From assembly GCA_016840095.1 (NCBI GenBank), contig JAEOSZ010000052.1, forward strand, positions 1 to 57,228: a stretch of 57,228 nucleotides of DNA, given 5' to 3'. Under the pieces are notes generated by a model that did no database searches, was not told the DNA's origin, and saw only the letters and a program-made list of their open reading frames with translations. A program made the translations under genes and the position numbers. The first letter of the stretch is position 1. Each line of letters begins with the position of its first letter. This stretch comes from Candidatus Heimdallarchaeota archaeon (GTDB taxonomy: Archaea > Asgardarchaeota > Heimdallarchaeia > Heimdallarchaeales > Heimdallarchaeaceae). Positions 1 to 57,228 of the stretch are shown here, piece after piece.

Positions 1-691
1 CTAGAAATCTAGCTATTTCTTCTATTGGAGCTTGGGTTGCTGACAAACCAATTCGAGTGATATCTTTTTCAGCGACTACCTGTTGCAAGTACTCTAGAAA
101 TAGAGAAAGCATAACTCCTCTCTTGTTCGAACTAACCTCGTGAATTTCGTCTAAAACAATCCACCTAATACTTTTCAGATGTAACGAAAACTTTGGTGAG
201 GTTAGTATTAATCCTAAACTTTCAGGTGTGGTAATAAGAATATGTGGAGGTGTTTTAAGCATTTTAGTCCTTTCAGCTTGAGTTGTATCTCCAGTTCTAA
301 CTCCTACACGAATCTTAGGAGTAATCAAATTATTTGCTGCAGCTAATTCCTGAATCCCTTGCAAAGGTTCTTCGAGATTCTTGCTAATATCATTGCCAAG
401 AGCTTTAAGTGGAGAGATATAGAGAACATAAATCTCGTCTTTAAGATTACCTTCTTTAGCCTCTATAAACAGTTCATTTATTGCTGCCAGGAAAGCAGCG
501 AAAGTTTTTCCTGATCCTGTAGAACTGAATATTAGAGTGTTCTTTCTCTCATGTATTGAAGGAATGGCATAGAGTTGAGGTGGAGTGAACCCTCCAGGAA
601 ACTTAGATGTAAACCAATCTTTTATTTCATCAGCTAAGAAAGAATAGATATCGGCTGAAGTTGATGGTTCATCTAAGTAGTGGATTGTCAT
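1..691 (-). CDS. lhr: ATP-dependent SF2 helicase, Lhr family (5' part; runs off the window)
   Basis: Not in the ORF track; my translation from ATG at 691 gives MTIHYLDEPS...FTPPQ...SSTGSGKT...YISPLKALGNDI...VLDEIH...IGLSATQ (Q motif and motifs I, Ia, II, III). Confidence 0.9.
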   Translation of the reverse strand, partial: MTIHYLDEPSTSADIYSFLADEIKDWFTSKFPGGFTPPQLYAIPSIHERKNTLIFSSTGSGKTFAAFLAAINELFIEAKEGNLKDEIYVLYISPLKALGNDISKNLEEPLQGIQELAAANNLITPKIRVGVRTGDTTQAERTKMLKTPPHILITTPESLGLILTSPKFSLHLKSIRWIVLDEIHEVSSNKRGVMLSLFLEYLQQVVAEKDITRIGLSATQAPIEEIARFL

Positions 692-763
692 TTTGATTGT
701 TTCAACAATAACTTTTCACTATATATATATCATTATTACGAATTAGTTTTAGAAGAAAAAAAA

Positions 764-1270
764 TCAATCTGATTCAAATTCTTCGCTTGCTTCTTTTCTC
801 CCCCATTCCATGACAAAAGCAGATTCTCCGTCACGATAATAGTGCTTAAACTCTCTTTTAATGTAATAGCCTAATTTTTTGTACATTTCTACAGCTGCTA
901 TATTGGAGACTCTCACTTCTAAGTAAACAGTATCTACATTATGTTCGATTAGTTTTTGCATTCCATATTTCATGATTTTGGTTCCAAGACCTTTTTTCCT
1001 ATGAGCTGGGAGAACAGCTATTGAAATCACGTGACCTTTAGATCCATTCAAACCAATAAAAGTTGAAAAAGGTCTTTCCAGTCTAGAAAGCATATAGCCT
1101 ACTACTTCTCCATCCACTTCACTCACTACGCAAGCAAAACCAAACTCTGAAAGAATCCTATAAAAGAAATCAAAAGAATAGTTTTCCGGAAGACAGAGCC
1201 TATTAATCTTTATTATGGCATTTATATCAGATAATTCTGCTAATCTAATGATTGTGCTAGATTGCTCCAT
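764..1270 (-). CDS. ard1: N-terminal protein acetyltransferase, Ard1/RimI GNAT family
   Basis: CLPENY, GHVISIAV, RKKGLG, LEVRVSN..A..MYKKLGY and YYRDGESA match Ard1/Naa10. Confidence 0.88.
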   Translation of the reverse strand: MEQSSTIIRLAELSDINAIIKINRLCLPENYSFDFFYRILSEFGFACVVSEVDGEVVGYMLSRLERPFSTFIGLNGSKGHVISIAVLPAHRKKGLGTKIMKYGMQKLIEHNVDTVYLEVRVSNIAAVEMYKKLGYYIKREFKHYYRDGESAFVMEWGRKEASEEFESD

Positions 1271-1387
1271 CTTGCAGCCTCTTATTTTACAATAACAACT
1301 CTTTTTTCAATTTTGTGTTTTGGAGATAAGAATAATCACTATTTTGATAATATATTTATAGCATAAAATTGGAAATCTCATATCACA

Positions 1388-2659
1388 ATGAAACCCACAG
1401 AAAGCCAAAACGAAGATTTTCTCCTTTCAGCTGATTTAATGAAGAAATTTCAGTACTCTGCTAGCCTGCTGAATCGTTGGCTTGAAGTATTTGGTCTAGA
1501 CCAAACACTGGAATTGCTCAATAGATTGAGATCTCCATATAGTTCAATGTGGGTTCAAGTAAATACTAGAAAAGTAGATTATTACTCACTCTTTGATATA
1601 TTTGAAGAAAGGGGGCACACTGTTCGTAAACATCCCTATTTCGATGATTTTATGGAAGTTGAAGTGCAGAAAAGAGAGTTATCTGGATACTCAAGAGATT
1701 TACCCATAATAAGAGTTGATCATGAATCCACTACAAATATTGCATTGGGGAGAGATGTTCAAACAGCAGATATCATGAATCACGATGAATTTGATGCTGG
1801 AGAAACAGTTTGTGTTGCAGACTATGTAAACAATATTCTAGCAGTCGGAAAGACTCAAGTAAAGAGCAGTGAAATAACAAAACTTACACAGAAAACTGTA
1901 GTAAAAGTAACAAGTTCTTTGGCTTATGCACCTCCAATAACAGAATTAAGAGAGTATAGGAGAGGATTTTTTAGCATATTGTCTCCTGCACAAGCAATTG
2001 GAGTTAAATCTATGGAATTTGATACCAAAGAAAATATTCTAGTTTTGTCAACAGATAAAGGGGATGTAGCAAATTACATCTCAGAAATTACTAACTACAA
2101 AGTACCAATAACTGTTGTAGCAGCAAATGAGATGCAAGTCAAAGCTCTAAAGAAAAATGTTAATAGAACAAAGAACAAAGCAATTAGAATTTTACACAGA
2201 CCATTTTCAACTTTCGTTCGTGAATTGCATGAGATAAAGTATACTTCATTTTTCTTAGAACCTCAAAACTCAAGAACAGCGGTAATTCCAGTCTTCTCCT
2301 CAAATCTAAGCACAGATAGATTACAACAATTTTCTATGAAACAACAACAGCTTATTGGAGAACTCTACAGATGTTCTCATGGTAAAGCTTCAATTACTTA
2401 CATTACTCATTCAATTGATTATTTAGAAAATGAAGAAGTATTCCAGAATACAATAAGTAAAGCATATCTAGACAATCAAGAGTTACCAAAAATAATAAAG
2501 GATCTGAAAAAATCTAAAAAAATTGTTTCAAGATCACCTCCAGAAAATTATAAGACAATAGAAAAAGAATTGAAAAAATCTACAGTATATCTTGATCCAT
2601 TAACAACAGATAATACTGGAGGATTTATAGCTAAATTTAGCTTAAAACCAAAAGAATAG
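1388..2659 (+). CDS. RsmB/NOP2/NSUN6-like RNA m5C methyltransferase homolog with PUA-like insert; catalytic cysteines absent
   Basis: VQVNTRK N-terminal motif, PUA-like segment, ENEEV and GGFIAKF C-terminus; motif IV reads EPQNS and motif VI reads THS. Confidence 0.7.
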   Translation: MKPTESQNEDFLLSADLMKKFQYSASLLNRWLEVFGLDQTLELLNRLRSPYSSMWVQVNTRKVDYYSLFDIFEERGHTVRKHPYFDDFMEVEVQKRELSGYSRDLPIIRVDHESTTNIALGRDVQTADIMNHDEFDAGETVCVADYVNNILAVGKTQVKSSEITKLTQKTVVKVTSSLAYAPPITELREYRRGFFSILSPAQAIGVKSMEFDTKENILVLSTDKGDVANYISEITNYKVPITVVAANEMQVKALKKNVNRTKNKAIRILHRPFSTFVRELHEIKYTSFFLEPQNSRTAVIPVFSSNLSTDRLQQFSMKQQQLIGELYRCSHGKASITYITHSIDYLENEEVFQNTISKAYLDNQELPKIIKDLKKSKKIVSRSPPENYKTIEKELKKSTVYLDPLTTDNTGGFIAKFSLKPKE

Positions 2660-2681
2660 AAATCAGGAAAAGTCTTAGGTC

Positions 2682-3248
2682 TTATTGTAAATGAGTGTCA
2701 AGTTCATTTACTAACCAAATGAAAGCTTCTTTTATTCCTTTACCATGAAGAATACTAGTATCAAAAACAGCAAATGTGCGATCTTTAAGATCAAGATGAA
2801 GACCAAGCATTTGAATTAATAATGGTGCCTCAACGGCTCCAGGTAAATCCTGTTTATTAGCCATGATTAGAGTAGGAACATTTTCCATATATGGATTATT
2901 GAAGACATGTGTTTTGAGAACATCTCTTGCCTCTGGTAAACGTTCGATGTCTGCAGCATCAATAACAAAAATAACAGAACTACATCCGGGATAATGTGCT
3001 TCCCATAAAAATCTGAAATGTGATTGCCCTGCTACATCGATTGCAGTTATTGTCCATCCTTCAAATTCGAACGACTCAATGTTCTGACCTATAGTTGGTG
3101 TAAGATTTTCAGCAAATTTCCCAAACCTCATATAACGAGTCAAAGTTGTTTTTCCTGCTGCGTCTAAGCCTAATATCAATATCTTAGCCTTCTGTTCCTT
3201 CTTAAGCTTAGTTCTTAACCATGAGGAAAACGACCCGAACATACTCAT
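2682..3248 (-). CDS. Arf/Arl-family small GTPase
   Basis: G1 GLDAAGKTT, switch I PTIG, G3 DVAGQ, G4 NKQD, N-terminal amphipathic helix. Confidence 0.92.
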   Translation of the reverse strand: MSMFGSFSSWLRTKLKKEQKAKILILGLDAAGKTTLTRYMRFGKFAENLTPTIGQNIESFEFEGWTITAIDVAGQSHFRFLWEAHYPGCSSVIFVIDAADIERLPEARDVLKTHVFNNPYMENVPTLIMANKQDLPGAVEAPLLIQMLGLHLDLKDRTFAVFDTSILHGKGIKEAFIWLVNELDTHLQ

Positions 3249-3595
3249 GTTGCTGACATTCCGTGTAAGTTAATCTACAATTTGTATCTATTTTATAAGT
3301 CTTATCTTCATCTTGACTATATCTGTTTTATTGGGAGTTATTTTCTTATTAAAGTTTTTCCAGATATGCAACCGTAAATAGCCCAGACTTACAGTTTCTA
3401 AATACTCTTTGGTTGCTTTCTGCTTTAGTGTCGGTATTAAAAAATTTCGATAGCTCTTCATCAAAATAAATACTGAAAAACATTATTCTTAGATTTACTT
3501 TTTTTCCTTCTAGAATTCCCATCTAACTAAATATTTTTAAAATACAACCATGGTAGGAAGATGTAACCTTTAAAAGCATATTTTGGTGGTTTACT

Positions 3596-3907
3596 ATGGC
3601 TTTAAGCGCAGACGGGGATCAAGAAAACTTGGAAATCATTTCTAAAAAAGTAGTAGTTGGTCCTGATAGACTAACACGTTTCGAAAGAGCACGTATTGTT
3701 GGTGCTCGTGCATTACAACTAAGTATGGGAGCTCCAGTACTACTCCATTTAGAAGGACTGGAAAATAAATCACCTCTTGATATCTCAGAGTTTGAGTTAA
3801 GAGCTAAGGTTTTACCGCTCAGTATCCGAAGAGAGCATCCAAACAAAACCTATCAAGTAATTCCTCTGCAAAAACTAAGAGATATTCAAGCTTTAAGAGA
3901 AATTTAA
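3596..3907 (+). CDS. rpoK: DNA-directed RNA polymerase subunit K (Rpo6)
   Basis: LTRFERARIVGARALQLSMGAP signature. Confidence 0.95.
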   Translation: MALSADGDQENLEIISKKVVVGPDRLTRFERARIVGARALQLSMGAPVLLHLEGLENKSPLDISEFELRAKVLPLSIRREHPNKTYQVIPLQKLRDIQALREI

Positions 3908-3976
3908 TCATCTATTTGCTTCTCAAAAAAGGAAACAAATAAAAAGATATGTCCAAGCATAAAGTTGAGTGATGAT

Positions 3977-4282
3977 ATGGTTAAGATACCTGAAACAATG
4001 TTCAAATACTGCCCAAAATGCGGCACACACAAAACTATGAAAGTTAGACAAGAAAAAACTGCTAGAAGAAAAGCAGGTTTCTCAGCTACAGCAAGGAAGA
4101 TGAAAATCAGAAGACGAGGGTATGGAAATCTTGGTAAATATAGTAAGAGACCTGTCACTCAAACAAAAATGGCTTCTAAAACTTCAAAGAAAGTTGATTT
4201 GCGTTTAAGCTGTGCTGACTGTGGCAAGAAATGGGTACTTTCTTATCCTAGAACTAAAAGAGTAGAGATGGTAAAGAAATAG
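3977..4282 (+). CDS. rpl44e: 50S ribosomal protein L44e (eL42)
   Basis: MVKIP...YCPKC..H...GYG...SKKVDLRLSCADCGK; ATG at 3977 preferred over TTG at 3965. Confidence 0.93.
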   Translation: MVKIPETMFKYCPKCGTHKTMKVRQEKTARRKAGFSATARKMKIRRRGYGNLGKYSKRPVTQTKMASKTSKKVDLRLSCADCGKKWVLSYPRTKRVEMVKK

Positions 4283-4382
4283 ATTATCATCAATTTTTAT
4301 CTAATTTTTCTTAATTATTTTCTCGATTTTGTAAGCTCACTTCAAAGACCTTAAAAAGACATTGAAGCCAGTTTTCAACAAT

Positions 4383-5525
4383 ATGCCAATGCTTTATGAA
4401 ATTGAAGGGAAACAACTCTTCAAAGAAAATAAAATCCCAACTCCTCTATTCAAGGCATATACTGATTCCAGTAGCATACTCCAATTTGCTGAAGAAATAG
4501 GCAGTAATGTCATGATGGCTAAAGCACAAGCACTTATTGGGAAAAGAGGTAAAGCGGGATTAATTAGAAAAGTTTCTAGTGATGAAGCTGAAGAATACAT
4601 TCAGAGTATACTAGGCAGAGATCACGGCGGGAAACCCGTTGAAATTGTTATGTTGGAACAACTACTGGAAATTGAAACTGAATACTATCTAGCAGTTATG
4701 TTAGATAATGAATCTGGAAAGTATTTGATTATCGCTAGTCCTCGAGGTGGAGTAGATATTGAGGAAGTTGCTGAAAATTATCCTGATGAGATCTTCAAGA
4801 AGTATTTACCAATTTCAGTTGAACCTTTTCCATACATGTTTGTAGATTTAGGTAAGAAGCTTGGTTTTGAAGCTAAAACTCTAACTTCGTTTACTAGTAT
4901 CATGACTAAAATGATTAACATGGCCAAAAAAAGAGACCTTACTCTAGTAGAGATTAATCCGTTAGTATTAACACCTGATAAGCAGATAATTGCTGCTGAC
5001 TCTAAAGTTGTAATAGATGGCAACTCTGATTATAGACAAGCTGATCTTGCTTCTCTCAAATCCCAAAGAGCTAGACACACAGATCTGGAGTTTGAAGCTG
5101 ATGAAGCAGGAATTAGTTATGTTCAACTAGATGGAGTTATAGGTATAATATCTGGAGGAGCAGGACTTGCAATGGCAACTTGTGATATCTTAGAATTCTT
5201 CGGTAGTTCTCCTGCAAATTTCTTAGATGTAGGTGGTGGAGCTGATGAAACAAAAATTGAAAAATCCCTGGAAATTTTATCACGACAGGATATTAAAGGA
5301 ATTTTTGTAAATTTCTTTGCAGGGATTACAAGATGTGATGATGTAGCTCAAGGGATCATAAATGCGTCAAAGAAATTTGAAATAAAGGTACCTATTGTGA
5401 TAAGATTAGTTGGAACTAATGATAAAGAAGGCATCCAAATTTTAGAAGAAAATGGAATAAAAGCATATGGTGAGATGGAACCCGCAGCAAGGAAAATCAT
5501 TGAACTTGTAAAAGGAGGAAACTAA
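4383..5525 (+). CDS. sucC: Succinyl-CoA synthetase beta subunit
   Basis: LYEIEGKQLF, KAQ..GKRGKAG, GGVDIEE, EINPL, GAGLAMAT, PANFLDVGGG; start ATG 4383 or 4389. Confidence 0.9.
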   Translation: MPMLYEIEGKQLFKENKIPTPLFKAYTDSSSILQFAEEIGSNVMMAKAQALIGKRGKAGLIRKVSSDEAEEYIQSILGRDHGGKPVEIVMLEQLLEIETEYYLAVMLDNESGKYLIIASPRGGVDIEEVAENYPDEIFKKYLPISVEPFPYMFVDLGKKLGFEAKTLTSFTSIMTKMINMAKKRDLTLVEINPLVLTPDKQIIAADSKVVIDGNSDYRQADLASLKSQRARHTDLEFEADEAGISYVQLDGVIGIISGGAGLAMATCDILEFFGSSPANFLDVGGGADETKIEKSLEILSRQDIKGIFVNFFAGITRCDDVAQGIINASKKFEIKVPIVIRLVGTNDKEGIQILEENGIKAYGEMEPAARKIIELVKGGN

Positions 5526-5526
5526 A

Positions 5527-6393
5527 ATGGCAATTCTATTAGATGAAAATACAAAAGTGATTGTGCAAGGGATAACTGGAAAACAAGGAACTTTCCATGC
5601 AAGATCAATGATAGATTATGGTACTAAGGTTGTTGCAGGCGTTACTCCCGGAAAAGGAGGACAAGAACACTTAGGAGTACCTGTTTTTGACAGTATGAAA
5701 GAAGCTGCTGAAGCTACAGGAGCTACAGCCTCAGTAATTTTCATTCCAGCAAGATTCACTTATTCCGCTGCTTTGGAAGCTATCGATGCAGGAATTAAGC
5801 TGCTCACAGTAATAACTGAAGGTGTTCCAGTTCAGGATTCTGCTAGAATAAGACAAATAGCTCTAGATAATAACGTAACCATGGTAGGTCCAAATTGCCC
5901 AGGACTAATAAGTCCAGAATTAAGCAAGATTGGTATAATCCCAGGAAAAATCTGTTCAAAGGGAAATGTTGGAATCGTAAGCAGGAGTGGAACCCTTACT
6001 TACGAGATTATTCAAAATCTAACTGTTAATGACTTAGGCCAAACAACTTGTGTAGGTTTAGGTGGTGATCCAATCAAAGGAATTGGATTTAACGAGTGTT
6101 TAACAATGTTTGAGAATGATCCACAAACTAAGCAAATTATACTTGTTGGGGAAATTGGTGGAACTGGTGAACAACAGGCTGCAGACTTAGTTAAAAAAGA
6201 GATAACTAAACCAGTTTATGCGTTTATAGCTGGACAAACAGCACCTCCTGGAAAACAAATGGGACATGCAGGAGCTATTGTTCATGGAAAATCTGGTACC
6301 GCTAAGGAAAAAATGAGAATCTTAAGCGAAGCTGGAATTACCACAGTAAAAACATCAAGTGAAATTCCTCAAAAAATAAAAGAGAATCTATGA
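5527..6393 (+). CDS. sucD: Succinyl-CoA synthetase alpha subunit
   Basis: VQGITG, GPNCPG, SRSGTLTYE, phospho-His motif MGHAGA. Confidence 0.93.
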   Translation: MAILLDENTKVIVQGITGKQGTFHARSMIDYGTKVVAGVTPGKGGQEHLGVPVFDSMKEAAEATGATASVIFIPARFTYSAALEAIDAGIKLLTVITEGVPVQDSARIRQIALDNNVTMVGPNCPGLISPELSKIGIIPGKICSKGNVGIVSRSGTLTYEIIQNLTVNDLGQTTCVGLGGDPIKGIGFNECLTMFENDPQTKQIILVGEIGGTGEQQAADLVKKEITKPVYAFIAGQTAPPGKQMGHAGAIVHGKSGTAKEKMRILSEAGITTVKTSSEIPQKIKENL

Positions 6394-6412
6394 TTCTCAT
6401 TACTTTCTATTT

Positions 6413-7609
6413 TTACAACAAAGATGAATCGAAAGTTTCCTCATATTCTAAATCAAGGATATCTTGTCCAAATCTTTTCTTTATTGAATATTTTATCCTT
6501 ATTGTTAAATCAAGACTACTGTTGAATTCGTTTTCTACAAATACTAAGGATCCACCTACAGTATTGTCACCTTCAACTTGATAAAATGAATACCAATATG
6601 CCGTTGATAGAGTTGTTCCATTTTGAATTCCTTCTACTGTAAAACACTTGAGAACCTGATTCCATGAACCATCATGTTTGAAATATATTGTAAATGGAAC
6701 AAAAACCATATCCTCTGTAACATGATAATCAGGAGATAGAAGCACAAGATTATCAATTCCTGTAGTTATTCCTTTTGTATTAATTGCTTGATCAATTACA
6801 GGTATGAATATTACTAATGCCAAGATTACTGAACAGAAAATAATCAGTTTAATTCGTTGTCTTTTCACAGTAAATAACTCAATAAACCATTTCTTAGTAT
6901 TCTCCCAACTGGTTTTGAAATATTCCTTAATTCTTACACTTAGTTCTCTCTTCTCCTTCTTTTCCAGTTCTTCCAATTTTTCTAAAACTACATCCTCTTC
7001 TTTATCTTTCTTCTTATCTGGAGCTAAAATCAGGTACGCTCCTATACCAATAATAGCTATGAGAAGAATGTATCTAACTGCAGTATTATCAGCTAACCAT
7101 AGTCTGAGATAACCAATTTTTCGTATTAGAAACACGGTTTTTCCTACAACAGCTTCGTATGGAATTAGCGTAGTTGTAGAATTATAATTATCTACATACG
7201 TGTTGGAATTGGGATTGTCCCCACTAACTCTATAATAATAGTCCATGCCTGTTGCTGTATCTATTGTAGTTATGTTGACAACTCTGTGTATAATTAGAGT
7301 ACCTCGACTCAAGGGAGTATCAGAGACATAAACAATAACATCCCCAAGTTCAATCTTTTCGGGGGCACACTTGTATATTAGAAACATGTCACCCTGATCA
7401 TAAGTAGGCCACATGCTTGATTGAGGACCATTTTCAATAACTACCAATGATAACCCAAAGATTCCTCCAAACATCATCTTGAAAATTATGAAAATTATCA
7501 AGCCAAATATGATAAGAACTGCAACTTCTTTTGCATCTATGTCACTGATAAATTTCTTTAAGTAAGATTTGGTTTTTTCCACTATTGTTTTCTCATCAGA
7601 GGAAGACAT
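6413..7609 (-). CDS. Signal peptidase I (S26B/Sec11 type) with long C-terminal extension
   Basis: SSMWPT (Ser), GDVIVY, IIHRVV (His), GDN; followed by two further TM segments and a beta-rich domain. Confidence 0.85.
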   Translation of the reverse strand: MSSSDEKTIVEKTKSYLKKFISDIDAKEVAVLIIFGLIIFIIFKMMFGGIFGLSLVVIENGPQSSMWPTYDQGDMFLIYKCAPEKIELGDVIVYVSDTPLSRGTLIIHRVVNITTIDTATGMDYYYRVSGDNPNSNTYVDNYNSTTTLIPYEAVVGKTVFLIRKIGYLRLWLADNTAVRYILLIAIIGIGAYLILAPDKKKDKEEDVVLEKLEELEKKEKRELSVRIKEYFKTSWENTKKWFIELFTVKRQRIKLIIFCSVILALVIFIPVIDQAINTKGITTGIDNLVLLSPDYHVTEDMVFVPFTIYFKHDGSWNQVLKCFTVEGIQNGTTLSTAYWYSFYQVEGDNTVGGSLVFVENEFNSSLDLTIRIKYSIKKRFGQDILDLEYEETFDSSLL

Positions 7610-7703
7610 TATGTTTAATCAGAAAAACGAGAATATAAAAATTTGGTTTTGATTTCTTGATTTATTCTCAATGTTTATTAAGAATAGTTAAGAAGTAAAC
7701 TTA

Positions 7704-8012
7704 ATGAAACAAAGACAGAGACCTGTTCCGATTAAGAGTATTAGTTTTAACTCACCTCCGAAAATTAATACTGAAGCAATGTTGGAAATTGAGGGATATC
7801 TACCTGATGCAGCATGGGAGTTACTAGAAGAACAAATATCTATAGATGAAACAGAAAAGATCATTATTGTTAGAATCATAGGCAAAAGAGATCCCCATCT
7901 GATGGCAGCTCAAGTAGTTAGAAAGTTTCAAAAAACTATACCTTTAGTTTTCAAAACTGAAGGGAAATGGAAAATCCAATGTAACGACAAAAATCTTGAA
8001 ATTGTCGTTTAA
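7704..8012 (+). CDS. Hypothetical small beta-rich protein
   Basis: 102-aa ORF with typical codon usage; no recognised catalytic motif. Confidence 0.6.
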   Translation: MKQRQRPVPIKSISFNSPPKINTEAMLEIEGYLPDAAWELLEEQISIDETEKIIIVRIIGKRDPHLMAAQVVRKFQKTIPLVFKTEGKWKIQCNDKNLEIVV

Positions 8013-8069
8013 TGAAAAATTAAGGATTTTCATACAAATCTTTTAATACACTTTAGTTTGATGTGGTTT

Positions 8070-8411
8070 ATGAGTTTTGACCGAAACAAACCACTAATTG
8101 AAATATCTCTTGAATACCTGAAAAACTTTGGAATATTGTCCCATGATCTATCAGTTGTTACAGGACCATCTAAGCATGCAATAGATTTTCTCATTATTAT
8201 TAAAGAGCTCTTAGTAGGTGTTTGGATATTAGATTGGAAAAGAAGTGTTGGAACTGATAAAATCATACATATTGAACGTTTAGTGCAAAGGTCAAACTTG
8301 AGTGGAGGATTCGTTGTTGCGAATAATTTCTCTCCAAATGCAAGAGATTTAGCTAATCAAACGGATACTCTGGAATTAATTGAAAGAGCAGAAATATTGT
8401 ATCATACTTAA
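8070..8411 (+). CDS. Mrr-like restriction-endonuclease-fold protein (degenerate)
   Basis: IDFLI...DWKRSVG...GGFVVANNFSPNARDLA resembles Mrr_cat; start ATG 8061 or 8070. Confidence 0.65.
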   Translation: MSFDRNKPLIEISLEYLKNFGILSHDLSVVTGPSKHAIDFLIIIKELLVGVWILDWKRSVGTDKIIHIERLVQRSNLSGGFVVANNFSPNARDLANQTDTLELIERAEILYHT

Positions 8412-8422
8412 AACTTGCAGAT

Positions 8423-9118
8423 TTAGTTTTGTTTGCTTCCACAACTTGGACAATAGTATGAACTTGATGGTAGCTCTTGACCACATCTAACACAGAAAAC
8501 AATCTCTCCAACTTCTTTTTGGGAGAACTTAGATAGTAATTCAAGAGATCTATGTACTAAATCAACTAAAGCCAAGTAACTATTAATTGCCAAATCTTGA
8601 TAATCTTCATCTTTAATTTTCTTAGTATCCAATACTGTTCTAGAAAAACCAAACAAGTTAGTTGGTATATTTTGAATGTTTAACTTTGTTACAGATTTAA
8701 TTTTATCAGATGACAAATCTCGAGAACCAACAATTACCAAATCCAAGTAATCTGGATAAACAAGTAAATCTCCATAACAGGCATTTATTGTAGCATCCTC
8801 TTGTATCAGTTTAACATAATCTTTAGGTTCTCCTTCAACCTCAATTTTATTTGATTTTCCAACAAACGAAATATTACCTGTTCCTGTTATTTTTGTGTCA
8901 TCTACCAACCAAAGTAAATCAGTTATGATTTTTTTTCCATCCTCATAAATTCGTGTAATCAATCGAGTTGGAATGACTTCTTGTAAATTGAAGCCATAGA
9001 ATGTATTTTTTTTATTATTTTCTAAGAAATATAAGTTGGGATGTAGAACATTACCACTAATGGTGCCTTCATAGATAGCAGTTAACGATCTAAATATGAT
9101 ATTAGTAATAGTGTCCAT
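8423..9118 (-). CDS. Hypothetical protein with C-terminal zinc ribbon
   Basis: FCVRCG...YCPSCG at the C-terminus; start uncertain (9118 vs 9184). Confidence 0.7.
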   Translation of the reverse strand: MDTITNIIFRSLTAIYEGTISGNVLHPNLYFLENNKKNTFYGFNLQEVIPTRLITRIYEDGKKIITDLLWLVDDTKITGTGNISFVGKSNKIEVEGEPKDYVKLIQEDATINACYGDLLVYPDYLDLVIVGSRDLSSDKIKSVTKLNIQNIPTNLFGFSRTVLDTKKIKDEDYQDLAINSYLALVDLVHRSLELLSKFSQKEVGEIVFCVRCGQELPSSSYYCPSCGSKQN

Positions 9119-9285
9119 TGTTCCACTTAAATAAGGACATACACTAATATAAATAATTGTTAATTTGCAAATCTGACACTTCATTGATAATCGATTGTTA
9201 GAACCCGTTAAGACTATCGCTACTTTTTTAAGTCTGGTTTGGCTATTTTGTTTTGATTACCTTATAATCAAGGGTGAATGAAAAA

Positions 9286-9693
9286 ATGAAGAAACGAGGA
9301 GTATCTCCGGTAATCGCAACAGTTCTGCTAATCGCACTAGTGACAGCAGCTGCAGCGATAGTATTCTTAGTAGTTATACCAATGCTGCAACCAAATGCAA
9401 CAGCACTAGTAACAAGCGTTGTTGGAACAGCCGATGGCGATGGAAACTACACTGTTGTAATTACAGTTAAAGCAGAGGGTGCTGATCTAGTTTATAATGG
9501 TACGGCAACTGCATCACCAACTGTTACCTATATAGCGTCAACAACTGCGGGTGGATTATCCATTCCAAATGGTGAACAGAAAACCATTACTATTGTAGGT
9601 GCTTTCCAAGTAGGAACAGATTATACAATTACTTTGTACTTTACATCTGGTGACAGTGAAGCAATAGGAACTGCACAGTTTCAACCTTCTTAA
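9286..9693 (+). CDS. Archaeal type IV pilin (class III signal peptide)
   Basis: KKRG/VSPVIATVLLIALVTAAAAIVFLVV prepilin motif followed by a Thr/Gly-rich beta domain. Confidence 0.9.
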   Translation: MKKRGVSPVIATVLLIALVTAAAAIVFLVVIPMLQPNATALVTSVVGTADGDGNYTVVITVKAEGADLVYNGTATASPTVTYIASTTAGGLSIPNGEQKTITIVGAFQVGTDYTITLYFTSGDSEAIGTAQFQPS

Positions 9694-9699
9694 ACTAAA

Positions 9700-9719
9700 T
9701 TCTTTTTTTTATTTTTTTT
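9700..9719 (+). terminator. Oligo-T archaeal terminator after the pilin gene
   Basis: Two T7-8 runs immediately after the stop codon. Confidence 0.55.
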
Positions 9720-9777
9720 CAAATTTCAATAGGTTTATCGTTAAAAAGCATAATTTTATTTAGATATAGCTCTAACA

Positions 9778-10509
9778 ATGTCAGAGATGTTTACTGAATT
9801 AAAAAATCCCAATTCATCTGAAGAGCTAGGGAATCTACTTAAGAAACTTTATGGATCAGAAATCTCAACTGAGATGTTTGTAGAAGCCACTCTTGAGGAT
9901 AAAAACGCTAGAATCAGCTTGATAAAAGCTGAAGAGGAGGATATTGGATATCTCATCTGGCTAAAAGAGAAAGAAATTGAAGAAGCAGATGAAGAGGAAG
10001 GAGGGAAAAAAACAGAGACAAATATCTTTGCAATTGATGAAATTGTTTTACTTCCAAGTGAACAAAACGAGGAAAGAGCTAAGGAAGTAGTTCAAAATCT
10101 AGATGATGAAATTATGAGAAATAACTGCTCTATAGCTGAAGTAACTATTCCAAGTCAATCATTCTGGTTAATACCTGTTCTAGTAAATGTGGGTCTATTC
10201 AATGTTGCAATTTTAAGAGTCAGTAAGGAATTGGAGAAAAAGACTGAATTTGTTGGAATCTTCAATAAAATCCAAGAAGGAATCAAACCTGAGATAATAG
10301 AACTAATGATTTCTAAGGAAGGAACATATCAGTTGGAGTTAATTGAAGAACCTACCGACTACAAAAAAATACTTGAGTCAGGATATTCACCCGAAATAGT
10401 TAGTATGATCTTCAATGTAGAAGAAAATAAAGAAAAGGAACTTCTAGAAGAAGTAAATCAGATAACAGATTGGCAAGAGTATGCATTTTCTTTAGTTAAG
10501 TACTACTAA
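9778..10509 (+). CDS. Acidic hypothetical protein, possible degenerate GNAT fold
   Basis: IGYLIW...AIDEIVLLP...CSIAEVTIP...LVNVGL spacing resembles GNAT; acetyl-CoA glycine motif missing. Confidence 0.5.
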   Translation: MSEMFTELKNPNSSEELGNLLKKLYGSEISTEMFVEATLEDKNARISLIKAEEEDIGYLIWLKEKEIEEADEEEGGKKTETNIFAIDEIVLLPSEQNEERAKEVVQNLDDEIMRNNCSIAEVTIPSQSFWLIPVLVNVGLFNVAILRVSKELEKKTEFVGIFNKIQEGIKPEIIELMISKEGTYQLELIEEPTDYKKILESGYSPEIVSMIFNVEENKEKELLEEVNQITDWQEYAFSLVKYY

Positions 10510-11225
10510 TTATTCATTTCTTTTATTTCTGATGAAACTATCTCTCTGGTATTTTTTGGTAAATCAGTAATAATTCCATCCACTTGCTTCCTAACCAATT
10601 TTCTAATCTGTTTTTCATCATTAATAGTCCATGGATAGACTTTTTTACCCTTTTTATGATAGAAATTTACTGCCTTTTTCTTTAGAAATCTATAAAATGG
10701 GTTCATAGCATCTATGAATTCATTTAATGCTACACTTTTATTTTGATATATTGGAAAAATGTAGAGATAAGCTAATTCGTAACCAAGTGATTTTTCTTTC
10801 AGATTTACTATTGGTTCATGGAGAAATGAACTTATAAGAATTCTTGAATTATCTCCACCAACTTCATTTAAAACTGAATGAAATTGCTCTTTTGTTACGT
10901 CACATTTTAACTCAATGTTAAATTTAATTTTTGAAAGAAACTGCTTTAGAACATCTTCTAGCAAAGGAATAGACTCACCATTAGGTAACTTGAATTTTTG
11001 AATAGTTTCCAAGTTTGTTTCTGAGATAACTAATCTACTTTCTTTGTATGGTATAGAATCATCATGAAAAACTATGAAATATCCATCTTTTGTTAGATGT
11101 GTATCCAATTCAATCATATCTGCCTTTTGTTTAACAGCCAAATCAAAAGCTTTCATGGAGTTAGCATGTTCTTCTGCTGAAGCTCCTCTATGAGCTATTA
11201 TTAAAGGAAATTTAGATTCTGACAT
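10506..11225 (-). CDS. Glycerophosphodiester phosphodiesterase
   Basis: IIAHRGAS, ELDTHLTKD...HD, NIELK, WTIND, DGIITD. Confidence 0.93.
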   Translation of the reverse strand: MSESKFPLIIAHRGASAEEHANSMKAFDLAVKQKADMIELDTHLTKDGYFIVFHDDSIPYKESRLVISETNLETIQKFKLPNGESIPLLEDVLKQFLSKIKFNIELKCDVTKEQFHSVLNEVGGDNSRILISSFLHEPIVNLKEKSLGYELAYLYIFPIYQNKSVALNEFIDAMNPFYRFLKKKAVNFYHKKGKKVYPWTINDEKQIRKLVRKQVDGIITDLPKNTREIVSSEIKEMNN

Positions 11226-11316
11226 ATTTGATTTTTATTTTTGATATAGATTAATCTTGCGTTTTGAAAAAAACTCTACTCGACATGTTTTTAAAATCGA
11301 AAAAAGGGTTGAAAAC

Positions 11317-12570
11317 ATGGAGTATAAAATTAAGGACATTGATCTAGCTGAACAAGGTCGAAGAAATATCGATTGGGCTGAAAGTAGGATGCCTGTTCTT
11401 ATGGAATTGAGAAAAAAATTCTCAGAAACAAAACCACTAAATGGAATGAGAATTGCAGGATGTCTTCATGTAACAAAAGAGACAGCTGTATTAGTTGAAA
11501 CATTGACTGCAGCAGGAGCAGAAGTATCTTGGAGTGGGTGTAATCCTCTCTCCACAAAAGACGATATTGCAGCAGCTCTAGCGTCTAACGGAATTCCAAT
11601 TTTCGCTTGGTATGGAATGTCTACTGAAGAATTTTACTGGGCAATTGATAAGGTCTTGGAATTTGAGCCAACATTAACTCTAGATGATGGTGCAGACTTG
11701 ATATTTCGAGTTCATTCAGAGTTTCCAGATTTAGCAGAGAAAATCATAGGGGGAACTGAAGAGACAACCACTGGTGTTCATAGGTTGAGAGCTATGGATA
11801 GAGCTGACAAACTCATCTATCCAATTATTGCTGTTAATGATGCTGAAACCAAAAGTGATTTTGACAATGTGTATGGAACTGGACAATCTACACTTGATGG
11901 AATCTTACGAGCAACAAATATCATATTTGCAGGTAAAATTGTAGTCATCGCAGGATATGGGCATTGTGGAAAAGGTTTAGCAAAAAATGCTTCAGGCTTA
12001 GGAGCAGATGTAATAATCACCGAAGTTGATCCTATTCAAGCTCTTAAAGCTGCAATGGATGGTTTCAGAGTCATGAAAATGGATGATGCTGCAGGTTTGG
12101 GAGATTTGTTCATCACTGCAACTGGAATGAAAGATGTCATTGTAAAGAAACATTTCCAAAACATGAAAGATGGAGCTATAGTATGCAACACTGGTCACTA
12201 TGATGCTGAAATCAATATTCAAAGCTTAGAAGACATAAGTAAATCAAAAAGAGAATTACGAGCTAACAATGAAGAATATCTTATGGCAGATGGAAAGAGA
12301 ATATATCTTCTTGCAAAAGGGAGATTAGTTAATTTATCTGCTGCAGAAGGACATCCTTCTGAAGTAATGGACATGTCATTTGCTAACCAATTGTTAAGCC
12401 TAATTCACTTAGCAGAAAAAGGAAAAGATTTAGAAAACAAAGTATATGATATTCCTGATGAACAAGACAGAAATATCGCTAGTCTAAAACTAACACTTAT
12501 GGGGTATAAAATTGACGAATTAACCCCAGAACAAATAGCATACAAAGATGCTTATTTCGAAGGTACATAA
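11317..12570 (+). CDS. ahcY: S-adenosyl-L-homocysteine hydrolase
   Basis: GCLHVTKET, SGCNPLST, DDGAD, EETTTG, GYGHCGKG, GHPSEVMD; ATG at 11317. Confidence 0.97.
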   Translation: MEYKIKDIDLAEQGRRNIDWAESRMPVLMELRKKFSETKPLNGMRIAGCLHVTKETAVLVETLTAAGAEVSWSGCNPLSTKDDIAAALASNGIPIFAWYGMSTEEFYWAIDKVLEFEPTLTLDDGADLIFRVHSEFPDLAEKIIGGTEETTTGVHRLRAMDRADKLIYPIIAVNDAETKSDFDNVYGTGQSTLDGILRATNIIFAGKIVVIAGYGHCGKGLAKNASGLGADVIITEVDPIQALKAAMDGFRVMKMDDAAGLGDLFITATGMKDVIVKKHFQNMKDGAIVCNTGHYDAEINIQSLEDISKSKRELRANNEEYLMADGKRIYLLAKGRLVNLSAAEGHPSEVMDMSFANQLLSLIHLAEKGKDLENKVYDIPDEQDRNIASLKLTLMGYKIDELTPEQIAYKDAYFEGT

Positions 12571-12668
12571 CTTCTTTTTTTCCCTTTTTTTCTTCTTTCC
12601 AAAAACAGCCGTAATATTTTTAGGAGAGAGTTTACTATTATGAGATATAAGAAATGAGGTAATCCACT

Positions 12669-13991
12669 TTGATTAAACATCTACTTATTCTAACAACTTA
12701 TGGACAAATTTTCTATAGTCAAGAATTTGAAAAACAAGAAGATGCTGTTGATGTTGCTTTGACAGGAGGGCTAATGAGCGCAATTTATTCGATGGCATCC
12801 GAAACACAAAGAGAGAAAATATCTGAATTTGAGTTGGTTACTTCAAGAATCATTTTTCAAGAAAAAGAAGATGATTTGCTTTTCGTGTTAGCAGTAGATA
12901 AAAGGATGGATATCAAAGATACTGAAGATTTACTTGACATGATAGCTAAAAGATTCTATGAGAAGTATGGAGAACGTCGAATAGATGGTATTGTTTTAGA
13001 TGAATTTGTTGATGATGCAACAGAAATCATCTATCAGAAACTCTGGTATCTAGATACACAAAAGAGGAAATTCAGAATATGGGATTACTTAGCTACCTTA
13101 TTCGTAGCTCTAGTTTTGAGCTGGTATTCTCTACTGATTTTTGGATCTCCCCCATTTATGGGTATGGCAGATTTTGACATAAGAACTTTTATCTGGGATG
13201 GATTACTTGGCTCTATTTCAAGTCCTGTAGCGATGTTTTTGAATATTCTGTATATGATAGCTGTTGTAGCTATTCCAGCTATAGCTGTATACTTGCTTTT
13301 CAAATTCACATACGTGAGAGATACTTTCAGATTTGCAAAGGATTACCTGATGAGACCAACAAGAGCAAGCTATTCTGAATTGCTCCCAAATTATTTTCTA
13401 ATCAATATTCTAACTTCATTCATTGTGTATGTTAGTTTTATGTTATTTGCAGGGGGATTCTTTTCAGAATTAACGGTTTATCCTCTTATTCCGGGAGCAC
13501 TACTCAGCGGTTTAGATGAGGATTTCAATTTCACAAATTTTAGTACAAGTGATATTGGAGATCAAATGTTTTTAGGAATTCTTGCTTGGTTCACATGGGT
13601 TTTTGTATTTCCATTTATTTACTCTCTACTTCTTGGGGAAAAGAAATGGGGAAAAATTTATCGCAATGCTGTCTTTATTTCATCCATTGCAATTTTTGTT
13701 TTAATTATTTGTTACATCTTTGGAGGTTCCAAGTATTTAGAAGCTATTGGATACAATCCTGGAAGCCCTGAATTTGGTATACAACAACTTCAAATAAAAT
13801 ATCAGCTGATTGCCAGTATTCCTCTAAATATATTCTTTTATGGATTTTTGTTGTTCTTGGGAATAGGTGTAAATAGGGTCACCCCCTCAAAAACTAGGAT
13901 ACCATCAATATTTGCAGTAGGTGTAGCAATTTATCTTACATTAATCATACAAAGATTAGTTTTCTTCACACTCTATCCGCCTGTTATATAG
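12669..13991 (+). CDS. Longin-like domain fused to a ~7-TM membrane domain
   Basis: N-terminal LLIL..GQIFY...LTGGLMSAIYSMASE...LLFVL...F.EKY pattern of Asgard longins; seven hydrophobic helices follow. Confidence 0.7.
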   Translation: MIKHLLILTTYGQIFYSQEFEKQEDAVDVALTGGLMSAIYSMASETQREKISEFELVTSRIIFQEKEDDLLFVLAVDKRMDIKDTEDLLDMIAKRFYEKYGERRIDGIVLDEFVDDATEIIYQKLWYLDTQKRKFRIWDYLATLFVALVLSWYSLLIFGSPPFMGMADFDIRTFIWDGLLGSISSPVAMFLNILYMIAVVAIPAIAVYLLFKFTYVRDTFRFAKDYLMRPTRASYSELLPNYFLINILTSFIVYVSFMLFAGGFFSELTVYPLIPGALLSGLDEDFNFTNFSTSDIGDQMFLGILAWFTWVFVFPFIYSLLLGEKKWGKIYRNAVFISSIAIFVLIICYIFGGSKYLEAIGYNPGSPEFGIQQLQIKYQLIASIPLNIFFYGFLLFLGIGVNRVTPSKTRIPSIFAVGVAIYLTLIIQRLVFFTLYPPVI

Positions 13992-14075
13992 AAGTAGTGA
14001 AAATTTTTTTCTTTTCTTCTTTTGTTAGAAAATTTTATATCACTTTAAATTCATGTCTTCAAAGTGAGATAGTAA

Positions 14076-15251
14076 ATGCTAAAGTTCAGTGTTCGATTTT
14101 TCTTTCATAATAGAAAAAGAACTTATCAAGCAATTATGACATTAACTTTAGCACTTGTGATTTACATCTCTACAACACTTTTAGTTAGAGGGTATTCGTC
14201 AAACATAAGTGGTATGGCAGAAATCATCAAACCTTCTGAACTTCTTCTTGTAATAGAAGAAGGAAAGAGTTTATCTGAGAGTAGAATAGATTCAGAAGTA
14301 TTAGATTTCTTAGAGGAATATTCCAGTACAACACCAAACTTAGAAGTAATTCTACCTGAAATCTATATACCTATCAATGTAACAGGTGAAACTGGGACGA
14401 GTATAACAACACATCTGAGGTTGCTAAATGTAAGTGAGTTTGAGAGATTTCAATCTCATCATTATGAATTTTATCCTTCAGAATTGCTAGCTGACGAAGT
14501 GATTATAGGACAACAACTTGCTTATTTGACAGCAGCTGGAATAGGTTCTTCTATTCAAATAGAATTTAGCGATTATCAAGTTAATGAGACTTTAGTACTA
14601 ACACATAATGAAAGTTATTCAGTTAGTAACATAATAAGATCAGGCCACGAATATGATATTGAAATAATAGGCTCGATTTCCAGTTTTGATCTGAATATAT
14701 CTATGAATTATTTTTCCTTTATCGAATTAAGAGTTCTAGATATCAGAGAAATTGAAACGATTAGAAAGGATATTCTAGATTCTTTCAGTAATTTAGCGGT
14801 AATTAATGAGAAACAAACACAAAACTTCATCATTTTTGCAACAAATGATGTTATACGAACTCTCACTCTTCTTGAGATTCTGTTTTTTGTTTTGATGCTT
14901 GTTTCTATTTCTTATAGCATTTACACATTAGTTAAAGAGAGTGAAGAAGAGATATTCACTTTGAGATCAATTGGAGCTACCAAAAGACAAATAGTTACAC
15001 TATTTATGCTTCAATCTCTATATATAGGATTAATCTCAGCATTGCTTTCTCTTGTAATTGGTTATCTAGCTGTTACCGGAATTGTCGGCTTAGTGACAGC
15101 AACAATGGACCTCCCATACATAGCCATGAGTATTGATACAGTTCTAGTAGGAACAATATTTCTCTTCTCTCTATCGTTATCCATTCTATCAGGAATTTTA
15201 CCATCATTGGAAGCTTCAAAAATTAAAGTTGTTAGGGAGGATGTTAAATGA
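14076..15251 (+). CDS. FtsX/MacB-like ABC permease
   Basis: One N-terminal TM, extracellular domain, EIFTLRSIGA motif, three C-terminal TMs. Confidence 0.85.
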   Translation: MLKFSVRFFFHNRKRTYQAIMTLTLALVIYISTTLLVRGYSSNISGMAEIIKPSELLLVIEEGKSLSESRIDSEVLDFLEEYSSTTPNLEVILPEIYIPINVTGETGTSITTHLRLLNVSEFERFQSHHYEFYPSELLADEVIIGQQLAYLTAAGIGSSIQIEFSDYQVNETLVLTHNESYSVSNIIRSGHEYDIEIIGSISSFDLNISMNYFSFIELRVLDIREIETIRKDILDSFSNLAVINEKQTQNFIIFATNDVIRTLTLLEILFFVLMLVSISYSIYTLVKESEEEIFTLRSIGATKRQIVTLFMLQSLYIGLISALLSLVIGYLAVTGIVGLVTATMDLPYIAMSIDTVLVGTIFLFSLSLSILSGILPSLEASKIKVVREDVK

Positions 15252-18200
15252 ATCTTAGAAGAATATTCCTCTATAATGTTTTACCAAAGAAAAGAATACT
15301 TTTAGCTTTCATTGGTTTTCTAATAAGCTCTACTATAATATCAGGTGCTGGAATTCTGATGTCCAGCATCGTTAATAGTACAGCATCTTATTTGGGAGAA
15401 AGTGAAAGCATTTTAGTAATCTCTAATCCAGAAGCTTCAACTCCATATACAAGCATTATACCTTTAGAATTAACAGATACCATTAATTCAATTGATGGTG
15501 TTCTAGAAGTAAGTCCTGAGGTGATGACTGCAGCTGTTTACAAAGATAAAGCAGTTTATTTCAGAGGGGTAGATGCATCATCTTTCTGGTATTTTACGGA
15601 GCTTACTTATCAAGAAGGTCAACTTCTAACGGTAAATGATACATTTGAAGTTAGCGTAGGTATAAATTTTGCTCAACGAAATAATCTCGAAGTTGGGGAT
15701 TATATAACACTCTTTTCAACAAGGTCAGAAGCTGCAATAGAGTTAAAAATCAAATCAATCTTCAGCTCAAATACGTTACTAGATGATGAAATAATTGCTT
15801 CTTTATGGATTGGTCAGTTCTTTGCATTTGAGGATTTTAACTACATTACACATATTAGAGTAGAAATAGATTTAGATGTTATTGCAGACAAGGAGATGTT
15901 AAGGGAAGTTGTACTTAGTGAGTATGAGTTAACAGCAAGAATAACAACACCTGGAGACTTACAAGAACTTAATGCATCAGTTTATGTTTACAATAAGAGA
16001 GGAGATCTGGTTAACGAAACGATCATCCTAAATGACATTCAAGTCTCTTTTATTCTTCCCTTTGGAGAATATGAACTCCAGTGTCAAATTAAAGATGTTA
16101 TATCAAACTCAACTAAACTTTTACTTGATAAGGATATGGAAGCAGAAATTTCCATTTCATATATAGAAAGAAGTGCTTATTTCAGAATAATAACTGATGA
16201 AGATGAGCCAATTCAAGGAGCTGATGTTGCTCTCTATAGACAAGGAAGTACTGGATTTACAGATGAATCGTTTAGTGATGTTACTAATAGTACTGGTGAG
16301 GTTAGCTTATCAATTAGTGATGGCAGTTATGTTGGAATAATATCATATGGAATCTATAGAAAGGAGATAACTTTCAGTACTTCAGAAGTGAATAATTTCG
16401 AGATAATTCTAATAACTAGACATCCAGAAATTATTGCTATTAATCCTACGAACAATTCTGTAGTTATTGGAAAAAATATTGATATCAAACTATTTTCTTC
16501 TCCAGGGTACTCTATTTATTTCTACTGGGATGATAATGTATCAACAATTGAAGAATTCTATTTAGCCTCTCCAGGAGAAGAGGCACCAAATTATATAACT
16601 ATCCCATTTGAACAAGGTTCCCATTCCTTAACTATCGAAACATACAATCTAGACTACATAATAAGTGGATATAATAAAAGCCTAAATTATGCAACAAGTA
16701 AAGTCTTCTTTACAGTTATAGAAGCCATCCCAGAAGAGTATTACTTTATCAATACTATGAATGGTTCTCATCTAAATCCTGCTTCAGTAGTGATTTTAAA
16801 TTCAACTCAAAGCTTTGGTGGAGATTTCTTCTACAGTTGGGGAAATAATCAATGGTTTGAAGTTTCGTCTGATGTTATTTCTGTACCTATAGAAATTGGA
16901 ATATACTCCTTGAAACTCAGAGCAGAGATTGGTTATACATCCAAATTATGGGATTTTGTATTTGTAATTACAGATAATCCAGAGACAATTGGAATCTTAG
17001 GATTGAATGAGCATATGAGACTTGGAAGTAGTTCAGAAATTCAAACTTGGTTTAATCCTCAATATGAAGCATATTACCATTGGAATACTAATTCAGACAC
17101 TTCTCTGAATCAAAGTGGGATTATCAAACCTAATGGACTAGATGAAGGAAATAACACTTTATATCTATCATTCTTCAACTCAGTTAGCTGGACAAATCGA
17201 TCATACAATTATGTCTTCGATAAATCACCACCATCTATTTCACTCTCAAGTACCAATGGTAGTGAAATAAATTTTGAATCAATTCTTGCTGTATCTACAA
17301 ATGAGACACTCTCTTCTCTTGAATTTTCCTGGGATGGTCTTTCATATTCTAAATCATATGAGCAAAACATTAGAACTCCCCAAACCAATGGAAATCACAC
17401 TTTAGCAATAAGAGCTATTGATCTTGCTGGAAACTCGATTGTTTCAGTTTATGAATATATAGTTGTTAATTTCACTGGCTCAATCCCAATAGATTTCTAC
17501 TTGAAAAACGAGTATTCAGGAATTATAAATCAAGGATATGTAGATATTGAAGCATTTTATGAATACTCACCAATTCTGTTAGAATATCAAATTAGTGGAG
17601 TTATATCCAAAGCAAGTAGAATAATGGGTTCCACTAGAGTATACCTCTACCCAGGATATTATAGCATGAAAATAATCTATTGGAGTACTCTATTTGATAA
17701 ACGAGAACAAACATGGAATTTTAATATTCAAGAAGGGTTGAATTCATCGTTGTTCAAAAGTGAATATCTAAATGAAACATATACAGGAGAAACTTATATT
17801 GAAGTTCCATTTTATGATGTAAATTTCACAATTGATGATGCAGATACAGTACAACTATGTGATGGATACTATTCACTAAAATACCAACTAAAAGATATTT
17901 CCAGTATTTTTTATGTTCAGAAATTCACTGTTGATACAGAATTACCTTACGTCAATGTATTATCACCACACAAAGCTGAAGAAGGATTGGATGCTAATTT
18001 AATATTAGAAAGTGATGCGGTTCAGATATTTTTCAAAATTGATAATGAACCAGTCTATGAATATGACCGCGTATATAGTCTTCAGTTCACATCTGGAGGA
18101 GAGCACACAATTAGTTTCTTTCTAACTGATTCGTTCAACAATACAAGAACTGTGTTATATGTATTCAATATGGATCATGAAAAAAAGGATATCAATATAA

Positions 18201-19441
18201 CAATAGAAAGAAAAATTAGTGATGTTCTATATCCTATATCCAATCTATCTGTTACAATTTATGACTCATTTAATTCTCCAGCTAAGTATCTTACTACTGA
18301 CAATAATGGAAGTGTCTTTGCTAGTGTATTTGAAGGAGAGATTTATGTTGTTTTTAGTTACTCTGATACGCTATATAACTTCACAATGGATACTAGTTTA
18401 AGCAGTAATCAAAGCATAGTGATAGGCAGTAGTTTTACTAAATTTGTATTAAGAGATTTTTTTGCAAATTCTTCTATTGTTGATCAATATTGCACTATCA
18501 GAGACTTATCAGGACGAAGATTTACTTCTTTAATATCCAATTCACAAGGGGAGATTGTCTCATATTCTCTACCTTCAGGTGATTATATCTGCTATTTCAC
18601 AAGAAGAGGAGAAGCTACTATTGCTATCCCCTTCGAAATATATGGAATAGATAATATTGTCTTATTCGAGATGCCATCCAAAAGACAACTGGTTACTTTC
18701 AAGTTCAGATTTGATAATAGTTCGAAAATTTACAATCTTCCTGTAATAATCAATACTGATTATGGTAGCTCTATTTTGGCTTCTACTTCTTTAGACTCAA
18801 AAATTCAAGTATATTTATCCTTTGGATATGTGACCCTCACAATCTTTCTTAGTGATGGAAGTACTCTGGAATTACATAGAATTTTTGAGCCTGGAAGAGA
18901 GATAATTTCGATTATTCTCCCAAGTGATTCAGATGACCAATGGTCAAAAATTCCATTCAAACCAGTTGCTGGATTTTCTTTTATAATAGCTTTCTCAACT
19001 GAATATCTAGATTATTATCTTCGAGGATCCTTGTTATTCACATATACACTTGCATATGCAGAGATTGCTCTTATTCTCGTAGTGGTAATTGTTAATATGT
19101 ATTCAATTCTTCATAATATGTATAAGGAAAGCAGAAGGGAGACAACTATCATCAAAATGATTGGAGGAACTAATTTACACACTCTCATTTCGACTTTTTC
19201 ACGGCTGGGTTTAGTAGCTTTAATCGCATCAATAATTGGCTATGGGTTTGGTACACTGATCTTAAAAATCCTCTCAGGTTTAAACCAGACCATCTTCTTT
19301 GGACACTCATTCATACCAAAAGGAAGCTGGAATATCTTTCTACTAAATGTTGCATTGATTCTTTTTGTTGCAATAATAGCAGCTATTCTGATTGCTAGAA
19401 AAGCAGGAAAAGATAGAACCACAGTATCAGTAAGAAGATAA
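15248..19441 (+). CDS. Giant FtsX/MacB-like permease with ~1000-aa extracellular Ig-like insert
   Basis: N-terminal TM plus MacB-PCD-like region (FRGVD, VGINFAQRNNLEVGD); beta-sandwich repeats (DKSPP...AIDLAGN; DTELP...TDSFNN); C-terminal ETTIIKMIGG and 3 TMs; overlaps upstream gene by 4 nt. Confidence 0.8.
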   Translation: MNLRRIFLYNVLPKKRILLAFIGFLISSTIISGAGILMSSIVNSTASYLGESESILVISNPEASTPYTSIIPLELTDTINSIDGVLEVSPEVMTAAVYKDKAVYFRGVDASSFWYFTELTYQEGQLLTVNDTFEVSVGINFAQRNNLEVGDYITLFSTRSEAAIELKIKSIFSSNTLLDDEIIASLWIGQFFAFEDFNYITHIRVEIDLDVIADKEMLREVVLSEYELTARITTPGDLQELNASVYVYNKRGDLVNETIILNDIQVSFILPFGEYELQCQIKDVISNSTKLLLDKDMEAEISISYIERSAYFRIITDEDEPIQGADVALYRQGSTGFTDESFSDVTNSTGEVSLSISDGSYVGIISYGIYRKEITFSTSEVNNFEIILITRHPEIIAINPTNNSVVIGKNIDIKLFSSPGYSIYFYWDDNVSTIEEFYLASPGEEAPNYITIPFEQGSHSLTIETYNLDYIISGYNKSLNYATSKVFFTVIEAIPEEYYFINTMNGSHLNPASVVILNSTQSFGGDFFYSWGNNQWFEVSSDVISVPIEIGIYSLKLRAEIGYTSKLWDFVFVITDNPETIGILGLNEHMRLGSSSEIQTWFNPQYEAYYHWNTNSDTSLNQSGIIKPNGLDEGNNTLYLSFFNSVSWTNRSYNYVFDKSPPSISLSSTNGSEINFESILAVSTNETLSSLEFSWDGLSYSKSYEQNIRTPQTNGNHTLAIRAIDLAGNSIVSVYEYIVVNFTGSIPIDFYLKNEYSGIINQGYVDIEAFYEYSPILLEYQISGVISKASRIMGSTRVYLYPGYYSMKIIYWSTLFDKREQTWNFNIQEGLNSSLFKSEYLNETYTGETYIEVPFYDVNFTIDDADTVQLCDGYYSLKYQLKDISSIFYVQKFTVDTELPYVNVLSPHKAEEGLDANLILESDAVQIFFKIDNEPVYEYDRVYSLQFTSGGEHTISFFLTDSFNNTRTVLYVFNMDHEKKDINITIERKISDVLYPISNLSVTIYDSFNSPAKYLTTDNNGSVFASVFEGEIYVVFSYSDTLYNFTMDTSLSSNQSIVIGSSFTKFVLRDFFANSSIVDQYCTIRDLSGRRFTSLISNSQGEIVSYSLPSGDYICYFTRRGEATIAIPFEIYGIDNIVLFEMPSKRQLVTFKFRFDNSSKIYNLPVIINTDYGSSILASTSLDSKIQVYLSFGYVTLTIFLSDGSTLELHRIFEPGREIISIILPSDSDDQWSKIPFKPVAGFSFIIAFSTEYLDYYLRGSLLFTYTLAYAEIALILVVVIVNMYSILHNMYKESRRETTIIKMIGGTNLHTLISTFSRLGLVALIASIIGYGFGTLILKILSGLNQTIFFGHSFIPKGSWNIFLLNVALILFVAIIAAILIARKAGKDRTTVSVRR

Positions 19442-19447
19442 CTATAT

Positions 19448-22237
19448 TCAAGTGAAATGAAGTCCATAAAATCCTTCGTAGAACCAAGAATTATTTATCC
19501 AAGTTATGTTTACTGAATTCCCAACAAGTGGAATTAAATGATGAGAAACTGTTTGAGGAAAGCCATACAAGTCTTCATAGCTTATCTCAATACTTATATC
19601 ATGAATGTAAACTGTTTGTTGAGGAAGAGATAATAGTTTAATGGGGTAGAATATCTCTTCTGATGGTTTAGGTATAACTTCTAAATTGTTTGTTAAAACT
19701 AAACTGCCATTTGATGATAGGGTATATTCTGTTGTGATATCTATTGTAATTGGTAAATTAGTTGGTATGCCTGTTAAATCAAGCAGTGTTTCAATTGAAG
19801 CTGTATCATCTGTTATATTAGCTTCTAGAGGTGCATGAGCCAAAAGGCTGCTTTGTGAAGTATTTCCTTTTATCACTATATCAACAGGTCCAATAAAATC
19901 ATCATACTTGTTAATGGTGAATAACAAAAACTCATCGTTAGTAAAACGAAAAGTGAAGTATTCATTGTTATGTATAAATCTGAAGATAAAGTAATTCCAG
20001 TAAAAATCTTCTAGATAAGCATCATACCAATCATTAGAACTATTCAATGCTACAAAAATGGATACATCATAATCATCAAAGAAGTTAAGATTTCTTGAAA
20101 CATTTGAGGTCCATAGCGGTACTGAAACATCATACAAACCCGTCTCGCTTAGAAAACCAAGCATGTAAAAATCAATTATAGGTTGAGAAGCATAGTACTC
20201 TAAACCCGGAGTATTAACTGATAGGATTATTTGATCGTCTGTAAAACCTAATCGATTTATAGCATCTATTAGCTCTTGAAAAGATTCTCTATAATCATAG
20301 CTGTAAGTTCCCTCGAATTCCCTCAAATTAAACCCTACTGAAGCTAGAAGTGATGCTTGTCCTGCAAAGGGGACAACTATAACAATAGAAATTAATGCCC
20401 CTGAAAGTATTTTTCTCACATTGAATTTATTGTTATAAATTTGTATAAAACTAAGTTTAAGATTCTTCTCTTTCCATATCAGCAAAAATGCTATTAGATT
20501 GATAAGGAGAATATATCCAATCAACGAGAATATTCTTGTATGTGCATAATACCATCGGAAATGGAAATTTAGGAAAACTGTTTCTAACGGGATAAGAGGA
20601 TAAAGGAAAAGATAGGCACTGGCAGTAATAAACAAATAAGATAAAAATCCATCTCTTTCTTTCCCATCTCTTTTGTTGAAAAACTGAACTACTGATTCAA
20701 ATCCTACAACAAAGATTATAGCTAATGGGACAATTATAGGTGTTAGATATCTGACTGATTCCATAGCAAAGAGACCCTGCCAGATAATATAGAAGAACAT
20801 TGTCCAGAGTAGAAGTTCATTATTTTTCTTATTTGAACTAATAAATCCGAAAAGTTTGAAAATCAACCAAGTTCCTGCAAACATTGCAGCTATTAAAATT
20901 GAGAATGATGAGGAAAAGAAAGTAGCTGTATGAGCATTTTCTAGATAAGTCACGGTTCCAGGAAGCTCAATACCTGGCCAAGAAAGGCTTACTTGGGAGA
21001 ATTTCACACTAACAAATAGAGCTGTTAAATAGTTTCGAACACCTGGAATTGTTAGCATGTAAAATATCCATAATATTACTACAATGAAAGGAAATGCAAA
21101 AATTCCCAAGGTATAAATCCATCTTCTAACAGAGAATTCCAAACTTTTGCTATTAAAGACAAGATAAATGCAATATATGGCAAGCAATCCGATTAAAATT
21201 CCAGTTCCCAAATAAATGTCAAAAACTGATTTTCGAATTAACTGAGTTGCAAAACCCACAATAATCAAAACTCTCAAACTCTTTCCAATTCTATCTGAAG
21301 GCATTGCAACAAATAGGACAAAGGGAATAACGAAACCACTTAGTTTACTTAAGCTGCACCCTCCTAGACTCAAAGACGTCAGAAGTGCAAAATACAACTG
21401 TTCTTTACCCTCTTCTGTTCCAAGAAATCTTTTGTAATAATAGAAAGCTGCAGTTGTAAAGAAAAGGATATACATCTCCTGATAGTAGGTATATTCATAC
21501 ACCAGAAAGTAAGTTAGAGGAGTTGCGAGAAAAGCTATAGAAGCAAAAAGAGAAGTCTTTTGTGACAAACCCATTGTTTTTGCTATCTTATAACAATAAA
21601 ATGCTGTTCCTGCCAAAAAGAGAATTGGAATAAACTGAATCATTTCTGACTGTGTTACAAAAAAGGTATATGCAAAAAGAAGTATGTTCATTGGAGGTTT
21701 GAACTGTGGGAAAAAAGTTAATTCATTAATTGAACTTAGTTGACCTGTGACATAAATTCTGAAGGAATTAGGGAGATAAAAGTGTAAGAAATCCCATCCC
21801 TTCAAAGGGTAAACAAGTACCTGAAATGCATAAAAAAGAATCATTAAAACAACAATTATCTTGAGAAGGATTTCTATAGAATGGTTAAGTTTTTTCCTAC
21901 TAGAAAGTATAAGCACTGGTAATTTCTTCCTAACCCAAACAAATATTCTATAAATTGAATAAAGTAAACCTAGTGCTAAGTAGATATAGACAAAACGCTC
22001 AAGAGACACACTATCATTAGTTTTGTTTGCAACCCAAGCAATAACCAGCATTGGTATTGCCAAAGCCAGAGTTCCAACTATTAAGGATTCAACAAGATTT
22101 TCAAGTAAGGAATTAGATGTTTTCAGCTTCAGAATTCTGATCTTAACGATATCTACCAATAGAGATCCAGTAGATAGAATCGAGATGAGTGGAACAAGAA
22201 TTCTAATATCTAGCTGTATCATTAATTCAATCTCCAT
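19448..22237 (-). CDS. Polytopic GT-C-like glycosyltransferase (ArnT/PMT-like) with soluble C-terminal domain
   Basis: More than 12 TM helices; GWDFLHFY and KPP in the first outer loop; SKLSG motif. Confidence 0.65.
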   Translation of the reverse strand: MEIELMIQLDIRILVPLISILSTGSLLVDIVKIRILKLKTSNSLLENLVESLIVGTLALAIPMLVIAWVANKTNDSVSLERFVYIYLALGLLYSIYRIFVWVRKKLPVLILSSRKKLNHSIEILLKIIVVLMILFYAFQVLVYPLKGWDFLHFYLPNSFRIYVTGQLSSINELTFFPQFKPPMNILLFAYTFFVTQSEMIQFIPILFLAGTAFYCYKIAKTMGLSQKTSLFASIAFLATPLTYFLVYEYTYYQEMYILFFTTAAFYYYKRFLGTEEGKEQLYFALLTSLSLGGCSLSKLSGFVIPFVLFVAMPSDRIGKSLRVLIIVGFATQLIRKSVFDIYLGTGILIGLLAIYCIYLVFNSKSLEFSVRRWIYTLGIFAFPFIVVILWIFYMLTIPGVRNYLTALFVSVKFSQVSLSWPGIELPGTVTYLENAHTATFFSSSFSILIAAMFAGTWLIFKLFGFISSNKKNNELLLWTMFFYIIWQGLFAMESVRYLTPIIVPLAIIFVVGFESVVQFFNKRDGKERDGFLSYLFITASAYLFLYPLIPLETVFLNFHFRWYYAHTRIFSLIGYILLINLIAFLLIWKEKNLKLSFIQIYNNKFNVRKILSGALISIVIVVPFAGQASLLASVGFNLREFEGTYSYDYRESFQELIDAINRLGFTDDQIILSVNTPGLEYYASQPIIDFYMLGFLSETGLYDVSVPLWTSNVSRNLNFFDDYDVSIFVALNSSNDWYDAYLEDFYWNYFIFRFIHNNEYFTFRFTNDEFLLFTINKYDDFIGPVDIVIKGNTSQSSLLAHAPLEANITDDTASIETLLDLTGIPTNLPITIDITTEYTLSSNGSLVLTNNLEVIPKPSEEIFYPIKLLSLPQQTVYIHDISIEISYEDLYGFPQTVSHHLIPLVGNSVNITWINNSWFYEGFYGLHFT

Positions 22238-23882
22238 ATTCTTTTTCTACATCTATTGCAGTTTTGTTTTTAGTAAAGTCAAGTTTACTGAAATGACCAA
22301 TTGTGATTAATATTGGAATTGTAGCTGTAATTGCGGCAATGATAAACCAACCTGATAAAGCATCTCCAGAAGCCAAAGTTGTGTAAGTAACGAAGTAAAA
22401 TGCTCCAGCAATCACTAAGAGACCAATTGACCACAAAGTATACTTAATTTTTTGGCTCATTTTTCCTAAGGTTTTGGTTTTTACTTTAATGGTTCTATCG
22501 AATTCCTTTTTGACTCCTAAAAGCGCACTTACTACTGCCCATACAAGAAAATACTGGGCTGTCATCATTAGTAAGTAGAAAGCAGCTATTGTCCAAACCA
22601 TTCCAAAGAAACCTCGTAAACGTATCATTCGGTCTTCTTTTTCTTCTCTTCTCCATGTAACAAATGCCATAATTAAACTAGCAAGTGAAATCAAGAGAGG
22701 AGCAGCTAAAAGAAGAGGAAATATCCCTAAATCAGGTCTTACAAATGCAAAGTTATCTAGTACAGTATATTCTTTAATCATGTACATAACAAAAAGCAAG
22801 ATATAAACAAATATCATTGCAGTACCTACAATTGGAGTGGTAACTGTAGAGAGAATATCTATTTTGTTAATAGTTTTGTTCTTCCCTGTAATAATCTTCC
22901 AAAATCTCTTGCGGAAAATGGATGTAATTCCATTAGTCCATCTCCAAACTTGATTTACCATACTAATTGGGTTCCAAGGTACTAATCCCTTGGAGCAAAT
23001 TTCATGAAGATATCTAGTCTTATACCCATTGGACATCAACATAAAAGAAGTATCAGTATCCTCAGCTAAAGTATCTTCCAAAAACCCTCCAAATTCTTTG
23101 AGTAAATCAACCCTTAGTAGTCCAGTTGTTCCTGCAAAAATAACTCCATCTCTGGTACCTCTACTTTTTTGATATATATGGAAGAATTGAGACTGTATAA
23201 AGGTACTACTGCGCATCAAGTAATCATCTTGATTAACAAACATAGGTTTTCCTTGCACAAGAACAATGTCTTCTTCAGTAAAACCTGAAAGACAAGTTTT
23301 GATGAAATTTGGAGTAGCAATGTGATCTGCATCTAACAAGCCAATAAAATCACTATCAATTTGCTTAAGTGCATTGTTTATAGCTCCAGCTTTAAACCCA
23401 GTACGGTCATCTCTTCGAATGAAAGTTATACCATTCTCTTTGCAGAAAGTTTGGAGTTCAGAAGATTCTTCTGCAGGACTATCATCACAAACAAAAATCT
23501 CATACCTATCTTTCGGGTAATCAAGTTCCATAGCGGCTTTCAATGATTGTGACACTACAGCAAAAGGTTCTCGATAGAACGGAAAAATAATTGTTACCTT
23601 GGGGAGAGGATTACTCTTGAGAAATTTATTGTTTTCATCCTTAAGAAGAGTATAGTGTGCAGATGAACCGATATAATAGTAAATGAATATAGAGAAGAAT
23701 GCTGAGAAAAGCTCAAGCAGAAGTATGAGGAAATTGAGAATCAAACCTACAATAGCAGACCAACTTGGTAATGAGGAGGAGTAAAATTTGGTAATTTCTA
23801 TACTGCTATAGATGACATAGAATATCAGAAAAGCAAAAAGAGAATATGCTAAGATGTACCATAAAATCTTTTTCCATTTCAT
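22227..23882 (-). CDS. Processive GT2, cellulose-synthase (BcsA/CesA)-like
   Basis: YREP, DDS, FKAGAIN, DADH, FAGTTG, LAEDTD, QVWRW; 2 N-terminal and ~6 C-terminal TMs. Confidence 0.9.
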   Translation of the reverse strand: MKWKKILWYILAYSLFAFLIFYVIYSSIEITKFYSSSLPSWSAIVGLILNFLILLLELFSAFFSIFIYYYIGSSAHYTLLKDENNKFLKSNPLPKVTIIFPFYREPFAVVSQSLKAAMELDYPKDRYEIFVCDDSPAEESSELQTFCKENGITFIRRDDRTGFKAGAINNALKQIDSDFIGLLDADHIATPNFIKTCLSGFTEEDIVLVQGKPMFVNQDDYLMRSSTFIQSQFFHIYQKSRGTRDGVIFAGTTGLLRVDLLKEFGGFLEDTLAEDTDTSFMLMSNGYKTRYLHEICSKGLVPWNPISMVNQVWRWTNGITSIFRKRFWKIITGKNKTINKIDILSTVTTPIVGTAMIFVYILLFVMYMIKEYTVLDNFAFVRPDLGIFPLLLAAPLLISLASLIMAFVTWRREEKEDRMIRLRGFFGMVWTIAAFYLLMMTAQYFLVWAVVSALLGVKKEFDRTIKVKTKTLGKMSQKIKYTLWSIGLLVIAGAFYFVTYTTLASGDALSGWFIIAAITATIPILITIGHFSKLDFTKNKTAIDVEKEYGD

Positions 23883-23900
23883 TCAGTTATCCCCTCAATG

Positions 23901-25535
23901 TTATGTGTTATTCCCTTCAATAAAATAAGGTTTGTTGTGCTTAGTTGAGAAATGGAAGAACAAACAAACTGGAAAAGTAGCTAGCATAGATAAACCCAAT
24001 AGACCTAGAACAATCCAGAAAGAACCTGCAAAGCTATTATGAAGAAAGTCAAAAACTGAGATGGCTACTAAACCACCTCCTAAGAGGGTAATTATGAAAG
24101 AGAGAATAATATACGGAACTTTTTCATTCCACTGATCCTTGTTTCTGTTAGGTGTTTTTCGTTTAAATATTGCCTTTAAAACAGCATAAACAGTGAAAGG
24201 ATTAAGTACTAAAGCAAGAATTAAGAAATAAACAAGATCAAATAATTTTAGATTTTTTATACCGCTTCTTTTAGCATAAAGAACAGCAATTATACCAGAA
24301 AGTTGGTATGAAAGTGCAAAAGCTATAGGCATAATTAGGAGAGGTGGAAAAACGCTCATTGGTAATCTAATAACTGAACTCTTTGTAAAATACATAATCA
24401 CATAGATTACTAGATTTAGATATACTGTTGAAGCTATAAAGAAAAGTGAAGCACTGAACATTAAATCAATTCTATGTATAAATGGCATTTTACCAGAAAG
24501 TATCTTCTTCCACCTTAGTCTAAGAACTTGCATACTACCCTTAGCCCACCTTAATATTTGGGATAATAAGAGTGAAAAAGTTGCTGGAATTAACCCAAAA
24601 CTTCCGTATTCATCTATTAATTCAGTTTTGTATCCTTTAGTTAGAAGTTTTACAGATACATCCACATCTTCTGTGAAGGTATCAAATGGGATTCCACCAA
24701 TTTCATCAACATAGGCTTTTCGATAACAAGCTGTAGAACCATTTGTTAGAACTGTAAGATGTTTTGTCTTTGAACGTTGGAACACTTCATAAAATTGTGC
24801 GTACATAACAGATTCCCACACTTGTAACTTCGATTTAACTTGTCTGAAGTTAACTTTAGCTTGTACAAAGGCTAGTTCTGTATTATTTACAAGTAGTTTG
24901 ACGAACTTATCGACAATTTGAGGTTCTAGCCTATGATCATAATCTAAAAGAATGAAAAATTCTGATGTAACTTCTCGCAATACTATATTTAGCATTCCAG
25001 CTTTAAAATGAACATTTGAAGGATCATGAATGTGTTGAGCACCATACTTCTCAGCAAGTTGAACTGTTTTCTTAAAACTATCATGTTCTTTTTCTGTATC
25101 ATCTCCAAGATAAACTGTAAGCTTTTCTTTTGGATAACTTGTTTCTGCGATAGAAATCAAAGTATCTTCGAGAATTTTATTGTTTGGATTTCGTATTGGA
25201 ATGATAACACTTACAGAAGGATGATCTTTCAATAAAATCTGCTCTTCCGATTTAACAGGTGGGTTCATACAAGTTGAAGCCATATGATTTAGAAGCATTA
25301 CCGTGTAAAATACACCTAAAAATTCTATCAATAAAGTGAAAAGATTGAGTAGGAACTCTAATACTAATATACCTTCAAAAGGAACTTCGTAGAATCTCTG
25401 AACCATTAAAACAAAAGACCAGACAAGATAAACAATGCCAACAATTGCAACAGCTGCTGTAAATAGATAAAGGAAAACTCCTACAGATTGCCATGCAAGT
25501 GTTCTAGGTTTCTTGCTTTTGTTAGTTAACGTCAT
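23901..25535 (-). CDS. Second processive GT2, cellulose-synthase-like
   Basis: GDD, FKAGMLN, DYDH, NGST, FTEDVD, QILRW; start ATG 25535 (TTG 25550 possible). Confidence 0.9.
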   Translation of the reverse strand: MTLTNKSKKPRTLAWQSVGVFLYLFTAAVAIVGIVYLVWSFVLMVQRFYEVPFEGILVLEFLLNLFTLLIEFLGVFYTVMLLNHMASTCMNPPVKSEEQILLKDHPSVSVIIPIRNPNNKILEDTLISIAETSYPKEKLTVYLGDDTEKEHDSFKKTVQLAEKYGAQHIHDPSNVHFKAGMLNIVLREVTSEFFILLDYDHRLEPQIVDKFVKLLVNNTELAFVQAKVNFRQVKSKLQVWESVMYAQFYEVFQRSKTKHLTVLTNGSTACYRKAYVDEIGGIPFDTFTEDVDVSVKLLTKGYKTELIDEYGSFGLIPATFSLLLSQILRWAKGSMQVLRLRWKKILSGKMPFIHRIDLMFSASLFFIASTVYLNLVIYVIMYFTKSSVIRLPMSVFPPLLIMPIAFALSYQLSGIIAVLYAKRSGIKNLKLFDLVYFLILALVLNPFTVYAVLKAIFKRKTPNRNKDQWNEKVPYIILSFIITLLGGGLVAISVFDFLHNSFAGSFWIVLGLLGLSMLATFPVCLFFHFSTKHNKPYFIEGNNT

Positions 25536-25621
25536 CAGCGATCCTTTCAAATTGAATAATAACTACAAAAGATATTATCCTATTAAGATTTTGTCATTGT
25601 AATTGGCTAAGAAGAAATTTA

Positions 25622-25698
25622 GAGAATAATGAATCCGGGTGAGCTAGGTAATTCATTGAATCATCTGTTCGTGCATTTTCATCATTTCCATCATTCTC
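25622..25698 (-). ncRNA. C/D box guide sRNA, copy 1
   Basis: Minus strand: GAGAAUGAUG stem, box C AUGAUGA, D' CAGA, C' CAAUGA, guide ACCUAGCUCAC, D-like CGGA, closing CAUUAUUCUC (10-bp stem with one G-U). Confidence 0.7.
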
Positions 25699-25780
25699 AC
25701 TAGTAGAGGGAAAATTTAGGATATAACAGTTTCTGAATAGAACAAGGCATTGTTCTCTCTGTAATTATATGAAGTAGAAT

Positions 25781-25863
25781 AATGAGAATAACGTAATCAG
25801 AGTGAGCTAGGAAAGTCATCGAATCATCGGTTGTAATTCCTCATCATTTTCGCTATTCTCATT
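25781..25863 (-). ncRNA. C/D box guide sRNA, copy 2
   Basis: Minus strand: AAUGAGAAUAGCG stem, box C AUGAUGA, D' CCGA, C' CGAUGA, guide CCUAGCUCAC, box D CUGA, closing CGUUAUUCUCAUU (13-bp stem with one G-U). Confidence 0.8.
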
Positions 25864-25919
25864 TAAGGATTAGATTAACTAAATATATGAGTTACGAATA
25901 TTTACAAAAAAAAGAGTGA

Positions 25920-26972
25920 TTATTGATCAATCTCTGTGTCTTGATCTGCTTCTATCTGCTCTTTGGCAACATCAACGATTGCAGCTATTGCTTGTTCTGT
26001 GTCTTGTTCTGCTTCTTTCTTTCTCTTTTCTCTGAGCTGTTCTATTGTCATAACAGCTTCGAGCTGATTCTTAGGAACAGGTGGAGGATCAAATCTTTCT
26101 ATCAGTTGAACTAGTAGATCTTTTTGCTTTTCCAACCCTAACTCATCGCAGAAATTAAAAAATCTGTCTTCATAAAGATACAAATCTTCTAACAAGCTTT
26201 TGTAGATTATATTAACTTCTTCTTTGTTCAATTTCATTACTTCTGGGGAAGTCATTTCTGTAATGTACTCTTTGATAAGGTTCATATCAGAAGCAATCTC
26301 ACTCAAATAGAAGATAAAAAGAGACATATTTGTTTGAGCATTATGGACAGATGTCTGAATTAAAACTTGTCTATAATCTTCTGTTAGTAGGTCAACGAAT
26401 CGCTCTTTAGAAATTTGAAGATTTTTAGTTAAAGCATCTTCCCAATCTTCCGGCAGCTTGGAATAATTAAATGCCAGTGCTGGTATTAAGTAATCATAAA
26501 GAGGTTTTTGAATATCTTTCAATTCTTCTTCCGATAATTTACCTAAAAACTTCATGAATAGTTTATAATGGTCAATGTTTCCAGAACCTTCAAAATAGCG
26601 AAGAATAGGCAATACTGATTCTATCGGTTGTAAATCTCTAAAATATAATTTCATTAAAATTGGTCTTAGAGCATAAGGAACCACTAAGAGTAATAAGACA
26701 GGTAAAAACGCATAGAATGTTTGTCCGCTGTTTCTTAATAATAAATAAAGCATTACTACCAGACCTATAATTATTCCCCATAAACCAAACTGCATATATC
26801 TAGCAATTTTCTGAGCTCTTGTCAAGTTAAAACATATTTGACACAGTCTGTTAGCCTGTACATCATAATGTTGATCAAGGTTGCATATCGCTAATCCGCA
26901 ATTAGCACACTCACCATCTGTAGTATTATGAAAATGGAATGCACAATACTCTTTTCTTTCAATATTGACCAT
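25920..26972 (-). CDS. B-box-like zinc finger, 2 TM and helical domain protein
   Basis: CAFH-x7-CANC-x3-C...CQIC, two hydrophobic helices, then a long helical region. Confidence 0.65.
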   Translation of the reverse strand: MVNIERKEYCAFHFHNTTDGECANCGLAICNLDQHYDVQANRLCQICFNLTRAQKIARYMQFGLWGIIIGLVVMLYLLLRNSGQTFYAFLPVLLLLVVPYALRPILMKLYFRDLQPIESVLPILRYFEGSGNIDHYKLFMKFLGKLSEEELKDIQKPLYDYLIPALAFNYSKLPEDWEDALTKNLQISKERFVDLLTEDYRQVLIQTSVHNAQTNMSLFIFYLSEIASDMNLIKEYITEMTSPEVMKLNKEEVNIIYKSLLEDLYLYEDRFFNFCDELGLEKQKDLLVQLIERFDPPPVPKNQLEAVMTIEQLREKRKKEAEQDTEQAIAAIVDVAKEQIEADQDTEIDQ

Positions 26973-27155
26973 AACTACAAAAAATACAGTAATCTTTTAA
27001 CTTTATCGACTATGTCTTTTTCTTATATTCAGTTCAAGATTACGAAAATTTAGCACTTATGTGAGTAAGCTTTGTGTGAAATCTGATTGAATACTAGGAC
27101 AGAGTTTAAATAAGAAGTTCTTAAAATTAATAATTGTAAATTATTTGACTGGAAT

Positions 27156-27770
27156 GTGTCGATATTGAGTGCAGATGATGATGTACAAAACATAATAAGA
27201 GAAGGAAAGGAACTTCTAGCTACAAAATCAGCTGAAGATTTCATGAAGTATATTGAAGGGGAAATCAAGCAGTTAGAAGAAAGCGACAAATTTATAGAAT
27301 CTGTAATAGTCTGGCATTTTGTTGCAGAAGCTATGGAAAATATCGAGGAACAAGATAATCAATCATATGCATATAGTAAATTAATTAGTAGATATCTCTG
27401 GTTGGATGATATTCAAAAAGCTGAAAAGGTTTACAATGAATCACTCAACAAAGAACTCTCTAGTTTCCATTTAGATACTGTTAGAACTATTTTTGAAAGG
27501 AGAAAGGAATCTAGAAGCAATAGAGAGATTATTAAGATTAACAAAATGGATATTTTTGGTGACTTAGATCTTATCCCTGCAAGTCCAAGTACGGTGTTTG
27601 AAAATGTATCCTTGGTGAGAAGATATATTCACAATTATCTTCCTGAAGGAACTTATTCCATTACGATTTTAAATCATAAAAATAAATCAACAGAAATCCT
27701 TGAGATATCCACAGAGCAGCTTGTGGAATATGAAGTTATCTCAATTCAAGAAACAGTGAGGTTGGAATAA
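27156..27770 (+). CDS. Hypothetical protein, helical N-terminus
   Basis: 204-aa ORF with typical composition; abuts the next gene. Confidence 0.65.
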   Translation: MSILSADDDVQNIIREGKELLATKSAEDFMKYIEGEIKQLEESDKFIESVIVWHFVAEAMENIEEQDNQSYAYSKLISRYLWLDDIQKAEKVYNESLNKELSSFHLDTVRTIFERRKESRSNREIIKINKMDIFGDLDLIPASPSTVFENVSLVRRYIHNYLPEGTYSITILNHKNKSTEILEISTEQLVEYEVISIQETVRLE

Positions 27771-27771
27771 G

Positions 27772-29334
27772 ATGGCAGAACAAAAAGCAATCTGGGGATC
27801 TACTAGATATTTCATTAAAATTGAACCCTATACAAACGTTTTCGGTACTTCTATGAGTGGAATTGTTTCCTATTATGATACTCATGGGTTGATTAATGAA
27901 AAAGAATGTAGAAATTTATTAGAAATTGTTGATACAGTTAATGAATTTTGGTCTACTATTTTAGCTCCACACGAAACAAGAGTTGCTCGTTGGATAGAAG
28001 AATATCTATTAGAAATAGGAATAGCTGGAGATTACAATTTACTTCTACGTCTCCTAAGATCTGATGATCTTTTTGGTGAAGATTTAGACGATATAATAAA
28101 AGAAACTAAGGAAGTTGATACTGAAGAGATAGAGAAAGCATTCGAAATTGATGAAGATAACAAGATTCTTGGACATGAAATAACAATCACTAGATTACCA
28201 GAAGACGAGTATCTCAGAAATGAATTACTTCAGAAACTGATTGAAGACAACAAGTATAACGTTCCATCTACAGTTAAAAGTAGAAGTCAGTTTAAGTTAG
28301 TAAATGGTGAGGTTAAAAAAACCGAAAGAGAAAATCCTCTTGGAATTGGAGAAACTCTTAAAGAAGTAACTTTGGTTTCAGGCCTTAAGAACGAAGAAAA
28401 GGAAGTTATAACAGAAGTTGAAATCATTGATGAAATGCCATACTGCTTCGCTATAGAAAACATGGAAATTGGTGATTTGGAAATTCAACCAACCAAAGAT
28501 AAAAAGGAGAAGGTTCTAGAAATCATTTGGGAAATACCTGAAATTCAGCCTAATCAGCAAGTTGAAATTAACTATAAACTTTCTAAACGTATAAACAGAA
28601 CAATCTTGGAGATCATTGAAAACGAAGTTATTGCAGTTTTGAATACTTTTGAGAACATATCTATTTCTGGATTGGAATTTAAATAAAACATCAAATATCT
28701 TAATATTCACAATCGACAATTACAAGAGTTACATATCATAGATGAAATTCCTCCTGAATTTTCTATATTAAAAACAAATCCTGAAGCAATTCCTCCTAAC
28801 GCAGTGGTTGAGAAAGTTAAATTGAAAGGCATCAATGTAAGATGGAAACACAAGAATATTGCTATGAACCAATCCTTAGACAAAATCTATAACCTAGATT
28901 ACTTCCCATATTTGTTCAGAGGTAAGAAGATTATTCAAAATGAAGAAGGAAAAACAATTTTCAAGGTAGCAAAATTCATTAAATCTTCTGAAAGAGATAT
29001 GGGATATTCTATTCTATATATCATTAAGAATATTCAAGGTGATGTAGCAGAATTCATTTCTCTTGCAGATAAATTCCCTGCCAGTCATGCAGTTGTTGGC
29101 ACAAATCCAGAGGGTTCACAGATAATGGAACAAATTGATGATTCAGGTGATAAAATAATCACATGGATTGTAGAGCCACCACCAGTAAGTAAGGTAACTT
29201 CAGTTGAAATAAAAGTTGCTGGTGATACTTCACCAACCTTTGAAATGTTTCAAGTATTCATTGGAGAAAAAACAGAAAAAGAAGTCTTAGAAAAAGAATC
29301 TTCTGTATCAAGGGAACTTGTTAAGTCTCCCTAA
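27772..29334 (+). pseudogene. ~520-aa protein with three Ig/DUF11-like repeats, interrupted by one in-frame TAA at 28684-28686
   Basis: ORFs 27772-28686 and 28804-29334 share a frame; the gap translates openly (NIKYLNIHNRQLQELHIIDEIPPEF...). Confidence 0.75.
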
Positions 29335-29335
29335 C

Positions 29336-31195
29336 TTACTCATTTAATACATCGAAAATATATTCTTCTATCAATGCATTAATCTTTCTTAATTCTTCAA
29401 GAGACCCATCCCAATCAACTAAAATCTCTTTGTATTCTCTTTCAATAATTTCTATGAGTTGATCTGTCGCAATAGTAATTTGTTCTGATATAGTATTAGC
29501 TATAATAACAACTTGAACTAGTGTTCCTTTTCTTAAAATAATCTGGGTTTCTCCTGCATCTATTGTATGTATTTTGTCGCTATGTATTAGTTCTTTGAGT
29601 AGCATCTGAATAGCTGTCATAGCTCCTGCAAAGATCATATCTTTATCTTTCTCAACTAATTCATTATCTGAACTTACAGAAGCAATGAAACGACCGTCTT
29701 GGTAAATCAATATCGCTTGATAAACAATTGTTTGTCTAGGTTTGGAGAGCACTAACAGTTCTTCAGAACATTTTTCAATTGTCTCTCCTTCAAAAAGCTT
29801 CTTCGATATATTCAGAAGCGATTTTATTTTGATAAAAGCTAATTTGATATCTTGATCCAAGGTTTGTTCTATTTTAGCTCTGAGGAAAATAGGTTTAAAC
29901 ATAGTTAAAATCTCTCCACAAATCTCAGGAATTTTATCATGAGGAGTTTCAAGTAATAGTAAAGAGTATTCTTGCACAGCAATTTCAAGAAATTCATCAG
30001 CATCACTATATTTCTCACTGTTTAAACTCAATACTCCAGCTGAAAGGAAGTTTTTTGATTTTAACTTCCTGATTGTTAGAATGTTATTTAGCATTGAATT
30101 TTTCTGATTTTCAAGCGAAAGGAAATCAAATAAGGATGAAGCAAAAGAGTATGCAGTAATAGCTTTAGTATGCTGACCAATTAAGCTTCGAATGTTTCCT
30201 ATTCCTGCATAAGCTAAAGCTACATCAGGAGTTAATGTTTCAAGATTTTCCAATAATGAGACAGCTTGCATATATTCTATGATACTTTCAGAATACATTC
30301 CTTGTTTCTCAAAGATTGCACCTTTTAATCTATAATAACCAATGAGTGATTTAATAGAAAGCAAATTTAAATTTCCTTCATCAACAGACGAAACGTACTC
30401 TAGCGCAAGTTGAGTATTTTCAATAAAAGTCTTTGATGCACCATAAATTAATGAGTAATCTCTAATATAGTCAGATCTGGAAAATAGATGTTTTGAAAGA
30501 ATAGCTCTGAAAAGAAGTTGTTTTTGTAGTTTATATGAAGTAATAGCTAAATTATACCAATACCGTCCTCTTTCTTCTGAATCAGTTCCGATTAGATATG
30601 AAGAGAAATTCTCTAGTATCAAAGCAATCTCTTCTGTGTTTTCAGATATTTTTTGAAGCATAATAAGAGAATCCAGTAATTTGTTTTCAACCTCTGAAAA
30701 GGAATTATAGAATTCAACTGATTCCTTTGAAAAAACCTGTTTTTCTAAACTCGAGAGAAAGAAATTTAGTAGCAAAGGTATTTTCTCTGCAAATAGTGAT
30801 GGAGTTTCCTTCAAAACCTCTGTTTCTATTTTTTGAAGAAAATATAAGGTGTTTTGGAATACTTCTTCTTGAAATTCAGCTAACAACAATCGCAATTTAG
30901 AAGCTATAAAATTCTGTGAATCATTATTAAAAAAAATAGGGTTGATTACTATCAAAAAATTTACTTCTTGTTCCGATTTCCTATCCATTAGAGTTAGTAC
31001 GTTAACATTAGTACCTAACGATATTTGAATGAGATCAAATCTTCTTGATTCTTGTTGTAGGAGAACTCTAAAGCTGTTCTTAACTGCATTCTGATACTTT
31101 TCATCAAGTTTTCCCTCTAACAGATTTAACTCATTGTCACTAGAATAATTACCTTTAACGAAAAATGTTTGAGCTTCATTGAAAATAATGACCAT
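29336..31195 (-). CDS. TPR-repeat protein with C-terminal longin-like domain
   Basis: TPR-like helices (ALAYAGIGNI..LIGQHTKAI); C-terminal ILIYQDGRFI...IFAGAMTAIQMLLKEL...WDG. Confidence 0.75.
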   Translation of the reverse strand: MVIIFNEAQTFFVKGNYSSDNELNLLEGKLDEKYQNAVKNSFRVLLQQESRRFDLIQISLGTNVNVLTLMDRKSEQEVNFLIVINPIFFNNDSQNFIASKLRLLLAEFQEEVFQNTLYFLQKIETEVLKETPSLFAEKIPLLLNFFLSSLEKQVFSKESVEFYNSFSEVENKLLDSLIMLQKISENTEEIALILENFSSYLIGTDSEERGRYWYNLAITSYKLQKQLLFRAILSKHLFSRSDYIRDYSLIYGASKTFIENTQLALEYVSSVDEGNLNLLSIKSLIGYYRLKGAIFEKQGMYSESIIEYMQAVSLLENLETLTPDVALAYAGIGNIRSLIGQHTKAITAYSFASSLFDFLSLENQKNSMLNNILTIRKLKSKNFLSAGVLSLNSEKYSDADEFLEIAVQEYSLLLLETPHDKIPEICGEILTMFKPIFLRAKIEQTLDQDIKLAFIKIKSLLNISKKLFEGETIEKCSEELLVLSKPRQTIVYQAILIYQDGRFIASVSSDNELVEKDKDMIFAGAMTAIQMLLKELIHSDKIHTIDAGETQIILRKGTLVQVVIIANTISEQITIATDQLIEIIEREYKEILVDWDGSLEELRKINALIEEYIFDVLNE

Positions 31196-31294
31196 TGTTT
31201 TTTAATGTGATTCGAATTATTAATAATTTTTCAATGCTCACAAGAAGTAATCTATGTTTATCCCACAGTATTTATTTACAACTTAATATTAGAT

Positions 31295-32659
31295 ATGCTA
31301 ACAATGAATGACTCCTATGATGTTATTGTTGTTGGTGCAGGTCCTGCAGGTGTAGCAACATCAATCTTTTGCCGAAAGAGAGGATACAAAGTTCTTCTAA
31401 TTGATAAGAAGAAGAAAGAAAAGATAGGAGATAAGGTTTGTGGGGAAGCTATCTCAAAAAAAACTGTTCACACTTTTACAGAGAAGTTAGGTGTGAATCC
31501 TCCTCAAGGTGATGAGGTTAATGCTCTTGTAGAGGAGTTAGTTTTACGAACAGCTTTACCAACTAATCATATTGTTCTTCCTGCTATCGGTTACATGGTT
31601 GATAGGCATAAATTCGGACAAAGGCTACTATCCAAAGCGGTCGATGCAGGAGTTATTCTAAAAGAAAAATTAAGAGTTAAGAAAGCAATAGTGTCTAACA
31701 ATGAAGTAGTTGGTGTATTAGCAAAAGATATCGAAAATAATCTAGTCGAAATTCATTGTAAAATGGTAGTAGATTGTAGTGGAACCATGGCTATAATACG
31801 AACCAGTTTACCTGAAGATTATGAACCATATCTAAACAAGACACTTACCAAGGAAGATTTTGCTCCATGTTATAGAGAGATAATTGAACTGAATGAGGAT
31901 CATGATTTAGAAGGTAAAATCGTTCTGCAATATGAGATGGATATCCCAGAACCTGGTTATATCTGGTTTTTTGCTGATGGAAAAAAACGTTTGAACTGTG
32001 GAACTGGTTTCATCAAAGTAGGGAAACATGCAAAAAAAAGTGTTAAATCTGTATACTTTACAGCCTTAGAAAAATACTATCCAAAAGATTCCTATAGAAC
32101 TATTGATGGAAGAGGAGATGTAGTTCCTATTCGAGCACCTTTATGGAATGCAGTTGGTGGGGGATTGATTGTGGCTGGTGATGCTGCATTTCATGCAGAT
32201 CCTTTAACAGCTGAAGGACATGGACCCGCTTTAGCAGCTGGATGTTTTGCTGGAGAAGTTGCTTGTGAGGCTTTAGAGAAAAACTCATTCAAACTCGATG
32301 ATCTGTGGAAGTATAATATTCTTGTAATGAAAGAATTTGGAGCAGATCATGCTAGAGCAAGGATACTAACAATTGTTCTGGAGAAAATCGGTCCGAAGAA
32401 ATTAGAATTCTTATTAAAGAGAAAAGTGATTAAGCAAGAAGATTTAACTTCAGCTGGAATTCTCAAGAAGAGATCAATTGTAGATTATTTAGATAGAGCT
32501 GTAAGATGTTTTCCTAGATATGGACTTCTGTTAGTAATGAAAAAAGCAATTAGCACTAGCAAAAAAATAGCAAACCATTGTAAGAATTATCCCGCAGAAC
32601 CAGATGGTTTTGAATCATGGAATAGTAGAATACTTGAGATGTACTCCAATCTAGCCTAA
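31295..32659 (+). CDS. Geranylgeranyl reductase family FAD oxidoreductase
   Basis: GAGPAG, KVCGEA, PGYIWFF, GDAA..DPLTAEG. Confidence 0.88.
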   Translation: MLTMNDSYDVIVVGAGPAGVATSIFCRKRGYKVLLIDKKKKEKIGDKVCGEAISKKTVHTFTEKLGVNPPQGDEVNALVEELVLRTALPTNHIVLPAIGYMVDRHKFGQRLLSKAVDAGVILKEKLRVKKAIVSNNEVVGVLAKDIENNLVEIHCKMVVDCSGTMAIIRTSLPEDYEPYLNKTLTKEDFAPCYREIIELNEDHDLEGKIVLQYEMDIPEPGYIWFFADGKKRLNCGTGFIKVGKHAKKSVKSVYFTALEKYYPKDSYRTIDGRGDVVPIRAPLWNAVGGGLIVAGDAAFHADPLTAEGHGPALAAGCFAGEVACEALEKNSFKLDDLWKYNILVMKEFGADHARARILTIVLEKIGPKKLEFLLKRKVIKQEDLTSAGILKKRSIVDYLDRAVRCFPRYGLLLVMKKAISTSKKIANHCKNYPAEPDGFESWNSRILEMYSNLA

Positions 32660-32665
32660 TGATAA

Positions 32666-34297
32666 TCATGAGATATTTTTCTTCAAGGTCTTTATAACTT
32701 GCTTATTTCCAATTGTATGAATATACGGACCTAGCTTTGGACCCCTATCTGTATTTAACAAGAGGTTATAGAGTAACTTAAAGAAGTCTCTTGGTTGAAT
32801 ATCATTATTTCTTGCTGACTCAAAAATAGCTGTTTGTATATCATCTGCTGTTTCAGCTGATTCCAATATCTTGATCAAAGATTGAATAGCAGATTTTTGC
32901 TGGTCATTTAGTTTGATTGTTACTTCTTCCATTTGTTCAAAATCTGCAACCCAGTTTTCAGCATAATGTATTCTTTCTTTGATATCTTCAAAGTTGGATT
33001 CACCACGTAAGTAACCATATTCTTCCAATCTGGAACTCAAGAAATCTTCACGTTCAGTTTCAGTTTTAGGTGCCACTGCAACTAAATTGACCAATAAAGT
33101 ATATGGAACTTGAATAGAAGCTTTCTCTGGTGGATTTAGGTGCCAACAATACTCGAATAAACCTTTTAGTTTACGTTTGCGAGCTTGATTACCTTCCTTA
33201 ATCTTACCGAAGTACACATTTTCAAGAAAATCAATTTCTTTCATATAATTAGGAATATCTTCAACTGCAAGATTTCTTGATCCAGCCATCCGTTTGTAAG
33301 TCAATAATGCTAAAGATTGAGGAGATCCATATTTATACCATACTTGAGGAGTTATAACATTTCCAGCAGATTTTGATATTTTTGAACCACCTTTATCAAG
33401 AAACATCTCATATCTAGCATGGGTTGGAGGTTCATAGTCTAGAATTTGTTTGCACACTTCATCATTGCAAGTAACAGATTCAAAGATATCTTTGCCAAAT
33501 GCTTCAAAGTCTACTTGTTGGAGTTCCCATCTTGCAGCAAATTCAACTTTCCAGTTTAATTTACCTTCAGCCTTATTTATGTTAGCAAAGCCATGATGAC
33601 TACATCCTTCCTGTAAACTACCACCGATTTCAACATCTCTACAATGGTATTCAACTAAATCCTTCTTGTCATCAAATGACATTGCTTGAGTGGTATAGAG
33701 TTTACCACAGTTTTCACAAATGGCATGATATGGTAGAACTTCAAGATATTTCTCTTGTCCAGTTGTATCGTAGACTATCTGTCCAGCTAATTCTGCCTTA
33801 TTTAGTATTTTTCTAACTTGGGGGGCCATCTTGCCTGTTTTATACAAGTTATATGCAGATACAGGTGTAAACTCAATGCCTGCTTCTTTTATTGTTTCAT
33901 TAAGTAAAGATGACATATGTTGACCAAAGCTGTCATGACAACCCCATGGATCTGGAACCATTGAAACTGGTTTGCCAAGATGTTCTTTTAACTCAGGTGG
34001 TATTCCTTCAGGTACTTTCCTAAATCCATCTAAATCATCTGCAAATGCTAAAAATTCTGCTTTTCGACCCAAATCTTCAATAGCTAATTTGAATGCATAA
34101 GCTCTTGATGCATCAGCAAATGAACCGATATGTGGAAAACCAGACGCTCCTAATCCACTTTCAGTTCGAATAATCTCAGGATGATCTCCTTTCAAATTAT
34201 CTTTTCGATTGAGGACATCTAATGCGAGCTTGTCTATCCATGTACCTCTTCCGATAACTTCACCGGTATCTTCTCCAAAGTCAAAATCTTGGGACAT
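32666..34297 (-). CDS. lysK: Class I lysyl-tRNA synthetase
   Basis: SGFPHIGS, DDLDGFRKVP, KLNWKVEF, KISKSAGN, GPKLG. Confidence 0.96.
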   Translation of the reverse strand: MSQDFDFGEDTGEVIGRGTWIDKLALDVLNRKDNLKGDHPEIIRTESGLGASGFPHIGSFADASRAYAFKLAIEDLGRKAEFLAFADDLDGFRKVPEGIPPELKEHLGKPVSMVPDPWGCHDSFGQHMSSLLNETIKEAGIEFTPVSAYNLYKTGKMAPQVRKILNKAELAGQIVYDTTGQEKYLEVLPYHAICENCGKLYTTQAMSFDDKKDLVEYHCRDVEIGGSLQEGCSHHGFANINKAEGKLNWKVEFAARWELQQVDFEAFGKDIFESVTCNDEVCKQILDYEPPTHARYEMFLDKGGSKISKSAGNVITPQVWYKYGSPQSLALLTYKRMAGSRNLAVEDIPNYMKEIDFLENVYFGKIKEGNQARKRKLKGLFEYCWHLNPPEKASIQVPYTLLVNLVAVAPKTETEREDFLSSRLEEYGYLRGESNFEDIKERIHYAENWVADFEQMEEVTIKLNDQQKSAIQSLIKILESAETADDIQTAIFESARNNDIQPRDFFKLLYNLLLNTDRGPKLGPYIHTIGNKQVIKTLKKNIS

Positions 34298-34311
34298 TTT
34301 TCATCAACCTT

Positions 34312-34339
34312 CTTAAGTTAACTTCTAACTTAAGTTAAC
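34312..34339. promoter_or_regulatory. Repeat/palindrome upstream of lysK, candidate operator
   Basis: CTTAAGTTAAC at 34312 and 34329; CTTAAGTTA...TAACTTAAG dyad; TATA-like element at 34351-34358 on the minus strand. Confidence 0.35.
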
Positions 34340-34415
34340 GCACCAGCTGCTATTTATATTAGTTGCTCTTGCAAATAGTAAATAAAAGAAAAAAGATGAG
34401 AATTTGATTATGACC

Positions 34416-34736
34416 CTAGTTCTCCTTCTTTATTATAGGTTCTTCAAAGAAGAACGGAGAATATTCGGGATCTTTTCTCAAAATCTCCAATACTTTTTCA
34501 CCTGATTCGGTAATTGACCAACCCCTTTCCTCTTGTTGGATTAATCCTAATTGTGTGAGTGAGTTAGAATGCTTACCAGTTTTGATGTGTGATCTTATTG
34601 TGTCAAGACCAATACGAAGCTTCTTAGACAACTTCTTGTATCCAGCTTCTCCTTTGGTAAGTTCAATGAGGATAAGGCGTTTGGTTCGACCTAGTCTACT
34701 GACTAGAGTTTCTAGCGTCTCTCCATTTTCTACCAC
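34416..34736 (-). CDS. Winged-helix HTH transcriptional regulator
   Basis: LILIEL...YKKLSKKLRIGLDTIRSHI...LGLI...WSITESGEKVL. Confidence 0.75.
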   Translation of the reverse strand: MVENGETLETLVSRLGRTKRLILIELTKGEAGYKKLSKKLRIGLDTIRSHIKTGKHSNSLTQLGLIQQEERGWSITESGEKVLEILRKDPEYSPFFFEEPIIKKEN

Positions 34737-34882
34737 TCATATCACCGGATAGGAGGTAGTATAGATATTATTAACGATTTAAAAATCAACCGCTTGTCTT
34801 TGTAGAATTTCTAGATGGCTTTAGAGCTGTTCCTTTTCCCTCAACAATACATTTAAGAGAAAGCACCGAGCTATTTTTTTAG

Positions 34883-35983
34883 ATGTCTCAGAAGATTTGT
34901 TTTAGTGTTTTTGATGATACAGTAGGAGTGAAAGTTCTACTCCATGATGAGTTAACAGAAGAAGAATCTCATAAAGTATCCATACGAATGTTATCTGGTG
35001 CGGCAGCTGCAGATATCTTAAGAGAAGCTAGTGCAGTAATGCCTTTAATGGATATAGGGGGAGTTGCTTATTCATTCTTCTTTGGTATTCCATGTAAAAG
35101 CAAAAGATCACCTATTACAATGGCTTGTTTAACCTATATTATTGATGAAGATATGCAATCTCAACTTTATACAAAAGTTCCAGTGTTCAACTATCATAGT
35201 TCTAACATTGCAAAACAACTTGCTGGTCTTCTTCTCTATGAACCAGGATATGAGTTAGATGAAGCACTAAAAATGAGAGTTAGAGGATGGGCTACTAACC
35301 TTACTTCTATAATGCAAACTAGACAAGAAACTGTAGCAGGAGCAGAAACAGTAGAAATTGTCAGGGCTGAAGCTTCACCATACTTCTTTATGAGACTTAT
35401 TAATAAAGGACAAGATAGGGTTGTTGATGCTTTATTAATAGGAAAACCAGTAGTTGTGGTATGCTCACAAGAAATGGTTAAACCTTTACTTTCATCTCTG
35501 CAATCCTTCCAACCCAGAAGAGAACTTCTTGTTTCACTCTTCCCAAGAGATTATGTACCTCCAGATCAATTTGATGTTCTTTTTGCAACATCTGATCAAG
35601 TTTCAAATTATCCAGATAATGTCATTTGTGATTTAACTGCAGGACAAGCAAAAGGTGGAGAAGAGAGTGCCTTTAGTAAACAATTATTGCTTAAATTACA
35701 GCAAGATGCTGAAGGTGGAGGAGATGATCACAAAAATATCATTGATTCATCCATACGTAATTTGGAAGGAGAAGTTGTGAAGATTATCAGATACTCTGGA
35801 ACAAGTATTATATCACAATATTATGCTTTAACCACAAATCCGAAACAGCAGTTTGCCAATTTGGAAGAAGCAGAAATCGATATGGCATTCCAAATAGCTT
35901 TCACTCGTTATCCTGAATATACTAATAGTATTGATAAGTTATATCAAGATGTTACAGGTAAGAAAAGACGTTTCAATATCTAA
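34883..35983 (+). CDS. DENN/folliculin-like protein (uDENN longin plus core DENN)
   Basis: FSVFDDTVG start typical of uDENN; VVDALLIGKPVVVV...LSSLQSFQP...VICDL pattern of cDENN. Confidence 0.65.
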   Translation: MSQKICFSVFDDTVGVKVLLHDELTEEESHKVSIRMLSGAAAADILREASAVMPLMDIGGVAYSFFFGIPCKSKRSPITMACLTYIIDEDMQSQLYTKVPVFNYHSSNIAKQLAGLLLYEPGYELDEALKMRVRGWATNLTSIMQTRQETVAGAETVEIVRAEASPYFFMRLINKGQDRVVDALLIGKPVVVVCSQEMVKPLLSSLQSFQPRRELLVSLFPRDYVPPDQFDVLFATSDQVSNYPDNVICDLTAGQAKGGEESAFSKQLLLKLQQDAEGGGDDHKNIIDSSIRNLEGEVVKIIRYSGTSIISQYYALTTNPKQQFANLEEAEIDMAFQIAFTRYPEYTNSIDKLYQDVTGKKRRFNI

Positions 35984-36052
35984 TTCATCATATTCTGTTC
36001 TTCTATTTCTTTTTCCCTATACTTTTTATTTAAGTAAGTTCAAGTTTCAATA

Positions 36053-36808
36053 ATGAATATAGACACCGTTATAGAAACAGTCGTTGAAAAAAAACCAAAA
36101 ATTGTTTCTGTAGTTGGGGCAGGAATTTCAAAAGCATCTGGCATGCCAACTTTTAGAGGAGAAGATGGCTTATGGAATAATTATAGAGCTGAGGAGTTAG
36201 CTACACCATATGCTTTTTCAAGGGATCCAAAGCTCGTTTGGGATTGGTATAGAGCAAGAATGAGGATTCTTCTTGAAGCTGAACCCAACCCAGCACATTG
36301 TTCTCTCACAAAGCTTGAAGAAAAAAATATCTCTACTGGAATTATCACCCAGAATGTTGATGGATTACATGAGATTGCTGGTTCAAAAAAGATTGTTGAA
36401 GTACATGGTAGAATAAGGTATAGAAGATGTGTAAATTGTGATCACTTTGAAAGATGGGATAGCAATGAGAAAGCCCAAAAAAGTATTGAATTACCTTATT
36501 GTCCTAAGTGCGAAACCAATCTTTTACGACCAGATGTTGTTTGGTTTGGAGAAACTTTAGATTCTCAAAGTTGGCAACAAGCTGCTGAATGGACTATGCA
36601 ATCTAATGTTATGCTCGTAATAGGAACATCTGGAGTTGTAGCTCCTGTATCGACTTTACCAATTTATGCAAAACAAAACAATTCTCTTGTTATTGAGTTT
36701 AATATTGAGCAAACCCCAATTTCAGGTTATTGTGATTATTCATTATTTGGCCCTTGTGAAGAAACTTTACCAGAATTTACTGACAAATTGATTGAAAGAA
36801 TGAAGTGA
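36053..36808 (+). CDS. cobB: Sir2-family NAD-dependent protein deacylase
   Basis: GAGISKASG.PTFRG, TQNVDGLH, HG, two CxxC, RPDVVWFGE, GTS. Confidence 0.95.
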   Translation: MNIDTVIETVVEKKPKIVSVVGAGISKASGMPTFRGEDGLWNNYRAEELATPYAFSRDPKLVWDWYRARMRILLEAEPNPAHCSLTKLEEKNISTGIITQNVDGLHEIAGSKKIVEVHGRIRYRRCVNCDHFERWDSNEKAQKSIELPYCPKCETNLLRPDVVWFGETLDSQSWQQAAEWTMQSNVMLVIGTSGVVAPVSTLPIYAKQNNSLVIEFNIEQTPISGYCDYSLFGPCEETLPEFTDKLIERMK

Positions 36809-36818
36809 TGGTGAGATA

Positions 36819-37100
36819 ATGGTTGATGAAAAAAGAGTAGAAATCAAAGTAATTGGTTTAGTTCAAGGAGTTTTCTTTAGGGCTACAACAAGAGATGTAG
36901 CAAGAAAATTGGGATTAAAGGGGACTGTTAGAAATATGCGTGATGGATCTGTTGAAATTATAGCAGAAGGAGCTGAAGAAAAATTAAACCAATTGATTGA
37001 ATTTGCTAAACAAGGTCCTTCTTCAGCTAAAGTTTATGATACTCAAATTAAGTGGGAACAAGCTAAAGGTGATATGTCTTATTTTAGAATTTCATTTTAG
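36819..37100 (+). CDS. acyP: Acylphosphatase
   Basis: GLVQGVFFR, GTVRN..DGSVE. Confidence 0.95.
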   Translation: MVDEKRVEIKVIGLVQGVFFRATTRDVARKLGLKGTVRNMRDGSVEIIAEGAEEKLNQLIEFAKQGPSSAKVYDTQIKWEQAKGDMSYFRISF

Positions 37101-37153
37101 TCAGATATTAACATTAAAAAGCAGAAGTTGTAATCAATTCATGAGGAATTGTT

Positions 37154-37834
37154 TTGTCTGATGAATTAGAAAAGCAAATTAGAGAAAGAATAGTTGAGTT
37201 GAATCTCAAAGACACTGAATTAGTTCATTTTGGGTCAATAGCTAAACTTCCGACTCAGTTCGGAGATTTCAATATTATTGGACTACTCAGTCTTAGAGAT
37301 ATGAAAGAACATGCAGTTATTGTTAAAGGAAATCCTGTAGGTAAAGAAGACATCCCTGTCCGCATTCATTCAGAGTGTTTAACAGGAGATGCTTTTACGT
37401 CTTTACGTTGTGACTGCAGAGAACAACTAGAATTTGCTCTCAACTATCTTTCTCAACAAAAACATGGCCTTTTGATATATCTTCGTCAAGAAGGGAGAGG
37501 AATAGGTTTGTTCAACAAACTCAAAGCATACACACTTCAAGAAATTGGATATGATACTAATGAAGCGAATGAAGCTTTAGGTTTTAGAGCAGATGAGCGA
37601 TCATATCTTGTTGCTGTAGATATTTTGCAAGCTTTGAAAATTCACTGTATCAAACTACTAACAAATAATCCGAAAAAAGTTTCTGAGTTATGTGGAAGTG
37701 ATATAGAAGTAATGGATAGAATTCCTATTGCAATTACTCCTAATGTTTACAATGTTAAGTATCTTTCAACAAAGAGTGAAGATGGACACTTAATGGGGTC
37801 AGAATCACTTTACTGTCAAGATGAAAATGAGTGA
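37154..37834 (+). CDS. ribA: GTP cyclohydrolase II
   Basis: RIHSECLTGD, RCDC, RQEGRGIG, LLTNNPKK. Confidence 0.95.
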   Translation: MSDELEKQIRERIVELNLKDTELVHFGSIAKLPTQFGDFNIIGLLSLRDMKEHAVIVKGNPVGKEDIPVRIHSECLTGDAFTSLRCDCREQLEFALNYLSQQKHGLLIYLRQEGRGIGLFNKLKAYTLQEIGYDTNEANEALGFRADERSYLVAVDILQALKIHCIKLLTNNPKKVSELCGSDIEVMDRIPIAITPNVYNVKYLSTKSEDGHLMGSESLYCQDENE

Positions 37835-37844
37835 TTGTTGAAGA

Positions 37845-38555
37845 TTACTCTTTAACTTCTGTTTCTTCCTCTTCAAGTTCTTCCCATTCGTCTTCAGGGT
37901 TAGTTTCTTCTTCAGAAGTAGTTTCTTCTTTAGAGGTAGTTTCTTCTTCTGTATCCTTATCATCTTTAGATTTGGATAGAAGTTCTTCCAATTGTTGTTG
38001 ATCTTCTTCTGAGAGTGATTCCATTGCTTCCTGACTTTTCTTCATTATGTTTGCTAAAACCATTGTATAAAGCAAAGGTAGAATTGCACTGGTATTTGAA
38101 ACAGCTGTAAAATGATTTCTTGCTCTTTCTCTAGCCATTTCTAATGTCTCAGATGTCATAGATCCATTTCCAAGACCAGGAGAATCATTATCTACTAAAT
38201 AGAATTTTTCACCATTATAAGCAAGTGGATATGATGAACAATATAGGGGCATAGAAGAATATACATTACAGATTTTATTGGTGTAATCATATAATGGACA
38301 ACCAGATGGATTTGGATCATCTTCTATTTCAGCTTTTTTCAAAATTAAACGCACATAGGAAGGAGGAATTTCCTGCAATTGCAGAAATGGTAAAACATGG
38401 TGTATTGTTCCATCAGCAATCCAATTTTGAAAATCTTCTATATAGACAGGTATTTCTGTCCACTTTTCACAACAAGCCCCACATTTTGTACAATTATGTA
38501 CATATTTCTTTGATTCTGTATTCTTTGATTCTTTTGATGATTCCGAATCGCTCAT
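37845..38555 (-). CDS. YkgJ/UPF0153 (CxxCxxCC) Fe-S/zinc protein with acidic tail
   Basis: CTKCGACC, GCPLY..KIC.VY..P.YC..YP; ATG at 38555 avoids overlap with the GTPase gene. Confidence 0.85.
   Translation of the reverse strand: MSDSESSKESKNTESKKYVHNCTKCGACCEKWTEIPVYIEDFQNWIADGTIHHVLPFLQLQEIPPSYVRLILKKAEIEDDPNPSGCPLYDYTNKICNVYSSMPLYCSSYPLAYNGEKFYLVDNDSPGLGNGSMTSETLEMARERARNHFTAVSNTSAILPLLYTMVLANIMKKSQEAMESLSEEDQQQLEELLSKSKDDKDTEEETTSKEETTSEEETNPEDEWEELEEEETEVKE
37901..37950. repeat. Three imperfect 18-bp coding repeats (EETTSK/EETTSE/EETNPE)
   Basis: TAGTTTCTTCTT recurs at 18-nt spacing. Confidence 0.6.
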
Positions 38556-38622
38556 ATTATCACGTCTAAAAGTAAACAAATTAAAGATTTTTCGATAGTT
38601 ATTAAAAAATTGATACTTGAGA

Positions 38623-39288
38623 TTATTCCCCGTAAATCTCTCGTTTAATGGTCTCGAAGATACCATCGATTGTTTCATCCATTTGCTCAGTCTTATCAAT
38701 TGCTGATATTGCTTCCCAGTAATGACCACTGCTAGGATATCGCTCCTTGAGATGATTCCAGACAGTTAAATATTTCTCCTTAATCAGTTCGTCAGCTTTT
38801 CCTTTACTATTATCAAGAAGATCTATTTTGTTAACTACAAGGAAGAAAATAGCTTTTACTTTTCTTGCTTTTCTTTCTGCTCTGACAACATCATCATCAA
38901 GAGTCATTAGATAATAATTGGAAACTTGTGTAAGTGCATCTATTTGAACTTTCGAATCTTGTGTAGGATCGATAAGAAAGATAATTCCATTTGTATTATA
39001 ATCAGCTAAAGCCTTCTTCCAGTATGGCCACAAACTCATATCCCCAGGACAATCAATAGCTCTAACTCTATAACTCCTATACTTCTCCAAACTTAGTACA
39101 GATTGATAGGATTGGCTCCTTAATCGTATTGTTTTCTGGTGAACCTCAATACTAGTTGTGGGGCTGATGTCTTCAATATCTTCACCTTTTAAACGGTGTA
39201 TAAGAGTAGTTTTACCTGCTCCTGTGTTTCCTAATACAGTTACGCTCAAGTCTCTTGTTAACATCTTAAACAATAATTTTAACTCCAA
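38623..39288 (-). CDS. Ras-superfamily small GTPase (divergent)
   Basis: G1 GNTGAGKTT, PTT, G3 DCPGD, G4 NKID, G5 SAI. Confidence 0.88.
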   Translation of the reverse strand: MELKLLFKMLTRDLSVTVLGNTGAGKTTLIHRLKGEDIEDISPTTSIEVHQKTIRLRSQSYQSVLSLEKYRSYRVRAIDCPGDMSLWPYWKKALADYNTNGIIFLIDPTQDSKVQIDALTQVSNYYLMTLDDDVVRAERKARKVKAIFFLVVNKIDLLDNSKGKADELIKEKYLTVWNHLKERYPSSGHYWEAISAIDKTEQMDETIDGIFETIKREIYGE

Positions 39289-39494
39289 AGAACTATTTCA
39301 AGTTTTCCTCAGAGGAATTGAAAATCTAGACACAAAATTGAGCAAATTCAGCACTAGAAAGCATGAAAGCAATTACTTAATTTAATAAATGATATAATTA
39401 ATATTTTATTATATATATAAACCAATACACAAATAAAACTTTAAATAACTAAATTTTTCACAGCGGACAGCGCTATAAATTGTGGTTAATTTTA

Positions 39495-39812
39495 ATGGGT
39501 CAATCACTAGAAAGAAGACGAAAGAAGCCAGAGTGGCCGGCTTTTGCAGACTTGGAGAAGTTCAAAGGACCAGACTCTCAGGTATATATAATTAAGGACA
39601 GATGTAAAGAGTGCGAATGGTGCATAATTTATTGTCCAGAGGAAATTTTGGAAACAGGTAATGAAATTAATGCTAAAGGGTATCATCCTCCTGTTCTAAA
39701 AGATGGCAAAACCTTTGATGATTGTGCTGAATGCCATTTCTGTGAATTAATCTGTCCAGAATTCGCAATTTATGTTAAAGTACTCGAAGAGAGTGATGCT
39801 GAAGATGAGTAA
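39495..39812 (+). CDS. korD: 2-oxoacid:ferredoxin oxidoreductase delta subunit (2x[4Fe-4S])
   Basis: CKECEWCIIYCP...NAKGYHP...CAECHFCELICPEFAI. Confidence 0.85.
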   Translation: MGQSLERRRKKPEWPAFADLEKFKGPDSQVYIIKDRCKECEWCIIYCPEEILETGNEINAKGYHPPVLKDGKTFDDCAECHFCELICPEFAIYVKVLEESDAEDE

Positions 39813-40971
39813 GCAAAAACAAGAATTTTTAGAAGTAAATACTGGAGAGCACTTTACAACAGGTAATCATGCTGCTGCTGAAGGAGCTCTTGCAGTTGGA
39901 TGTAAGTTCTTTGGAGGATATCCAATCACACCTAGTTCTGAAATAGCCGAACATATGGCTCAAAGACTTCCACAAGTAAGTGGGAATTTTGTTCAGTTTG
40001 AGGATGAGATTGCTTCAATAATTGGTATTTTAGGAGCTTCTTGGGGAGGTGCCAAGAGCATGACTGCAACATCAGGGCCAGGGTATTCATTAATGGTTGA
40101 AAACATTGGTTTGGGTATGATGACTGAAACTCCTTGCGTTATTGTCAATGTTCAAAGAGGTGGTCCTTCCACAGGATTGCCTACTCTTGTTGGACAACAG
40201 GATATAATGCAAACAAAGTGGGGATCTCATGGAGATTTTGAACCCATAGCTTTATGCCCAAGTTCTGTACAAGAGTGTTTTGAATTAACAATTGAAGCCT
40301 TCAATTATGCAGAGAAGTATAGAGTTCCTGTAACACTACTGATGGATGAAACTCTGGGTCACATGAGTGAAAGATTAGTAATTCCTGAAGGAGAGGATAT
40401 TGTCAAAGTTGACAGAAAGAAACCTAAAGTTTCTCCTGATGACTACTTACCTTACAAGGCTGATGATGATCTTATTCCTCCGATGGCTGTTGCAGGAGAA
40501 GGATACAGAGTAATGGTTACCGGATTAACTCATGATGAAAGAGGTTATCCTGATCTAAATGCAGAAACACAGGATAAGCTTGTTAGAAGAATTAATGATA
40601 AAATTCGATTAAATAAAAAAGATATCATCAAAGTGGAAGAATATCTACTAGATGATGCTGATATAGTTATCATTGCCTTTGGATCAGTAGCAAGAGCAGC
40701 TAAAGGTTCAGTAAATAGAGCAAGGGAAAAGGGAATTAAAGTGGGATTGTTGAGGTTAATAACTATTTGGCCTTTCCCAGATGAAATAATAGAAGCAATA
40801 GCTGAGAAAGTAAAGAAGATTTACGTACCTGAAATAAACTATGGACAGATAACTAGAGAAGTAGAAAGAGCTGTTCATGGGAAAACAAAAGTAAAAGGCA
40901 TTTTCAAGCTAGGTGGAGCCATTCATAATCCACAAGAAATTCTTGATGAAATTGAGGGTGATAATTCATGA
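39805..40971 (+). CDS. korA: 2-oxoacid (2-oxoglutarate):ferredoxin oxidoreductase alpha subunit
   Basis: GYPITPSSE, TATSGPG, QRGGPSTGLPT. Confidence 0.9.
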   Translation: MSKQKQEFLEVNTGEHFTTGNHAAAEGALAVGCKFFGGYPITPSSEIAEHMAQRLPQVSGNFVQFEDEIASIIGILGASWGGAKSMTATSGPGYSLMVENIGLGMMTETPCVIVNVQRGGPSTGLPTLVGQQDIMQTKWGSHGDFEPIALCPSSVQECFELTIEAFNYAEKYRVPVTLLMDETLGHMSERLVIPEGEDIVKVDRKKPKVSPDDYLPYKADDDLIPPMAVAGEGYRVMVTGLTHDERGYPDLNAETQDKLVRRINDKIRLNKKDIIKVEEYLLDDADIVIIAFGSVARAAKGSVNRAREKGIKVGLLRLITIWPFPDEIIEAIAEKVKKIYVPEINYGQITREVERAVHGKTKVKGIFKLGGAIHNPQEILDEIEGDNS

Positions 40972-41828
40972 CAGAAGAGAAAAAAGAACTATTAGAATCA
41001 GAAGAACATCCTTTGGATGACTTCTTGAGAGATGGAAGAATTCCACATATATTCTGCCCAGGATGCAGCTTAGGATCAGTAACTAATATCCTTATAGAAG
41101 CAATTAATGAATCAGAATATGATCCCAAAAATGTTGCAGTGGTGTCTGGAATAGGATGCACTGGAAGAATCGCAGGATATCTAAATTACGATAGTTTCCA
41201 TACAACACATGGAAGATCAATTCCATTTGCTATAGGATTAAGTGTTACAGATCCAGATCGTAAAGTGATAGTAGTGTCAGGAGATGGAGATCTCTTTGCA
41301 ATCGGTGGAAATCACTTTATACATGCTGCAAGACGTAATGCCAACATTACTGTAGTGTGTGTCAATAACTTCAATTATGGTATGACAGGTGGTCAAGCTG
41401 GACCAACATCATATGAAGGCCAATTCCAAACAACAGCCCCTTATGGATCTATGGAAGAACCATTCAATATTCCTAATCTTGCTGCCACATGTGGAGCAGT
41501 TTATGTAGCTCGATATACTGCATTAGATGTTAGAAGAGCAAAAGAAGCTTTTTCAGAAGCAATAGCTAAAAGAGGTTTCTCTTTCGTTGAAGTTCTAGGG
41601 AGCTGCCCAACAACATATGGTCGTCGAAATCAACTTGCAGAAGGAAAGAAAATTTTAGAATATTTTGCTGAAAAAACTGTATTAAACCATGATGCTGATA
41701 CCAAGGATGTTGGAATTTCAAAGAACAGTCCTATTATTGTGGGCAAATTTGTAGATATTGAAGATAAACCAACTCTAAATGATAATCTTATGGCTATACA
41801 AAGAGTTAGTCAAGCTAAGAAAGGGTGA
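40968..41828 (+). CDS. korB: 2-oxoacid:ferredoxin oxidoreductase beta subunit (TPP)
   Basis: FCPGC, SGIGC, HTTHGR, GDGD...NN..YGMTGGQ, SCPT. Confidence 0.9.
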   Translation: MTEEKKELLESEEHPLDDFLRDGRIPHIFCPGCSLGSVTNILIEAINESEYDPKNVAVVSGIGCTGRIAGYLNYDSFHTTHGRSIPFAIGLSVTDPDRKVIVVSGDGDLFAIGGNHFIHAARRNANITVVCVNNFNYGMTGGQAGPTSYEGQFQTTAPYGSMEEPFNIPNLAATCGAVYVARYTALDVRRAKEAFSEAIAKRGFSFVEVLGSCPTTYGRRNQLAEGKKILEYFAEKTVLNHDADTKDVGISKNSPIIVGKFVDIEDKPTLNDNLMAIQRVSQAKKG

Positions 41829-42382
41829 TAAAAATGGGTAGAGTAGAAATTCGTTTTGCAGGTTTTGGTGGTCAAGGAATAGGTCTTATGGGAAGACTTG
41901 TTGGAGAAGCAGTAAGTCTGCTAGAGAAAGGAAAGAATTCTGTTATGACTCAGAGTTATGGACCAGAGAGCAGAGGTGGAGCAAGTAGTGCAGATGTTGT
42001 TATTGATACTGATGTTATTGATTATCCTAAAGCAACTGAACTTGATTACTTTGTTGTTCTATCAGAAGAAGCTTATCACAAATACATCCCCAAACTCAAA
42101 GAAGGTGGAGTTTTGTTTGTAGAGGAAGACTTAGTTATATTAGATGATAATGCTAAGAAAGCCTCCAAAATTTTCAAAATTCCAGCTACAAAAATTGCTG
42201 AAACACTCGGAAGTAGATTGTATGCTAACATAGCTATGCTAGGTTTTGTATGTGCAAATACTACAGATATCTTCAGCAAGGAATCTATGATTACAATAAT
42301 GAAAACAAAAATCAAAAAGAGATTTGTTGAGAAAAATCTAATTGCCTTCCAACTGGGTATGGAACACAAATCTGACTCTTGA
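41825..42382 (+). CDS. korC: 2-oxoacid:ferredoxin oxidoreductase gamma subunit
   Basis: AGFGGQG, QSYGPESRGG, NIAMLG. Confidence 0.9.
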   Translation: MIKMGRVEIRFAGFGGQGIGLMGRLVGEAVSLLEKGKNSVMTQSYGPESRGGASSADVVIDTDVIDYPKATELDYFVVLSEEAYHKYIPKLKEGGVLFVEEDLVILDDNAKKASKIFKIPATKIAETLGSRLYANIAMLGFVCANTTDIFSKESMITIMKTKIKKRFVEKNLIAFQLGMEHKSDS

Positions 42383-42402
42383 AAACAAATGTAGGTTAAG
42401 AA

Positions 42403-42852
42403 ATGTCTACACAAAGTAACACAGAACTAGAAGAATTCGAACCAAACATAATTGGTTTCTTATGTAACTGGTGTTCCTATGCAGGAGCTGATCTTGCTGG
42501 AACCAGCAGAATCCAATATCCTCCTAATGTTAAAATCATTAAGGTCATGTGTTCTGGAAGAGTAAATCCAATGTACATAATTAATGCATTTCAACAAGGA
42601 GCAGATGGAGTACTAATTAGTGGTTGTCATCCAGGAGATTGTCATTATACTCATGGAAACTATCTTGCTAGGAGAAGAATTGCTACTATGAAGAAACTTC
42701 TGGAATTTATGGGTATAGAACCCGATAGAGTTAAGATGACTTGGGTTTCTGCTGCAGAAGGTAGAAAGTATGCTGACGTCGTTAGAGAACTTACTAACGA
42801 CATCAAAAAATTAGGTCCAATGACCAAATTTAGGAGGGAAAAAGAATGGTAG
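42403..42852 (+). CDS. mvhD: MvhD/FlxD [2Fe-2S] subunit
   Basis: FLCNWCSY.GAD, MCSGRV, GCHPGDCHY, WVSAAEG. Confidence 0.93.
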   Translation: MSTQSNTELEEFEPNIIGFLCNWCSYAGADLAGTSRIQYPPNVKIIKVMCSGRVNPMYIINAFQQGADGVLISGCHPGDCHYTHGNYLARRRIATMKKLLEFMGIEPDRVKMTWVSAAEGRKYADVVRELTNDIKKLGPMTKFRREKEW

Positions 42853-43829
42853 AGAATAAAGAACTAATCAAGGTAATTGAGGAAACCGTTTCTCGAGAAG
42901 ACGTGAAATACGTCATCGGTTATAAGAGAGGCACATATGGTTTTCAAATCAAACCTGCCTTTGCATATAGCGCTGAAACCGCAAAGGAGTTCTTTTACTC
43001 TCCATTATGTTCAAAAAATTTAGCAATTTATCCACTTCTGGAGGAAAAACTACCATTACGAAGAGGGGAAGAAGAGGATAAAAGAAAAATCGGTATCGTT
43101 GTGAAGGGATGTGATTCTAGGGCAATAATTCAAATCATCCAAGAGAAAGGTTTGGAAAGAGAAGATGTTGTTCTAATTGGTATTCCTTGTAAAGGTGTAA
43201 TAGAGCCTAAGAAAATAGAAAGCAGATTTCCTAGGCAATCAAAATTTGTTGAAGTTGAGGAAAAGGATGGTAATTATGTCTTCGAAATTGATGGAAAAAG
43301 CCAAGTGATTCCTAAAGGAGAATTACTTTCAGATGTTTGCAAAAGCTGTGAATATCCAAATCCACCTTTATATGATGTTTTGATTGGAGAGATAGAAGAA
43401 GAATTTGAACCTGAACAATTTAGCAGAGTAGATGAATTAGCTGAGAAGTCTTTGGAAGAGAGATGGGCGTATTGGGAGAAACATTTCCAGAATTGTATAC
43501 GTTGTTATGCTTGTAGAGAAGCATGTCCTCTTTGTTATTGTAAAACCTGTATGGCAGATTTGTTAGATCCCCAATGGGTTAGACGATCAGTTAACCTATC
43601 AGAAAATACTGCTTGGAACGTTATGCGAGCATTTCATCTTGCAGGTAGGTGTATCAGTTGTGGTGAATGTGAACGTTCGTGTCCTGTTAATATTCCATTA
43701 ATGGAATTGAACAAATTCATTGAGAAAGAAGTCAAAGAGATGTTTAATTATACATCTGGAATTGATGTTGAAGAAAAACCATTCTTAGGAAGTTTTCGAC
43801 CAGATGATCCGGAGGATTTCATCAAGTAG
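42846..43829 (+). CDS. flxC: FlxC-like [4Fe-4S] protein
   Basis: KGCDSR, CIRCYACREACPLCYC..C, HLAGRCISCGECERSCP. Confidence 0.75.
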   Translation: MVENKELIKVIEETVSREDVKYVIGYKRGTYGFQIKPAFAYSAETAKEFFYSPLCSKNLAIYPLLEEKLPLRRGEEEDKRKIGIVVKGCDSRAIIQIIQEKGLEREDVVLIGIPCKGVIEPKKIESRFPRQSKFVEVEEKDGNYVFEIDGKSQVIPKGELLSDVCKSCEYPNPPLYDVLIGEIEEEFEPEQFSRVDELAEKSLEERWAYWEKHFQNCIRCYACREACPLCYCKTCMADLLDPQWVRRSVNLSENTAWNVMRAFHLAGRCISCGECERSCPVNIPLMELNKFIEKEVKEMFNYTSGIDVEEKPFLGSFRPDDPEDFIK

Positions 43830-43837
43830 GTGATAAA

Positions 43838-44875
43838 ATGGAACAATTGTTATTAGAAAAGGAAAAACTGTCTGAGTTGCTTAAAGAGATTGGATCAAAG
43901 TATGAACTTATTGGACCAAAGGAAGAAAACGGATTTCTAGCGTTCAAAAAGATAGAAGATCCAAAAGAGATTAACTTGGATGTATTGCTCTCAAGAGTAC
44001 CTCCTAAATCTTTGATATTTCAACAAACTGAAACACTCTTCAAGTATGCCAAAGGTAAAGATTCCAAAGTTCAAACACCTCAAATTGATGAATCTCCTAG
44101 AGTTATTTTTGGAATTCGACCTTGTGACGCTAGAGGATATGATATTCTAGACCCAGTTTTTATGGGTAAAAAAGAAGACGACTACAAAGACCCATTTTAT
44201 ACTAAGAGAAGAAATAGAAGTCTACTAATAGGTGTTAGTTGCAATGAACCAGATACAAACTGCTTCTGCACTTCATTTGATGACAGTCCAGCAAATCCTA
44301 AACATTTAGACATTCTCTTTACAGATATTGGTGATTATTATTATATTGAAGTTGTTACTGAAAAAGGACAAGATCTAATTAAGAATGTTAGTAAAATTTT
44401 CTCCAAAGCAACTGATAAGGAAACCAGTTTAAGAAAAGAAACTGAAAACGCAGCAATTAATGCAATTTCTAGAAAAATGAATACTGAAGGTGCCGCAGAA
44501 AAACTAAATGGACTATTTAATCATGAGTTCTGGTTCGAAGCTGCCAGAGGTTGTATTGGTTGTGGAATTTGTACATATTTATGTCCAACATGTCATTGTT
44601 TTGATATGCAAGACGAAAGTACTTTGAAACTTGGTGGAAAAGTTCGTGTTTGGGACTCCTGCATGTATCCTGAATATACTCATCATGCTTCAGGTCATAA
44701 TCCTCGTCCTTCGAGGATGAACAGAGTTCGAAATAGAGTCTATCACAAATTCAACTACTTCCCCAAAAATGATGGTATTTTTGGTTGCACTGGTTGTGGT
44801 AGATGTATAGATTATTGTCCTGTAAATATTGACATAATCGAAATAATTGATGATGTTAAGGAGGTTAAGGCATGA
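43838..44875 (+). CDS. flxB: FlxB/AsrA/HydB-like [4Fe-4S] protein
   Basis: GIRPCD, CFCTS, CIGCGICTYLCPTCHC, WDSC, CTGCGRCIDYCP. Confidence 0.78.
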   Translation: MEQLLLEKEKLSELLKEIGSKYELIGPKEENGFLAFKKIEDPKEINLDVLLSRVPPKSLIFQQTETLFKYAKGKDSKVQTPQIDESPRVIFGIRPCDARGYDILDPVFMGKKEDDYKDPFYTKRRNRSLLIGVSCNEPDTNCFCTSFDDSPANPKHLDILFTDIGDYYYIEVVTEKGQDLIKNVSKIFSKATDKETSLRKETENAAINAISRKMNTEGAAEKLNGLFNHEFWFEAARGCIGCGICTYLCPTCHCFDMQDESTLKLGGKVRVWDSCMYPEYTHHASGHNPRPSRMNRVRNRVYHKFNYFPKNDGIFGCTGCGRCIDYCPVNIDIIEIIDDVKEVKA

Positions 44876-45717
44876 CAGATGAGAATCCCTATCAACCTTG
44901 GTTAGCTAAAATAATCAACATTAAAGAAGAAGCAAGCGGAGCAAGAGCTATTAAGACTTTCAAACTTGAGTTTCAAGATGAGGAAGTAAAGAAGAATTTC
45001 ACCTATTTACCAGGTCAATGTGTCATGATTAGCGTATTAGGCACTGGAGAAAGCATGTTTGCTATTTCATCATCACCCACCCAGCAAGGTTATATTGAAG
45101 TCAGTGTTATGAGATATGGAAAACACACAACTACACTTCATCAAAAGGATGTTGGAGATATTGTAGGTGTAAGAGGTCCTTATGGTAACAATTTTCCATT
45201 AGAAGAATGGAAAGGTAAAAACATGTTATTCTTAGGTGGAGGAATAGGTCAAGCTCCACTTCGTTCTGTTTATAATTACTGCATAGATAATAGAGAAGAT
45301 TATGCAAACATAGACATCGTTTATGGTGCTCGAACATCTAGTGATCTTTGTTACAAAGATGAATTTGCAGAAATGCGTAAAAAGGGTGATAATATAAGTG
45401 TCCATCTTTCAATAGATGTTGAAGAAGAAGGGTGGAAAGAATTTGTGGGATTTGTTCCTGATAACTTAAAGAGAATAGAACCCTCACCAGAAAATACGAT
45501 CGCAATAACTTGTGGTCCCCCAATTATGATTAGATTTGTAATTCAAGCTCTATTGGAATTAGGTTTCAAAGAAGAGCAAATTTATACAACTTTGGAAATG
45601 AGAATGAAATGCGGGATAGGAATGTGTGGCAGGTGCAACATAGGAAATCTCTATGTTTGCAGAGATGGACCAGTATTCTCATATGTCCAAATTAAGGATA
45701 TTCAAGGAGATATGTAA
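44872..45717 (+). CDS. flxA: FlxA/AsrB/HydG-like FAD, NAD(P)H and [2Fe-2S] protein
   Basis: PGQ, RGPYGN, GGGIG, CGPP, MKCGIGMCGRC...CRDGPVF. Confidence 0.82.
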   Translation: MTDENPYQPWLAKIINIKEEASGARAIKTFKLEFQDEEVKKNFTYLPGQCVMISVLGTGESMFAISSSPTQQGYIEVSVMRYGKHTTTLHQKDVGDIVGVRGPYGNNFPLEEWKGKNMLFLGGGIGQAPLRSVYNYCIDNREDYANIDIVYGARTSSDLCYKDEFAEMRKKGDNISVHLSIDVEEEGWKEFVGFVPDNLKRIEPSPENTIAITCGPPIMIRFVIQALLELGFKEEQIYTTLEMRMKCGIGMCGRCNIGNLYVCRDGPVFSYVQIKDIQGDM

Positions 45718-45732
45718 AGGCGTGAAAACATT

Positions 45733-47700
45733 ATGAAAATTGGAGTTTATGTTTGTGAATGTGGAACCAACATTGCAAGTACTGTTGATGTTGAGGAATT
45801 AGTAGAACAAGCAAAAGAATTTCCAAATGTAGAAGTAAGTAGATTGTACAAGTATGTCTGTTCTGATCCTGGTCAAGAGATTATTAAAAGTGACATTGAT
45901 GAAAAAGGATTAGATAGAATAGTGGTTGCTGCATGTTCACCTCGAATGCATGAGCCAACATTCAGAGCTGTTCTTGAAGATAAAGGATTGAATCCTTATG
46001 TCTTAGAAATTGTAAATATTCGAGAACAAGTTTCCTGGGTTCATGATAAGAAGGAAACAGGTACTGAAAAAGCTGCTTCACTGCTTAAAGGTGCAGTTGT
46101 TAGAGCTGCTTTGATGCATCCATTAGAGAGAAAGAAAGTAGGAGTAACACACACAGCACTTGTAATCGGTGGAGGTATAGCTGGAATCCAAGCAGCACTT
46201 GACTTAGCTGATATGGGATTTGAGACCACACTGGTAGAAAAATCTGCAACAATTGGAGGAAAAATGGCACAACTAGATAAGACCTTTCCAACACTAGATT
46301 GTTCCGCATGTATCTTAAGTCCCAAAATGGTAGATGTCAGTCGTCATCCAAATATCGATTTAATGGCTTTGAGTGAAGTTGTAGAAGTCGATGGTTATGT
46401 AGGAAATTTCAAAGTTAAAATACAAAGAAATCCTCGTTACGTAATTGAAGATAAATGCACTCTCTGTGATGATTGTGTTCCAGTATGTCCAGTTATTGAA
46501 CATGATGAGTTCAACCAAGGATTTACACCAAGAAGAGCAATTTACATCCCCTATCCTCAAGCAGTCCCAGCATCTTATCTTATTGATCCCAATTCTTGTT
46601 TAGGAATAGATCCTCTCATCTGTTCGAAATGTAAAGATGTCTGTGGTCCAGAAGCAATTGATTTTGATCAACAACCAAAAATTATAGAGAAAGAATTTGG
46701 TGCAATAGTTGTTGCTACTGGTTACGAAACTTATCCAATAGAAAATATAGGTGAGTATGGATATGGAACAATTCCAGATGTTATTTCAGGCTTAGATTTT
46801 GAAAGAATAATTTCTGCAAGTGGTCCAACCTTAGGAAAAATACGTCGTCCATCTGATGGGAAAGTGCCAGAAACAGTAGTTTTCATTCATTGTGCAGGTT
46901 CTAGAGATCCAAGTAAACATTTGCCGTATTGTTCAAAGGTCTGCTGTATGTATGCAACAAAACATGCTTTACAGTACAAACATGTTGTTCATGATGGAAC
47001 AGCTATTAACTTCTTCATAGATGTGAGAACAGCAGGTAAGGATTATGAGGAATTCTATCAAAGAGCAGCTGAAGAAGACCAAGTAATTTACATACGTGGT
47101 AAAGTATCTGAAATATTCCAAGATGGAGAAAAATTGCTTATTAAGGGAGCCGATACTTTAACTGGAGAAACAGTAGAACTCCATGCTGATTTAGTAGTTC
47201 TAGCTACAGGAATAATCCCAAGTAAAGGTACTAAGGAAATTGCTAGTCTTCTAAACTTATCAGTTGGTATGAATGGATTCATCAGAGAAGCACATCCAAA
47301 ACTTAAACCAGTTGACACAGCAATTTCAGGAATCTTTGTTGCAGGTACAGCTACTGGTCCTAAAGATATTCCAGATACAGTTTCAAATGCAAGTGGTGCA
47401 GCTTCTAGAGCAGCAGGTATTTTATCTCAAGATGAGTTAGAAATTGAAGGAACTGTTGCAACTGTTGATGAAGATCTTTGTAGAGGTTGTGGTCTATGTG
47501 CTGAAGCTTGTCCTTATAGTGCTATTGAAGTTAATGCAGTTAATAAATACGGACACACTATGCGAGTTGCTTTTGTCAATGAAGCTCTCTGCAAAGGATG
47601 TGGAAGCTGTGCTGCAGCTTGTCTGAACAGTGCTATCAATCAACTAGGATATACTGATAGTCAAATTCTTGCCCTTATTGAGGCATTGGGAGAGGATTAA
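45733..47700 (+). CDS. hdrA: Heterodisulfide reductase subunit A
   Basis: YVCECGTNI, GGGIAG, KTFPTLDCSAC, CAGSRD, YCSKVCCMY, ferredoxin motifs. Confidence 0.96.
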   Translation: MKIGVYVCECGTNIASTVDVEELVEQAKEFPNVEVSRLYKYVCSDPGQEIIKSDIDEKGLDRIVVAACSPRMHEPTFRAVLEDKGLNPYVLEIVNIREQVSWVHDKKETGTEKAASLLKGAVVRAALMHPLERKKVGVTHTALVIGGGIAGIQAALDLADMGFETTLVEKSATIGGKMAQLDKTFPTLDCSACILSPKMVDVSRHPNIDLMALSEVVEVDGYVGNFKVKIQRNPRYVIEDKCTLCDDCVPVCPVIEHDEFNQGFTPRRAIYIPYPQAVPASYLIDPNSCLGIDPLICSKCKDVCGPEAIDFDQQPKIIEKEFGAIVVATGYETYPIENIGEYGYGTIPDVISGLDFERIISASGPTLGKIRRPSDGKVPETVVFIHCAGSRDPSKHLPYCSKVCCMYATKHALQYKHVVHDGTAINFFIDVRTAGKDYEEFYQRAAEEDQVIYIRGKVSEIFQDGEKLLIKGADTLTGETVELHADLVVLATGIIPSKGTKEIASLLNLSVGMNGFIREAHPKLKPVDTAISGIFVAGTATGPKDIPDTVSNASGAASRAAGILSQDELEIEGTVATVDEDLCRGCGLCAEACPYSAIEVNAVNKYGHTMRVAFVNEALCKGCGSCAAACLNSAINQLGYTDSQILALIEALGED

Positions 47701-47710
47701 AGAGGTGTAG

Positions 47711-48124
47711 ATGATGTCATATGAATATATAAAATTCGGAAAAGAGGAGAAAGCCTTCATTGCTAAAATTGAAGAAATCTCTGGTGAGAACATCTACAGC
47801 TGCTACCAATGTGGCAAGTGTTCTGCAGGTTGTGTTTTCAGTGATAAAATGGATAGAAGTGTAAATCAACTTATACATCTTATCCAAATAGGGCAAAAAG
47901 AGAAAGTTTTGCAGGCAAATACTCACTGGGTATGTTCTAGTTGTTTAACATGTTCAGTAAGGTGTCCCAGAGAAATAGATGTTGCTGCATTAATGGAAGC
48001 AGTCAGAGAATATTGTTTAAGAGAGGAACCTGAAAAAATCAAAATTTCAGAAATTCCTAAAGAAGTATTAGATAAACTACCAAACATTGCATTGGTTAGT
48101 AATTTTCGGAAGAAAACAGGGTGA
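47711..48124 (+). CDS. hdrC: Heterodisulfide reductase subunit C
   Basis: CYQCGKCSAGC, WVCSSCLTCSVRCP. Confidence 0.92.
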   Translation: MMSYEYIKFGKEEKAFIAKIEEISGENIYSCYQCGKCSAGCVFSDKMDRSVNQLIHLIQIGQKEKVLQANTHWVCSSCLTCSVRCPREIDVAALMEAVREYCLREEPEKIKISEIPKEVLDKLPNIALVSNFRKKTG

Positions 48125-48131
48125 TATATAA

Positions 48132-49049
48132 ATGGTACAATACTCATACTTCCCAGGATGTAACCTTAAAACCAACGCCAAAGGGTTTGAAGAAACAGCA
48201 ATTGCAGTTAGTAAAAAGCTAAGTTCAGAGTTAGTTGAAATGCCAAACTGGAATTGTTGTGGAACCGTACATACCATGACTTCTGACAATATCATGAAAC
48301 GTATTGCTCCTACTAGAGTGTTATCAAGATCAAGAAAACACATAGAAGAGCTAGAGGAATCGCCAAACCAAGTTGTGACACTTTGTTCAATGTGTAACAG
48401 CACACTCAAAATTGTTAACAAAGAAATTAACGATGATGAAGATACTCTAGTTAAAATCAACTACCAGCTAGAAGAAGATGAAGAAACTTATGAAAAAGAT
48501 ATGGAAGTAAAACACTTCTTAGAGATTCTCAGAGATTCAGTTGGTTATGATGAAATTTCCAAGAAAGTTGTTAAACCACTTAAAGGCATGAAAGTTTCTC
48601 CTTACTATGGGTGTATGTTGCTACATCCTGAAGAAGCTAAAATTGATGATGAGGAGATGCCAGATGTTTTAGAAAGTTTAGTTGAAAGTTTAGGTGCTGA
48701 ACTAGTAATGTCACCTTTATTCAAATATTGTTGTGGATCTTATCACATTGTTGATCAAGAAGATATTGTATCTTCACAAGTCCAAAAAATTGTTGAAGCT
48801 GCAACAAGAAGAGGTGCTAATTCACTTGTTGTAGCCTGTCCATTATGTGCATACAATATAGATCAACAACAAAAAGCAATGGCAAAAATATCACCAAGTT
48901 TTAGACCAATTCCAGTCTTTTACTTTACTCAATTGATGGCTATAGCGATGGGAGAACCAATCAAGATAAATCATTTTAATGATCATTTCATTAATCCTGA
49001 ACCTCTCCTCAAGGATCTGGGATTAACTGGGAGGAAAAAAACAAAATAG
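48132..49049 (+). CDS. hdrB: Heterodisulfide reductase subunit B (two CCG domains)
   Basis: FPGC...NCCG...CSMC and YYGC...CCG...CPLC. Confidence 0.92.
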   Translation: MVQYSYFPGCNLKTNAKGFEETAIAVSKKLSSELVEMPNWNCCGTVHTMTSDNIMKRIAPTRVLSRSRKHIEELEESPNQVVTLCSMCNSTLKIVNKEINDDEDTLVKINYQLEEDEETYEKDMEVKHFLEILRDSVGYDEISKKVVKPLKGMKVSPYYGCMLLHPEEAKIDDEEMPDVLESLVESLGAELVMSPLFKYCCGSYHIVDQEDIVSSQVQKIVEAATRRGANSLVVACPLCAYNIDQQQKAMAKISPSFRPIPVFYFTQLMAIAMGEPIKINHFNDHFINPEPLLKDLGLTGRKKTK

Positions 49050-49059
49050 AGGATTAAAA

Positions 49060-49779
49060 ATGTCAAAGACAAAAACAAAAGAAGAGAATGCACTCCCCAC
49101 AGTGAAAATATACATTATGGGCTCAGCACATGAAGTACCAGCTTCTCTAACTATTATGAAAGCAATGGAGTATGCTGGATTCAAAATCAAAAGGGGATCA
49201 GGATGTAGAGCAGGATTCTGTGGAGCTTGTGGAACTGTCTATCGAAAAGCAGGTGACTACAGAATCTATGCTGCATTAGCATGTCAGACACAAGTTGAAG
49301 ACGGAATGGTTTTAACACAATTACCATTCATACCTGCTCCAAAAGGAAAATATGATGTAGATAAACTTCTACCAACTGCAAGCTCAATTCTGAAATTCTA
49401 TCCAGAAGTAGCAAGGTGCTTGAGCTGCAATGCATGTTCCAAAGTTTGTCCTCAAGAGATACAAGTTATGGACTATGTGCAATATAGTCTCCAAGGTCAG
49501 ATTGACAAAGCTGCAGAGGAATCATTTGATTGCGTTCAATGTGGTTTATGTGCAATTCGATGTCCTGCAGAGATAGCACAATATCATGTCGGTATGCTTG
49601 CCAGAAGACTACACGGGAAGTACAATATGAGCACTCCTGAATCTCTACAGGAAAGAGTTGCAGAAATCGATAATGGTGTTTATGAAGAAGGTTTCAATGA
49701 TCTAATATCGCTCTCAAAGAATGATTTGAAGAAGAGATACACTGAACGAGATTTCGTAGATCAGAAAAAGGCGGGATGA
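49060..49779 (+). CDS. Fumarate reductase/succinate dehydrogenase-type Fe-S subunit (TfrB N-terminal-like)
   Basis: [2Fe-2S] GCRAGFCGAC...LAC; two full CxxCxxCxxxCP motifs. Confidence 0.8.
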   Translation: MSKTKTKEENALPTVKIYIMGSAHEVPASLTIMKAMEYAGFKIKRGSGCRAGFCGACGTVYRKAGDYRIYAALACQTQVEDGMVLTQLPFIPAPKGKYDVDKLLPTASSILKFYPEVARCLSCNACSKVCPQEIQVMDYVQYSLQGQIDKAAEESFDCVQCGLCAIRCPAEIAQYHVGMLARRLHGKYNMSTPESLQERVAEIDNGVYEEGFNDLISLSKNDLKKRYTERDFVDQKKAG

Positions 49780-51446
49780 AAATGAAGATAATAAAAGGTT
49801 ACCCTGAAGATATGCGAAAAAGCATAGATAATGTAAATAAAACAAGAAGTAAGCGTATCGATCAAATTATAGAGGATTTAACTCTAGATGAAAGAAAAGA
49901 AGTACTTGACAATTTTCACCCAGATTACAATCCAAAGTATAAAAGAAATATTTCTTGGGGTCCAAACAAAGGCGATAATGTTCCAAACGAAGTAGCAGAT
50001 GTAATCGAAGCTTACCCAATGGTAAATCCAGATGATATTGATATGAACCAGATTGACTATGATATCAATACTTTAATCATTGGTGCTGGTGGAGCTGGAA
50101 CTTCAGCTGCACTATGGGCGAAATATTCTGGATTACCAAAAGAAGAGATATTGCTTGTAACAAAACTCAGACTTGGAGATTGTAACACTGTTATGGCTCA
50201 AGGAGGGATTCAAGCTGCAGATAGACCAGTAGATAATCCACTAATTCACTACCTTGATGCTATAGGTGGAGGACATTTTGAAAATAATCCCAAACTAGTT
50301 AGAGCTTTAGTCAATGATGGTCCTAAAATCATCAAATGGCATAAAGATCTTGGAATGATGTATGATTGTCTAGATGATGGTGAATTCATTGAAAATCCTG
50401 GTGGAGGAACATCTCGAAACAGGATGCATTGTTCAAAAGATTATACTGGAATGGAAATTTTTAGAACTCTAAAAGATGAAATTATCAACCATGATATTCC
50501 TTATCTTGAATTTAGTCCTGCAGTAGAACTCATAACTGATGAAACAGGAAAAATTGCTGGAGCTATATTGTACAATATCGAAACAAAACAGTATTTTGTT
50601 GTAAGAGCTAAAACCACAATCCTAACTACAGGAGGATTTGGTAGGCTCCACGTTGCAGGTTTTCCAACTACCAATCACTATGGGGCTACTATGGATGGTG
50701 TAGTTATGGCTTATAGGGCTGGCGTTAAGCTAAGAGATTTGGATGCAACACAATTTCATCCAACTGGTGCTGCATTTCCAGAACAGATAGTTGGATTACT
50801 AATTACAGAAAAAGTAAGAAGTTTAGGAGCACAAGTTCTAGGTCGAAACGGAGAACAAATATGTTACCCACTAGAACCCAGAGATGTTGAAGCATCATCC
50901 ATTATCAAATGTTGTACTGCTACTGATAATTATATTGAAACTCCAACTCAAATGAGAGGTGTTTGGTTAGACAGTCCTTTGATCGAGGAGATAAAAGGTA
51001 AAGGAACTATAATGGATAATCTTAGTGCAATGTTTAGAATGATGAACAGATTTGATATTGATATTACAGAGGATCCAATACTTGTTTATCCAACATTACA
51101 TTATCAGAATGGTGGTATAGAACATGATGAAAACTGTTATACCTCACTTAAAGGCCTTTTAGCTGCTGGAGAAATTTCTGGTGGAGTTCATGGTAAGAAT
51201 CGTCTTATGGGTAATTCTCTTTTAGAGATTAATGTTTTCGGCAGAAGAGCAGGTATAACAGCTGCAAAGGAATATGAGAAAAAGAGTACAGTTGGAAAAC
51301 TTTCTCTGGCACATGTTCATAAGTCGATTAAATCTTTAGATGCACTAAATCTAAAAGATAAGAGATATTCTCCAACAATTTTACCTGAATATAGAAGTGA
51401 TAATGTTAAAGATAGATTAGTTCAGTTGTATGAAGAATCTCTCTAA
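49776..51446 (+). CDS. Fumarate reductase/succinate dehydrogenase flavoprotein (TfrA-like)
   Basis: GAGGAG, MAQGG, QFHPTG, TEKVR, PRD, HYQNGG, HGKNRLMGNSL. Confidence 0.88.
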   Translation: MKMKIIKGYPEDMRKSIDNVNKTRSKRIDQIIEDLTLDERKEVLDNFHPDYNPKYKRNISWGPNKGDNVPNEVADVIEAYPMVNPDDIDMNQIDYDINTLIIGAGGAGTSAALWAKYSGLPKEEILLVTKLRLGDCNTVMAQGGIQAADRPVDNPLIHYLDAIGGGHFENNPKLVRALVNDGPKIIKWHKDLGMMYDCLDDGEFIENPGGGTSRNRMHCSKDYTGMEIFRTLKDEIINHDIPYLEFSPAVELITDETGKIAGAILYNIETKQYFVVRAKTTILTTGGFGRLHVAGFPTTNHYGATMDGVVMAYRAGVKLRDLDATQFHPTGAAFPEQIVGLLITEKVRSLGAQVLGRNGEQICYPLEPRDVEASSIIKCCTATDNYIETPTQMRGVWLDSPLIEEIKGKGTIMDNLSAMFRMMNRFDIDITEDPILVYPTLHYQNGGIEHDENCYTSLKGLLAAGEISGGVHGKNRLMGNSLLEINVFGRRAGITAAKEYEKKSTVGKLSLAHVHKSIKSLDALNLKDKRYSPTILPEYRSDNVKDRLVQLYEESL

Positions 51447-51504
51447 ACACCCATCTTTTTTTCATAATTTTTTTATATGTATATTTCTAAGAAAATCTGA
51501 TTCA

Positions 51505-52044
51505 ATGAAAAATTCCTATATTTTCTTTCGACATGCATTAACAAGAATAGATAAGGAACAACCTGCTGAAAAATGGGTTATTTCAGATGATGGAATTCAA
51601 GAAGCTTGTGAAGTTATTTCATCAGGGAAGTTTGACGATGTTGATGTGATTATCTCTTCATCAGAGAAGAAGGCCATCCAAACTGCTTACTATTTAGCAG
51701 AAAGAATTGAAAAAGAAATCTTCCTAAATCCTAACTTCAAAGAATTAGACAGAGGTCATGAATTTATTGAATCAAAAGAAGATTATGAAACGATGGTATG
51801 GAGAATATTTAATAATAGAACGGAGTGCAGCTTTGGATGGGAAACTGCTGAAAAAGCTCTTGCAAGATTTAAAAGAGGTATTGCTAGAATTGAAAACACA
51901 TACTCAAATAAGAAAATCTTCATTGTTAGTCATGGAATTGTTTTAACACTCTATTATGCTGAACTTCACGGGTGGGATTTGGAAGAGACTTTCAAGCAAT
52001 GGAAGGAGTTACCTTTCTGTGGATACAAAATAATTCAGGAATAG
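51505..52044 (+). CDS. Histidine phosphatase family protein
   Basis: RHA, SS..KAIQTA, VSHG; ATG at 51505 preferred. Confidence 0.85.
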   Translation: MKNSYIFFRHALTRIDKEQPAEKWVISDDGIQEACEVISSGKFDDVDVIISSSEKKAIQTAYYLAERIEKEIFLNPNFKELDRGHEFIESKEDYETMVWRIFNNRTECSFGWETAEKALARFKRGIARIENTYSNKKIFIVSHGIVLTLYYAELHGWDLEETFKQWKELPFCGYKIIQE

Positions 52045-52135
52045 GGTGGTTGATGAAATCTATTGCACAGCTGGTTGTACAAGAAGTTGTTTTTTGAGAT
52101 AAGTAAATAAATGAAAACGAACTTTTAATGAAACA

Positions 52136-52834
52136 ATGGATAATATCTTCAAAATAAGGTTGGGACTAACAAACACTTTTCTGTTGAGAGTTTCTGATGG
52201 ATATTTATTAGTAGATGTGGGTACGAAAAGGAGAACCAAGAAACTTCTCAGGATTCTTGATGATTACAATATCACTCCAAACCAGATTAAATACATAGTT
52301 TCAACACATGCCCATTATGATCATGTAGGAGGTCTAGCAGAGATAAAAGAGATTACTGGAGCCAAAGTAATTGCACACAGAAATGCCAAAGAAAGTCTTG
52401 AACAGGGAAGAAATTCATATGTTGGTTTAAGAATTAAGTGGTTTAATCCTATAATACGAAAGATTCTCGAAAGAGTTCATGCGTTTAAACCTGTTACCCC
52501 AGATATCATTATTGATGATAAATACTTCTTTGACGAATATGGTACAGATTTGAGAATAATCCACACCCCAGGACATACTCTCTGTTCAATTTCAATGATT
52601 GATGAAGATGGTAATGCATTTGTTGGAGATACTGCAATACGATATCCCTTTAAACCACTTGGTGGTTTTTCTGTAATTGCTGCTGATTTTAAATTGTTGG
52701 TGCCTAGCTGGAAAAAGATTATAGAAGAAGGAGCAAAAAGAGTCTATATAGCACATGGAAAATCACTTAAAATAGAAAGGATGATTAGAAAAACCAAAAG
52801 AAAGAAATGGAAATCCAGTACTCATAAAGCTTAA
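52136..52834 (+). CDS. Metallo-beta-lactamase fold hydrolase
   Basis: THAHYDHVG, HTPGHT, GD, AHG. Confidence 0.9.
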   Translation: MDNIFKIRLGLTNTFLLRVSDGYLLVDVGTKRRTKKLLRILDDYNITPNQIKYIVSTHAHYDHVGGLAEIKEITGAKVIAHRNAKESLEQGRNSYVGLRIKWFNPIIRKILERVHAFKPVTPDIIIDDKYFFDEYGTDLRIIHTPGHTLCSISMIDEDGNAFVGDTAIRYPFKPLGGFSVIAADFKLLVPSWKKIIEEGAKRVYIAHGKSLKIERMIRKTKRKKWKSSTHKA

Positions 52835-52891
52835 ATTCGAAGATAGGAATCGTTCTTTTTAGAAACATAATTTTAGTTAGCAGGTGTTTTA

Positions 52892-53560
52892 GTGGACAAT
52901 AAAGATGCAGCGAAACTGAATCTTAGGCATTTTGATGAGTGTTATACTCTAAAAGGAGATAGAAGAGTAGCAATAGGAACTGCAATAAAACATCAGAGAT
53001 TCGAACTTCTCAAGAAATTATTACCTGGAAACAGTTTAATTCTTGATCAAGGATGTGGGGCAGGTTATGTTGCTCAATGTCTCTTGGAAGAAGGTCATAG
53101 AGTGGATTGTTTTGATATTTCTCCAGTTGCTATAAGAAAATGTAAAGAATTTTTTACTTTAGCTGGATTTAGTTCAAAAAGATACAATCTCTGGATAAAA
53201 GCTTATTCAAATTTTGACTATCCTAAATCTAAGTATGATGGAGTTGTGGATTTATACAGCTTACATTTCATACCACATGAAAAACAGAAGGAAATAATTG
53301 ATAAAGTATACAAAGCTCTCAAAACTGATGGTTACTTCTTCTTTGCAGTTATGTTAATTGGAAGTATCAAGATAAAAGAACCATATTCAAAAATTGCTGA
53401 AGATGGTGCAACTTTGCTAAAAATTGATGACGTAGAAGCTTACAGATGCTTCTATCTATGGGATCCCTTTGAAGTAAGAAAGGTTTTAGAAGATTTAGGG
53501 TTCAAAATCATTCATTTTTATCATCCTTTTACAAGCATTGAATTTATATGTCAAAAATAA
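52892..53560 (+). CDS. Class I SAM-dependent methyltransferase
   Basis: ILDQGCGAG, FDIS, SLHFIP, LKTDG. Confidence 0.88.
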   Translation: MDNKDAAKLNLRHFDECYTLKGDRRVAIGTAIKHQRFELLKKLLPGNSLILDQGCGAGYVAQCLLEEGHRVDCFDISPVAIRKCKEFFTLAGFSSKRYNLWIKAYSNFDYPKSKYDGVVDLYSLHFIPHEKQKEIIDKVYKALKTDGYFFFAVMLIGSIKIKEPYSKIAEDGATLLKIDDVEAYRCFYLWDPFEVRKVLEDLGFKIIHFYHPFTSIEFICQK

Positions 53561-53586
53561 GGTTTGTTGGATGTTTACTGAATTGC

Positions 53587-54033
53587 TTATGCTCTTAAAC
53601 CCAGCACCATTCCTTTGCCTTTGTTTTTCTTTCTTTCTTCCTTTAACTGCCGAAATTCTTTTTCATTTAATTTTTGAATTAGAATTCTTTCCATCTTTGG
53701 GTCAGTAACCTCTTTACTTAGGATGGCTTCAAAAACTAACTGCAAAGTAACTTCTAAAAATTTTTGTCCAAGTTTAGTAATCATATATTGATTCTTCTTA
53801 TTCAATGAAATTATTCCAAAGTCAATTAATTTAACAATATAGCTTGCAATACTATCCTTTTCCATTTTATCAAAGAATTTTATTAAACTTTTAAATTCAG
53901 CAGGTTCATAATGAAGGTAAGTTATAATGTTAAGAGCTTCCTCATCCTCAAGTATATCAAGCATATACGATATTTCACTTTTAGCATTAACTAGAAGGTA
54001 TCGAAAGTCATCTCTAGATAATTTTCCAATCAT
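53587..54033 (-). CDS. Winged-helix domain protein
   Basis: KLIDFGII...YMITKLGQKFL wing motif. Confidence 0.6.
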   Translation of the reverse strand: MIGKLSRDDFRYLLVNAKSEISYMLDILEDEEALNIITYLHYEPAEFKSLIKFFDKMEKDSIASYIVKLIDFGIISLNKKNQYMITKLGQKFLEVTLQLVFEAILSKEVTDPKMERILIQKLNEKEFRQLKEERKKNKGKGMVLGLRA

Positions 54034-54126
54034 TGTTTATCAAGCTATAGAGGTTTTTTGATTTTTTAAATTATTCCAAATTAAGAAGTGATATAATCTT
54101 AAATACTTGAACTTTAGCTTAACGAT

Positions 54127-54588
54127 ATGAAATATGGATTAGCTGACATGCTCAAAGATGCTTTAGATGCACATGATGTTCATCATGATCCCAGGAAGAT
54201 ACTCGATGATATCAAACCAGAATTAGCCAGTACTAAACCAGACTGGTCAGAGTATTCAATTAATTGTATTCTATTCCATCTGATTTATTGGCAAGATTTA
54301 TACATCGAAATGCTAAAAGATAAGAATGTTCCTATGCCTGAAGAATCTCCTTCTGTCCTATCATGGCCTAATAAAGAGCAAAGAACTGAATTGGTTTATG
54401 AAGAACAGCTAAAACGATTTTATGAAGGAATAGATGAAATGAAACAGCTGATAGAGGAAGTGGATTACCATAAATCTGTTCCCTCTTGGGGGGATGCTCC
54501 GAAACTCAAGCTAATTATTATAGTTTTTCAACATAACTCGTATCATCTTTCACAGATTTATACTATCAAGAAGTACCTAATGAAGTGA
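54127..54588 (+). CDS. DinB-family protein
   Basis: YSINCILFHLIYW; HNSYHLSQI. Confidence 0.85.
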   Translation: MKYGLADMLKDALDAHDVHHDPRKILDDIKPELASTKPDWSEYSINCILFHLIYWQDLYIEMLKDKNVPMPEESPSVLSWPNKEQRTELVYEEQLKRFYEGIDEMKQLIEEVDYHKSVPSWGDAPKLKLIIIVFQHNSYHLSQIYTIKKYLMK

Positions 54589-54594
54589 GAAACA

Positions 54595-54867
54595 ATGAAA
54601 GGGACAATAAATGGACACCTAACTGTACAAATGGAAAGAGTTGGAACAAGATCTGAGGGACCTGAATATTACATTGAACCGACTGATGAATATAGCAAAC
54701 GATGGGATAGAATTCATGTTCGTAAACAGTCTCACAGATGGGAGGAAGATTCTAATTTGCAAAATTTAGTGAATAAAGAAGTAGAAATTATTGCTGATAT
54801 TATTGAAACACGGACATCTATAACTATTGATTATTTTGAAGTTAAAGAAAAAAGAAAAGGTGAATGA
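54595..54867 (+). CDS. Hypothetical small protein (possibly OB-like)
   Basis: 90-aa ORF directly after dinB; GTRSEG motif. Confidence 0.6.
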   Translation: MKGTINGHLTVQMERVGTRSEGPEYYIEPTDEYSKRWDRIHVRKQSHRWEEDSNLQNLVNKEVEIIADIIETRTSITIDYFEVKEKRKGE

Positions 54868-54893
54868 TGCTAGATTTACTAGCATCATTTTTT
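54863..54893. terminator. Perfect 11-bp hairpin plus T-run between convergent genes
   Basis: AATGATGCTAG-ATTTA-CTAGCATCATT followed by TTTT. Confidence 0.65.
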
Positions 54894-56483
54894 CTAAGCA
54901 GTTGCAGCGTCAGCTTGGATAAATCCAGCACCCCAAACAAAAGAGGTCATGTATGCACTATTCCAGTAACAAGTAGACTGAAGATAGCTTTCCATCCATT
55001 GGACAGTTTGACTTCCATGAGCTTGGAACATTAGAGCATAAACACCTGCAGTTTGTGGGCAGGAGAAACTTGTACCTGAAGTATAGTAATATCCATCAGT
55101 ATATGGTAAAACTAATTGTTCACCAATACCAGTAACATCTACTTTTCCACCAGATGAGAAATCTGCAATATGTAATTGACTGAAATCACCTTCAGCAATA
55201 TCTGTAAAGATACCATCAATTCCATAAGCACCAGTTAAACTATCCCATCCAGCAGCTCCAACACTTGTTACATCAGCATATTCAGCAGGGTAACCAGTAG
55301 TATCAGAAGAATGTCCATCGTTTCCTGCAGAAGTTGCCAGAATAATACCAGCTGCTTCAGCTGCATCTATAGCATTTGCAAGATTTGTGTTAGTTCCAGT
55401 ATACCCTAAAGACATAGAGATAACCATATCATATCCAGAGAGTGCTCCATTGTGAAGACCTCTAGCGTAATCAATAGCATCTGCCCAGGCATTAAGCATG
55501 GTTGTGTCAGTGACACCTCCACCAATCCAGTAGACTGTTCTAATCATTACTATTTTAGCATCAGGTGCTACACCTCGTACCCATTGACCATTAAGATCGT
55601 AACCAATAACGGTTGCAGTACAAGCTGTTCCATGACCTTCAGTATCTTGATTCCAATCAACATTATCTATACCTAGTGATTTTGTCTGAGACATACAATA
55701 GTCAGTTAGAATGTTAGTTGCAGGGAATAATGTTCCCCAATTAGTTCCAAGTCCAGTGTCGATGATAACAACAACAGATCCATCTCCAGTAATGCCATTT
55801 GCGTGAGCAATTTCGGCATCGATTAGATCGTTCCACCAAGGAAGATCATCTGGTTGAGGACTAGAATTATCAACAGTAACAGATATCTGATCAGTTCCTG
55901 TTTGAGATGCACTATCTGTTGCTTCAGCATAGATTGTATGAGAACCATCAGAATATGTTGTAGTATCCCAAGCATAAGATGAGGAAGTAATTACATAGAC
56001 ACCATCAATGTAAATGTCAGGTGTTAACACTTCTTCATCAGTAACAGAAACTAAGATATTAGTTGTACCAGAAACAGTTGCTCCATTAGATGGACTAACA
56101 ATAGTCACAACTGGAGGATCGTCTACTCCACCACCATTATCTACGGTAACTGTAATTAGGTCACTAGCTCCACGAATTACAGCTTCGATATCATGTAATC
56201 CATCAGAGTATCCAGTTGTATCCCAAGTATAGGAAGAAGCCTTGGCTACTTGAACTCCATCTATGTAGATGTAAGGTCTTCTTGAAGCTGAAACAGTAAT
56301 AGTTACAGTACCAGAAACAGTAGCACCATCACTAGGATTAGTGATTGTACATACAGCTGGTTTAGGAGCCATTAGAGCAGAATAGTACTCACCAGTAGTA
56401 GCACTAACAACTCCAGTAACTGAAATTACTAAAACAGCAGTTAAGAAAATTTGAAAAATTATTCTTCTTTTCATTTTCATCAC
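54894..56483 (-). CDS. Secreted S8 subtilisin-like protease with two N-terminal Ig-like (Big) domains
   Basis: Signal peptide; two P.V.I..PS.GATVSGT...WDTT.YSDG.H repeats; IDTG, HGT, AGN, SGTSFSCP. Confidence 0.92.
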   Translation of the reverse strand: MMKMKRRIIFQIFLTAVLVISVTGVVSATTGEYYSALMAPKPAVCTITNPSDGATVSGTVTITVSASRRPYIYIDGVQVAKASSYTWDTTGYSDGLHDIEAVIRGASDLITVTVDNGGGVDDPPVVTIVSPSNGATVSGTTNILVSVTDEEVLTPDIYIDGVYVITSSSYAWDTTTYSDGSHTIYAEATDSASQTGTDQISVTVDNSSPQPDDLPWWNDLIDAEIAHANGITGDGSVVVIIDTGLGTNWGTLFPATNILTDYCMSQTKSLGIDNVDWNQDTEGHGTACTATVIGYDLNGQWVRGVAPDAKIVMIRTVYWIGGGVTDTTMLNAWADAIDYARGLHNGALSGYDMVISMSLGYTGTNTNLANAIDAAEAAGIILATSAGNDGHSSDTTGYPAEYADVTSVGAAGWDSLTGAYGIDGIFTDIAEGDFSQLHIADFSSGGKVDVTGIGEQLVLPYTDGYYYTSGTSFSCPQTAGVYALMFQAHGSQTVQWMESYLQSTCYWNSAYMTSFVWGAGFIQADAATA

Positions 56484-56754
56484 TTAAGCAAAATTGCTTA
56501 AAGGAAATTTGTCGGAGCACTATTTAAATTTTTTCCGATTTTTTACATTATATTAAAGAATAATTTTATAGTAATCATATAGATGTCCTTACCAATTCTC
56601 TATGAGTTGGAAGACACCTTTCAAATTGGATTAAAAACAAGAGAAGTGGGTTGATCAGCTTAAATCAAAAGGATGCTGAGTTCAATACTGACTTTTTAAA
56701 GCTGAGGAGAAATTTAATAACCTATAGTGAGACTCTTATGAACTAGGTGATATA

Positions 56755-57150
56755 TTGGCAAATGACCCTAAGTTAATTGCAGAAGTAAAAGCATTTTTCG
56801 AAGAATTTGTTGCGGCTTATCCAAAGGACGATCTGGACAGATATCTTGATCTCTTCTCCCAAAACGAAAACCTAGTGATGTTCGGAACCAACCATAAATG
56901 GTTAGGTTGGGAAGAATACAAAACAGCACCAGCTGAAGAGAAAGAAAGACTGGGAGAGATCACACTCACATATGATTGGTTGAAAGTAAGTGCACACGAA
57001 TCAGTTGCCTGGATAGCTTCTGAAGTTAAAGTGCAGTTCAAAATGGGAGAAGATTGGAATATTGTTCCAGCAAGATTAACAGGAGTAGCTAAGAAGATTC
57101 AAGATAAATGGAAAATAGTTCAGGGGCACATCTCTGTAGTATCTGGTTAA
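56755..57150 (+). CDS. NTF2/SnoaL-like protein
   Basis: MFGT, VAW, ARLTGV...WKIVQGHIS; GGTGA Shine-Dalgarno upstream of TTG. Confidence 0.85.
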   Translation: MANDPKLIAEVKAFFEEFVAAYPKDDLDRYLDLFSQNENLVMFGTNHKWLGWEEYKTAPAEEKERLGEITLTYDWLKVSAHESVAWIASEVKVQFKMGEDWNIVPARLTGVAKKIQDKWKIVQGHISVVSG

Positions 57151-57228
57151 GAACTTCATGAAAGGCCTTTAGAAAGGTTATTAGAAAAGGACCATAAAAT
57201 ATTCTAGATATATTTCATAAATGTTTTA

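Follow-up and report, generated by a model that had tools for sequence, protein, structure and literature searches.

Archaeal box C/D sRNAs are generally about 50 nt long (PMC6009581), and a paired terminal stem is absent from many of them (PMC5062973). Dual guides in archaea normally target sites less than 100 nt apart (PMC7994747), and U2552 of the large-subunit (LSU) rRNA is a predicted guide target in five of the seven archaea studied (PMC4644070). Two described sRNAs, sR127 of S. acidocaldarius and sR56 of M. kandleri, carry the same D guide as the RNA reported here and measure 58-59 nt in an RNA-seq-derived list (Dennis et al. 2015, PMC4644070 supplement). In yeast, snR71 guides Am2946 and snR52 guides Um2921 (PMC10899779). 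A full-length duplication of a C/D sRNA gene that is limited to one lineage, with one guide diverging, has been described for Pyrobaculum sR113a/b (Lui et al. 2018, PMC6009581). Our literature search found no paper on C/D sRNAs of Asgard archaea.

Here we analyse an intergenic locus of a Heimdall genome. The window, that is, the whole stretch of DNA analysed (57,228 nucleotides), is contig C29 of a 3.44-Mb, 89%-complete MAG, labelled G000 below. We conclude with high confidence, reading from sequence and its conservation, that the locus holds two unannotated box C/D guide RNA genes on the minus strand, each probably a unit apart from the glycosyltransferase gene downstream: copy B, the ancestral gene, and copy A, its tandem duplicate. 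Methylation is predicted at the equivalents of E. coli A2577 and U2552.

Results

Two paralogous elements in a 369-nt gap

The gap lies between two minus-strand ORFs, which encode a 350-aa protein with no Pfam match and a 549-aa GT2 glycosyltransferase (Table 1). A repeat finder and pairwise alignment place in it two paralogues of about 80 nt, with a start-to-start distance of 162-163 nt and 84% column identity; the original prediction had put two ~80-nt copies ~160 nt apart in a gap of ~370 nt, and these measurements agree with it. On the minus strand, both copies read stem - AUGAUGA - guide - xUGA (D') - short loop - AUGAxxx (C') - 12-nt guide - C(U/G)GA (D) - stem. Both are bounded by a 10-bp inverted repeat, forming the stems GAGAAUGAUG/CAUUAUUCUC in copy A and GAGAAUAGCG/CGUUAUUCUC in copy B; the repeat of copy B can be extended to 13 bp. 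Each stem contains one G-U pair on the minus strand, for which the plus-strand equivalent is a C-A mismatch, and the orientation that had been deduced from this mismatch holds. The G-U pairs, the boxes and the antisense matches to rRNA are all confined to the minus strand.

The order C, D', C', D that had been proposed for this strand is retained, but the boundaries of its inner boxes are not. Alignment with the orthologues places D' at AUGA, 3 nt downstream of CAGA/CCGA, and moves C' to AUGACUU in copy B and AUGAAUU in copy A. The D' register is fixed by genera g2 and g4, where the inner boxes are canonical (CUGA, followed by AUGAUGA or GUGAUGA), while they are degenerate in G000; the distance from D' to C' is 3-8 nt. 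A D' box at CAGA/CCGA was rejected: CAGA would put an N+5 mismatch on the only good site of the copy A guide, and the orthologues fix the xUGA that follows.

Searched against Rfam, neither copy, nor any other part of the whole window, gave a match at gathering score. With permissive thresholds, the sub-threshold matches of the two copies are weak and nearly all to box C/D families on the minus strand.

Table 1 Features of the intergenic gap and its flanks, in window positions and in the order of minus-strand reading
Feature	Position	Strand	Basis and remarks
Flanking ORF, 350 aa	25920..26972	(-)	no Pfam match
Copy B TATA-like element ATATATTTA	25880..25888	(-)	centred ~25 nt before the G of GAGAAU; identical in the 5 closest genomes
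Copy B, conserved dual-guide box C/D sRNA (predicted)	25781..25863; core 25784-25860	(-)	covariance model R1, 102 bits; 83 nt including 3 outer A-U pairs
Copy B 5' arm GAGAAUAGCG	25851..25860	(-)	pair counts
Copy B A14, A15, two extra pairs beside the kink-turn	25849-25850	(-)	pair counts
Copy B box C AUGAUGA	25841..25847	(-)	AUGA invariant in 32 sequences
Copy B D' guide GGAAUUACAACCG	25828..25840	(-)	core ACAACC predicted to pair with LSU A-loop GGUUGU; N+5 = U2552 equivalent
Copy B box D' AUGA (CUGA in genera g2, g4, g5)	25824..25827	(-)	UGA invariant
Copy B box C' AUGACUU (AUGAUGA/GUGAUGA in genera g2, g4)	25813..25819	(-)	RUGA invariant
Copy B D guide UCCUAGCUCACU	25801..25812	(-)	pairs with LSU GUGAGCUGGG, 10 bp including 1 G-U; N+5 = A2577 equivalent
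Copy B box D CUGA	25797..25800	(-)	orthologue alignment
Copy B 3' arm CGUUAUUCUC	25784..25793	(-)	pair counts
Copy A TATA-like TTATAT, duplicated	25721..25726	(-)	~25 nt upstream of copy A; spacer aligns with copy B promoter region
Copy A, lineage-specific duplicate	25619..25701; core 25622-25698	(-)	covariance model R1, 76.5 bits; present in G000 and G013 only
Copy A 5' arm GAGAAUGAUG	25689-25698	(-)	pairs with the 3' arm
Copy A box C AUGAUGA	25679..25685	(-)	sequence reading, alignment
Copy A D' guide AAAUGCACGAACAG	25665..25678	(-)	best rRNA site A-loop UUGUUCG..CAUU, 7+4 bp; N+5 = U2555 equivalent
Copy A box D' AUGA	25661..25664	(-)	aligned with D' of the orthologues
Copy A box C' AUGAAUU	25650..25656	(-)	orthologue alignment
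Copy A D guide ACCUAGCUCACC	25638..25649	(-)	11 bp to the A2577 site
Copy A box D CGGA, non-consensus	25634..25637	(-)	GA kept; U-to-G makes U-G in place of the U-U pair
Copy A 3' arm CAUUAUUCUC	25622..25631	(-)	pairs with GAGAAUGAUG
Conserved motif AAAUCUUAAUAG	25575-25590	(-)	also at the equivalent place in all orthologous loci
Flanking ORF, GT2 glycosyltransferase, 549 aa	23901..25550	(-)

Conservation across the family

By BLAST, followed by covariance model R1, the element is found in 29 of the 30 genomes of the family, in five genera, as a single copy that always lies between the same two genes. The once-per-genome count concerns the orthologue of copy B: G000 and G013 carry copy A besides. 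Six divergent orthologues were found by the covariance model and missed by BLAST. In families f2-f4 of the same order, neither method found the RNA; a pattern search for the D guide across Asgard genomes gave two matches in family f3.

The covariance search had been proposed together with the original prediction, which was also to fall if the boxes were not conserved in relatives. The 32 aligned sequences have an invariant AUGA in box C, UGA in D', RUGA in C' and GA in D. Constraint also shows in ACAACC, the core of the D' guide, and in AGCUCAC of the D guide (alignments A3, A4, A5). The spacer between C' and D is exactly 12 nt in all 32 sequences; C and D' are separated by 13 nt in copy B and by 14 nt in copy A. 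We take copy B to be the ancestral gene, under purifying selection. The element unites the features by which box C/D sRNAs are recognised: C and D boxes, a terminal stem, D' and C' boxes, spacers of ~12 nt, a D guide antisense to rRNA and partner proteins encoded in the genome.

A closing helix maintained by covariation

The closing helix comprises 12 bp, arranged as 10 bp, a 1-nt bulge and 2 bp (A-U/G-C pairs beside the kink-turn). Its positions are 90-93% paired, the figure for the 32-sequence alignment being 90%; when the partners are slid, pairing drops to 40-60%. Between 5 and 7 pairs are changed on both sides (7 of 12 in the 32-sequence alignment), and the observed covariation was reached by 0 of 500 shuffles. 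In genus g5 the stem has a wholly different sequence with its pairing retained, and in the G005 clade it reads GGGAAU/AUUCCC. Since the covariation exceeds both the slid and the shuffled controls, and the pairing survives changes of sequence, the helix has been selected as an RNA structure; the covarying terminal stem of 10-13 bp that had been predicted is thereby confirmed.

Within the genus, the outer 7 bp (GAGAAUA/UAUUCUC) are nearly invariant, beyond what pairing requires. A kink-turn can be drawn at the inner end, with the invariant A15-U73 beside a putative 3-nt bulge. A bulge-helix-bulge splicing motif in the long stem was rejected on inspection: the stem has no 3-nt bulges and one 1-nt bulge only.

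Predicted rRNA targets

A search of the G000 assembly found no assembled rRNA; the LSU and SSU of same-genus relatives served for target prediction, with E. coli rrlH as a check on the LSU numbering. The D guide (U/A)CCUAGCUCAC pairs with LSU 5'-GUGAGCUGGG over 10-11 bp, with one G-U, and its N+5 nucleotide is the A2577 equivalent. This site takes the top rank in LSU plus SSU. In every family member the D guide pairs with the same LSU site over 10-12 bp, and the variants CCUAG, CUCAG and CUCGG are all compatible with this pairing.

The invariant core of the D' guide would put N+5 on U2552 of the A-loop, so that the predicted D and D' targets are 25 nt apart, that of D' being the upstream one. 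The D' duplex of copy B varies in length. On the rRNA of the closest relatives it has 6 bp, short of the 8-9 bp that a guide duplex usually needs (PMC6009581); other species reach 7-8 bp, and the G005 clade 10-11 bp (GCGAACAACC). LSU domain I offers a 10-bp site (position ~218 in G013) that was also considered for this guide; it ranks below the A-loop, because its pairing is lost in G004 and G016 while ACAACC is invariant.

Two observations concern the rRNA itself. The LSU A-loop of G016 (L049), GGGGUUGUACGCCC, has an A at the otherwise invariant U2555 position, and this A pairs with a U of the G016 D' guide UUACAACC (L017/L074), in a duplex of 7 bp plus a G-U; the match could reflect guide-target co-variation, an assembly error or contaminant rRNA. 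Separately, the LSU of G008, G013 and G016 (L043, L044, L049) diverges abruptly after ..CCGUUGUGAGA, at about E. coli 2600, reading ..GAGAUGGAUUUAAGC.. where other members of the genus read ..GAGACAGGU... These three LSU genes measure 3577-4235 nt, against a model of 2987 positions. This suggests an insertion in domain V, possibly an intron.

Partner proteins, transcription and proposed assembly

Fibrillarin (PF01269, 308.9 bits) and Nop5 (PF01798, 225.4 bits) are encoded next to each other on the minus strand of contig C1 (C1:6052-7586), which is the usual archaeal arrangement, and L7Ae (PF01248, 90 bits) is encoded on contig C10. Two further weak matches to fibrillarin-like methyltransferases lie on contigs C2 and C61 of the same genome.

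Every orthologue has an A/T-rich, TATA-like box whose centre precedes the helix by ~25 nt; the one preceding copy B, ATATATTTA, may act as its promoter. A separate conserved A/T-rich motif, CTTAATAG, lies between the sRNA and the GT2 start. Given these two elements, the sRNA and the GT2 gene are likely to be separate transcription units. The conserved motif AAAUCUUAAUAG follows the sRNA by 15-40 nt and precedes the GT2 start codon by about 40-50 nt; it probably represents the BRE/TATA of the glycosyltransferase gene.

By homology with archaeal C/D sRNPs, the following assembly can be proposed. Copies A and B would each be transcribed, probably from a TATA-type promoter of their own, as units apart from the downstream glycosyltransferase gene. 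The helix of 10+2 bp would join boxes C and D in a kink-turn with a 3-nt bulge AAU, sheared G-A/A-G pairs, a U-U pair and a G-C pair, while D' and C' would form a kink-loop. L7Ae would bind both motifs and two Nop5-fibrillarin units would follow. The 12-nt D guide, on LSU 5'-GUGAGCUGGG, would direct 2'-O-methylation of the A2577 equivalent (yeast A2946), and the D' guide, on the helix-92 A-loop, would select U2552.

Other C/D sRNAs of the genome

Crude C/D scans of the whole genome, seeded on antisense matches to rRNA, did not outperform a reversed-rRNA control (202 vs 179, 72 vs 81), and only individually convincing matches were retained from them. A second long-stem box C/D sRNA lies at G000:C163:11290-11391 on the minus strand (L091:205-295:-). 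It has a stem of 11-12 bp and reads GAGGAAUCAUC - AUGAGGA - AACAACGGUCGU - GUGA - loop - GUGAUCG - CUGAUGGGCGGA - CUGA - GGUGAUUCUUC. Aligned by hand, its guides fall on LSU helices 92-93, at about the equivalents of C2590 and C2558, just 3' of the copy B targets. Conserved copies of it occur in 10 other genomes of the genus; its outer stem GAGGAAU/AUUCUUC resembles the stem of copies A and B, and its guides are unrelated to theirs. A further sRNA, of the classical minimal C/D type, at G000:C122:140553-140600 on the plus strand (L092:220-274), reads AUGAUGU..CUGA..UGAUGA..CUGA and has a terminal stem of 3 bp. Both of its guides are antisense to SSU rRNA, and it gives a weak Rfam match to a Pyrococcus C/D RNA (28.8 bits, E 0.001). 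Short- and long-stem sRNAs therefore coexist in G000.

Origin and fate of copy A

Because the spacer preceding copy A can be aligned to the copy B promoter region, the duplicated unit comprises promoter and gene, ~163 nt in all. A tandem duplication of this unit in the common ancestor of the G000 species and G013 would have produced copy A, which would then have kept the D guide, weakened its D box to CGGA and moved its D' guide by 3 nt to U2555. As had been predicted, the D guide is common to both copies and the D' guide of copy A is altered; the two D' guides do not differ completely, however, since 3' AC(G)AAC.G is found in both. Relative to copy B, the copy A guide is shifted in register by 3 nt along the A-loop (U2555 vs U2552). 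When this guide is shuffled, an equal score is reached somewhere in rRNA in 14% of cases.

Duplication, as originally proposed, is supported by the paralogy of the copies and by a repeated unit that includes a TATA-like promoter; the retargeting of one guide that was to have followed is only one reading of copy A. Quite possibly, copy A is a pseudogene without function: a recent tandem duplicate that is being lost by drift. The locus would then have one working guide RNA, and the altered D' guide would be a product of drift. Copy A occurs in just two of the 30 family genomes, and in G013 its box D is CAGU, its D guide is broken and its stem has 2 mismatches. Between G000 and G013, its 3' half is 68% identical, near the 61% of the neutral spacer, against 95% for copy B; the covariance model score falls from 102 bits for copy B to 76.5 for copy A of G000 and 55 for that of G013. 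The decay in G013 and the low identity of the 3' half indicate that copy A is under relaxed constraint. Yet copy A of G000 preserves its 12-bp stem, boxes C, D' and C', its D guide and the 12-nt spacing. Although its D box reads CGGA, the essential GA is there, and C-G and G-U pairing with box C remains feasible. The 5' half, which carries the new D' guide, shows 87% conservation from one genome to the other, and this guide finds its best site at the same A-loop, as only 2.2% of its shuffles do. With CGGA in G000, and with box D, D guide and part of the stem lost from the G013 orthologue, decay and neofunctionalisation are equally likely: copy A may be either a young guide with a new register or a copy heading to decay.

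Two other explanations would deny both copies the role of guides. They could be cis-acting leaders whose kink-turns bind L7Ae and regulate the downstream GT2 gene: they lie just upstream of it, in the same orientation and in conserved synteny, and L7Ae reportedly binds mRNA leaders in archaea. We consider such leaders very unlikely, as the most conserved parts of the element are the guides, antisense to rRNA in agreement with the N+5 rule, and not the kink-turn alone. The separate CTTAATAG motif before the GT2 start is moreover consistent with GT2 having its own promoter, and the same guide RNA is present in other Asgard families, Sulfolobus and Methanopyrus (matched by RNA sequence). The terminal inverted repeats of 10-13 bp around ~57 nt, their occurrence in two copies and a plus strand that folds as well as the minus strand could also recall miniature inverted-repeat mobile elements, or chance inverted repeats with coincidental RNA features. 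However, a search of the rest of the 3.44-Mb assembly with the sequence of copies A and B returned only short chance matches, with no further copy and no dispersed repeat; the element occupies one syntenic locus per genome over five genera, its helix is kept by compensatory changes, and its boxes and rRNA antisense are conserved. A mobile or accidental origin is accordingly given almost no credence.

Discussion

Guide RNA genes, then, are the reading that we retain for this locus. They give Asgard genomes, in which small RNAs have hardly been described, a well-supported guide RNA family that was previously unannotated. They also predict that Heimdall ribosomes are 2'-O-methylated at U2552 of the A-loop and at A2577, both at the peptidyl-transferase centre. 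Copies A and B are ordinary in kind; their extras are a long helix, covarying and specific to the whole family, and a young tandem duplicate in partial decay. Together these make a small example of structural drift and of gene birth and death among sRNAs, of interest mainly to specialists.

The long helix most likely stabilises the juxtaposition of C and D and the assembly of the RNP in an A+T-rich mesophile. A bolder proposal, which we hold to be improbable, is that the 12-13 bp helix serves as a signal for assembly or processing specific to the lineage, in functional analogy to the external stems that aid the assembly of eukaryotic snoRNPs, and that copy A is a guide caught sliding 3 nt along the A-loop to the new site U2555. 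It draws on the near-invariant outer 7 bp and on the look-alike outer stem of the second long-stem sRNA. If the helix were such a signal, a distinct route of C/D sRNA biogenesis would have evolved in this Heimdall family.

Comparison with known systems

The C-to-D core of the RNA (51-52 nt, with a 12-nt spacer and both guides used) is typically archaeal. It shares with sR127 and sR56 the D guide ..C(A/C)CAGCUCAC-N-CUGA, antisense to the same LSU site and directed at the A2577 equivalent, as well as a core of ~50 nt, the box order and the N+5 rule. It differs from them in its D' guide sequences and in its ends: ~3-4 nt flank the boxes of sR127 and sR56, whereas the Heimdall RNA is closed by a helix of 12-13 bp and has a predicted length of 77-83 nt. 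Outside the boxes and the D guide the similarity is nil, so that common descent is indistinguishable from convergence on a conserved target.

Closer counterparts occur within the Asgard archaea. Of the 400 Asgard genomes covered by the pattern search, 51 contain this D guide preceded by a C' box; the reversed control gave 5. Orthologous RNAs of families f10 and f11 (L104-L108) read AUGAUGA - GGCGAACA.. - C' - ..CAGCUCAC-N-CUGA, with 50-52 nt from C to D and both predicted targets. With 8-10 bp, the duplex of their D' guide GGCGAACA(AC/GA) and the A-loop is longer than that of copy B, and their D' boxes are very degenerate (AGGA, GUAA). Their terminal stems have 3-5 bp only, and the long helix is thus a derived feature of the Heimdall family of the window. 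The same short-stemmed dual guides speak against the likeness to eukaryotic snoRNA precursors that the long stems had first called to mind.

The yeast snoRNAs have the same pair of target nucleotides: subtracting 369 from A2946 and U2921 gives E. coli A2577 and U2552. The guide of snR71, ACUCAGCUCAC, is near-identical to the D guide described here, and this shared target and guide explain the weak Rfam match to snR71, the best obtained; at 20.7 bits against a gathering score of 60, it does not make the Heimdall RNA a member of the snR71 family. In yeast the work is divided between two separate snoRNAs, snR71 and snR52, while a single dual-guide Heimdall RNA is predicted to do both tasks. No special link between Asgard archaea and eukaryotes follows, because the same target is guided in Crenarchaeota and Euryarchaeota (Sulfolobus, Methanopyrus).

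For copy A, the nearest parallel is Pyrobaculum sR113a/b, along with other archaeal C/D sRNA genes that have been duplicated: copy A is likewise a full-length duplicate, restricted to one lineage, with one diverged guide. The Heimdall duplication differs in being tandem, in that its 163-nt unit includes the promoter, and in that one daughter is decaying in a sister species.

Follow-up and report, generated by a model that had tools for sequence, protein, structure and literature searches.

Organization of the locus

The window analyzed here is a 57,228-nt stretch, contig JAEOSZ010000052.1 of the Candidatus Heimdallarchaeota assembly GCA_016840095.1. It contains a predicted operon of 13 co-oriented, tightly packed genes, in which neighbors overlap by up to 8 nt or lie up to 20 nt apart (Table 1). 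Motifs of the GGTGA, GGAGG or GAGGTG type lie 5-10 nt 5' of seven of them (KorB, FlxC, FlxB, FlxA, HdrC, HdrB and FrdB), and for KorA the ATG at 39805 is favored over 39772. A minus-strand gene diverges from KorD across a spacer that carries TATA-like runs around 39405-39450. At the other end, T7-CATAA-T7 follows the FrdA stop codon. A 204-aa ORF at 51430 overlaps the end of FrdA, but it most likely begins at an in-frame ATG at 51505, which leaves the end of the operon where the first-pass annotation had placed it. The gene spacing, Shine-Dalgarno sites and T-rich end described in that annotation are thus all borne out.

All 13 products are soluble. Among the operon proteins, the only 19-residue window with transmembrane-like hydropathy is a Rossmann-type stretch of FlxA (1.73), and searches with Pfam, NCBIfam and hydropathy found no hydrogenase, formate dehydrogenase or membrane anchor among the 13 genes. 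The operon encodes a soluble, membrane-free redox system. The earlier statement that these components are missing holds for this operon, but in sibling species MvhDGA occupies this very position.

Table 1. Features of the locus, with the evidence for each assignment
Feature	Coordinates	Strand	Basis
SucC-SucD, ADP-forming succinyl-CoA synthetase (outside the operon)	4362..6393	+	NF001913 379 bits (cut-off 370), NF004230 422 bits (cut-off 336)
AT-rich intergenic spacer, presumed promoter region	39289..39494	+	sequence read; 5' of KorD
Predicted operon, 13 genes: KorDABC, FlxDCBA, HdrA-HdrC-HdrB, FrdB-FrdA	39495-51446	+	ORF listing, Pfam, NCBIfam
KorD, 2x[4Fe-4S] delta subunit of 2-oxoacid:ferredoxin oxidoreductase	39495..39812	+	Fer4 families, 8 Cys
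KorA, alpha subunit	39805..40971	+	POR_N + PFOR_II
KorB, TPP-binding beta subunit	40968..41828	+	TPP_enzyme_C
KorC, gamma subunit	41825..42382	+	POR family; NF006323 176 bits
FlxD, MvhD-type [2Fe-2S] adaptor docking on HdrA	42403..42852	+	FlpD 195 bits
FlxC, Fe-S subunit	42846..43829	+	4Fe-4S dicluster families, weak FrhB_FdhB_C match, 16 Cys
FlxB, Fe-S subunit (HydB/AsrA-like)	43838..44875	+	Fer4_22
FlxA, NAD(P)H-binding FAD/[2Fe-2S] subunit (HydG-like)	44872..45717	+	FAD_binding_6 + NAD_binding_1 + DHODB_Fe-S_bind
HdrA, flavoprotein with presumed bifurcating FAD	45733..47700	+	735 bits to 5ODC_A, full length
HdrC, 2x[4Fe-4S] connector	47711..48124	+	Fer4_8/17
HdrB, two CCG domains for two non-cubane [4Fe-4S] clusters	48132..49049	+	CCG x2
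FrdB, SdhB/TfrB-N-like Fe-S subunit, [2Fe-2S] + 2x[4Fe-4S]	49060..49779	+	weak Fer2, Fer4 dicluster
FrdA, soluble fumarate-reductase-type flavoprotein	49776..51446	+	FAD_binding_2 only
Oligo-T tract T7-CATAA-T7, likely archaeal terminator	51447..51480	+	sequence directly 3' of FrdA stop

Subunits and cofactor motifs

Among the Kor subunits, KorA scores 579 bits against NF006412 (2-oxoacid:acceptor oxidoreductase alpha; cut-off 411) and matches 1yd7_A, 8ys5_A (2-oxoglutarate synthase) and 6n2n_A in the PDB. The top NCBIfam match of KorB is the 2-oxoglutarate ferredoxin oxidoreductase beta subunit (230 bits, under its cut-off) and its top PDB match is 8ys5_C, while the best matches of KorD, OGOR_delta and OorD, are both under cut-off. 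In the Flx module, FlxD aligns with the MvhD-like C-terminus of HdrA2, FlxB matches ShyB, HydB and AsrA, all under cut-off, and FlxA scores 281 bits against NF006220.

HdrA reaches 840 bits against the HdrA2 model. Alignment with 5ODC_A confirms the earlier observation that it keeps the FER glutamate and the CCMYxxK lysine: the 'FER' Glu and the 'CCMYATK' Lys correspond to E356 and K409 of M. thermolithotrophicus HdrA. Across 36 sequences, the 8 cluster cysteines of HdrC and all 10 motif cysteines of HdrB are invariant. FrdB matches residues 22-85 of TfrB, has three sets of invariant cysteines (C49/54/57/75, C120/123/126/130 and C158/161/164/168) and contains no CCG domain according to Pfam.

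FrdA has a 95-aa N-terminal extension and lacks the Succ_DH_flav_C domain, and its fold matches FrdA/SdhA. It covers positions 6-424 of the 546-position TfrA model with 300 bits (cut-off 718), falls under every NCBIfam cut-off and scores nearly as well against nadB as against TfrA. Residues H328, T344, E345, R348, R369, H442 and R476 are invariant in 12 aligned family members, all of which lack the histidine that binds FAD covalently; across the aligned family an Asn (N137 here) takes its place. Soluble fumarate reductases contain non-covalent FAD, and loss of the covalent link in E. coli FrdA abolishes succinate oxidation but preserves fumarate reduction. We infer the substrates of FrdA and Kor, whose subunits score below the NCBIfam equivalog cut-offs. 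Nothing that the electron path would need is missing: every domain and cluster ligand is there, without variation among the aligned family members.

Conserved linkage and exchange of the donor module

In 10 of 10 sibling-species loci examined, the order Kor...HdrA-HdrC-HdrB-FrdB-FrdA is kept and the donor module varies: Flx only, a second HdrA with MvhDGA, both, or neither. This pattern is as expected if donors plug into an Hdr-Frd core. MvhDGA sits at exactly the Flx position in some siblings, so the donor is an exchangeable module.

Members of the FrdA family (about 550 aa, with the N-terminal extension and without the covalent-FAD histidine or Sdh C-terminal domain) are found in 596 or more archaeal and bacterial species. 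The 80 loci compared are the best matches to the query, a non-random sample of non-independent relatives. In the well-flanked loci (FrdA with 8 kb or more on its upstream side and 4 kb or more on its downstream side; n = 41), FrdA has FrdB as a neighbor in 41/41, HdrB, HdrC and HdrA in 36/41 each, MvhD/FlxD in 35/41, MvhA in 19/41 and FlxA in 5/41; Kor is also present in 25/41, as judged by KorA. The linkage in relatives that the first-pass annotation had proposed to search for therefore exists, both among siblings and across phyla, which shows that the arrangement is selected rather than accidental. The cluster is widespread rather than an Asgard speciality. Thermotogota, Cloacimonadota and Thermoplasmata are among its carriers, and contigs of Methanofastidiosia and Theionarchaea carry the four-gene core HdrC-HdrB-FrdB-FrdA alone.

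Predicted contact between FrdB and HdrB/HdrC

By its domain content, the HdrC-HdrB-FrdB-FrdA core has the predicted architecture of a split thiol:fumarate reductase. In a complex prediction of the kind suggested earlier, FrdB docked onto HdrB and HdrC with a score of 0.86, compared to 0.01 for the best of three controls. Of 80 solved complexes, 58 reach the mark for this score, as do 2 of 110 mismatched pairs; these counts hold only roughly for this three-chain job with custom alignments. Separate runs share 91% or more of their contacts, and the pLDDT of FrdB is at least 79. In the predicted interface, FrdB residues 106-147, which include the first [4Fe-4S] motif, face HdrB residues 8-14 and 39-42 (the first CCG motif) and the HdrC C-terminus. 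A sequence search found no solved CCG-SdhB complex.

Proposed function and alternatives

The Hdr-Frd portion of the operon is likely to be a bifurcating core. We give about even odds to the fuller reading, in which NADH drives an electron-bifurcating fumarate reductase of the Hdr type and Kor draws on the reduced ferredoxin that it makes, probably within a reductive branch of the TCA cycle. FlxA would accept the hydride of NAD(P)H, and electrons would pass via FlxB, FlxC and FlxD to the HdrA FAD, where the pair would be split. The low-potential electron would reduce ferredoxin. The high-potential electron would travel directly, without a thiol, by way of HdrC, both non-cubane HdrB clusters and the three FrdB clusters to FrdA, where the non-covalent FAD would reduce fumarate to succinate. 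HdrC-HdrB-FrdB-FrdA would thus be a thiol:fumarate reductase in four genes wired directly to HdrA, so that fumarate replaces the heterodisulfide of methanogens. KorDABC, encoded in the same putative operon, would be the ferredoxin partner, most likely using reduced ferredoxin to carboxylate succinyl-CoA to 2-oxoglutarate; SucCD, encoded elsewhere in the window, may supply this succinyl-CoA as the step between Frd and Kor. With standard potentials of -320 mV for NADH, +30 mV for fumarate and about -500 mV for ferredoxin, bifurcation from NADH to ferredoxin and fumarate is exergonic. The operon therefore probably makes reduced ferredoxin with fumarate as the "downhill" acceptor. If so, each fumarate reduced would yield one reduced ferredoxin, precisely what the later step of a reductive TCA branch or cycle requires.

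The same core could instead work catabolically, which we consider doubtful but worth weighing. Kor would then oxidize 2-oxoglutarate from glutamate or peptide fermentation to yield reduced ferredoxin, fumarate (for example from aspartate) would be an NADH sink, both arms would end in succinate, and a hydrogenase or another sink would take up all reduced ferredoxin. Fermentation is the usual reading for Heimdallarchaeaceae and for many of the other carriers (Thermotogota, Cloacimonadota, Thermoplasmata); in such organisms Kor would work in the oxidative direction and SucCD would yield ATP. In this genome, a metagenome-assembled one (89% complete, 7.8% contamination), an aspartase/fumarase-type gene (FumC/AspA) adjoins canonical SdhA, with its histidine ('RSHS'), and SdhB on contig C25. 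Kor is also taken as catabolic in the Asgard literature (e.g. PMC9723716, on a related archaeon). However, catabolism gives no stoichiometric reason for Kor to share an operon with a ferredoxin-reducing complex. The genome further encodes a class I fumarase and a cluster of IDH-like, aconitase-like and ATP-citrate-lyase-like genes; this cluster, and the lack of a stand-alone citrate synthase match in the genome, fit the reductive route better, and the gammaproteobacterial counterpart lies among rTCA genes (PMC6315080). A two-step, thiol-mediated scheme is unlikely. HdrABC would reduce a diffusible or protein-bound disulfide, and the HdrB site with FrdBA would re-oxidize the thiols with fumarate, making a direct HdrB-to-FrdB wire unnecessary. 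The conserved disulfide-site cysteines of HdrB, all ten invariant, would fit a thiol/disulfide intermediate as well as a plain wire, and HdrB aligns full length with methanogen HdrB (136 bits to 9sfi_C). The core also stands alone in Methanofastidiosia, users of CoM and CoB; methanogen TfrAB, as cited in PMC6315080, uses CoM-SH and CoB-SH, and Rubin-Blum et al. offer this option (PMC6315080). Yet a search of the assembly found no HdrB-type protein besides that of the operon, so thiol formation and thiol consumption would both fall to one site; the assembly has three HdrA-type genes, and its second HdrA locus (C126) is without HdrBC. Searches of the 89%-complete genome for ComA, McrA and DsrC found none, FrdB has no CCG domain of its own, and the predicted docking sets its cluster region against the HdrB CCG motif.

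That FrdA and FrdB act on L-aspartate or another enoate or 2-enoyl acid, outside the TCA cycle, is very unlikely. The divergence of FrdA, with its low scores, near-equal nadB match, N-terminal extension and missing C-terminal domain, would suit such a role, but the full fumarate/succinate catalytic set is invariant, an SdhB-like partner that L-aspartate oxidases lack is present in 41/41 loci, and recurrent linkage to Kor with SucCD nearby fits succinate as product. Least credible is confurcation, the reverse direction also offered in the first-pass annotation, in which succinate and Kor-derived reduced ferredoxin reduce NAD+ (protons in Mvh variants), so that succinate is oxidized without a quinone. 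In principle, complexes of the Hdr type can run both ways, Mvh-Hdr has been proposed to evolve H2 in Asgard archaea (PMC9723677), and a syntrophic partner that keeps H2 low could draw the reaction forward. Against this, FrdA lacks the covalent-FAD histidine in 12/12 aligned members, the genome also encodes a canonical SdhA that has this histidine, and the mean of +30 and -500 mV, about -235 mV, makes electron transfer to NAD+ at -320 mV uphill under standard conditions. NADH-driven reduction of ferredoxin and fumarate with Kor as partner, the forward direction of the first-pass annotation, is a hypothesis supported by comparative genomics, conserved cofactor motifs and the predicted interface; the whole explanation rests on genomics and prediction.

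Comparison with known systems

FlxABCD-HdrABC of Desulfovibrio vulgaris (Ramos et al. 2015, as cited in PMC6315080) resembles the present operon in FlxA-D and HdrA-C domain content and adjacency. It is associated with alcohol dehydrogenase, and its disulfide acceptor is proposed to be DsrC, whereas here DsrC was not found in the assembly and a fumarate reductase follows HdrB. With methanogen MvhADG-HdrABC (5ODC, 8RVU, 9SFI), HdrB and HdrC align over their entire length and share every cluster ligand, HdrA gives 735 bits to 5ODC_A over its full length, and the corresponding operon of sibling species includes MvhDGA. Methanogens use CoM-S-S-CoB as the acceptor; in the Heimdallarchaeum assembly CoM and Mcr genes were not found, and the input in this window is Flx, not a hydrogenase.

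Methanothermobacter thiol:fumarate reductase TfrAB (Heim et al. 1998, as cited in PMC6315080) is likewise a soluble fumarate reductase with an SdhB-like module ([2Fe-2S], two [4Fe-4S]) joined to CCG domains, and it serves a reductive route to 2-oxoglutarate. TfrB is one fused protein, whereas FrdB and HdrB are separate and HdrC is added; FrdA differs from TfrA in its termini and its score, as described above. In Type E succinate:quinone oxidoreductases (Sulfolobales SdhABEF; Campylobacter MFR SdhABE), a CCG-domain subunit also adjoins SdhAB and a second [4Fe-4S] replaces the [3Fe-4S] cluster. These enzymes are quinone-linked and membrane-associated, whereas the Heimdallarchaeum system has HdrA and HdrC and no covalent-FAD histidine, and HdrB matches the MFR SdhE model with 133 bits, far under the cut-off of 500. 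Miura et al. (2008) reportedly described a soluble five-subunit NADH-dependent fumarate reductase in Hydrogenobacter thermophilus, which by description is similarly membrane-free, NADH-linked, part of a reductive TCA cycle and equipped with extra Fe-S and NADH-binding subunits. To our knowledge, neither HdrA nor ferredoxin reduction has been reported for it. The enzyme is listed in PMC13147460.

The closest counterpart is the korABCD/flxABCD-hdrABC/tfrAB cluster that lies among the rTCA genes of Ca. Endoriftia persephone and of Thioflavicoccus mobilis (Rubin-Blum et al. 2019, PMC6315080; Mitchell et al. 2024, PMC11636981) and that PMC13147460 also discusses. By gene content, both cases have the same four modules in one co-directional cluster, and in both the hypothesis is that NADH electrons go to ferredoxin (for OGOR) and fumarate. 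These hosts are bacterial autotrophs with Kor between hdrA and hdrBC and with ACL, Pnt and Rnf genes nearby; Heimdallarchaeum is an archaeal host with the order Kor-Flx-HdrACB-FrdBA, and its siblings swap Flx for Mvh hydrogenase. The bifurcation concept is not new, having been put forward for tubeworm symbionts and published for Endoriftia with co-expression data (PMC6315080, PMC11636981) and for Thioflavicoccus, so the first-pass annotation overrated the novelty of the arrangement. What the present analysis adds is the archaeal case, the breadth of occurrence and the swapping of modules.

Organization of the operon

The open reading frame (ORF) list and the Pfam and NCBIfam matches place 13 co-oriented genes in four modules, Kor, Flx, Hdr and Frd. 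Neighbouring genes overlap by at most 8 nt or are separated by no more than 20 nt, and seven starts are preceded by a Shine-Dalgarno-like GGTGA, GGAGG or GAGGTG. An AT-rich spacer of 206 nt lies on the 5' side, T7-CATAA-T7 directly follows the FrdA stop, and transmembrane-like segments are absent from all 13 products. Every element of this layout that the first-pass annotation had described (co-oriented genes, tight junctions, Shine-Dalgarno sites and a T-rich end) was confirmed in the ORF list, the domain matches and the sequence. We conclude that the Kor-Flx-Hdr-Frd feature is real, conserved and functionally coherent.

A 204-aa ORF at 51430 was rejected as a fourteenth gene, because it more likely starts past the T tract, at an in-frame ATG (51505). 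This histidine-phosphatase-family gene is next after FrdA in most sibling species; its probable start at 51505 (MKNSYIFFRHA...) lies downstream of an oligo-T tract and a TATA-like run.

Locations and contents of the operon and related loci. Plain coordinates are in the window; C, contig of the source genome; L, locus fetched for comparison; G014, a sibling genome.
Feature	Location	Strand	Content and basis
Whole operon	39495-51446	+	KorDABC-FlxDCBA-HdrA-HdrC-HdrB-FrdB-FrdA
KorD, KorA, KorB, KorC		+	Four-subunit 2-oxoacid:ferredoxin oxidoreductase, Kor/Oor clade (Pfam, NCBIfam)
FlxD (MvhD type), FlxC, FlxB, FlxA		+	FlxA with FAD, NAD(P)H and [2Fe-2S] domains (Pfam, NCBIfam)
HdrA, HdrC, HdrB		+	Hdr module (Pfam, NCBIfam)
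FrdB, FrdA		+	SdhB-like Fe-S protein and SdhA/FrdA-like flavoprotein (Pfam, NCBIfam)
SucC-SucD	4362-6393	+	ADP-forming succinyl-CoA synthetase; both above NCBIfam cut-offs
Histidine-phosphatase-family gene	51430-52044	+	
Second HdrA locus	C126, about 34600-44100	+	Two MvhD, a 54%-identical HdrA and a 1122-aa HdrA-like protein
Other CCG protein	C165, L107:1027-3629	+	HdrD/GlcF-like gene, then GlcD-like FAD oxidase
Tight IDH-like/aconitase-like/ACL-like cluster	C49, L105:4443-12784	+	Isocitrate/homoisocitrate-dehydrogenase-like gene; split and fused LeuCD-type aconitase-like genes; 480-aa SucC-like protein; 714-aa SucD-like + citryl-CoA-lyase fusion (ATP-citrate-lyase architecture)
Canonical Sdh locus	C25, L106:2-3856	+	SdhA ('RSHS' His, 748 bits), SdhB, FumC/AspA-type class II fumarase/aspartase
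Protease gene between HdrA and HdrC	G014, L016:6723-7244	-	Operon without Mvh and without Flx
HdrA between KorC and MvhD	L024:2617-4566	+	Asgardarchaeia MAG; uncalled in the record

Conservation and exchange of the input module

The source genome is a metagenome-assembled genome (MAG) of 3.44 Mb in 165 contigs, 89% complete with 7.8% contamination. Near-identical public FrdA proteins are labelled Candidatus Heimdallarchaeum, Heimdallarchaeaceae or Heimdallarchaeota, and nearly all species searched within the genus have FrdA orthologues at 72-92% identity. Kor and the block HdrA-HdrC-HdrB-FrdB-FrdA are retained in all 10 sibling loci; two of the sibling contigs end inside the Kor genes, leaving KorB-KorC alone there. 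The segment between KorC and HdrA takes four forms. It holds FlxDCBA only in seven genomes, the window's included; a second HdrA with an MvhD-MvhG-MvhA NiFe hydrogenase in two; both Flx and the second HdrA/Mvh in one; and nothing in one. In the three forms other than FlxDCBA-only, a hydrogenase maturation protease lies between HdrA and HdrC. Because this segment varies while Kor and Hdr-Frd stay together, the electron-input module is exchangeable. The protease gene retained in G014 looks like a remnant of an Mvh module that has since been lost.

Outside the genus, the FrdA family extends to at least 596 GTDB species at 54-65% identity. Archaeal carriers among the matches listed are Thermoplasmatota, Bathyarchaeia, Theionarchaea, Methanofastidiosa, Culexarchaeia, Thermoproteota and other Asgard lineages; bacterial carriers among them are Bipolaricaulota, Thermotogota, Chloroflexales, WOR-3, Spirochaetota, Bacillota, Aminicenantes, Cloacimonadota and others. 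We fetched 80 loci, with no Chromatiaceae or Endoriftia sequence among them, and counted the 41 that had enough flank. As the fetched loci are the best query matches, close relatives included, these counts give a trend rather than a frequency: FrdB is present in 41 of 41; HdrB, HdrC and HdrA in 36 each; an MvhD-type gene in 35; KorA in 25, each time with HdrA and HdrB; MvhA in 19; and FlxA in 5. The conserved linkage of kor, hdr and frd genes that the first-pass annotation proposed to check is thus borne out, in the siblings as in the wider set.

HdrC-HdrB-FrdB-FrdA stands by itself as a minimal unit on Methanofastidiosia and Theionarchaea contigs, and the arrangement KorDABC-HdrA-MvhDGA-protease-HdrCB-FrdBA occurs in a second Asgard lineage. 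Among 301 Asgard genomes sampled, 61 genomes and 19 of the 70 genera have orthologues. Within the window's own family these turn up in 25 of 28 genomes, but in none of the 15 searched from the three other families of its order. In a quick FrdA tree (SH-aLRT, midpoint root), the Heimdallarchaeum clade is monophyletic and archaeal and bacterial rows are interleaved, a pattern that fits a horizontally mobile module and carries no claim on donor or direction of transfer.

Two of the fetched records call for comment. FrdA of a Spirochaetaceae-labelled MAG (L060) is near-identical to that of a Thermoplasmatota-labelled one (L066), with branches of 0.007 and 0.013 and the same neighbours, as would result from mixed-up bins or from transfer in the very recent past. 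The uncalled HdrA of L024 has an open frame apart from one in-frame TGA at 4141, which may be a selenocysteine codon or an error.

Features of the subunits

The alpha, beta, gamma and delta subunits of Kor are all present (POR_N/PFOR_II, TPP_enzyme_C, POR and 2x[4Fe-4S] domains), and their closest solved relatives in the PDB are 2-oxoglutarate:ferredoxin oxidoreductase (OGOR)-type enzymes. The 2-oxoglutarate-specific equivalog cut-offs are missed (KorA 430 vs 579, KorB 230 vs 364, KorD 46 vs 125), and the sole Kor model passed in NCBIfam is that for a generic 2-oxoacid alpha subunit. We infer specificity for 2-oxoglutarate from pathway context.

The Flx set is complete, with FlxB and FlxC as Fe-S proteins. 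HdrA matches the solved Methanothermococcus thermolithotrophicus HdrA (5ODC_A) over its full length with 735 bits. The Glu of 'FER' and the Lys of 'CCMYATK', which had been singled out from the sequence as residues of the bifurcating FAD, do align with E356 and K409 of 5ODC_A, reported with the 2017 structure as FAD-site residues of bifurcating HdrA. Across 36-sequence alignments, HdrB keeps two complete CCG cysteine motifs with all 10 Cys invariant, and HdrC two [4Fe-4S] motifs with 8 invariant Cys. This HdrB is the only HdrB-type protein in the 89%-complete assembly.

The genome has three HdrA-type genes, and the two outside the operon share a second locus with two MvhD and without HdrBC. 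The contig of that locus has no CCG protein, and the locus may depend on HdrBC-FrdBA of the window. The other CCG protein of the genome forms, with its neighbour, a Dld-HdrD type pair known from other Asgard lineages.

FrdA (556 aa) has FAD_binding_2 as its sole Pfam match (residues 100-482), a conserved 95-residue N-terminal extension and no Succ_DH_flav_C (C-terminal Sdh/Frd) domain. On the model for TfrA, of the methanogen thiol:fumarate reductase Tfr, it scores 300 bits where the cut-off is 718, and the alignment stops at model position 424 of 546. Aligned to Escherichia coli SdhA, it keeps all the dicarboxylate-site residues (H328, T344, E345, R348, R369, H442 and R476) and has Asn137 at the position of the covalent-FAD His; both the catalytic set and Asn137 are invariant in 12 diverse family members. 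The predicted fold, from a model of moderate confidence (pLDDT 71.7), matches FrdA, SdhA and flavocytochrome c3. FrdB carries one [2Fe-2S] motif of plant type along with two CxxCxxCxxxCP motifs, both complete, and none of the three varies across 36 sequences; judged by these motifs, its cluster set is of the TfrB or type E SdhB type, unlike classical SdhB.

Predicted docking of FrdB to HdrB and HdrC

A complex prediction of HdrB, HdrC and FrdB scored 0.86, and the best of three controls 0.01. Of 80 solved complexes 58 attain the score mark, as do 2 of 110 mismatched pairs; both counts hold only roughly because the job used our own alignments and three chains. Contacts agreed between runs by at least 91%, and partner pLDDT was at least 79. 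In the predicted interface, HdrB contributes its first CCG motif and HdrC its C-terminus, both set against the first [4Fe-4S] motif of FrdB. Sequence comparison detected no CCG-SdhB complex in the PDB, which makes recall of a solved structure an unlikely source of the pass. The model supports binding of FrdB to HdrB/HdrC.

A candidate electron-bifurcating fumarate reductase

In the simplest path, electrons from NAD(P)H would pass through FlxA, FlxB/FlxC and FlxD to the HdrA FAD. From there one electron would go to ferredoxin and the other through HdrC, HdrB, FrdB and the FrdA FAD to fumarate. HdrC-HdrB-FrdB-FrdA has the cofactor content of methanogen Tfr, whose TfrB is a fusion of FrdB-like and CCG parts; electron flow between CCG and SdhB-type clusters is thus biochemically precedented. 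By textbook potentials NADH lies at -320 mV, fumarate at +30 mV and ferredoxin at about -500 mV, which makes the coupled reaction exergonic. ComA, McrA and DsrC had no match in the 89%-complete genome; given this and the single HdrB-type protein, fumarate is the only evident high-potential acceptor for Hdr here. With the conserved linkage, the cofactor motifs and the predicted docking, the forward mechanism proposed from the sequence, NADH electrons split between ferredoxin and fumarate, is the best-supported reading, and we regard a bifurcating Hdr-Frd core as probable.

The reverse mechanism, succinate oxidation to NAD+, had also been raised. To our knowledge, non-covalent variants and soluble fumarate reductases reduce fumarate and do not oxidize succinate, and the missing covalent-FAD His of FrdA argues for fumarate reduction. 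The genome encodes a canonical His-bearing SdhA elsewhere, and so has two unrelated fumarate/succinate enzymes; the reverse mechanism is therefore unlikely. The canonical locus sits at a contig edge, where any upstream anchor genes are lost. FrdA as an L-aspartate oxidase was rejected because FrdA always comes paired with an SdhB-like subunit. An enzyme of the quinone-linked type E was likewise rejected, since the operon has no membrane or amphipathic anchor and no covalent-FAD His, and includes HdrA and HdrC.

Each fumarate reduced would yield one reduced ferredoxin, the one that Kor requires next on a reductive route leading from fumarate to 2-oxoglutarate by way of succinate and succinyl-CoA. 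SucC-SucD, for the step between Frd and Kor, lies 33 kb upstream on the same strand, and contig C22 has a class I fumarase. The genome's only citrate-synthase-family match sits in the C49 cluster, whose ATP-citrate-lyase (ACL)-like and LeuCD-type enzymes are atypical, and no stand-alone citrate synthase was matched in the genome. SucCD, fumarase, the C49 cluster and the missing stand-alone citrate synthase fit the reductive route. The main rival is a catabolic reading in which Kor would run oxidatively and fumarate would serve as the electron sink, with the same Hdr-Frd mechanism. We give the bifurcating core together with a reductive Kor an even chance.

Mvh/Flx-HdrABC genes are common in non-methanogens, Asgard archaea among them, and genome papers usually assume a CoM/CoB cycle that these organisms cannot make. 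Taken together, the operon, the variants in sibling species and the numerous relatives suggest that the high-potential acceptor of Mvh/Flx-HdrABC in non-methanogens is fumarate, and that 2-oxoglutarate synthesis has a direct supply of low-potential ferredoxin. If this is correct, there would be a concrete target for purification, for which cultured carriers (Oscillochloris, Thermotogota relatives) may exist; the reductive TCA branch would be energetically cheaper; and metabolic models would improve for Heimdallarchaeaceae, which among archaeal groups stand nearest to eukaryotes. More tentatively, and at somewhat less than even confidence, we suggest that HdrBC with its non-cubane clusters acts as a thiol-free wire into FrdB. 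The complex would then be a distinct class of bifurcating NADH- or H2:fumarate/ferredoxin oxidoreductase, and this, rather than heterodisulfide reduction, would be what Mvh/Flx-HdrABC chiefly does in many Archaea and Bacteria other than methanogens. If so, the old question of Hdr's substrate in Asgard archaea would be answered, and the Heimdallarchaeum enzyme would feed a reductive TCA route.

Comparison with known systems

In its Flx domains, HdrA, and HdrB and HdrC motifs, the operon has the structure of FlxABCD-HdrABC; the proposed acceptor there is DsrC or another thiol/disulfide, whereas here a fumarate reductase follows HdrB. FrdA shares the fumarate/succinate catalytic set of TfrAB but neither reaches the TfrA equivalog score nor has its C-terminal-domain architecture. 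TfrB is one protein ([2Fe-2S], 2x[4Fe-4S] and two CCG), here split into FrdB and HdrB with HdrC added. TfrAB takes electrons from CoM-SH and CoB-SH; ComA and McrA gave no match in this genome, which is 89% complete. The operon's action is most likely Tfr-like, with architecture and score placing it outside Tfr itself. Type E succinate:quinone oxidoreductases (SdhABEF/MFR) carry covalent 8-alpha-histidyl FAD where FrdA has Asn; their SdhE anchor model (MFR_anch_SdhE) gives 133 bits against a cut-off of 500, and the HdrB model and PDB HdrB score better.

Asgard papers treat Hdr-Mvh and thiol:fumarate reductase as separate enzymes in a hypothetical CoM/CoB cycle. Papers on WOR-3, Cloacimonadota, Culexarchaeia, Sifarchaeia and Hermodarchaeota likewise list Hdr-Mvh and fumarate reductase apart, with no linkage, and Poudel et al. 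(2018), writing on Hdr gene neighbourhoods, name neither fumarate nor oxoglutarate. We found no description of an Asgard or widespread Mvh-/Flx-linked module in a search that left subscription journals mostly uncovered, so an earlier one may exist.

The closest precedent is bacterial. Tubeworm symbionts and Thioflavicoccus mobilis have korABCD and tfrAB interspersed with flxABCD-hdrABC in their rTCA cluster, and Rubin-Blum et al. proposed a complex carrying NADH electrons to OGOR and fumarate reductase (PMC6315080). Mitchell et al. found the cluster genes co-expressed (PMC11636981), and a 2026 survey repeated the model and reported that it was not seen in the other autotrophic bacteria studied (PMC13147460). 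Co-directional korABCD, flxABCD-hdrABC and a two-subunit soluble fumarate reductase are common to the Endoriftia-type module (PMC6315080) and ours. Candidates for the other rTCA genes in our genome are SucCD, the class I fumarase and the ACL-like/aconitase-like/IDH-like cluster, with its atypical ACL-like and LeuCD-type enzymes. The operon is an archaeal member of an already hypothesised system, whose concept is in print for tubeworm symbionts. Our additions are how widely the module occurs, the exchange of Flx for Mvh inputs between natural variants, a core that amounts to Tfr in split form, and a predicted HdrB-FrdB interface that can be put to the test.
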